A DNA stretch of 15,191 bases from an uncultured Muribaculaceae bacterium (lineage in GTDB: Bacteria; Bacillota_I; Bacilli_A; RF39; UBA660). The position numbers were made by a program, and so were the translations under genes. The notes beneath the pieces were generated by a model, which did no database searches, had not been told where the DNA came from, and saw only the letters and a program-made list of their open reading frames with translations. This document shows positions 1 to 15,191 of this stretch, one piece after another (position 1 is the stretch's first letter; each line of letters begins with the position of its first letter). The stretch covers positions 1-15,191 of the forward strand of contig CAYRXC010000020.1 in the NCBI GenBank assembly GCA_964428195.1, given 5' to 3'.

Positions 1-19
1 GCTCCAATAATAATTAAGT

Positions 20-49
20 TGCTAACCCTAGTGGTTGGCATTTTTTTTT
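20..49 (+). terminator. Candidate rho-independent terminator for a + strand gene lying left of the window
   Basis: 8-bp stem tgctaacc (20-27) / ggttggca (33-40) with one G-U pair and a 5-nt loop ctagt, followed directly by a T9 run (41-49). Pairing is better in the + strand transcript (G-U) than in the - strand transcript (C-A mismatch). Reading frames 2 and 3 hit stop codons at 7-9 and 15-17 just upstream. Confidence 0.45.
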
Positions 50-121
50 ATATAAGTTGGCACACTCTTTCAAATATGAAAATGAACGAATAGAAAAAAA
101 TCATTTATGAGATGGATATCT

Positions 122-1363
122 CTAATGATTTCTATTACTTTTCAATAATTTTTTACTTTGAATTTGTGATCGATATATTTCATTAATATCAACAAAAATA
201 TAATTAATGTTTTTCACATTATCAATACTAAATTCAAATTGTTTACCAACTCTTGGATTGATAAAGTGATGTTCATAATCCCCAATAATAATCCATAAAA
301 TACCGGGACAATGTTCAGGAAAATTTCCATACCCATCTGTTATAATAATCTTATTGTCAACATTTTTTGAAAAACTATTAACCATTATGGAAAAATCAGT
401 TCCACAACGACCCTCGATTTTCAGTCTATCTATATCATCTTCAGTTTTTATTTGATTCCAACCATAAAACACTTGATCACAAAATCCAACTTTTATACAA
501 CTGCACAATAACATGTTTTTACATTCGCGTAGAACCGCTTTAATCAAATTAATACTCATTGATCCACTACTATCGATTACTATTTCGCTATCTGAAACGT
601 CTTCAATTGATTTAGTTTCTTTTTTTATAATACCATCCATTTGAATTTCAAAATAAGATGAAGAATCTTGTGGAGTATAAATACTTGATTCAAATAAATC
701 TTGCCATCTCAGTAGTGGAGAGGATCTTCCAACTGGAGCACTAGTAATCTCTTCTCCCTTTCCAAATATTTGACTCTTAGATTTATTGAATATACTTTCT
801 AGTTCACATTTATAATCTTCAAATAAATCTTGCTGTAATTTTTCATTATCTTCTAACAAATCAACAATGTTTTCAGAATATGAGCTTCTAATCATTTGCT
901 GTAACATTTCTGAAAGCTCACTTAAATCCATATGAAAAGTGTTTTCGCCCATCCACTGCTTTATAATTTTTAATTTTGGTAAATATTTCATATATAATTC
1001 ATCAACCGAATAATCAAGAGCATCTTCAATATTTACTAATCCTTCTGGCATAATCAATCCATTATGAACTAACAATTGATTAATAATTCCATCCTCTACA
1101 TAATTTAATAAATCTGGATCTTTCCCTTCATTTCTAAATAAATGGCTTAACACAATATGAAAAATTTCGTGTAATATTATGAACATTTTCTCATCATCAT
1201 TATAATTTTTTAAAAATTCATCTTTATAATAAATTCTTTTCCCATCAGTAAAGGCGGGGGCATTAACATTTTCACTTGTGTGTCTAAACTCTAAATTAAC
1301 AATAACATTTCCAAATAAAGGATATTTAAAAAGAATTTCTTTGATTATATTATTCAATTGCAT
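122..1363 (-). CDS. Two-domain protein: N-terminal zincin-like metallopeptidase (DUF2201_N type) plus C-terminal vWA-like domain (DUF2201 type)
   Basis: 413-aa ORF. HExxH motif HEIFH is encoded at 1157-1171, within FIILHEIFHIVLSHLFR, followed by LNYVEDGIINQLL, which resembles the family's downstream WN.A.D..iN segment. MIDAS-like DSSGS is encoded at 560-574, within VIDSSGSMS. The C-terminal pattern GRCGTDF...IIITDGYGNFP...ILWII is typical of the vWA-like half of this family. The ATG at 1361-1363 overlaps the upstream ATPase gene by 14 nt. Confidence 0.8.
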   Translation of the reverse strand: MQLNNIIKEILFKYPLFGNVIVNLEFRHTSENVNAPAFTDGKRIYYKDEFLKNYNDDEKMFIILHEIFHIVLSHLFRNEGKDPDLLNYVEDGIINQLLVHNGLIMPEGLVNIEDALDYSVDELYMKYLPKLKIIKQWMGENTFHMDLSELSEMLQQMIRSSYSENIVDLLEDNEKLQQDLFEDYKCELESIFNKSKSQIFGKGEEITSAPVGRSSPLLRWQDLFESSIYTPQDSSSYFEIQMDGIIKKETKSIEDVSDSEIVIDSSGSMSINLIKAVLRECKNMLLCSCIKVGFCDQVFYGWNQIKTEDDIDRLKIEGRCGTDFSIMVNSFSKNVDNKIIITDGYGNFPEHCPGILWIIIGDYEHHFINPRVGKQFEFSIDNVKNINYIFVDINEIYRSQIQSKKLLKSNRNH

Positions 1364-3188
1364 CTGGTACCAACTTTTTTACGTAAGAAGGATGTTTTTC
1401 TTTATATAGTTTCAGTATTCTTTGATCATAGCTTTTAGACCATTCATAATCAAACACAGCTAAAAATTCTTTTCCAAAGTTTTCTACAAAACTTCTTATT
1501 TTTTCAAAATGTTCATCATCAACAGTACTCAAACACAAAGCAGTAAACCATTTTATAGATGGATCTGTAGGAATTTGTTCCTTAGTACATCTATCATTTA
1601 TAATATCATCAATAGTAACTAATTGTAGCTTACAAAATTTAATAAAATCTTGAGTCATTTCCTCACCAATAAATGCACGAAGAACATTGGGATTATTACA
1701 TTGATACAAGGCTTTTGAAGCCATAGTCCATTTTCTTGGATCGCTGTTTGGTTTTATTCCATCATAAGGAGTTCTTAAAACTTTATCACCATTGATTGTT
1801 ATATAATCAATAATTGAGGGATGTATTTTTTTATTATCTTCTTGCTCCACATATTCTAAAACTCGACCTTCCTGTTTTCTTTTTAACGCCCATTTTAACC
1901 AATCGTTTGAATCAGTATCGAAATAAACATGAGCAAATCTACCAAATAGTGGTTCACTTAAACCACATGATGAACGCGATTCACTTGCTTCGTTACCCGC
2001 TCCGCAAACAACAGCGTTTTTTGGCAAATGTAATCTAAATCCGCTATTAGTAAGAGTCTTATTAAGTGCAACCTCAAACGCTACTTTCTGAACATCACTT
2101 TTTGCATTTGGTAATTCCTCAAAAAATAATATGTGAATCAATTCGGGATGTTCTTCACATTTTTTACAAAGATTTTTATACCAGTATGGTTCATAAAGAA
2201 ATAGTTCTTTAGAATTAAAATCCTTAGCAATAATTCCAGTAAAACCATCTGAACTAGTACAGCCAAAATCAATCAATTCTAAATCCTTGTCTAAAGATAT
2301 CATTCTTTCTGTTTTTCCAGTTCCAGTTTTTCCATGTAAAAATACCGCTATGTTACTTTTAATACAGACTTCTACGATTTCTTCTTCTGATAAACTACTA
2401 AAGTCAAAACCATATCTATTGCTTTCAATTTCTTCTTTTTCAAATGCAGAAGAAGGCTTTTTATGTTCTAATTCATCATTAATGCTCTTAAGAAAACCAT
2501 TATTCAAATATCTATTCAATTGACTATCAGAAAATTGAATATTACTATTATCAAAAGGTGAAGAAAGAACGCAAGGATAAGAATAGATAATGTTTTTATC
2601 AAAAACAAAAGGCACTTCTTCAACTTTAACATATATAATTTGATCTTTATTTGCAAATGTTCCATCTGATAACATTATTTTCCCAGCTTTATTTTGTATT
2701 TTTATAAATCTTATTCCTAATACTTCAAATTCTTCAAATAATTCATTATTTATATCATATTGTTTTCCTGTTTTAAACAATAATTTACTACGAGTTTGAA
2801 ACATTTTATCTATAGTTTTACCAACCATACCATTTATAGCTGTTTGCGGGAATTCTAAAACCATGTCATCAACTTGTGAATCTTTAAAATCTTCAATATC
2901 ACTTAAATTGACTACAATTCTAACCCCTCTTTTTTTATCATCGATATTCATACCATTTATGCATCCAGCTCTATTGATAGATTTTCTTGATCTCTGTTTT
3001 GGTTTGTTTTGAGATGGTAAACCATCAAACCAATACTCTCCAGTTCCTGTTGTTTCATCAAATGTATTACTTGTAATTCTTGCAAGATCAGAATATGTAC
3101 ACTCTAATCCTATGTTTTTTATAGTATCTAGTGCAAAATCACCACAAAGTTGTTCTTCGGTAAAAATGCCTATTTTTGTTATTTTCAT
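1350..3188 (-). CDS. MoxR/AAA_5-like AAA+ ATPase with an unassigned N-terminal module of about 290 aa and a C-terminal helical extension of about 200 aa
   Basis: Walker A HGKTGTGKT, with GKTGTGKT encoded at 2310-2333. Walker B-like HILFFEEL has EE in place of DE. Sensor-1-like VVCGAGNE and the MoxR-type PLFGRF arginine segment are present. I place the start at the ATG at 3186-3188 (MKITKIG...), because a GGGGGA Shine-Dalgarno (plus strand tccccc, 3194-3199) sits 5 nt upstream. The track's longer 630-aa version (to 3242) has no comparable RBS. Confidence 0.8.
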   Translation of the reverse strand: MKITKIGIFTEEQLCGDFALDTIKNIGLECTYSDLARITSNTFDETTGTGEYWFDGLPSQNKPKQRSRKSINRAGCINGMNIDDKKRGVRIVVNLSDIEDFKDSQVDDMVLEFPQTAINGMVGKTIDKMFQTRSKLLFKTGKQYDINNELFEEFEVLGIRFIKIQNKAGKIMLSDGTFANKDQIIYVKVEEVPFVFDKNIIYSYPCVLSSPFDNSNIQFSDSQLNRYLNNGFLKSINDELEHKKPSSAFEKEEIESNRYGFDFSSLSEEEIVEVCIKSNIAVFLHGKTGTGKTERMISLDKDLELIDFGCTSSDGFTGIIAKDFNSKELFLYEPYWYKNLCKKCEEHPELIHILFFEELPNAKSDVQKVAFEVALNKTLTNSGFRLHLPKNAVVCGAGNEASESRSSCGLSEPLFGRFAHVYFDTDSNDWLKWALKRKQEGRVLEYVEQEDNKKIHPSIIDYITINGDKVLRTPYDGIKPNSDPRKWTMASKALYQCNNPNVLRAFIGEEMTQDFIKFCKLQLVTIDDIINDRCTKEQIPTDPSIKWFTALCLSTVDDEHFEKIRSFVENFGKEFLAVFDYEWSKSYDQRILKLYKEKHPSYVKKLVPDAIE

Positions 3189-3270
3189 ATTAATCCCCCA
3201 TAAATTGTCAATTATGCTATCATAAATGCGTTTTTTTTTCAACTTAATACACTTTCATTAATTAAATTAT

Positions 3271-3299
3271 AAAAATCAATTCATATAGAATTGATTTTT
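3271..3299 (-). terminator. Hairpin terminator ending the NAD operon; potentially bidirectional
   Basis: Perfect 12-bp inverted repeat aaaaatcaattc (3271-3282) / gaattgattttt (3288-3299) with loop atata. A-run and T-run arms give a U-tract on either strand. It lies 36 nt past the nrtR stop (3335) and upstream of the ATPase gene start (3188). The stem is AT-rich with only 2 G-C pairs, so strength is uncertain. Confidence 0.6.
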
Positions 3300-3334
3300 T
3301 TATTTATTTAAAAGATTTTTAAAAAAAATATTGA

Positions 3335-4150
3335 TTAATGCTTATATTTAAATAATACAGAAGGTCTATGTCCTCCACCAGTTTTAATTTTATCTGTTGC
3401 TTTAACTTTATTTGCAATTATTCTTCTAAAAGCTGGATCTAATAATTTCCTTCCAAGTATTATTTCGTATACTTGTTGCAATTCTCCCAATGTGAAGAAT
3501 TCTGGCATCATATTAAAAACTATGTCTGTATATTCTAATTTGTTTTTTAATCTTGATATTCCTGATGCAATTACAATAGAGTGATCAAATGCAATATTAT
3601 TATTGCCTTCTTCAATATACTTGTATCTATCAGTTGTTTTTTCATAAAGTATTTTTTTTATTTTTAAATCAATTATTTCCTCTCCGTTATCAAGCTTAAT
3701 AAAAATATTGTTCTTATTTTCAGTATAGTTTATATTAAACCACGAAGCATTACTTGCAAGTTTTCCATTTAACTTTGTCTTGTCAATGAGAGCCATATAC
3801 GACGTACTAACTATTCTCATTCTAGGATCGCGATTTACTTCTCCAAAAGTATATAATTGTTCTAAATATAAATCTTTTAATTTCGTTTCATTTTCTAAAA
3901 TTCTTTTTGGAGCATCATCCAAGTTCTCATCTATTTTTATAAATCCCCCAGGTAAGCACCATTTATCTTTAAATGGATAATCATCCCTTTTTACTAATAA
4001 TACAGAAAAATACTTTTCATTAAGTTTTCTATAACTTTCTTTCTCTCCATTTGAAACACTAAATATAAGTATATCTGCAGTCATTGATAGTTTTTCATAT
4101 CTATTTGAATCATAAGCTTTTAGAAATTCTTCTTCATTTTTATAATTCAT
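3335..4150 (-). CDS. nrtR: NrtR-family Nudix-related transcriptional regulator of NAD metabolism: degenerate Nudix domain plus C-terminal winged helix
   Basis: 271 aa. The Nudix box is present but degenerate, G FIKID E NLDDAPK R ILENETKL versus canonical Gx5Ex7REUxEExGU (RE to RI, EE to NE, G to K). The C-terminal segment FTLGELQQVYEIILGRKLLDPAFRRII...HRPSVLFKY matches the NrtR wHTH pattern. It sits inside a NAD salvage cluster. RBS AAGGGG lies upstream of the ATG at 4148-4150. Confidence 0.85.
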   Translation of the reverse strand: MNYKNEEEFLKAYDSNRYEKLSMTADILIFSVSNGEKESYRKLNEKYFSVLLVKRDDYPFKDKWCLPGGFIKIDENLDDAPKRILENETKLKDLYLEQLYTFGEVNRDPRMRIVSTSYMALIDKTKLNGKLASNASWFNINYTENKNNIFIKLDNGEEIIDLKIKKILYEKTTDRYKYIEEGNNNIAFDHSIVIASGISRLKNKLEYTDIVFNMMPEFFTLGELQQVYEIILGRKLLDPAFRRIIANKVKATDKIKTGGGHRPSVLFKYKH

Positions 4151-4151
4151 A

Positions 4152-6143
4152 TTAACCCCTTTCTATTACTATTATACAAGTACTATTTGGCAGTTTTACT
4201 ATCTTCATATTTTCATCGTATATTGTGATTTTATTTAATAAATTCTCTTCATACCCACTTTGAAGGAAAGCTTTAAATTCAATGATTTTGGAATTTTGTA
4301 AATTATCTTCAATTAAATCAATATACTCAGAAGGTGTTAGGTATCCAAATTGTTCTTGTACTTCCAATGAGTATGAATTCTCTCCCCAAGTATAAGTATA
4401 CAAAAATTCCATAGCATCATTTACATACATTTTTACTTTGTTTTCATCTACTCTTTCATATGATATATTTCTACCTTTAAAATCTATGCAATAATTATCT
4501 AAAATATCGATATCACTTTTATTTTTAAACTCGATAACTCGATATTGATCTGTGGGTTCGGTTTTTATTCCATCTCTTATTATTATTCTTCCACCCTTTG
4601 GGATAATATTATATGCTGACTTAAGAGTTTTAATTACTGTATCGATATTGAATTTTTCTCCATTATATTCAATATATGAGAAAAGTTCATGTATTATCGA
4701 AGAATAGATAATTGTATCGATGCTTCCTTTATTGAAATACTTTTCTAAATATAGCGCATCTCCCTCTATAATTCCCCATTTTCTTTGTTCAACTGCTTTT
4801 CTCTTATTTAGTGCTTCTATAACATTTTTTGATATATCTATTCCGATTACATTTAAAGTATTATTCGATTCCTCAATTAAATCGAGCAATATCCCTCCGC
4901 CTGGGCCAACATCTAATACATTTTTTCCTACAATATAATCTAATAATATTTTTTTGTTATTAAATGATGCATTCATAACATTTAAGTAATTTATTTCATT
5001 ATAAAATCTATCATACTTATCCCTTCTAAATCCAAATAAGTCATATAGAATATATACTGCTTTGTTATATAAAGAATTACTTGTGTATGCAACCTCACAA
5101 AATTCAATTAGTTTTGAAGCTTGGATAGAAAATACAAAGTTAAATAAGAAAGTATTATTTTTATTAGTAATGTCAAATCTGATATGAGGATTAGTCTTAA
5201 TGTTACTATTTATTATATCTTCAAAGCTTAACTCTCCAAGCATATTTTCTATTATTCTTTTTTTATAAATATTTACTATCTTTTTTTCCTTATAATCAAA
5301 ATATATGTTTTTCATTAGTTTTTCAAAAGAAATGTGCCCTACTTCCTTAACATTTGCTGAAATATACAATAGTATTTTAGTTTTTTCTATTATACTAAAA
5401 TCCTTTAATGCTCCTTCATAATACCAAAGCTCTAAATTATTAAAAACTTTTAAGAGAGCGTCCTTAATGTATGATTTATCTATAATTTGGATTTCTTCAT
5501 CTGTTGCTCTTTTATTCAATCTTTTGAATCTTTTCATTACGTCTATTTTCTCTTCAAAATCATTATTAATTATTTTTTCAATCGAAGATAGTATTTCATC
5601 TTTGATAGATTCATATAATTTATCTGACACCGGTCTAATAACACATTCATTTAATACAATCAAGACTTCTTTAAGCAAATCTTTAGCAATCAAATTTCTT
5701 TCTATTAATAAATATAAATCTTTATTTATGCTTAGATTGACTTCTCCCCTTATATATTGACCAATTAAACCATGTGTTTTTATTAATACTCTTACAACTT
5801 CATCATAATCTTTATTTTCTAAGCAATATATTTGAGAAGATCCAATATTATGGACATTCATATCAAAACCATTTTTTATCCATTTTTTTCTATCAGCTTT
5901 TGACCCAGTCTTTGCAACTTCAGTCCATTTTAAAGTTTCGGCAACATAATAATACACTTTTCCAGTGGGTTTTATTTTTTCCAATACCTCAAAAGAATCA
6001 ACAACATAATTATATACTAAACTACTAGATAGTTCAGACAATGACTTAATTCTTTCATAATTATAATTCTTTTCTCTAGTGTTAACTAAGAAACCAATCC
6101 AGTTTAAATCAATCTTATTTTTTAAAGCTTCAAGTTCTTTCAT
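4152..6143 (-). CDS. Orphan 663-aa fusion: unassigned N-terminal region of about 400 aa, class I SAM-dependent methyltransferase core, and a C-terminal extension of about 100 aa
   Basis: SAM-binding motif I VLDVGPGGG is encoded at 4893-4919. It is followed by NVIGIDIS (motif II-like acidic residue) and IIYSSIIHE and GGRIIIRD, the usual Rossmann methyltransferase order. I recognise no family for residues 1-400. RBS AGAGG lies upstream of the ATG at 6141-6143. The stop is 1 nt from the nrtR ATG. Confidence 0.7.
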   Translation of the reverse strand: MKELEALKNKIDLNWIGFLVNTREKNYNYERIKSLSELSSSLVYNYVVDSFEVLEKIKPTGKVYYYVAETLKWTEVAKTGSKADRKKWIKNGFDMNVHNIGSSQIYCLENKDYDEVVRVLIKTHGLIGQYIRGEVNLSINKDLYLLIERNLIAKDLLKEVLIVLNECVIRPVSDKLYESIKDEILSSIEKIINNDFEEKIDVMKRFKRLNKRATDEEIQIIDKSYIKDALLKVFNNLELWYYEGALKDFSIIEKTKILLYISANVKEVGHISFEKLMKNIYFDYKEKKIVNIYKKRIIENMLGELSFEDIINSNIKTNPHIRFDITNKNNTFLFNFVFSIQASKLIEFCEVAYTSNSLYNKAVYILYDLFGFRRDKYDRFYNEINYLNVMNASFNNKKILLDYIVGKNVLDVGPGGGILLDLIEESNNTLNVIGIDISKNVIEALNKRKAVEQRKWGIIEGDALYLEKYFNKGSIDTIIYSSIIHELFSYIEYNGEKFNIDTVIKTLKSAYNIIPKGGRIIIRDGIKTEPTDQYRVIEFKNKSDIDILDNYCIDFKGRNISYERVDENKVKMYVNDAMEFLYTYTWGENSYSLEVQEQFGYLTPSEYIDLIEDNLQNSKIIEFKAFLQSGYEENLLNKITIYDENMKIVKLPNSTCIIVIERG

Positions 6144-6155
6144 ATTGACCTCTTT

Positions 6156-6623
6156 CTAAAATATTTTATCTTTGAATAACTCAATAATACTACTTAGAAT
6201 ATACTCTTTATTATCTTTTCTATTGTTATATTTGGCTTTTAATAATGAAGTAATATATGTATTCTTATCTCTATCATAAATGCATATAAATATATCATCA
6301 TCATTTCCAACTTCATTATTTTTATCAACTTTATTTAACTTTCCAGTTATTCCCAAACCATAATTTGAAAGGGTAAAATCAGAAATAGCTTTTGCCATTT
6401 CCTTTGCTGTTTCAATGCTGTAAACAGAATGCTTTTCTATAGTGTCCTTTGATACCCCAAACTTTATCTTATATTGATTGGAATATGCAACAATGCCAAA
6501 TTTAAAAACATCACTAGCGCCCTCTACATTTGTAATTGAATTAGCAATAAATCCCCCCGAACAAGATTCCATTGTTGAAATTGTGAGTTCATTCTTTTTT
6601 AAGAATTCAACTATTTCTTTCAT
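6156..6623 (-). CDS. pncC: Nicotinamide-mononucleotide amidohydrolase (stand-alone CinA C-terminal / PncC domain)
   Basis: 155 aa. STMESCSGGFIANSITNVEGASDVFKFGIVAYSNQYKIKFGV...YSIETAKEMA matches the CinA_C signature (ESCTGG...pG.S..f.gG.V.Ys...K...lgV). AGGAG RBS lies 6 nt before the ATG. Confidence 0.85.
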   Translation of the reverse strand: MKEIVEFLKKNELTISTMESCSGGFIANSITNVEGASDVFKFGIVAYSNQYKIKFGVSKDTIEKHSVYSIETAKEMAKAISDFTLSNYGLGITGKLNKVDKNNEVGNDDDIFICIYDRDKNTYITSLLKAKYNNRKDNKEYILSSIIELFKDKIF

Positions 6624-6630
6624 AATACTC

Positions 6631-7680
6631 CTACTTCCATATAGTATCTATATTAAACTTTTCTTTTATTATATTTTTCGATTCATTAAATCTCTCTAAG
6701 TAATTACCTTTTAAACTAATATATTTTATATTATGATTTTCTAATAATCTTTTAATTTGATTACTATATTTATTTCTATTATTATTTATTTTTTCATTTC
6801 TAGTGCCATCTTGAACAAATTCTACAGTTGGTTCTAGGAATAAAACCAAATCAAAGTCATTGATTGAAGAAATGGCATTTGCTAGTTTTTCACATTGTTG
6901 TTTTTCTTTTTTATCTTTTAATAGTAATTTTGAGTAAAAAAGAGTTGTAATTGCATCTGTATCAATAAAAAGCACCTTATTACTATTAAATACTGAATCG
7001 ATTTCCATAACTTTTTGTTTTAATAATATCTCTATTAAATCCTCTTTATTCATGAAATCTTCGCCGCCTGCTATATCGCATACATCTCTTCCCACTTCTT
7101 TAATAAAATTCGTGTTATATGCAATAGCCAAATTTTCTACTAAAGTTGTCTTTCCAGTACTCTCTCCTCCAACTACTAATACCTTTTTCACATAATATGG
7201 TCTACAAATAGGAGGTATATAATCCCAATTTTTATATACATCAAATCTTAATTCAGTAGAACTAATTGGAACTTCACTTCGATCAAAATATATTATATCA
7301 CTTTGATCTCCATATAAACTTTCAAATCTATTTGAACCTTTATAATCACTTCCACAAAATACAGCATCAATTTTTTTTCCAATTATTTTTTTTATGTCCT
7401 TTGCACCTTTTTCCCAATAATAATCAGTATTATAATCTTCCTTGCTTACCGCTTTATCTTCTAACATCTTTATTATAACATTATTTAAGTGTTTACAACT
7501 ATTATGCAACCATCTATATCTCATTTCTTTTGATGTAGATTCCCTTCCTTCGCACCAACTTATAACAACATAAAGAGTCTTGCACATAGAAGCTGCTCTT
7601 ATAACATCGTGAATATGGCCAATGTGTAAAGGATCAAATGAACCACCATACATTCCTATTTCATATATTTGATTTTTCAT
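6631..7680 (-). CDS. nadR: Bifunctional NadR-type NMN adenylyltransferase / ribosylnicotinamide kinase, with no N-terminal HTH
   Basis: Nucleotidyltransferase (H/T)xGH motif is present in GMYGGSFDPLHIGH, with ISSTELR later. A second domain carries the P-loop VVGGESTGKTTL. I place the start at the ATG at 7678-7680 (MKNQIYEIGMYGG) because GGAG lies 9 nt upstream. The track's longer start (7716) lies deep inside pnuC. The chosen start still overlaps the pnuC 3' end by 20 nt. Confidence 0.8.
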   Translation of the reverse strand: MKNQIYEIGMYGGSFDPLHIGHIHDVIRAASMCKTLYVVISWCEGRESTSKEMRYRWLHNSCKHLNNVIIKMLEDKAVSKEDYNTDYYWEKGAKDIKKIIGKKIDAVFCGSDYKGSNRFESLYGDQSDIIYFDRSEVPISSTELRFDVYKNWDYIPPICRPYYVKKVLVVGGESTGKTTLVENLAIAYNTNFIKEVGRDVCDIAGGEDFMNKEDLIEILLKQKVMEIDSVFNSNKVLFIDTDAITTLFYSKLLLKDKKEKQQCEKLANAISSINDFDLVLFLEPTVEFVQDGTRNEKINNNRNKYSNQIKRLLENHNIKYISLKGNYLERFNESKNIIKEKFNIDTIWK

Positions 7681-8341
7681 ATAATTTGCTCCAGTTATAA
7701 TATCCATAAAACGCATTAAACAAATATACTATCCACATTGTAACCATAATATAATCACTTACCAACAACCACATAATAACAGTTATAATATCAATTATTA
7801 TCCATAACAACCATTGTTCTCTATATCTTGCTAGCATTAATACATTAGCAAATAATGAAATAAAGGTTGATGCACTATCTAATAGAGTGTTGTTTCCCCC
7901 TAAGTAGTCTAGAGACATTTTTAATATAAATATGCCAATAGTACAGGTTATCAAAAATAGTATTGTTTGTTTTAAGCTCATTTTTTTGCTTATTACGGTG
8001 TTAGACTTCTTATTTATATTTTTATTCCATAAGTAGTATCCAATAAACTGTGATGGTAAATAATATAAAGCATTTAGTATTACTTCTCCATAATATTTAT
8101 TTATATATGCAATAATTACATATCCAATAATATTAAATAATCCCCAAATATATTGGCTTTTTTTCCCTTTTGCACAGAGAACTACACAAAATATTCCCGA
8201 AATAGCAGCAATTGAATTGATCAATAAATATATAATTGAATTTTCTTTATCAGTAATCGAAAATACTAACGTAAAAATTATGACAGTTAATATCATTAAC
8301 CACTCAATAACGTTAAATCTTTTTATTAGATTAACTATCAT
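7661..8341 (-). CDS. pnuC: Nicotinamide riboside transporter PnuC
   Basis: 226 aa, multi-pass hydrophobic. Typical PnuC segments are LCAKGKKSQYIWGLFNIIGY and a C-terminal W-rich repeat (REQWLLWIIIDIITVIMW...NAFYGYYNW). AGGAGG RBS lies upstream of the ATG at 8339-8341. It is adjacent to nadR. Confidence 0.85.
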   Translation of the reverse strand: MIVNLIKRFNVIEWLMILTVIIFTLVFSITDKENSIIYLLINSIAAISGIFCVVLCAKGKKSQYIWGLFNIIGYVIIAYINKYYGEVILNALYYLPSQFIGYYLWNKNINKKSNTVISKKMSLKQTILFLITCTIGIFILKMSLDYLGGNNTLLDSASTFISLFANVLMLARYREQWLLWIIIDIITVIMWLLVSDYIMVTMWIVYLFNAFYGYYNWSKLYEKSNI

Positions 8342-8352
8342 AAATCCTCCTT

Positions 8353-8913
8353 TTAGTATAAATTATTATCTTTAATATATTTGATTACTTTTTCATCTAA
8401 AAATTTGTTTAATTCTTCTGTATTGTTATTAGTAATTAAATTTCTAATCTTTGTAGAAGAAACATCTACTGGTGAGTAATCTCTAACCATAATAAAATTC
8501 TCTTTATTCTCAAAGTTATTTATATATTGATTTAAATCTATTCCATTTCTATTCATTACTATTATTTTATTCAATAGTATTTTGTCAATATTCTTCCAAA
8601 GATGAAGATTAACTAAGTTATCATCTCCTATTATTAAGTAGATTTTTTCATAGTGTTTTTTTAATTCATCTATTACTTCATAAGTGTATTGAAAATTATT
8701 TAACTTATTATCAATAATAATATTTTCTGTTTCATATGTTCTAAGCATATTGATCCTATGAGATACATCAATTAAATCATTTTTATCCCAATAATTACCA
8801 GTTGGAATTATCATAACTTTATCAACATATTTTTTTTCTAGCAAGTAATTGACAACCTCAATATGTCCTTTATGAACCGGATTAAAACTTCCAACATATA
8901 TTCCTAATTTCAT
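8353..8913 (-). CDS. nadD: Nicotinate-nucleotide (NaMN) adenylyltransferase
   Basis: 186 aa. GIYVGSFNPVHKGH carries the (H/T)xGH motif, and the C-terminal VSSTKIRN carries the ISSTxxR motif. Size and layout are typical of NadD. A GGAGG RBS is present. Confidence 0.85.
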   Translation of the reverse strand: MKLGIYVGSFNPVHKGHIEVVNYLLEKKYVDKVMIIPTGNYWDKNDLIDVSHRINMLRTYETENIIIDNKLNNFQYTYEVIDELKKHYEKIYLIIGDDNLVNLHLWKNIDKILLNKIIVMNRNGIDLNQYINNFENKENFIMVRDYSPVDVSSTKIRNLITNNNTEELNKFLDEKVIKYIKDNNLY

Positions 8914-8914
8914 A

Positions 8915-9670
8915 TTACCTCCTATAAGTTGGCAAGTTAAATTTATGCTGATTATTATCGTGCATCTTTTTTATTTTTGTTGCAGTATCTTCATCAATTG
9001 ATGAAGGATCTTCGATATAAGCTGCAATTTCCTTATACTTGACTCCTAATTTATCTTCATCAGATAATTCAGACAATCCATCAGCTGGAGTTTTAAACAA
9101 TACTTCACTCGGAACATTTAATACTTTTCCAATTTCAATTACTTCATCTACTGTGAAATCTGCAATTGGAGAAATATCATATACTGAGTCTCCTCCTTTT
9201 GTAAAATATCCAACAAATAGTTCGCATTTATTTGAAGTACCCGCAACCAAGTATGTCTTTCCTTTTATAGATGAGAATAAAGCTGCCATATAATATAACG
9301 TAGACATTCTCAATCTTGGCTTTAAATTAATATCACTATTCTTTGTTGTATCTTTATCATAATTTCCAATATTTATTAATTCTTCTTTGAAATCATCAAA
9401 TACTTTTGTCAAATCAAAATTATATAGTTCAAATCCATAAAAATCACTAACTAACTTAGCATGGCTTCTATCTTCTTCTTTAGAATGACAAGGTAAAGTA
9501 AATCCAACCACATTCTCTTTTCCTAAAGCTTCAGTAAATAATCCAGCAACTACTCCCGAATCTTTTCCTCCGCTAATTCCTATAACAACTCCTCCAAGAT
9601 TATTTTTTTTGTAATATTCTCTAATGAACTTAACAATATTATCCTTTTCCTTTAAAGCATCAAATTTCAT
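8915..9670 (-). CDS. nadE: NH3-dependent NAD+ synthetase (short form, no glutaminase domain)
   Basis: 251 aa. PP-loop GISGGKDSGVV (SGGxDS). The rest fits the NadE pattern (LKPRLRM..LY..A; TSNK.E...GYFTKGGD). AGGAGG RBS is present, and the ATG overlaps the upstream Nudix gene by 4 nt. Confidence 0.9.
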   Translation of the reverse strand: MKFDALKEKDNIVKFIREYYKKNNLGGVVIGISGGKDSGVVAGLFTEALGKENVVGFTLPCHSKEEDRSHAKLVSDFYGFELYNFDLTKVFDDFKEELINIGNYDKDTTKNSDINLKPRLRMSTLYYMAALFSSIKGKTYLVAGTSNKCELFVGYFTKGGDSVYDISPIADFTVDEVIEIGKVLNVPSEVLFKTPADGLSELSDEDKLGVKYKEIAAYIEDPSSIDEDTATKIKKMHDNNQHKFNLPTYRR

Positions 9671-10266
9671 ATTTTCCTCCTCTTAATATATGGAATAGCT
9701 TTAGTCAAAGCTAATTTAGAATTTGCTCCAACCAAATATTTTCTTTTTTCAAATTCTAATAATTCTTCTAAATTTAATAATAATTCTCTAACATATTCTG
9801 ACTCATCTAACTTTTGCTCTTCTTTTTTCTCACATCCAAATGCTACGAATATATGATTATACGCAGAGCTACAGCCTTCATCTTGATAAAACGAATCAAT
9901 TTCAATTATGTCTTCAGGTATATATCCAGTCTCTTCAACAAGTTCTCTTAAAGCTGCTTTAATTGGTTCTTCGCCTTTTTCAATATATCCCGCCGGAAAT
10001 CCCAATGCAACAGTATCTTTAGTAAATACTCTAGGTTCTATTACAGAAACAATTTCTCTATTCCTTGTAATTGCAACTATTATTACCGCATTCCCGTCAC
10101 TATCATTTTTGATTATTTTTTCTCTTAGTATTGTTTTACCATTGTTTAGTACTATTTCATACGGTTCAATATTTATAAATTTAGATTGATCTCTTTTTTT
10201 AAACTCTATTGTTTTAAACTCTTCATAATATTTTAATAAAAGATCAATCTTTTCTTGTCTTACCAT
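9667..10266 (-). CDS. Catalytically intact Nudix hydrolase, probably an ADP-ribose pyrophosphatase
   Basis: 199 aa. Canonical Nudix box G YIEKG E EPIKAAL RELVEETGY matches Gx5Ex7REUxEExGU. The ADP-ribose substrate is inferred from context and the overall NudF-like size, not from diagnostic residues. The RBS is weak. The gene overlaps the pncB 3' end by 7 nt. Confidence 0.7.
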   Translation of the reverse strand: MVRQEKIDLLLKYYEEFKTIEFKKRDQSKFINIEPYEIVLNNGKTILREKIIKNDSDGNAVIIVAITRNREIVSVIEPRVFTKDTVALGFPAGYIEKGEEPIKAALRELVEETGYIPEDIIEIDSFYQDEGCSSAYNHIFVAFGCEKKEEQKLDESEYVRELLLNLEELLEFEKRKYLVGANSKLALTKAIPYIKRRKI

Positions 10267-11714
10267 TTCAATGCCTTAACTTTTCCTTTCCCATTTACAA
10301 TATCATATATCATATCTTTTTTAAGTTGCATTAAATTTTGAGATAAATCTACATAATATCCATGAGGATTATTTTTTCTTTTTATCTCGGGATATATCTT
10401 TGCAAATTCATTTGCACAGTAGCTTCTTGTTTCTTTTGCGCTCGGTACTTTGTACACTTGTTTTCCATCAATAAATATTGGAACTCTTATATCTTTAATT
10501 GTATAATTTGATATAGTTTTTTGCTTCCATTCTTCAGTAGGATGCACTAAAGTATATTGATCTTTTGGTAATTCTTCATCATTTAATGCTATAACATCAG
10601 CTAAAGCGTATCCAGTTTGATTATCAAAGAATCTATATAATTTTTTATATCCCGGATTAGTTGTTTTTATTGTGTCATTGCTTAACTTAATCTTTGGAAA
10701 TATTTCTTTTTCTTTTTCAATAGCAACTAATTTATATACTCCACCAACTCTTTCCTTTGAAGCAGAGATATTATCTCCAACTCCTAAGGAATCAAATTTT
10801 GCTCCTTGATCAGTTAATGATCTTATTACATCTTCATTCAAACTATTTGACAAAGTTATCTTTGCATTAGGATATCCAGCTTCATCCAACATTTTTCTTG
10901 CTTCTATTGACAAATAAGCTAAATCGCCGCTATCAATTCTAATCCCTTTGAATACTAATCCATTTGGTTCCAAATACTCTCTTGCTACTCTTATTGCGTT
11001 TGGTATACCGCTTTTTAAAGTATCATAGGTGTCTACTAAAAATAAACAATTATTAGGATTGCTTTTTGCATATTCTAAAAATGCTTCATATTCACTATCT
11101 GCATCTGACACCATACTATGAGCCATAGTTCCCATAACAGGAATGTCATATTTCTTTCCCGATAATACATTACTAGTGCCAACACAACCACCAATATATC
11201 CATATTTGCTTGCTTCTATTGCAGAATCAATTCCTCTTGCTCTTCTAGCTCCGAATTCCATAACGGGAACTTCTTTTGCTGCATCTGTAATTCTTTTTGC
11301 TGCTGTTGTTACAAGTGTTCCATGGTTAAAATTTGCTAATATTGCAGTTTCTATTATTTGTGCTTCTATTATGTTTGCTCTTACGGTTATTACTGGCTCA
11401 TTGGGAAATACTGGGGTTCCATCTGGGACAGCATATATATCCCCATTAAATTTGAGATTTTTTAAATAATTTAAATATTCATCATTAAATAGTTCCAACG
11501 TTCTCAAGTATTCAATATCTTCTTCAGTGATTTTAAAATTGTTGATGTATTCAACAATATTATCTATTCCACTAGATATTGTATAACCACTATCGAAAGG
11601 ATTGCTTCTAAAGAATACATCAAAATATGCTATTCTATCCTTTTCTCCCTTATCAAAATATGTTTGACCCATTGTTAATTCATATAAATCTGTCATCAAA
11701 GTATTATTTTCCAT
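10260..11714 (-). CDS. pncB: Nicotinate phosphoribosyltransferase (long Firmicute-type PncB)
   Basis: 484 aa. N-terminal LMTDLYELTMGQTYF and central FGARRARG...GTSN...MGTMAHS are hallmark NAPRTase segments. GGAGG RBS is present. The ATG shares one base with the pncA stop (TAATG at 11712-11716). Confidence 0.9.
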   Translation of the reverse strand: MENNTLMTDLYELTMGQTYFDKGEKDRIAYFDVFFRSNPFDSGYTISSGIDNIVEYINNFKITEEDIEYLRTLELFNDEYLNYLKNLKFNGDIYAVPDGTPVFPNEPVITVRANIIEAQIIETAILANFNHGTLVTTAAKRITDAAKEVPVMEFGARRARGIDSAIEASKYGYIGGCVGTSNVLSGKKYDIPVMGTMAHSMVSDADSEYEAFLEYAKSNPNNCLFLVDTYDTLKSGIPNAIRVAREYLEPNGLVFKGIRIDSGDLAYLSIEARKMLDEAGYPNAKITLSNSLNEDVIRSLTDQGAKFDSLGVGDNISASKERVGGVYKLVAIEKEKEIFPKIKLSNDTIKTTNPGYKKLYRFFDNQTGYALADVIALNDEELPKDQYTLVHPTEEWKQKTISNYTIKDIRVPIFIDGKQVYKVPSAKETRSYCANEFAKIYPEIKRKNNPHGYYVDLSQNLMQLKKDMIYDIVNGKGKVKALKW

Positions 11715-12304
11715 TATTTTCCTCCATATCTTTTTACAAGCTTAATACCAGCTTGATTCATCAATTTAAATGCCATGTCGTTGTATTCTCCTCTGTTATG
11801 AAATGGTGCATCGTATGTTTCAACAGCATTCATTGGAACAACTATTTCAACATCTCTATTGTTTTGATCAAAATAGTTTTGTTGTGGTATCACTAAATTT
11901 AAAACACATATATCTGTACAACATCCAACGACTACTATCTCTTCTAATTTTTTCATTCTCTCTATATCACTTAAATATCTTTCTGCAAACAGTGCACTAG
12001 TAGAATTTTTCTCATATACCAAAGAACTTTCTTCAAATGGTTTAAGTTCATCAACCAATTCCGACTCTGAAGTTCCAATTTCACAATGTTCCGGATATCT
12101 TTTAAATTCTCTAGAATTCTTGTTATGAGAGTCTTTTATGAACGCTACTCCATCTCCTTTTTCTATAAATTCCTTAATTAGTCTTAACTGCTCTGGTATT
12201 ATCTTTGCTATTTCTTTATCTGCCATCTTGCCTTCTTTAACAAATCCATTAACCATGTCTACAACAATAAGTAATCTCTTTAATTCTTCTAATCCTTTTA
12301 TCAT
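11714..12304 (-). CDS. pncA: Nicotinamidase (isochorismatase-fold PncA)
   Basis: LIVVDMVNGF carries the catalytic Asp strand, DSH...PEHC is a metal-site-like segment, and VVVGCCTDICV carries the catalytic Cys motif. I place the start at the ATG at 12302-12304 (MIKGLEEL..., 196 aa) because AAGGAGG (12310-12316) lies 5 nt upstream. The track's 220-aa version would start inside the promoter. Confidence 0.85.
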   Translation of the reverse strand: MIKGLEELKRLLIVVDMVNGFVKEGKMADKEIAKIIPEQLRLIKEFIEKGDGVAFIKDSHNKNSREFKRYPEHCEIGTSESELVDELKPFEESSLVYEKNSTSALFAERYLSDIERMKKLEEIVVVGCCTDICVLNLVIPQQNYFDQNNRDVEIVVPMNAVETYDAPFHNRGEYNDMAFKLMNQAGIKLVKRYGGK

Positions 12305-12319
12305 ATATACCTCCTTTTT

Positions 12320-12333
12320 AGATAGAATTATCT
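12320..12333. promoter_or_regulatory. Second small palindrome AGATA-N4-TATCT in the pncA leader
   Basis: agata gaat tatct at 12320-12333, between the predicted transcription start and the RBS (12310-12316). The arms are short (5 bp) in AT-rich DNA, so it could be chance. Confidence 0.2.
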
Positions 12334-12337
12334 CTTC

Positions 12338-12348
12338 TGTTATTAACA
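12338..12348. promoter_or_regulatory. Candidate operator: 11-bp palindrome TGTTA-T-TAACA abutting the -10 box and covering the predicted transcription start
   Basis: tgttattaaca at 12338-12348 is a perfect inverted repeat around a central T, and its last base is also the last base of the -10 hexamer. Assigning it to NrtR is inference only. I cannot recall a matching published NrtR consensus. Confidence 0.3.
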
Positions 12349-12376
12349 TTATATTAAAAACAATTGTGTTTGTCAA
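12348..12376 (-). promoter_or_regulatory. Consensus sigma-A/sigma-70 promoter of the NAD operon
   Basis: Read on the minus strand, TTGACA (12371-12376), exactly 17 nt of spacer, then TATAAT (12348-12353). The predicted 5' UTR to the pncA ATG is about 35-40 nt. Confidence 0.7.
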
Positions 12377-12410
12377 TATGTTTTTATCATTTTGTTAAAA
12401 AGATGTTAAC

Positions 12411-12438
12411 TTGAATATTTTATAAATTATGTTATTAT
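12411..12438 (+). promoter_or_regulatory. Possible promoter of the divergent nucleotidyltransferase gene
   Basis: TTGAAT (12411-12416), 16-nt spacer, TATTAT (12433-12438), followed by AAGGAGG (12445-12451) 8 nt before the ATG at 12460. Such hexamers are easy to find by chance in AT-rich sequence. Confidence 0.35.
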
Positions 12439-12459
12439 GGTTTCAAGGAGGAAACACAT

Positions 12460-13356
12460 ATGAAAAAAACCTTATTAATATTAGCGGGAGGAATGGGGAG
12501 CAGATACGGTGGATTAAAGCAGATAGAACCTATCGGACCAAATGGAGAATTCATAATTCATTACTCTGTTTATGATGCAATAAAAGCTGGTTATAATAAA
12601 ATAGTTTTTATTATAAAAGAAGAAAATTTAGAAGTATTTAAAGAGAAAATTGGCAACAAAATAGAAAAAAAAGTCGAGGTTCATTATATATTTCAAAAGA
12701 ACGATAACATAGAAAAATATATAGAAATACCCAAAGATAGAACAAAACCACTTGGAACAGCACATGCTATATATTGTGCAAAAGACATAATTAAAGAAAG
12801 TTTTACTATAATCAATGCCGATGACTTTTATGGAAGAGAGTCATTTACGCTTCTTAGTAGCTTTATGGAGAAATCAAATGAAGATTTTGCTATTGCCGGA
12901 TATATTTTGGGGAATACAATAACTGATGCCGGTTCTGTAAAAAGAGGTGTTTGTATTAGAAAAGAAGATAAATTAATAGAATTAATAGAAAGCAATATTG
13001 AAAAAAATAATGATACATATAAAGCCAAAGCCTTAGTTGATGGAAGAGAAATAGAGGTTAACTTTGACACCTTAGTTTCTATGAACATGATTTCTTTCTC
13101 ACCAAAGTTATTTGATTACCTTGATAAAAATATTATTGATTTTTATAAAAGCAACGTAAGTAATATCGATAAAATCGAATACTTAATTCCAGAAGTAATG
13201 AATGAAATGCTTCAAAAAGGAGAAGTTAATATTGCGGTATTAAAAACTCCAGCTAAATGGATTGGAATGACATATAAAGAAGATAAAGACATCGTAACTA
13301 AAGAAATAGACAATTTAATTAAGGAAGGAATATATCCTAATAAATTATTCGATTAA
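12460..13356 (+). CDS. Sugar-phosphate nucleotidyltransferase-like protein (GT-A/NTP_transferase fold); substrate unknown
   Basis: 298 aa. The N-terminal LILAGGMGSRYGGLKQ is the nucleotidyltransferase G-rich loop. PLGTAHAIYCA and IINADDFYG follow in the order typical of this fold. A strong RBS is present. Confidence 0.7.
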   Translation: MKKTLLILAGGMGSRYGGLKQIEPIGPNGEFIIHYSVYDAIKAGYNKIVFIIKEENLEVFKEKIGNKIEKKVEVHYIFQKNDNIEKYIEIPKDRTKPLGTAHAIYCAKDIIKESFTIINADDFYGRESFTLLSSFMEKSNEDFAIAGYILGNTITDAGSVKRGVCIRKEDKLIELIESNIEKNNDTYKAKALVDGREIEVNFDTLVSMNMISFSPKLFDYLDKNIIDFYKSNVSNIDKIEYLIPEVMNEMLQKGEVNIAVLKTPAKWIGMTYKEDKDIVTKEIDNLIKEGIYPNKLFD

Positions 13357-13386
13357 AAAAATAGAAGTTATTCTTCTATTTTTTTT
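13355..13386. terminator. Shared bidirectional terminator between convergent genes
   Basis: aaaaaaatagaag (13355-13367) / cttctattttttt (13373-13385) with loop ttatt. The core stem is atagaag/cttctat, flanked by an A7 run and a T-run. It overlaps the stop of the + gene (13354-13356) and the last five codons and stop of the NrdD-like gene (KKIEE*, 13368-13385). Confidence 0.6.
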
Positions 13387-15191
13387 GAAATTACTAAATA
13401 TCCAAAATTAGTGTTATCTATCAGTCTAATAATTTGTTCTTCACTGTTGACGTCTACTTTATACGATATTCCTCCGTCAAAAATATTTTGAAGATATTCA
13501 AAGTTTGCACTATTTATATAAGTGTAATATTGATCTTTATCTGTAACGTCTTTTACTTCTCCATAAATTGTTTTGTCTAAGTCAACAAATATTGATGATG
13601 GATCATTTTCTGGACCAACCAGAACAAAGTTTAGGTTAAATTCTTTTTTGCAGTTATTTATTTTTTTTGAGACAAAATCCAAAATCATTTTTTGATCTAT
13701 CGAATTATTAAACAAATTTACACACTCATCTAATCCAATTATTCCTATTCCTAATAATCCATTTTTTATTGCTTTTTTTACTTTTTCGCCTTGCTTCAAT
13801 CCTTTGGAATCCATGTAAATATTTTCGCCAATTAAAAATTGAAAATCAGTTCCTCTCTTTTCACTTTGAATTAAGAACCTATCGTATAATTGCTCTGATA
13901 CTATTTCTATAATGTTTCCCAGTTCTTCAAAAAAGGATTCTTTACCGTTTTCTAGAGTCTTGTTTCTTATACCTATTCTTACAAGGTTTATATAAGTCCT
14001 AGATAAAAATCCCCTACCATTGACACTTGTTTTTTCACTTAATATGTTTTCTAATACTCTAGAACCATCAAAGAAATAAAAAACTTCCGATTCATTAGAA
14101 CCATTGTATTTTTTCATATTTAATTTGAAATCAATATTTGCAAACCCAATATTGATATCTCTCATTATTGTTTTTAATGAAAGCTCTAATAAATCAAAAT
14201 TTGGGTCATCTTTATGTTTGTTTATTCCCTTTTTCAATTTGAATACAATCCTTGGTATCGAATCTTTTTCTAAAGATAGTAATAGATTTTTAGATATCAT
14301 TTTTCCTTCAAAAGAAATATCAGTTCCAATACTAATAGTAACTTCTCTATTGATATCTTTAACTTTATAATTTATATTGTTCAAAAAATTATTCAGTGAT
14401 TTATACAATATTTTGTTTGTGTTTTCTATAGCTTTAACATACGATTTTTCTATTATCAACTTAATTTGTTCAACATCTTTAGAATACTTGTATAAATGTT
14501 TAATATCTGTAGATATGCTATCAAGCTTGAATATTTCCTTTGAAATCAATTCAAAATCAATTAGATTTAAAAATCCATTAATATCAAGAAGGTCATAAAC
14601 CTTATTAGAAAACTCTTCCTTAAATGTTTGAATTACTACATCTTTCAATACACTATCAAAATTATTTATTCCTTGATTACCATGTTGATCCTCTGCGTTT
14701 CTCTTTATTATCAAGGAAATTTGTTCCAAATATGACGGTATGTCATTGGGAGTATTATATGTCTTTTCATCGATTACTAATCCCTTTTGTAATAATTTGT
14801 CAATATCAATAACACAAGATTCTGTTGTTCCCACAGACAGATACTCTATTTTATCTATTCTAATTTGGCCGCTTTCGTGTAATCCAAAGTGATTATTTTT
14901 CAGTAAATATGCATTAGAAAACTCTTCTGAAATAATCTTTCCATAGTTATAAATAATGTCTAAGGGACATCCTGTATTTTTTTTAGACCATTCTTGCTTT
15001 AAAGTTATTTTTTCAATAGCTTTTAGTAATTTGTGTTGTTTTGGTTCAGATAAAAACATTTTTCTTGATTCTGCTCTTTTTTCTCTATAACTTGAAAAAG
15101 ATTCATAAACATCTTTATAGTTTAATTTTATGAGTATCTTTTCTATTACATCTTGTATTTCTTCAACTTTAATATACGGTTTTTCAAAATA
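13368..15191 (-). CDS. NrdD-like (class III anaerobic ribonucleotide reductase family) protein, 5'-partial, with an ATP-cone tail at the window edge; apparently non-canonical
   Basis: The frame stays open upstream of the track's Met (15059) to the window end. My translation of 15060-15191 is ...YFEKPYIKVEEIQDVIEKILIKLNYKDVYESFSSYREKRAESRK, which fits the C-terminal half of an ATP-cone. From memory, the body matches E. coli/T4 NrdD segments: SCVIDIDKLL ~ FNCMLIDLKGML; VTISIGTDISFEGKMISKNLL ~ VTFGFGLGTSWESRLIQESIL; KKGINKHKDDPNFDLLELSLK ~ RDGLNHKKGDPNYDIKQLALE; GIIGLDECVN ~ GYIGIHETIN; DQYYTYINS ~ KGYYTNSFH. See the findings for the missing catalytic elements. Confidence 0.75.
   Translation of the reverse strand, partial: YFEKPYIKVEEIQDVIEKILIKLNYKDVYESFSSYREKRAESRKMFLSEPKQHKLLKAIEKITLKQEWSKKNTGCPLDIIYNYGKIISEEFSNAYLLKNNHFGLHESGQIRIDKIEYLSVGTTESCVIDIDKLLQKGLVIDEKTYNTPNDIPSYLEQISLIIKRNAEDQHGNQGINNFDSVLKDVVIQTFKEEFSNKVYDLLDINGFLNLIDFELISKEIFKLDSISTDIKHLYKYSKDVEQIKLIIEKSYVKAIENTNKILYKSLNNFLNNINYKVKDINREVTISIGTDISFEGKMISKNLLLSLEKDSIPRIVFKLKKGINKHKDDPNFDLLELSLKTIMRDINIGFANIDFKLNMKKYNGSNESEVFYFFDGSRVLENILSEKTSVNGRGFLSRTYINLVRIGIRNKTLENGKESFFEELGNIIEIVSEQLYDRFLIQSEKRGTDFQFLIGENIYMDSKGLKQGEKVKKAIKNGLLGIGIIGLDECVNLFNNSIDQKMILDFVSKKINNCKKEFNLNFVLVGPENDPSSIFVDLDKTIYGEVKDVTDKDQYYTYINSANFEYLQNIFDGGISYKVDVNSEEQIIRLIDNTNFGYLVISKKIEE

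Follow-up and report, generated by a model that had tools for sequence, protein, structure and literature searches.

What does a pair of overlapping genes do that joins a MoxR-type ATPase to a zincin-vWA protein, and that comes straight after a complete NAD salvage operon ending in nrtR? The question arises from the window analysed here, a 15,191-nt stretch of contig CAYRXC010000020.1 from a low-GC organism. The pair had originally been predicted to form an insulated defence or regulated-proteolysis system, possibly linked to NAD metabolism.

Organisation of the cassette

Both genes lie on the minus strand. The ATPase gene (1350..3188) encodes a 612-aa, long-form MoxR-class (AAA_5-like) AAA+ ATPase, and the partner gene (122..1363) encodes a 413-aa zincin-vWA protein with DUF2201_N and DUF2201 domains, a homologue of N4 gp25 and phrog_1314. 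The mechanical ORF of the ATPase reaches a TTG at 3242; its start is likely the ATG at 3188-3186, preceded by a GGGGGA ribosome-binding site at 3199-3194, and the 612-aa product is identical to the protein called in public assemblies (P0001). The ATPase stop codon (1350-1352) and the partner ATG (1363-1361) delimit an overlap of 14 nt (1350..1363). Overlaps of 11-14 nt recur in the homologous loci whose gene calls were read, and this arrangement suggests translational coupling. Both reading frames and their overlap had been predicted, and they are borne out by the ORF calls and the sequence.

Upstream, an AU-rich hairpin at 3271..3299 on the minus strand (12-bp stem and U-tract, -12 kcal/mol, z -4.8) is the intrinsic terminator of the NAD/nrtR operon, which it separates from the cassette. 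A candidate sigma-70-type promoter lies at 3214..3242 on the minus strand (TTGAAA, 17-nt spacer, TG-TAGCAT; 9/12 matches in a consensus scan), such consensus matches being no commoner here than in shuffled sequence. At the other end, the hairpin at 20..49 carries its U-tract on the plus strand and therefore serves as terminator for a convergent plus-strand gene beyond the window; this gene (408/412 aa) is seen at locus L001. The proposed insulation by two terminators consequently holds for the 3271-3299 hairpin, a good terminator on the minus strand, and not for the 20-49 hairpin, which on the cassette strand is weak (-6.7 kcal/mol, z -0.5) and at best a weak bidirectional stop.

The AAA+ motor and its zincin-vWA partner

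The AAA+ core of the ATPase (residues ~271-440; 1869..2378, minus strand) combines invariant catalytic residues with a weak AAA_5 match. Walker A (GKTGTGKT, 2310-2333), Walker B (ILFFEE, 2115-2132), the sensor-1 residue N399 (1992-1994) and the 'RF' arginine R417 (GR417F, 1938-1940), all on the minus strand, make up the complete MoxR/AAA_5 motif set of Walker A, hhhh[DE]E Walker B, sensor-1 Asn and '[DG]RF' Arg finger, and G291, K292, E358, N399 and R417 are invariant in an alignment of 38 homologues. The EE of Walker B had been regarded as unusual; it is a clade-level D-to-E change, with DE in the sister clade and in N4 gp24, and no oddity. The Pfam AAA_5 match of the ATPase is sub-threshold (E 0.039, 14.4 bits against a cut-off of 22, residues 300-436), a PF07728 match is precomputed for several of its homologues, and phrog_1297 matches residues 288-606 with an E-value of 1.2e-42. 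The best Foldseek matches to the AF2 model (pLDDT 84.8) are MCM subunits and NorQ of NorQD, with E-values of ~1e-8 to 1e-9 (NorQ 9qhd_A: E 1.3e-8, TM-target 0.51). The product of the first gene is an AAA+ member of the helix-2-insert clade (MoxR/NorQ/MCM), with its catalytic residues intact.

In the partner, also read on the minus strand, a zincin metallopeptidase domain (989..1336) is delimited by DUF2201_N over residues 10-125 (E 3.8e-21, 76.4 bits against a cut-off of 23.2). It contains the HExxH motif (HEIFH, residues 65-69; 1157-1171) and D91 (1091-1093), which is likely the third zincin ligand; across 74 homologues, the conservation of H65, E66, H69 and D91 is 98% or higher. A vWA-like domain follows (278..583, DUF2201 over residues 261-362) with a complete MIDAS, formed by the DxSxS motif (D264-S-S266-G-S268; 560-574), T322 (398-400) and D343 (335-337), and these five residues are at least 90% conserved in the same homologues. 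The DUF2201 match (E 2.1e-5, 25.0 bits) falls just below the 26.4-bit cut-off, which homologues of the partner pass, for instance with 50.4 bits, and phrog_1314 matches the full length (E 2.3e-34). Of the Pfam matches expected in the original prediction, DUF2201_N is above threshold, and DUF2201 and AAA_5 are not. Its domain calls for both proteins are correct in view of the Pfam and phrog profiles and the conserved residues, and its catalytic and metal-binding motifs, from HExxH and MIDAS to the Walker motifs, sensor-1 and the RF arginine, stand where it placed them and are conserved in homologues. The cassette is a real, self-contained two-gene module of a MoxR-type ATPase with an extra N-domain and a zincin-vWA protein.

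The N-terminal domain and its retroelement-diversified relatives

The extra N-terminal region noted in the original prediction is confirmed, since N4 gp24 (352 aa) and phrog_1297 (356 positions) cover no more of the ATPase than residues ~272-606. It comprises a ~250-residue domain related to DUF6273 (2439..3188, minus strand) and is a candidate ligand-binding or sensor domain. Its AF2 model has a pLDDT of 90.4 and a pTM of 0.88; a Foldseek search of PDB and BFVD found no structural match to it and did not recover a C-type-lectin fold such as that of Mtd or TvpA. A profile search retrieved 3,522 clusters, which constitute a large DUF6273-related superfamily, and among the best 150 of these many are standalone, duplicated or longer fusion proteins. 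DUF6273 itself, a published C-type-lectin-like retroelement target (PMC10743442, PMC11792537), matches 5/59 of the longer relatives (best E 2.1e-7), and ankyrin repeats are likewise present in 5/59. The window ATPase matches Pfam DUF6273 weakly and over residues 233-261 only (E 0.066), and its N-domain seems to follow a segment order that is permuted with respect to the Pfam model. Neither a hydrophobic signal nor a membrane segment is obvious at its N-terminus (MKITKIGIFTEEQL), and the domain is therefore presumably cytoplasmic.

A pointer to a sensory role comes from a sister clade of gut Bacilli, with a gene set of an ATPase, a 133-aa protein that is a weak AAA-like fragment, and a zincin-vWA protein. 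At 11 of its loci, Avd, a template repeat and a reverse transcriptase lie directly upstream, and bAvd-like and RVT_1 genes are found in this position in 13-16 of 80 species-level loci. The 11 loci exhibit all the features of a diversity-generating retroelement (DGR), namely RT, Avd and an adenine-specific template/variable repeat pair, 126 of the 148 mismatches between the repeats falling at template adenines. The variable repeat falls within the N-domain of the ATPase, and among metagenome contigs that are nearly identical it is hypervariable; one contig group has 23 variable columns in the 80-nt repeat against 1 and 4 in the 100-nt flanks.

The N-domain of the window is homologous to the retroelement-targeted N-domain of locus L048 (BLASTP E 2e-11), which lends strong indirect support to its original description as sensor-like. 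The variable repeat of L048 (residues 85-113) has its counterpart in window residues ~67-95 (2904..2990, minus strand), a segment that is not diversified here and is modelled by AF2 as short beta strands (69-71, 77-79, 87-89 and 92-94). Within the two-gene clade, pairwise identity is 0.33 in this segment, 0.31 in the adjacent 51-66 loop and 0.80 in the AAA core, the N-domain diverging much faster than the motor (0.33-0.46 against 0.80). However, neither a reverse transcriptase among the ORFs nor a template-like repeat was found in the window, the aromatic motifs of its cassette have degenerated (YWF and GVRIVV against WWW and GxRPAL), and its ATPase is identical across 13 contigs; the domain may for these reasons bind a constant, even cellular, ligand.

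Phage relatives, genomic context and proposed function

On sequence grounds, the cassette pair can be identified as the long form of the phage N4 gp24/gp25 pair (phrog_1297/phrog_1314). The whole of N4 gp24 aligns to ATPase residues 272-594 (BLASTP 2e-13), the partner matches N4 gp25 and its zincin (BLASTP E 4e-13), and adjacent genes match both phrog profiles, the same gene order being confirmed in N4. The zincin-vWA pairing, treated as uncharacterised in the original prediction, is that of N4 gp24/gp25 and had already been reported from jumbo phages, where the MoxR-vWA pair bears an N-terminal metallopeptidase (Iyer et al. 2021, PMC7824862). Almost all homologues of the cassette stem from MAGs of gut Bacilli. 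Of 94 loci, 84 contain the partner, pair and overlap are conserved, and in nearly all loci read the cassette is found at another place in the chromosome. A survey of gene neighbourhoods, with which the original prediction was to be checked, revealed no recurring neighbour family, the most frequent one accounting for at most 4/90 neighbours in the window clade and 3/88 in the sister clade; the cassette is autonomous and conserved as a pair. Genes associated with defence or mobile elements (RhuM/Fic, Bro-N, HTH) lie beside a few window-clade loci, and neither window protein matches a family of the PADLOC-DB 2.0 models at E <= 0.01, a result that counts against a role in defence, as does the lack of recurring neighbours.

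The kinship with gp24/gp25 and the hypermutated extra domain of the sister lineages make the sensing of invaders the likeliest reading. We propose, with a probability of about one half, that the cassette is a horizontally mobile conflict module of the MoxR-vWA type, made up of a sensor, an AAA+ motor and a protease, with an inferred role in defence. The N-domain would bind a specific ligand, for which a protein or another molecule from an invading phage or plasmid is the most plausible candidate. The ATPase hexamer would engage the vWA partner in the manner of NorQ with NorD and of CbbQ with CbbO. Remodelling powered by ATP would then license the zincin to cleave its target, whether a host protein, an invader protein or the partner itself, with blocked replication or abortive infection as the outcome. 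The sensor of the window would be fixed and germline-encoded, whereas its relatives would diversify theirs by reverse transcription. It can be surmised tentatively, with somewhat less than even confidence, that the window cassette is a retroelement-less member of an undescribed family of immune modules that is widespread in gut Bacilli, each module consisting of a cytoplasmic antigen sensor, an AAA+ motor and a zincin/vWA protease, and exapted from a phage pair of gp24/gp25 type. If so, adaptive-like receptor diversification would occur in bacteria not known to be multicellular, in the sister clade and with the sensor fused to the ATPase, and the stop-codon-prone template codons could possibly constitute an ON/OFF switch.

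Alternative explanations

The cassette could instead serve a mobile element, as a module kept from a phage or an integrative element and acting in takeover, counter-defence, establishment or particle assembly. Its two proteins would then, like N4 gp24/gp25, act on proteins of the host or of the element by remodelling or cleaving them. We regard this as unlikely, yet as the most serious of the alternatives. The short form is represented in 181 phage records, N4-like phages among them, in which its genes are middle genes, and on 13 plasmids, 7 of them predicted conjugative; the closest short-form relatives belong to the core genes of lytic phages, a point in favour of a pro-viral role in their ancestry and against defence. 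A function as virion-assembly chaperone/protease has been proposed for the jumbo-phage pair (Iyer et al., PMC7824862). Some close long-form homologues also ride small integrative or mobilisable elements with relaxase, integrase and Rep-like genes, and relaxase, integrase or recombinase genes were found at three distinct loci (L006, L013, L028). Nevertheless, no phage structural, integrase or transfer genes lie near the cassette in the window or at most other loci, and a diversified cytoplasmic domain fused to an ATPase fits changing foreign ligands better than assembly, although its diversification by a retroelement might also serve counter-defence against variable host factors.

That the pair has a housekeeping function, as a MoxR-vWA chaperone or maturase dedicated to a single client like NorQ/NorD, CbbQ/CbbO, CoxD/CoxE and RavA/ViaA, with the zincin processing that client, is improbable. 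Among the ~170 flanking proteins surveyed, no conserved client gene accompanies the pair, and the shifting chromosomal positions, sometimes in mobile elements, speak against such a role, as do the tandem paralogue expansions and the retroelement hypermutation, both atypical of maturases. This has to be weighed against the NorQD design shared by the ATPase fold and the vWA-MIDAS partner, and against the many sister-clade loci embedded among housekeeping genes. The sister-clade flanks consist mostly of such genes, unrelated to one another.

More improbable still is a protease-unfoldase that would remove proteins covalently or tightly bound to DNA, an analogue of SprT/Wss1-Cdc48 or of ArdC-like zincins that would be useful to phages and conjugative elements. 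The family does occur in phages and predicted conjugative plasmids, but the SprT-like (E 0.0055) and M48 (E 0.0042) matches of the sister-clade partner and the Peptidase_M48 match of the window partner (E 3.9e-4) do not reach the family thresholds, a DNA-binding domain was not found, and the hypermutated binding domain of the ATPase would be left unexplained. Least credible of all is a functional tie to the NAD+ salvage operon, whereby the cassette would counter NAD depletion or regulate NAD enzymes by proteolysis: in spite of its position behind nrtR, and of NadD and NrtR genes six genes upstream of the retroelement-cassette block at L073, this originally suggested link is largely refuted by the neighbourhood survey, as only the window's own organism (L001-L005) has NAD genes beside the cassette and no other locus read does. 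The two units are set apart by a strong terminator, with a candidate promoter for the cassette alone, and the neighbourhood looks like a coincidence.

Comparison with known systems

The proposed conflict module has points in common with several known systems. In N4 gp24/gp25, both proteins are homologous to those of the cassette, with the same gene order and pairing, but the phage ATPases of this type (~350 aa) are devoid of the 250-residue N-domain, and the phage pairs lie in middle-gene or replication regions of lytic phages, whereas the window copy is chromosomal. NorQ/NorD, CbbQ/CbbO, RavA/ViaA and the Mg-chelatase BchI/BchD, chaperone pairs whose mechanism has been solved or studied, similarly associate a helix-2-insert AAA+ protein with a vWA-MIDAS adaptor, and NorQ ranks among the best structural matches. 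The window pair differs from MoxR-vWA chaperone pairs in the intact zincin of its vWA protein, the binding domain of its ATPase, the absence of a linked client gene and the sub-threshold AAA_5 match.

For MoxR-vWA systems whose C-type-lectin sensors are diversified by a retroelement, a role in conflict or in antigen sensing has been proposed (PMC7159879, PMC10907252). The ternary vWA-MoxR-VMAP systems, with diversified C-type-lectin/FGS sensors (Kaur et al. 2020; Dore et al. 2024), resemble the sister clade in uniting MoxR, vWA, a peptidase and a hypermutated cytoplasmic binding domain. In them, the variable lectin domain lies at the C-terminus of the vWA protein and the effector resides on a separate VMAP protein; in the cassette, the peptidase is part of the vWA protein and a VMAP-like third gene is missing, the neighbour survey having found no third gene that is conserved in the window or in its clade. 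They were described mainly in multicellular cyanobacteria, actinobacteria and proteobacteria, unlike the uncultured gut Bacilli MAGs that host the cassette, and the window copy, in contrast to VMAP retroelement systems, is without a retroelement. Finally, the N-domain superfamily overlaps the DUF6273 targets of tentaclins and Faecalibacterium prophages, and tentaclins carry their variable repeat near the 5' end, in the N-terminal domain, as does the sister clade. The DUF6273 targets of gut phages are, however, extracellular or virion receptor-binding and Ig-fused, whereas the window N-domain is fused to an ATPase and presumably acts in the cytoplasm.

A MoxR-class motor and a zincin-vWA partner with phage relatives

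The long-form ATPase of the cassette combines an intact MoxR-class motor with an added N-terminal domain that in its relatives is a binding module diversified by a diversity-generating retroelement (DGR), and its partner joins an intact zincin to a vWA domain that bears a MIDAS. The HExxH motif of the partner reads HEIFH (nt 1171-1157) and its MIDAS motif D264-x-S266-x-S268 (nt 574-560), where the original prediction had placed them; H65, E66, H69 and D91, together with the MIDAS set D264, S266, S268, T322 and D343, are at least 90% conserved across 74 homologues. The Pfam families that had been anticipated were recovered in part: the partner matches DUF2201_N (E 3.8e-21, residues 10-125), its score against the vWA-like DUF2201 (E 2.1e-5, 25.0 bits) lies marginally below the 26.4-bit cut-off, and the ATPase gives a weak AAA_5 match (E 0.039) and none at E <= 0.01. 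PADLOC matched neither cassette protein, NCBIfam returned nothing meaningful for them, PDB sequence searches with both gave no match, and a literature search met 'DUF2201' in four incidental mentions.

The ATPase carries a Walker A motif (GKTGTGKT), a Walker B motif (ILFFEE), sensor-1 N399 and R417 within a 'GRF' segment, and K292, E358, N399 and R417 are invariant among 38 ATPase homologues. The EE Walker B, previously described as unusual, is confined to the clade of two-gene loci to which the window belongs, the sister clade and gp24 of coliphage N4 having DE; this is a conservative change at clade level and was discarded as a meaningful oddity. The best PDB matches of the AlphaFold model (pLDDT 84.8) are MCM subunits and NorQ of the NorQD complex, which assigns the motor to the helix-2-insert clade, to which the MoxR proteins also belong.

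The pairing of a zincin-vWA protein with a MoxR ATPase is no orphan, being already known from the phage literature. Among the PHROGs, the C-terminal half of the ATPase matches phrog_1297 (E 1e-42) and the partner phrog_1314 (E 2e-34), and a tblastn search with the ATPase recovered 181 phage records and 13 plasmids, seven of the latter predicted to be conjugative. The matches in N4 are gp24 (352 aa) and the adjoining gp25 (380 aa), middle genes of unassigned function; ATPase residues 272-594 align with gp24 end to end, and the partner aligns with the gp25 zincin. The same 'MoxR AAA+, vWA with N-terminal metallopeptidase' pair has been described in jumbo phages, where a role in virion assembly was guessed (Iyer et al., PMC7824862). 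Relative to these phage pairs, the window ATPase has 250-270 additional N-terminal residues, an extension that the original prediction had already noted. DNA-level searches with the cassette in phage and plasmid collections found nothing, and a prophage or virion-assembly role for the window copy was rejected, there being no structural or lysis genes nearby. The family phrog_1314, which the partner (122-1363) matches over its full length, carries the label 'HNH endonuclease'; no feature of the partner supports this label, which appears to be a misannotation that could spread.

An N-terminal domain diversified in the sister clade

The first ~250 residues of the ATPase, modelled alone, form a compact domain with high model confidence (pLDDT 90.4, pTM 0.88), for which Foldseek searches of PDB and BFVD reached E values of 0.075 and 0.17 at best, with nothing below 0.07, and whose profile met only chance matches among PDB sequences. 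The same profile retrieved 3,522 clusters (50% identity), 709 of them at E <= 1e-30, from 1.84 billion representative proteins. Many of its best 150 matches (P0121-P0268 among them) are standalone proteins of 260-340 aa, tandem duplicates or longer fusions, with ankyrin, BspA-LRR, pentapeptide and DUF4116 regions represented among the fusions. Five of 59 longer relatives contain ankyrin repeats, one contains BspA-type LRRs and five match DUF6273 (best E 2e-7), a C-type-lectin-like DGR target from the gut-phage literature (PMC10743442, PMC11792537); the window ATPase itself reaches E 0.066 against DUF6273, and the published C-type-lectin similarity was not recovered for the N-domain by Foldseek against PDB and BFVD. 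The domain is a member of a very large and mostly unannotated superfamily in which no solved structure was detected.

Directly upstream of the ATPase gene in the sister clade, two proteins recur: one of 195 aa (13 loci), which is bAvd-like (E 8e-6), and one of 350 aa (16 loci), which is an RVT_1 reverse transcriptase (E 7e-18). A template repeat of ~80 nt is located between their genes, and the variable repeat is part of the ATPase gene itself, at ~190-270 nt, in the stretch that encodes the N-domain. In the 11 loci with a detectable pair of repeats, 126 of the 148 mismatches fall at template adenines. Complete DGRs are found directly upstream of the ATPase at L048:7945-12312 and in L049, L051, L055, L058, L066, L073, L076, L079, L090 and L092. 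A pattern scan of metagenome contigs yielded 46 additional stretches. Where contigs have near-identical flanks, the repeat is hypervariable: in one group 23 columns of its 80 nt vary, compared with 1 and 4 columns in the 100-nt stretches on either side, and in a second group 19, compared with 6 and 3. Two pattern matches lie ~3.0-3.1 kb apart in L110, L112, L131, L136 and L140.

By our reading of the sequences, TAA and TGA codons occur in frame in the L048 and L079 template repeats, and the ATPase reading frame is broken at the variable repeat in 6 of 11 DGR-bearing assemblies (L079:8594-8676, L058:10216-10295 and L073:10213-10295; also L049, L051 and L066), the break in L079 being an in-frame TGA. 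Hypermutation might switch the gene ON and OFF in this way, or the breaks may be artefactual, produced when mixed variants were assembled into one consensus; genetic code 4 (TGA = Trp) is an unlikely explanation, since the rest of those genes reads through under code 11.

The N-domains of the window and of the sister-clade locus L048 are homologous when compared alone (BLASTP E 2e-11). The L048 variable repeat (residues 85-113), which encodes residues such as 'DARAVNLHGTRHWIDISKRSVGSRPALPY', aligns to window residues ~67-95 (nt 2904-2990), modelled as short beta strands. Within the window clade, identity is 0.33 in the repeat-equivalent segment, 0.42-0.46 in the rest of the N-domain and 0.80 in the AAA core, the N-domain being far more divergent than the motor. 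No reverse transcriptase occurs within 10 kb in the window-clade loci, and in the window no template-like repeat turned up, only AT-rich chance repeats; since one and the same protein is also present on 13 contigs, the window copy is a non-diversifying version.

Gene arrangement and genomic context

The window has a G+C content of ~27%, and nearly all genes up to 12.4 kb lie on the minus strand. The ATPase gene spans 1350-3242 (minus strand) as a mechanical ORF with a TTG start; an ATG at 3188 is preceded by a GGGGGA box (3199-3194), and the 612-aa product from this ATG, the protein shared by the 13 contigs, is an exact match to a public-assembly protein (P0001). The stop of this gene and the start of the partner ORF (122-1363, minus strand) share 14 nt (1350-1363). 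Because an overlap of 11-14 nt is also seen in the other homologous loci whose gene calls were read, we may reasonably infer that the two proteins are expressed in a coupled fashion. The proposed insulation by two terminators stands on one side: the AU-rich hairpin after nrtR (3271-3299, minus strand; -12 kcal/mol, z -4.8) is convincing, whereas the one at 20-40 is weak on the cassette's own strand (z -0.5), has its U-run on the plus strand and belongs to a convergent gene just past the window edge, seen in longer contigs. This neighbour (L001:10705-11943, just beyond window position 1) encodes a 412-aa protein with no Pfam or PADLOC match and is followed by an ABC-F-type ATPase gene. tRNA and Rfam scans of the window found nothing, and so it offers no integration-site or riboswitch clue.

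On the other side of the cassette lies a complete NAD salvage and regulation operon (3335-12376, minus strand). Its NUDIX, nadE (NAD synthase), nadD-like cytidylyltransferase, pnuC (NMN transporter), nadR-like, CinA, methyltransferase and NrtR members have Pfam or NCBIfam support, and the putative pncA (11714-12376) and pncB (10260-11714), both on the minus strand, were labelled from their translations. As an ORF, nadR starts at 7716 and shares 56 nt with pnuC; gene callers choose a later start (349 aa). The methyltransferase, a 663-aa class I SAM-dependent enzyme (4152-6143, minus strand; PRK06922 of NCBIfam, E 1e-207), lies between the CinA/PncC-like gene and nrtR, and has no obvious part in NAD metabolism. 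A functional meaning had been suggested for this neighbourhood; the only loci in which NAD genes adjoin the cassette are L001-L005, those of the window's own organism, and in L073 NadD and NrtR are six genes away from the retroelement-cassette block. The neighbourhood does not recur, the NAD hypothesis is essentially excluded, and the proposed tie between the cassette and NAD+ metabolism can be dropped.

A protein search found ~80 full-length ATPase homologues with 46-66% identity and, below them, a further group with 28-40%, and a scan of one genome per species gave 389 relatives, the best 80 of which come nearly all from uncultured Bacilli, Erysipelotrichales, Anaeroplasma or 'Tenericutes' MAGs. 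ORF clustering over the loci separated two versions: the window clade, with the ATPase followed by the zincin-vWA protein, and the sister clade, in which a conserved 133-aa protein, missing from the window clade, intervenes in 48 loci (L012:3423-3824 and 47 others). This protein has a weak match (E 0.0087) to the Walker B to sensor-1 part of AAA domains and no P-loop, a faint resemblance to a P-loop-less AAA fragment. Tandem long-form paralogues are frequent in the sister clade (L044, L056, L063, L064, L068 and L087-L089), and several contigs with two repeat-bearing copies in a row suggest that one retroelement diversifies two tandem ATPase sensors.

The 90 proteins that flank window-clade cassettes include no Pfam family with more than four occurrences; part of them are housekeeping proteins (GyrB, GH94, short-chain dehydrogenases) and part are mobile or defence-associated (Cro/C1 HTH, RhuM/Fic, Bro-N, AAA_25/DnaB_C). 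The 88 proteins immediately next to sister-clade cassettes show no relation to one another either, at most three sharing a family. Individual loci clearly lie on small integrative elements, with a Mob_Pre relaxase and a serine recombinase near the cassette in L006, and a tyrosine integrase and a RepA-like ATPase in L013 and L028, the neighbourhood of L013 also containing a SWI2/SNF2 helicase and an N6 methyltransferase; other loci lie between ordinary chromosomal genes. As the flanks are unrelated between loci and some copies are on mobile elements, the cassette is a mobile, autonomous pair occupying many different positions. It is not confined to housekeeping or cofactor-insertion surroundings, the pattern that would have spoken against the original prediction. 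The hosts are nearly all fragmentary MAGs, and the neighbour surveys give no statistical defence-island association. A protein of ~130 aa with no Pfam match, distinct from the 133-aa protein and absent from the window, accompanies the cassette specifically on integrative-element copies, directly upstream in L006 (9498-9896), L007, L013 (7497-7898) and L014, and downstream on the opposite strand in L028.

Proposed function and comparison with known systems

We propose that the N-domain would sense a ligand, that the motor would act on or via the vWA adaptor, on the model of NorQ/NorD and CbbQ/CbbO, and that the zincin would be the output. To a conflict or defence function of this kind we assign a probability of about 0.5. 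Of the rivals, a role in the service of mobile elements, taken over from phages, is the strongest, but we consider it unlikely. A housekeeping chaperone role comes next and is more doubtful still.

The gp24/gp25-type pair is common in phages, and present in plasmids, without an assigned role, and a cellular version with a recognisable sensor domain gives a handle on its function. In the sister clade, the association with DGRs points to hypermutation of a cytoplasmic sensor, joined to a MoxR-type motor, in gut Bacilli, which are not known as multicellular, and the fixed-sensor window copy can be compared directly with its hypermutating relatives. Neither a long form with a DUF6273-like N-domain nor DGR targeting of an ATPase-borne N-domain was found in the literature searched. 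MoxR-vWA conflict systems with diversified lectin sensors have been proposed (PMC7159879, PMC10907252), and the logic of the cassette matches the logic proposed for them. Its wiring departs from theirs in three respects: the ATPase bears the sensor at its N-terminus, protease and vWA domain form one protein, and a VMAP gene is absent. A further difference lies in the hosts, the 'diversifying NTPase conflict systems' coming mainly from multicellular cyanobacteria, actinobacteria and proteobacteria, and the present cassettes from gut Bacilli.

What the first reader, a model, noticed from the sequence alone, without database searches (positions are those of the whole stretch)
4152..6143. 663-aa orphan methyltransferase fusion embedded in the NAD salvage operon and translationally coupled to nrtR
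Every other gene in this operon has a textbook NAD-salvage role. This one does not.

- **Seen in sequence:** it has a clear class I SAM-binding core (VLDVGPGGG at 4893-4919). About 400 residues precede the core and about 100 follow it, and I cannot assign either region. One segment (LKWTEVAKTG...NVHNIGSS...KTHGLIGQ) is faintly reminiscent of a degenerate metal-dependent phosphohydrolase-like helix bundle, but I do not trust that.
- **Position:** it sits 12 nt after pncC and 1 nt before nrtR, so it is co-transcribed and probably co-translated with the regulator.
- **Inference, option 1:** the substrate is a pyridine or ADP-ribose-derived metabolite, for example N-methylation of nicotinate or nicotinamide as a disposal or signalling branch.
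- **Inference, option 2:** it modifies a macromolecule in response to NAD status.

I know of no bacterial NrtR-regulon member with this architecture.
Basis: partly seen in the sequence, partly recalled or inferred. Interest (0 to 1): 0.7.

Follow-up and report, generated by a model that had tools for sequence, protein, structure and literature searches.

The report
Uncharacterised methyltransferase conserved in NAD-salvage operons
The gene is real, but it is not an orphan: it belongs to a widespread, unstudied family of large methyltransferases in Firmicutes that sits in NrtR-controlled NAD-recycling operons in many lineages, which points to a methylation step in bacterial NAD metabolism that nobody has described.

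Summary
The ORF at 4152-6143 is real. It lies on the minus strand, encodes 663 aa, has the SAM motif at 4893-4919, starts 12 nt after pncC and ends 1 nt before nrtR.

- **Not an orphan.** It matches NCBIfam NF005379 (PRK06922, function unknown) over its full length. The score is 691.6 bits against a cut-off of 602. Relatives occur in 308 reference species genomes, all Bacillota among the loci examined.
- **NAD linkage is recurrent.** I examined 79 species loci. 48 have NAD genes within 6 kb and 36 have nrtR, in at least four different gene orders.
- **Shared operator-like motif.** The 21-bp palindrome WTATTAWC-N5-GWTAATAW flanks the only perfect promoter of the window operon. In other species it also lies directly upstream of the methyltransferase gene.
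- **Structure.** AlphaFold gives a confident model (pLDDT 93). The class I methyltransferase core, with a lid inserted after its fifth strand, resembles small-molecule methyltransferases. The N-terminal 390 residues match no Pfam family, PDB sequence or PDB/BFVD fold.
- **Function.** The substrate is unknown. My best reading is a small-molecule methyltransferase acting on a pyridine-nucleotide or ADP-ribose-related metabolite under NrtR control. A macromolecular substrate or incidental linkage is not excluded, because Bacillus and Paenibacillus copies stand alone.

The parts
4152..6143 (-). Gene for the 663-aa methyltransferase, a member of NCBIfam NF005379 / PRK06922
   Evidence: ORF. NF005379 E=1.1e-207, 691.6 bits against a cut-off of 602, residues 13-662 on model positions 20-676 of 677. 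AlphaFold2 model pLDDT 93.3, pTM 0.87.
5436..6143 (-). N-terminal all-helical domain A (residues 1-236), fold unassigned. Invariant residues: K78, H98, S102, G128, Q129, G133, E134.
   Evidence: Secondary structure. Invariant columns. No Pfam match in 27 diverse members. No PDB sequence match. No significant fold match in PDB or BFVD.
4968..5435 (-). Mixed alpha/beta domain B plus linker helices (residues 237-392). Invariant or nearly invariant residues: W240, R296, E299, F348, C349, R373, D375, D378, N382, E383, Y386, M390.
   Evidence: This region, together with the methyltransferase part, is what the larger non-Bacillota fusion proteins share (query residues about 220-662).
4464..4967 (-). 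Class I SAM-dependent methyltransferase core (residues 393-560)
   Evidence: Pfam Methyltransf_11/12/25/31/23, all above their gathering scores. Foldseek E about 1e-7 to Ecm18, CouO, NovO, MfnG, DnrK and Abd1. PDB profile hits.
4893..4919 (-). SAM-binding motif I, VLDVGPGGG (residues 409-417)
   Evidence: Translation. G413, G415 and G417 are invariant, and D411 is at least 90% conserved, in 43 sequences down to 31% identity.
4152..4463 (-). C-terminal lid or extension (residues 561-663, stop codon included) with the family signature NDAMEFLYTYTWG ... EQFGY
   Evidence: Most densely conserved part: 21 of 103 positions are at least 90% conserved. Occurs together with the core as a stand-alone protein of about 280 aa.
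6149..6155 (-). Ribosome-binding site AAAGAGG of the methyltransferase gene, inside the 12-nt gap after pncC
   Evidence: Sequence.
3335..4150 (-). nrtR (271 aa): Nudix-like effector domain plus NrtR winged-helix domain. Its ATG lies 1 nt after the methyltransferase stop codon.
   Evidence: PF21906 NrtR_WHD 1.7e-15 and NUDIX 1.5e-9. NF050029, the ADPR-responsive repressor model, 6.8e-47 but below its cut-off. Junction.
6156..6623 (-). pncC (CinA-type NMN deamidase domain), immediately upstream
   Evidence: PF02464 1.1e-27.
6631..12304 (-). Upstream part of the same transcription unit: pncA, pncB, Nudix (ADP-ribose pyrophosphatase-like), nadE, nadD, pnuC, nadR. The likely pncA start is the ATG at about 12304, preceded by AAAGGAGG.
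12348..12376 (-). Only 12/12 sigma-70-type promoter in the region (TTGACA, 17 nt, TATAAT), upstream of pncA
12340..12360 (-). Candidate NrtR operator 1 (TTTTTAATATAATGTTAATAA), overlapping the -10 box
   Evidence: Two matches in the window against 0.04 expected. The same palindrome lies upstream of nrtR-containing operons in many species.
12381..12401 (-). Candidate NrtR operator 2 (TTTTTAACAAAATGATAAAAA), just upstream of the -35 box
3273..3297 (-). Terminator-like hairpin after nrtR, followed by a U-rich tail; marks the end of the operon. Coordinates read for a 10-bp core stem; the fold extends the stem to 12 bp.
   Evidence: RNA fold -11.4 kcal/mol, z = -5.0 against shuffles. Sequence.

Best explanation
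**What it is.** The gene encodes a member of the uncharacterised NF005379 / PRK06922 family. The protein is one compact unit built from four parts:
- a helical domain (residues 1-236);
- an alpha/beta domain (237-392);
- a class I SAM methyltransferase core (393-560);
- a conserved lid (561-663).

**How it is expressed (shown).** In this organism it is the ninth of ten genes transcribed from one promoter upstream of pncA. That promoter is flanked by two palindromes that are the likely NrtR operators.

**Inferred regulation.** By the established NrtR model, the gene would be switched on together with NAD salvage when ADP-ribose relieves NrtR repression, that is, when NAD is being consumed.

**Inferred function.** The enzyme most likely methylates a small molecule of the pyridine-nucleotide cycle or an ADP-ribose-related metabolite (NAD(P), NaAD, a mononucleotide or riboside, or ADP-ribose). 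The two N-terminal domains and the lid would form the substrate site. The product would have a protective, signalling or feedback role rather than being precursor disposal.

**Shown here:** gene, family membership, fold, operon structure, recurrent linkage and the motif.
**Inferred:** NrtR binding to that motif, ADP-ribose induction, catalytic activity and the class of substrate.
For: **Family membership and conservation.**. All four regions carry similar densities of positions that are at least 90% conserved (11-20%), so the N-terminal part is not a decaying appendage.

**Confident single-body model.** pLDDT 93.3, pTM 0.87.

**Methyltransferase core.** The nearest structures are mostly natural-product small-molecule methyltransferases with a lid: Ecm18, CouO, NovO, MfnG, DnrK, TleD.

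**Acidic family.** Median pI is 5.4 and no domain is consistently basic. This argues weakly against a nucleic-acid substrate.

**Genomic linkage in 79 species loci.** Neighbour families within 6 kb, almost always on the same strand (neighbour counts come from the 82-locus set):
- NrtR: 36 loci
- PncA: 18
- PncB: 18
- PncC: 13
- NadD: 12
- NadE: 12
- NAD kinase: 10
- a divergent NAD-kinase-like protein: 19
- ADP-ribose Nudix hydrolase: 9
- Macro domain (O-acetyl-ADP-ribose deacetylase): 5

**At least four different gene orders, with methyltransferase identity of only 43-48% between groups.**
- pncA ... pncC-MT-nrtR
- nadD-MT-pncC-nadK-nrtR
- nrtR-(pncAB)-(macro)-MT-SPFH-nadK-like
- MT-nrtR-pncA-nadE-pncB

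**Operator-like motif.**
- Two sites in the window against 0.04 expected, bracketing the only perfect promoter.
- In other species the sites sit upstream of nrtR, pncA and pncB.
- They sit directly upstream of the methyltransferase gene where no nrtR is adjacent (L053, L055, L067), and upstream of the SPFH gene that follows it in L047.

**Possible gene fusion.** One partial Omnitrophota protein joins the domain B + methyltransferase module to a NAPRTase N-terminal domain. This is weak evidence.
Against: - No substrate evidence of any kind exists.
- 31 of 79 loci show no NAD gene nearby.
- Most of the Paenibacillus and Cohnella loci, and all the Bacillus copies examined, are monocistronic, including on B. 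cereus-group megaplasmids next to cas3, Fic, EndoU and Nudix genes.
- Two species place the gene between rpmA and obg.
- Non-Bacillota relatives that lack domain A show no NAD context.
- The best PDB profile hit for the SAM-binding half is the RNA methyltransferase Hen1 (E=2e-6).
- The palindrome has an AC-N5-GT core. This differs from the GT-N7-AC core reported for most NrtR groups (PMC2330246), so assigning it to NrtR is inferential.
- The 79 loci are the ones closest to the query out of 308, not a random sample.
Confidence: 0.5

Rival explanations
1. It is a macromolecule methyltransferase acting on RNA (for example a ribose 2'-O, a cap, rRNA or tRNA) or on a protein. Its expression is merely tuned to NAD status.
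For: - The best PDB profile match for the SAM-binding half is bacterial Hen1 (3jwg/3jwi, E=2e-6), followed by RsmA/KsgA-type, PRMT and TrmB entries.
- TrmB is the best single-sequence PDB hit, and the PHROG hit is 'tRNA methyltransferase'.
- Abd1, Trm11 and METTL6 appear among the fold hits.
- In two species the gene sits in rplU-prp-rpmA-MT-obg behind an L21 leader.
- The Bacillus plasmid copies lie near Cas3, RtcB and EndoU.
Against: - All these matches cover only the generic SAM-binding half and fall below family cut-offs.
- The family is acidic, with no conserved basic domain.
- No Pnkp partner and no RNA-binding domain was found.
- The top fold hits are mainly small-molecule enzymes.
- This reading does not explain the adjacency to NAD kinase, PncA/PncB and Macro genes.
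Confidence: 0.22
2. The linkage is incidental. The gene is a mobile accessory methyltransferase unrelated to NAD, perhaps a conflict or defence function or detoxification of a xenobiotic, and it has lodged in NAD operons in some lineages.
For: - 31 of 79 loci have no NAD genes.
- Bacillus copies lie in variable megaplasmid regions next to Cas3, Fic, EndoU, TnpB and Nudix/MazG-type genes.
- A stand-alone methyltransferase + lid module occurs on 125-kb IMG/VR contigs and on 130-148 kb B. velezensis plasmids.
Against: - 36 of 79 loci have nrtR within 6 kb. My own rough estimate of the chance expectation, assuming 1-2 nrtR genes per 2-6 Mb genome, is under 1%.
- The linkage persists through at least four rearranged gene orders at 43-48% protein identity.
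- Operator-like sites lie directly upstream of the methyltransferase gene itself.
- There is no PADLOC defence-system match.
Confidence: 0.13
3. It is a nicotinate or nicotinamide N-methyltransferase making trigonelline or 1-methylnicotinamide as a disposal branch. This is the specific form of the first reader's option 1.
For: - The gene is positioned among pncA, pncB and pncC.
- The core has a small-molecule methyltransferase-like architecture.
- No bacterial enzyme for this reaction appeared in the two literature searches that touched on it.
Against: - There is no similarity to the NNMT/PNMT family, and only a sub-threshold hit to the plant O-methyltransferase-type family (PF00891, 16.8 against 22.3 bits).
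- A 663-aa, four-part enzyme is far larger than needed for so small a substrate.
- Removing precursors while salvage is induced runs against the regulatory logic (inference).
- PncA already clears nicotinamide.
Confidence: 0.08
4. It is a feedback element of the regulator itself. It would methylate the NrtR effector (ADP-ribose or a derivative), or NrtR, and so reset repression.
For: - nrtR is immediately adjacent (within about 200 bp, on either side) in 15 species loci and is translationally coupled here.
- In several Clostridia the local cluster is nrtR-MT-SPFH-nadK-like with no salvage genes.
Against: - This is purely contextual.
- Many family members have no nrtR nearby.
- I know of no precedent for methylated ADP-ribose as a bacterial effector (my own knowledge).
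Confidence: 0.07

Closest known systems
NCBIfam NF005379 (PRK06922.1), 'class I SAM-dependent methyltransferase', an equivalog model with no assigned function
   Same: Full-length match above the curated cut-off (691.6 against 602 bits) covering residues 13-662. Same length class (650-700 aa) and same four-part layout as members from Paenibacillus, Bacillus, Anaerocolumna and Acetivibrio.
   Different: Nothing structural. The window protein is simply a low-GC uncultured Bacilli member. The family has no described function, and a full-text search found no paper naming it.
Lidded small-molecule class I methyltransferases of natural-product pathways (Ecm18 4nec, CouO 5m58, NovO 5mgz, TleD 5gm2, DnrK 1tw3)
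   Same: Rossmann-like SAM fold with motif I GxGxG and an acidic residue after strand 2, plus a lid region. Best Foldseek matches, E about 1e-7, TM 0.45-0.67 normalised to the target.
   Different: Only 11-15% identity. Those enzymes are 230-350 aa and lack the 390-residue N-terminal domains and the NDAMEFLYTYTWG lid signature. They sit in biosynthetic clusters, not NAD operons.
Bacterial Hen1 RNA 3'-end 2'-O-methyltransferase (C. thermocellum, 3jwg/3jwi)
   Same: Best PDB profile hit for the SAM-binding half (E=2e-6). Both are multi-domain proteins with a C-terminal methyltransferase.
   Different: The match stops before strand 4. By manual extension of the alignment, the family has S-x-x-H-E where Hen1 has E-x-x-E-H, a motif I recall from the literature as Hen1's metal-ligand site. 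No Pnkp partner is found in any of 79 loci. The N-terminal domains are unrelated.
Known NrtR regulon members (Rodionov et al. 2008, PMC2330246): pncAB, nadDE, nadABC, pnuC-nadR, prs-nadV, niaP, and the unknown nrtX-nrtY
   Same: Same operon as nrtR, co-directional with salvage genes, and operator-like palindromes upstream.
   Different: No methyltransferase is listed in that reconstruction. The palindrome core here is AC-N5-GT rather than GT-N7-AC.
   Same: All-helical bundle. HD-superfamily proteins are over-represented among the weak fold hits in both PDB and BFVD.
   Different: - The hits are not significant: E > 2 in PDB, probability 0.2 or less, TM about 0.25.
- The H...HD...D metal signature is absent; the family has H98-N99 and H124-G125.
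- No Pfam HD hit in 27 members.
- hhalign against one HD protein gave probability 0.06%.

Membership tests
NCBIfam NF005379 / PRK06922 | Whole-protein HMM score at or above the curated cut-off (602 bits), with end-to-end coverage | tested here: met
   691.6 bits, E=1.1e-207, residues 13-662 on model positions 20-676 of 677.
Class I (Rossmann-fold) SAM-dependent methyltransferases | Motif I GxGxG and an acidic residue at the end of strand 2, conserved across the family | tested here: met
   VLDVGPGGG. G413, G415, G417, G434 and D436 are invariant in 43 sequences down to 31% identity.
Class I (Rossmann-fold) SAM-dependent methyltransferases | Pfam domain hits above gathering score, and the fold itself | tested here: met
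   PF08242, PF13847, PF08241, PF13649 and PF13489 are all above cut-off. 714 Foldseek PDB hits at E<=0.001; all 50 listed are methyltransferases.
Class I (Rossmann-fold) SAM-dependent methyltransferases | SAM binding and methyl transfer | not testable with these tools
   Needs biochemistry.
NrtR regulon | Same transcription unit as, or co-directional and adjacent to, nrtR and NAD genes | tested here: met
   Window: gaps of 12 nt or less from pncA to nrtR, one promoter and one terminator. 36 of 79 species loci have nrtR within 6 kb.
NrtR regulon | NrtR operator upstream of the transcription unit | tested here: inconclusive
   A 21-bp palindrome occurs twice at the promoter (0.04 expected) and recurs upstream of nrtR, pncA, pncB and MT in many species. 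However, its core differs from the published GT-N7-AC, and binding is untested.
NrtR regulon | De-repression by ADP-ribose / change of expression in an nrtR mutant | not testable with these tools
   Needs EMSA and transcript measurements.
HD / PDE metal-dependent phosphohydrolases (N-terminal region) | H...HD...D metal-binding signature | tested here: not met
   The family has H98-N99 and H124-G125, with no conserved HD doublet.
HD / PDE metal-dependent phosphohydrolases (N-terminal region) | Significant sequence-profile or fold similarity | tested here: not met
   No Pfam match. Foldseek best E=2.2, TM 0.22-0.28. BFVD best E=0.27. hhalign against one HD protein gave probability 0.06%.
Hen1 RNA 2'-O-methyltransferase | E-x-x-E-H metal-ligand motif after strand 4 (recalled from the literature), and a Pnkp partner gene | tested here: not met
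   The profile hit covers the SAM-binding half only. By manual extension of that alignment, the family has S482-x-x-H485-E486 at that position. No Pnkp-like neighbour in 79 loci.
Nicotinamide/nicotinate N-methyltransferases (NNMT_PNMT_TEMT PF01234; plant NANMT of the PF00891 type) | Pfam family match above gathering score | tested here: not met
   PF01234 is absent. PF00891 scores 16.8 bits against a cut-off of 22.3.
TrmB tRNA (m7G46) methyltransferase | PF02390 above gathering score | tested here: not met
   21.0 bits against a cut-off of 24. The PDB 1yzh hit has E=0.0017.
Known anti-phage defence systems (PADLOC) | Match to any PADLOC model | tested here: not met
   No match for the methyltransferase, its two downstream neighbours, or the SPFH and NadK-like partners.

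The most novel reading that the evidence does not exclude
The NF005379 family catalyses a so-far unknown SAM-dependent methylation within bacterial NAD(P) / ADP-ribose metabolism. The product would be a methylated pyridine nucleotide, riboside or ADP-ribose derivative that acts as a signal, a protected storage form or a feedback on NrtR. The substrate would be bound by a previously undescribed two-domain N-terminal fold. In Clostridia the enzyme would work with the conserved SPFH and divergent NAD-kinase-like partners as a three-gene module.
Probability: 0.3. Interest if true: 0.8.

Novelty: new variant of a known kind. Interest (0 to 1): 0.62.

Why it matters
- **A possible missing step in a well-mapped pathway.** Bacterial NAD biosynthesis, salvage and regulation are regarded as nearly completely mapped. 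NrtR regulons are used to predict niacin requirements of gut microbes.
- **Breadth of the signal.** This large enzyme is present in hundreds of Bacillota species. It keeps returning to NrtR-controlled operons next to PncA/PncB, NAD kinase, ADP-ribose hydrolases and Macro domains. That suggests a missing reaction or control step.
- **A new domain.** The N-terminal 390 residues are confidently modelled yet match no Pfam family and no solved fold, so they are a candidate new domain.
- **Directly testable.** Cultivable hosts carry the linked form: Anaerocolumna jejuensis and A. xylanovorans, Paenibacillus sp. Root444D2 and P. phytorum.

Tried and rejected
- **Phage origin of the window.** No nucleotide match in 50,697 phage records and no protein match for the methyltransferase. 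The chromosome-type neighbours (HtrA, NrdD) recur in metagenome contigs. The PHROG hits of the two downstream genes are not conserved next to the methyltransferase in the closest species, and a terminator separates them from the operon.
- **Defence system.** PADLOC found nothing.
- **HD or phosphodiesterase identity of the N-terminus.** Rejected as a membership claim.
- **Sequence relatives of the N-terminus in the PDB.** None.
- **Rfam.** No RNA element in the window.
- **Gene-fusion clues from larger relatives.** The Omnitrophota giant proteins mix many unrelated domains (deaminase, HAD, HD, glycosyl hydrolase), so the single weak NAPRTase_N fusion is only a hint.
- **Context of distant relatives lacking domain A.** Uninformative.
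- **Literature.**
  - No paper names PRK06922 or NF005379.
  - None of the listed titles and abstracts of papers combining NrtR with 'methyltransferase' concerns such a gene; I did not open them.
  - The founding NrtR paper lists no methyltransferase.
  - The de Souza and Aravind 2012 survey of NAD-utilising systems could not be read.
- **Hen1-like metal site.** The S-x-x-H-E motif sits where many Methyltransf_11/12 enzymes have their usual '...lhh...' motif, so I do not read it as specific.
Full report
**1. The observation**

The window carries a 663-codon ORF at 4152-6143, running from ATG to TAA. It lies on the minus strand, and the plus-strand reading is full of stops. The whole cluster is on the minus strand. 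From the promoter end the order is:
- pncA (likely start at the ATG near 12304)
- pncB
- a 199-aa Nudix protein
- nadE
- nadD
- pnuC
- nadR
- pncC (6156-6623)
- the methyltransferase
- nrtR (3335-4150)

Pfam and NCBIfam confirm these assignments.

- The pncC stop is followed by 12 nt containing AAAGAGG, then the methyltransferase ATG.
- The methyltransferase TAA is followed by one base, then the nrtR ATG.

VLDVGPGGG is residues 409-417, which maps to 4893-4919. All ten genes are separated by 12 nt or less, or overlap.

The only 12/12 sigma-70-type promoter in 3000-12600 is TTGACA-17-TATAAT at 12376-12348, upstream of pncA. A 12-bp hairpin with a U-rich tail follows nrtR (-11.4 kcal/mol, z = -5.0). 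The gene is therefore the ninth of ten in one apparent transcription unit. The two downstream genes, an AAA-type ATPase and a DUF2201 protein, lie beyond the terminator. They are not linked to the methyltransferase in the nearest relatives.

**2. It is not an orphan**

The protein matches NCBIfam NF005379 (PRK06922.1) end to end. The E-value is 1.1e-207 and the score 691.6 bits against a curated cut-off of 602. That model carries only the generic name 'class I SAM-dependent methyltransferase'.

- A word-indexed search of 5.8 billion proteins returned 740 hits. The best 120 are all near full length (at least 93% of the query covered) at 56-100% identity.
- An exhaustive HMMER search of 1.84 billion cluster representatives gave 127 clusters at E<=1e-30.
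- A scan of one genome per GTDB species found relatives in 308 stretches. The best 80 are mostly labelled Bacillota: uncultured low-GC Bacilli, Paenibacillus, Cohnella, Anaerocolumna, Acetivibrio and Caproiciproducens. A few MAG labels differ (Muribaculaceae, Bacteroides helcogenes, Dojkabacteria) and are probably mis-binned.
- B. cereus-group megaplasmids also carry full-length copies at 40-43% identity.
- The identical protein and operon occur on 12 metagenome contigs from several sequencing runs.

**3. Anatomy**

Pfam sees only the methyltransferase core, at about residues 405-560. An alignment of 43 members down to 31% identity shows invariant SAM-site residues (G413, G415, G417, G434, D436). 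Invariant residues also occur throughout the rest of the protein:
- N-terminal part: K78, H98, S102, G128, Q129, G133, E134, W240, F348, D375, D378, Y386, M390, K397.
- C-terminal part: E579, T583, W586, G587, E594, E597, G600, Y631, P652.

Positions that are at least 90% conserved are equally dense in all four regions, at 11-20%.

AlphaFold2 on this alignment gives pLDDT 93.3 and pTM 0.87. The model has four parts:
- a helical domain (1-236);
- an alpha/beta domain with linker helices (237-392);
- the Rossmann-like core;
- an insertion after strand 5 that carries the signature NDAMEFLYTYTWG...EQFGY.

Foldseek against the PDB returns only methyltransferase-domain matches at E about 1e-7. The top ones are lidded small-molecule enzymes (Ecm18, CouO, NovO, MfnG, DnrK, TleD). 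Abd1, Trm11 and METTL6 rank lower.

The N-terminal 392 residues, modelled alone (pLDDT 91), have no significant match anywhere:
- PDB folds: best E=2.2.
- BFVD viral folds: best E=0.27.
- PDB sequences, by profile search: nothing.
- Pfam, in 27 diverse members: nothing.

HD-superfamily proteins (PDE5, PDE2, SAMHD1, phage HD hydrolases) recur among the weak hits. However, the TM-scores are about 0.25. The HD metal signature is absent, since the family has H98-N99 and H124-G125. A profile comparison with one HD protein found nothing. I treat the N-terminus as an undescribed two-domain module.

The parts can also occur separately:
- Proteins of about 280 aa match only residues 385-662.
- Proteins of 750-4300 aa match residues about 220-662. 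Those whose source is named are from Omnitrophota.

**4. Genomic context elsewhere**

I compared the window's proteins with the fetched loci by tblastn. I also clustered all ORFs within 6 kb of the methyltransferase gene de novo.

Of the 79 species loci, 48 have at least one NAD-metabolism gene nearby, almost always on the same strand, and 36 have nrtR. The recurrent neighbour families are listed below; the neighbour counts come from the 82-locus clustering.

| Neighbour family | Loci |
|---|---|
| NrtR | 37 |
| SPFH/Band 7 | 19 |
| 314-aa protein with weak NAD-kinase similarity | 19 |
| PncA | 18 |
| PncB | 18 |
| PncC | 13 |
| NadD | 12 |
| NadE | 12 |
| bona fide NAD kinase | 10 |
| ADP-ribose-type Nudix | 9 |
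| Macro domain (O-acetyl-ADP-ribose deacetylase) | 5 |

The identities of these neighbours rest. By eye, the 314-aa protein retains GxDG-like and TGSTxx-like motifs of NAD kinases.

The gene order differs between groups:
- pncA-pncB-nudix-nadE-nadD-pnuC-nadR-pncC-MT-nrtR (this window, L011, L012).
- nadD-MT-pncC-nadK-nrtR (L018, L023, L024, L072).
- pncA-pncB-nudix-nadE-radical SAM-MT-nadD-nrtR (L007).
- nrtR-(pncA-pncB)-(macro)-MT-SPFH-nadK-like (many Clostridia).
- MT-nrtR-pncA-nadE-pncB (three Paenibacillus species).

Methyltransferase identity between these groups is 43-48%. Linkage that survives rearrangement at this distance is hard to explain as inherited synteny or chance. My own rough estimate is that a random gene would have nrtR within 6 kb in well under 1% of cases.

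There are exceptions:
- 31 of 79 loci have no NAD gene nearby. These are most of the Paenibacillus and Cohnella loci.
- Two Bacilli have rplU-prp-rpmA-MT-obg behind an L21 leader.
- One Bacillus chromosome has a monocistronic copy.
- Bacillus megaplasmid copies lie in variable regions next to cas3'/Fic/cas6, HNH+Nudix, an EndoU fragment or TnpB.
- Relatives outside Bacillota that lack domain A show no NAD context.

**5. A shared operator-like motif**

Upstream regions of these operons share a 21-bp palindrome. Its form is TTATTAAC-AAAAT-GTTAATAA in low-GC Bacilli and ATATTAAC-AAATT-GATAATAT in Clostridia.

In the window there are two matches at 3 mismatches or fewer, against 0.04 expected. One overlaps the -10 box (12340-12360). 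The other lies just upstream of the -35 box (12381-12401).

Across 1.43 Mb of species loci, the degenerate pattern WTATTAWC-N5-GWTAATAW at 2 mismatches or fewer gives 108 sites. A large share of them lie 8-200 bp upstream of nrtR, pncA, pncB or the Nudix gene.
- In L053, L055 and L067, which have no adjacent nrtR, they lie directly upstream of the methyltransferase gene.
- In L047 one lies upstream of the SPFH gene that follows the methyltransferase.
- In L055 and L089 they form tandem arrays with a 14-bp phase.

This is the position and architecture expected of the operon's repressor site. The assignment to NrtR is still inferential. Rodionov et al. describe a GT-N7-AC core for most NrtR groups (PMC2330246), whereas this motif has AC-N5-GT.

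**6. What it most likely does**

Shown here:
- a conserved, confidently modelled, SAM-binding enzyme;
- co-transcription with NAD salvage genes;
- recurrent linkage to NrtR, PncA/PncB, NAD kinase(-like), ADP-ribose hydrolase and Macro genes;
- a common operator-like motif.

Inferred from the established NrtR model (ADP-ribose relieves repression; PMC2330246): the gene is induced when NAD is being consumed.

Inferred from three observations: the substrate is a small molecule of the pyridine-nucleotide cycle or ADP-ribose metabolism, bound with the help of the N-terminal domains. The three observations are:
- the lidded small-molecule-type core;
- the acidic pI of the family, median 5.4;
- the context.

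I rate this at about 0.5. I consider a pure 'disposal' role for nicotinate or nicotinamide unlikely, because destroying precursors while salvage is induced is counter-productive and PncA is present. A feedback, signalling or protective methylation fits better. The frequent pairing with NAD kinase or the NAD-kinase-like protein points towards the dinucleotide level.

Three rival readings remain:
- **A macromolecular substrate.** The evidence is the Hen1-, KsgA- and TrmB-type hits to the generic SAM half and the ribosomal context in two species.
- **Incidental linkage of a mobile accessory gene.** The evidence is the Bacillus plasmid contexts.
- **A regulator-directed role.**

**7. Comparison with what is known, and novelty**

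The protein is a member of an already catalogued but functionally blank family, NF005379. As an enzyme type it is a class I methyltransferase. It is not a member of the HD/PDE, Hen1, NNMT/NANMT or TrmB families, nor of any PADLOC family; the membership table lists the tests.

- No paper in the searchable library names the family.
- None of the listed papers that mention both NrtR and 'methyltransferase' appears, from title and abstract, to concern such a gene.
- The founding NrtR reconstruction lists none.
- I could not read the 2012 de Souza and Aravind survey of NAD-utilising systems. Prior mention there, or in RegPrecise, cannot be excluded.

I classify the finding as a new variant of a known kind: an ordinary catalytic core joined to an undescribed N-terminal module, with an undescribed and well-supported link to NAD regulation.

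**8. Verdict**

Interest is 0.62. The genomic evidence for a new NrtR-regulon member is strong and directly testable in cultivable hosts. The chemistry remains unknown, and a substantial minority of family members lack the NAD context.

Noticed in passing
L033 12053-14010 and 18 other Clostridia-type loci (e.g. L037-L043, L051, L053, L055, L079): A conserved three-gene module: MT, then SPFH/Band 7 (about 338 aa), then a divergent NAD-kinase-like protein (about 314 aa; NCBIfam NAD kinase hits at E about 1e-7, far below cut-off). It is often preceded by nrtR. It might correspond to the unexplained nrtX-nrtY genes of the 2008 NrtR paper, but that could not be checked.
   Followed up: partly
L055 9661-9821; L089 7815-7919: Tandem arrays of 5-7 overlapping operator-like palindromes with a 14-bp phase, upstream of the methyltransferase gene (L055) or nrtR (L089). 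This is unusual for a simple repressor site.
   Followed up: no
window 122-3242 (minus strand): A gene pair beyond the operon terminator: a 630-aa (or 612-aa) AAA-type ATPase (phrog_1297, no Pfam hit) and a 413-aa DUF2201 protein (metallopeptidase-like N-domain plus VWA-like domain; phrog_1314). The pair looks phage- or MoxR/VWA-like. It occurs only in the same species' contigs and is not linked to the methyltransferase elsewhere.
   Followed up: partly
window 12304-12376: The mechanical pncA ORF (TTG at 12376, 220 aa) runs through its own promoter and operators. The real start is most likely the ATG near 12304, preceded by AAAGGAGG (196 aa, as called on the metagenome contigs). Similarly, nadR is called as 349 aa rather than 361 aa, which shortens its overlap with pnuC.
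   Followed up: yes
L100 (B. thuringiensis Bt407 plasmid BTB_502p, NC_018878.1 440810-442846): A full-length family member (43% identity) lies inside a CRISPR-Cas locus, between cas3' and a Fic gene, cas6 and a DevR/Cas7 gene, with RtcB nearby. Other B. cereus-group megaplasmids place it next to HNH + Nudix, an EndoU fragment or TnpB.
   Followed up: partly
L096-L099 (IMG/VR contigs of about 125 kb) and L104 (B. velezensis plasmid of 148 kb): A stand-alone methyltransferase + lid module (residues 386-663, 41-44% identity) sits next to a 3D-domain protein and an AAA or dNMP-kinase-like protein. In L096 an ATP-dependent ligase and TerC are also nearby. It has no match in the GenBank phage collection, so these may be phage-plasmids.
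   Followed up: partly
L007 8926-9960: A short (344 aa) MiaB/RimO-like radical SAM protein lies immediately upstream of the methyltransferase gene, inside an NAD salvage operon of a 1.49-Mb Bacilli chromosome.
   Followed up: no
L008 8934-13332; also L019: In two Bacilli species the methyltransferase gene sits between rpmA and obg, behind an L21 leader (RF00559). As I recall, B. subtilis has spo0B in that slot.
   Followed up: no
P0205 (OGX52912.1), P0241, P0254, P0196 (Omnitrophota): Giant multi-domain proteins (1270-4308 aa) contain the domain B + methyltransferase + lid module. One partial protein continues into a NAPRTase N-terminal domain. Another combines deaminase, HAD, a second methyltransferase, HD and glycosyl hydrolase 77 domains.
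   Followed up: partly
window 13368-15059 (minus strand) and 12460-13356 (plus strand): An anaerobic ribonucleotide reductase gene (NrdD) whose ORF call in the window (563 aa) is shorter than the 666-aa gene with an ATP-cone called on the longer contig, and a divergently transcribed sugar-nucleotidyltransferase gene that shares the intergenic region holding the pncA promoter and operators.
   Followed up: no
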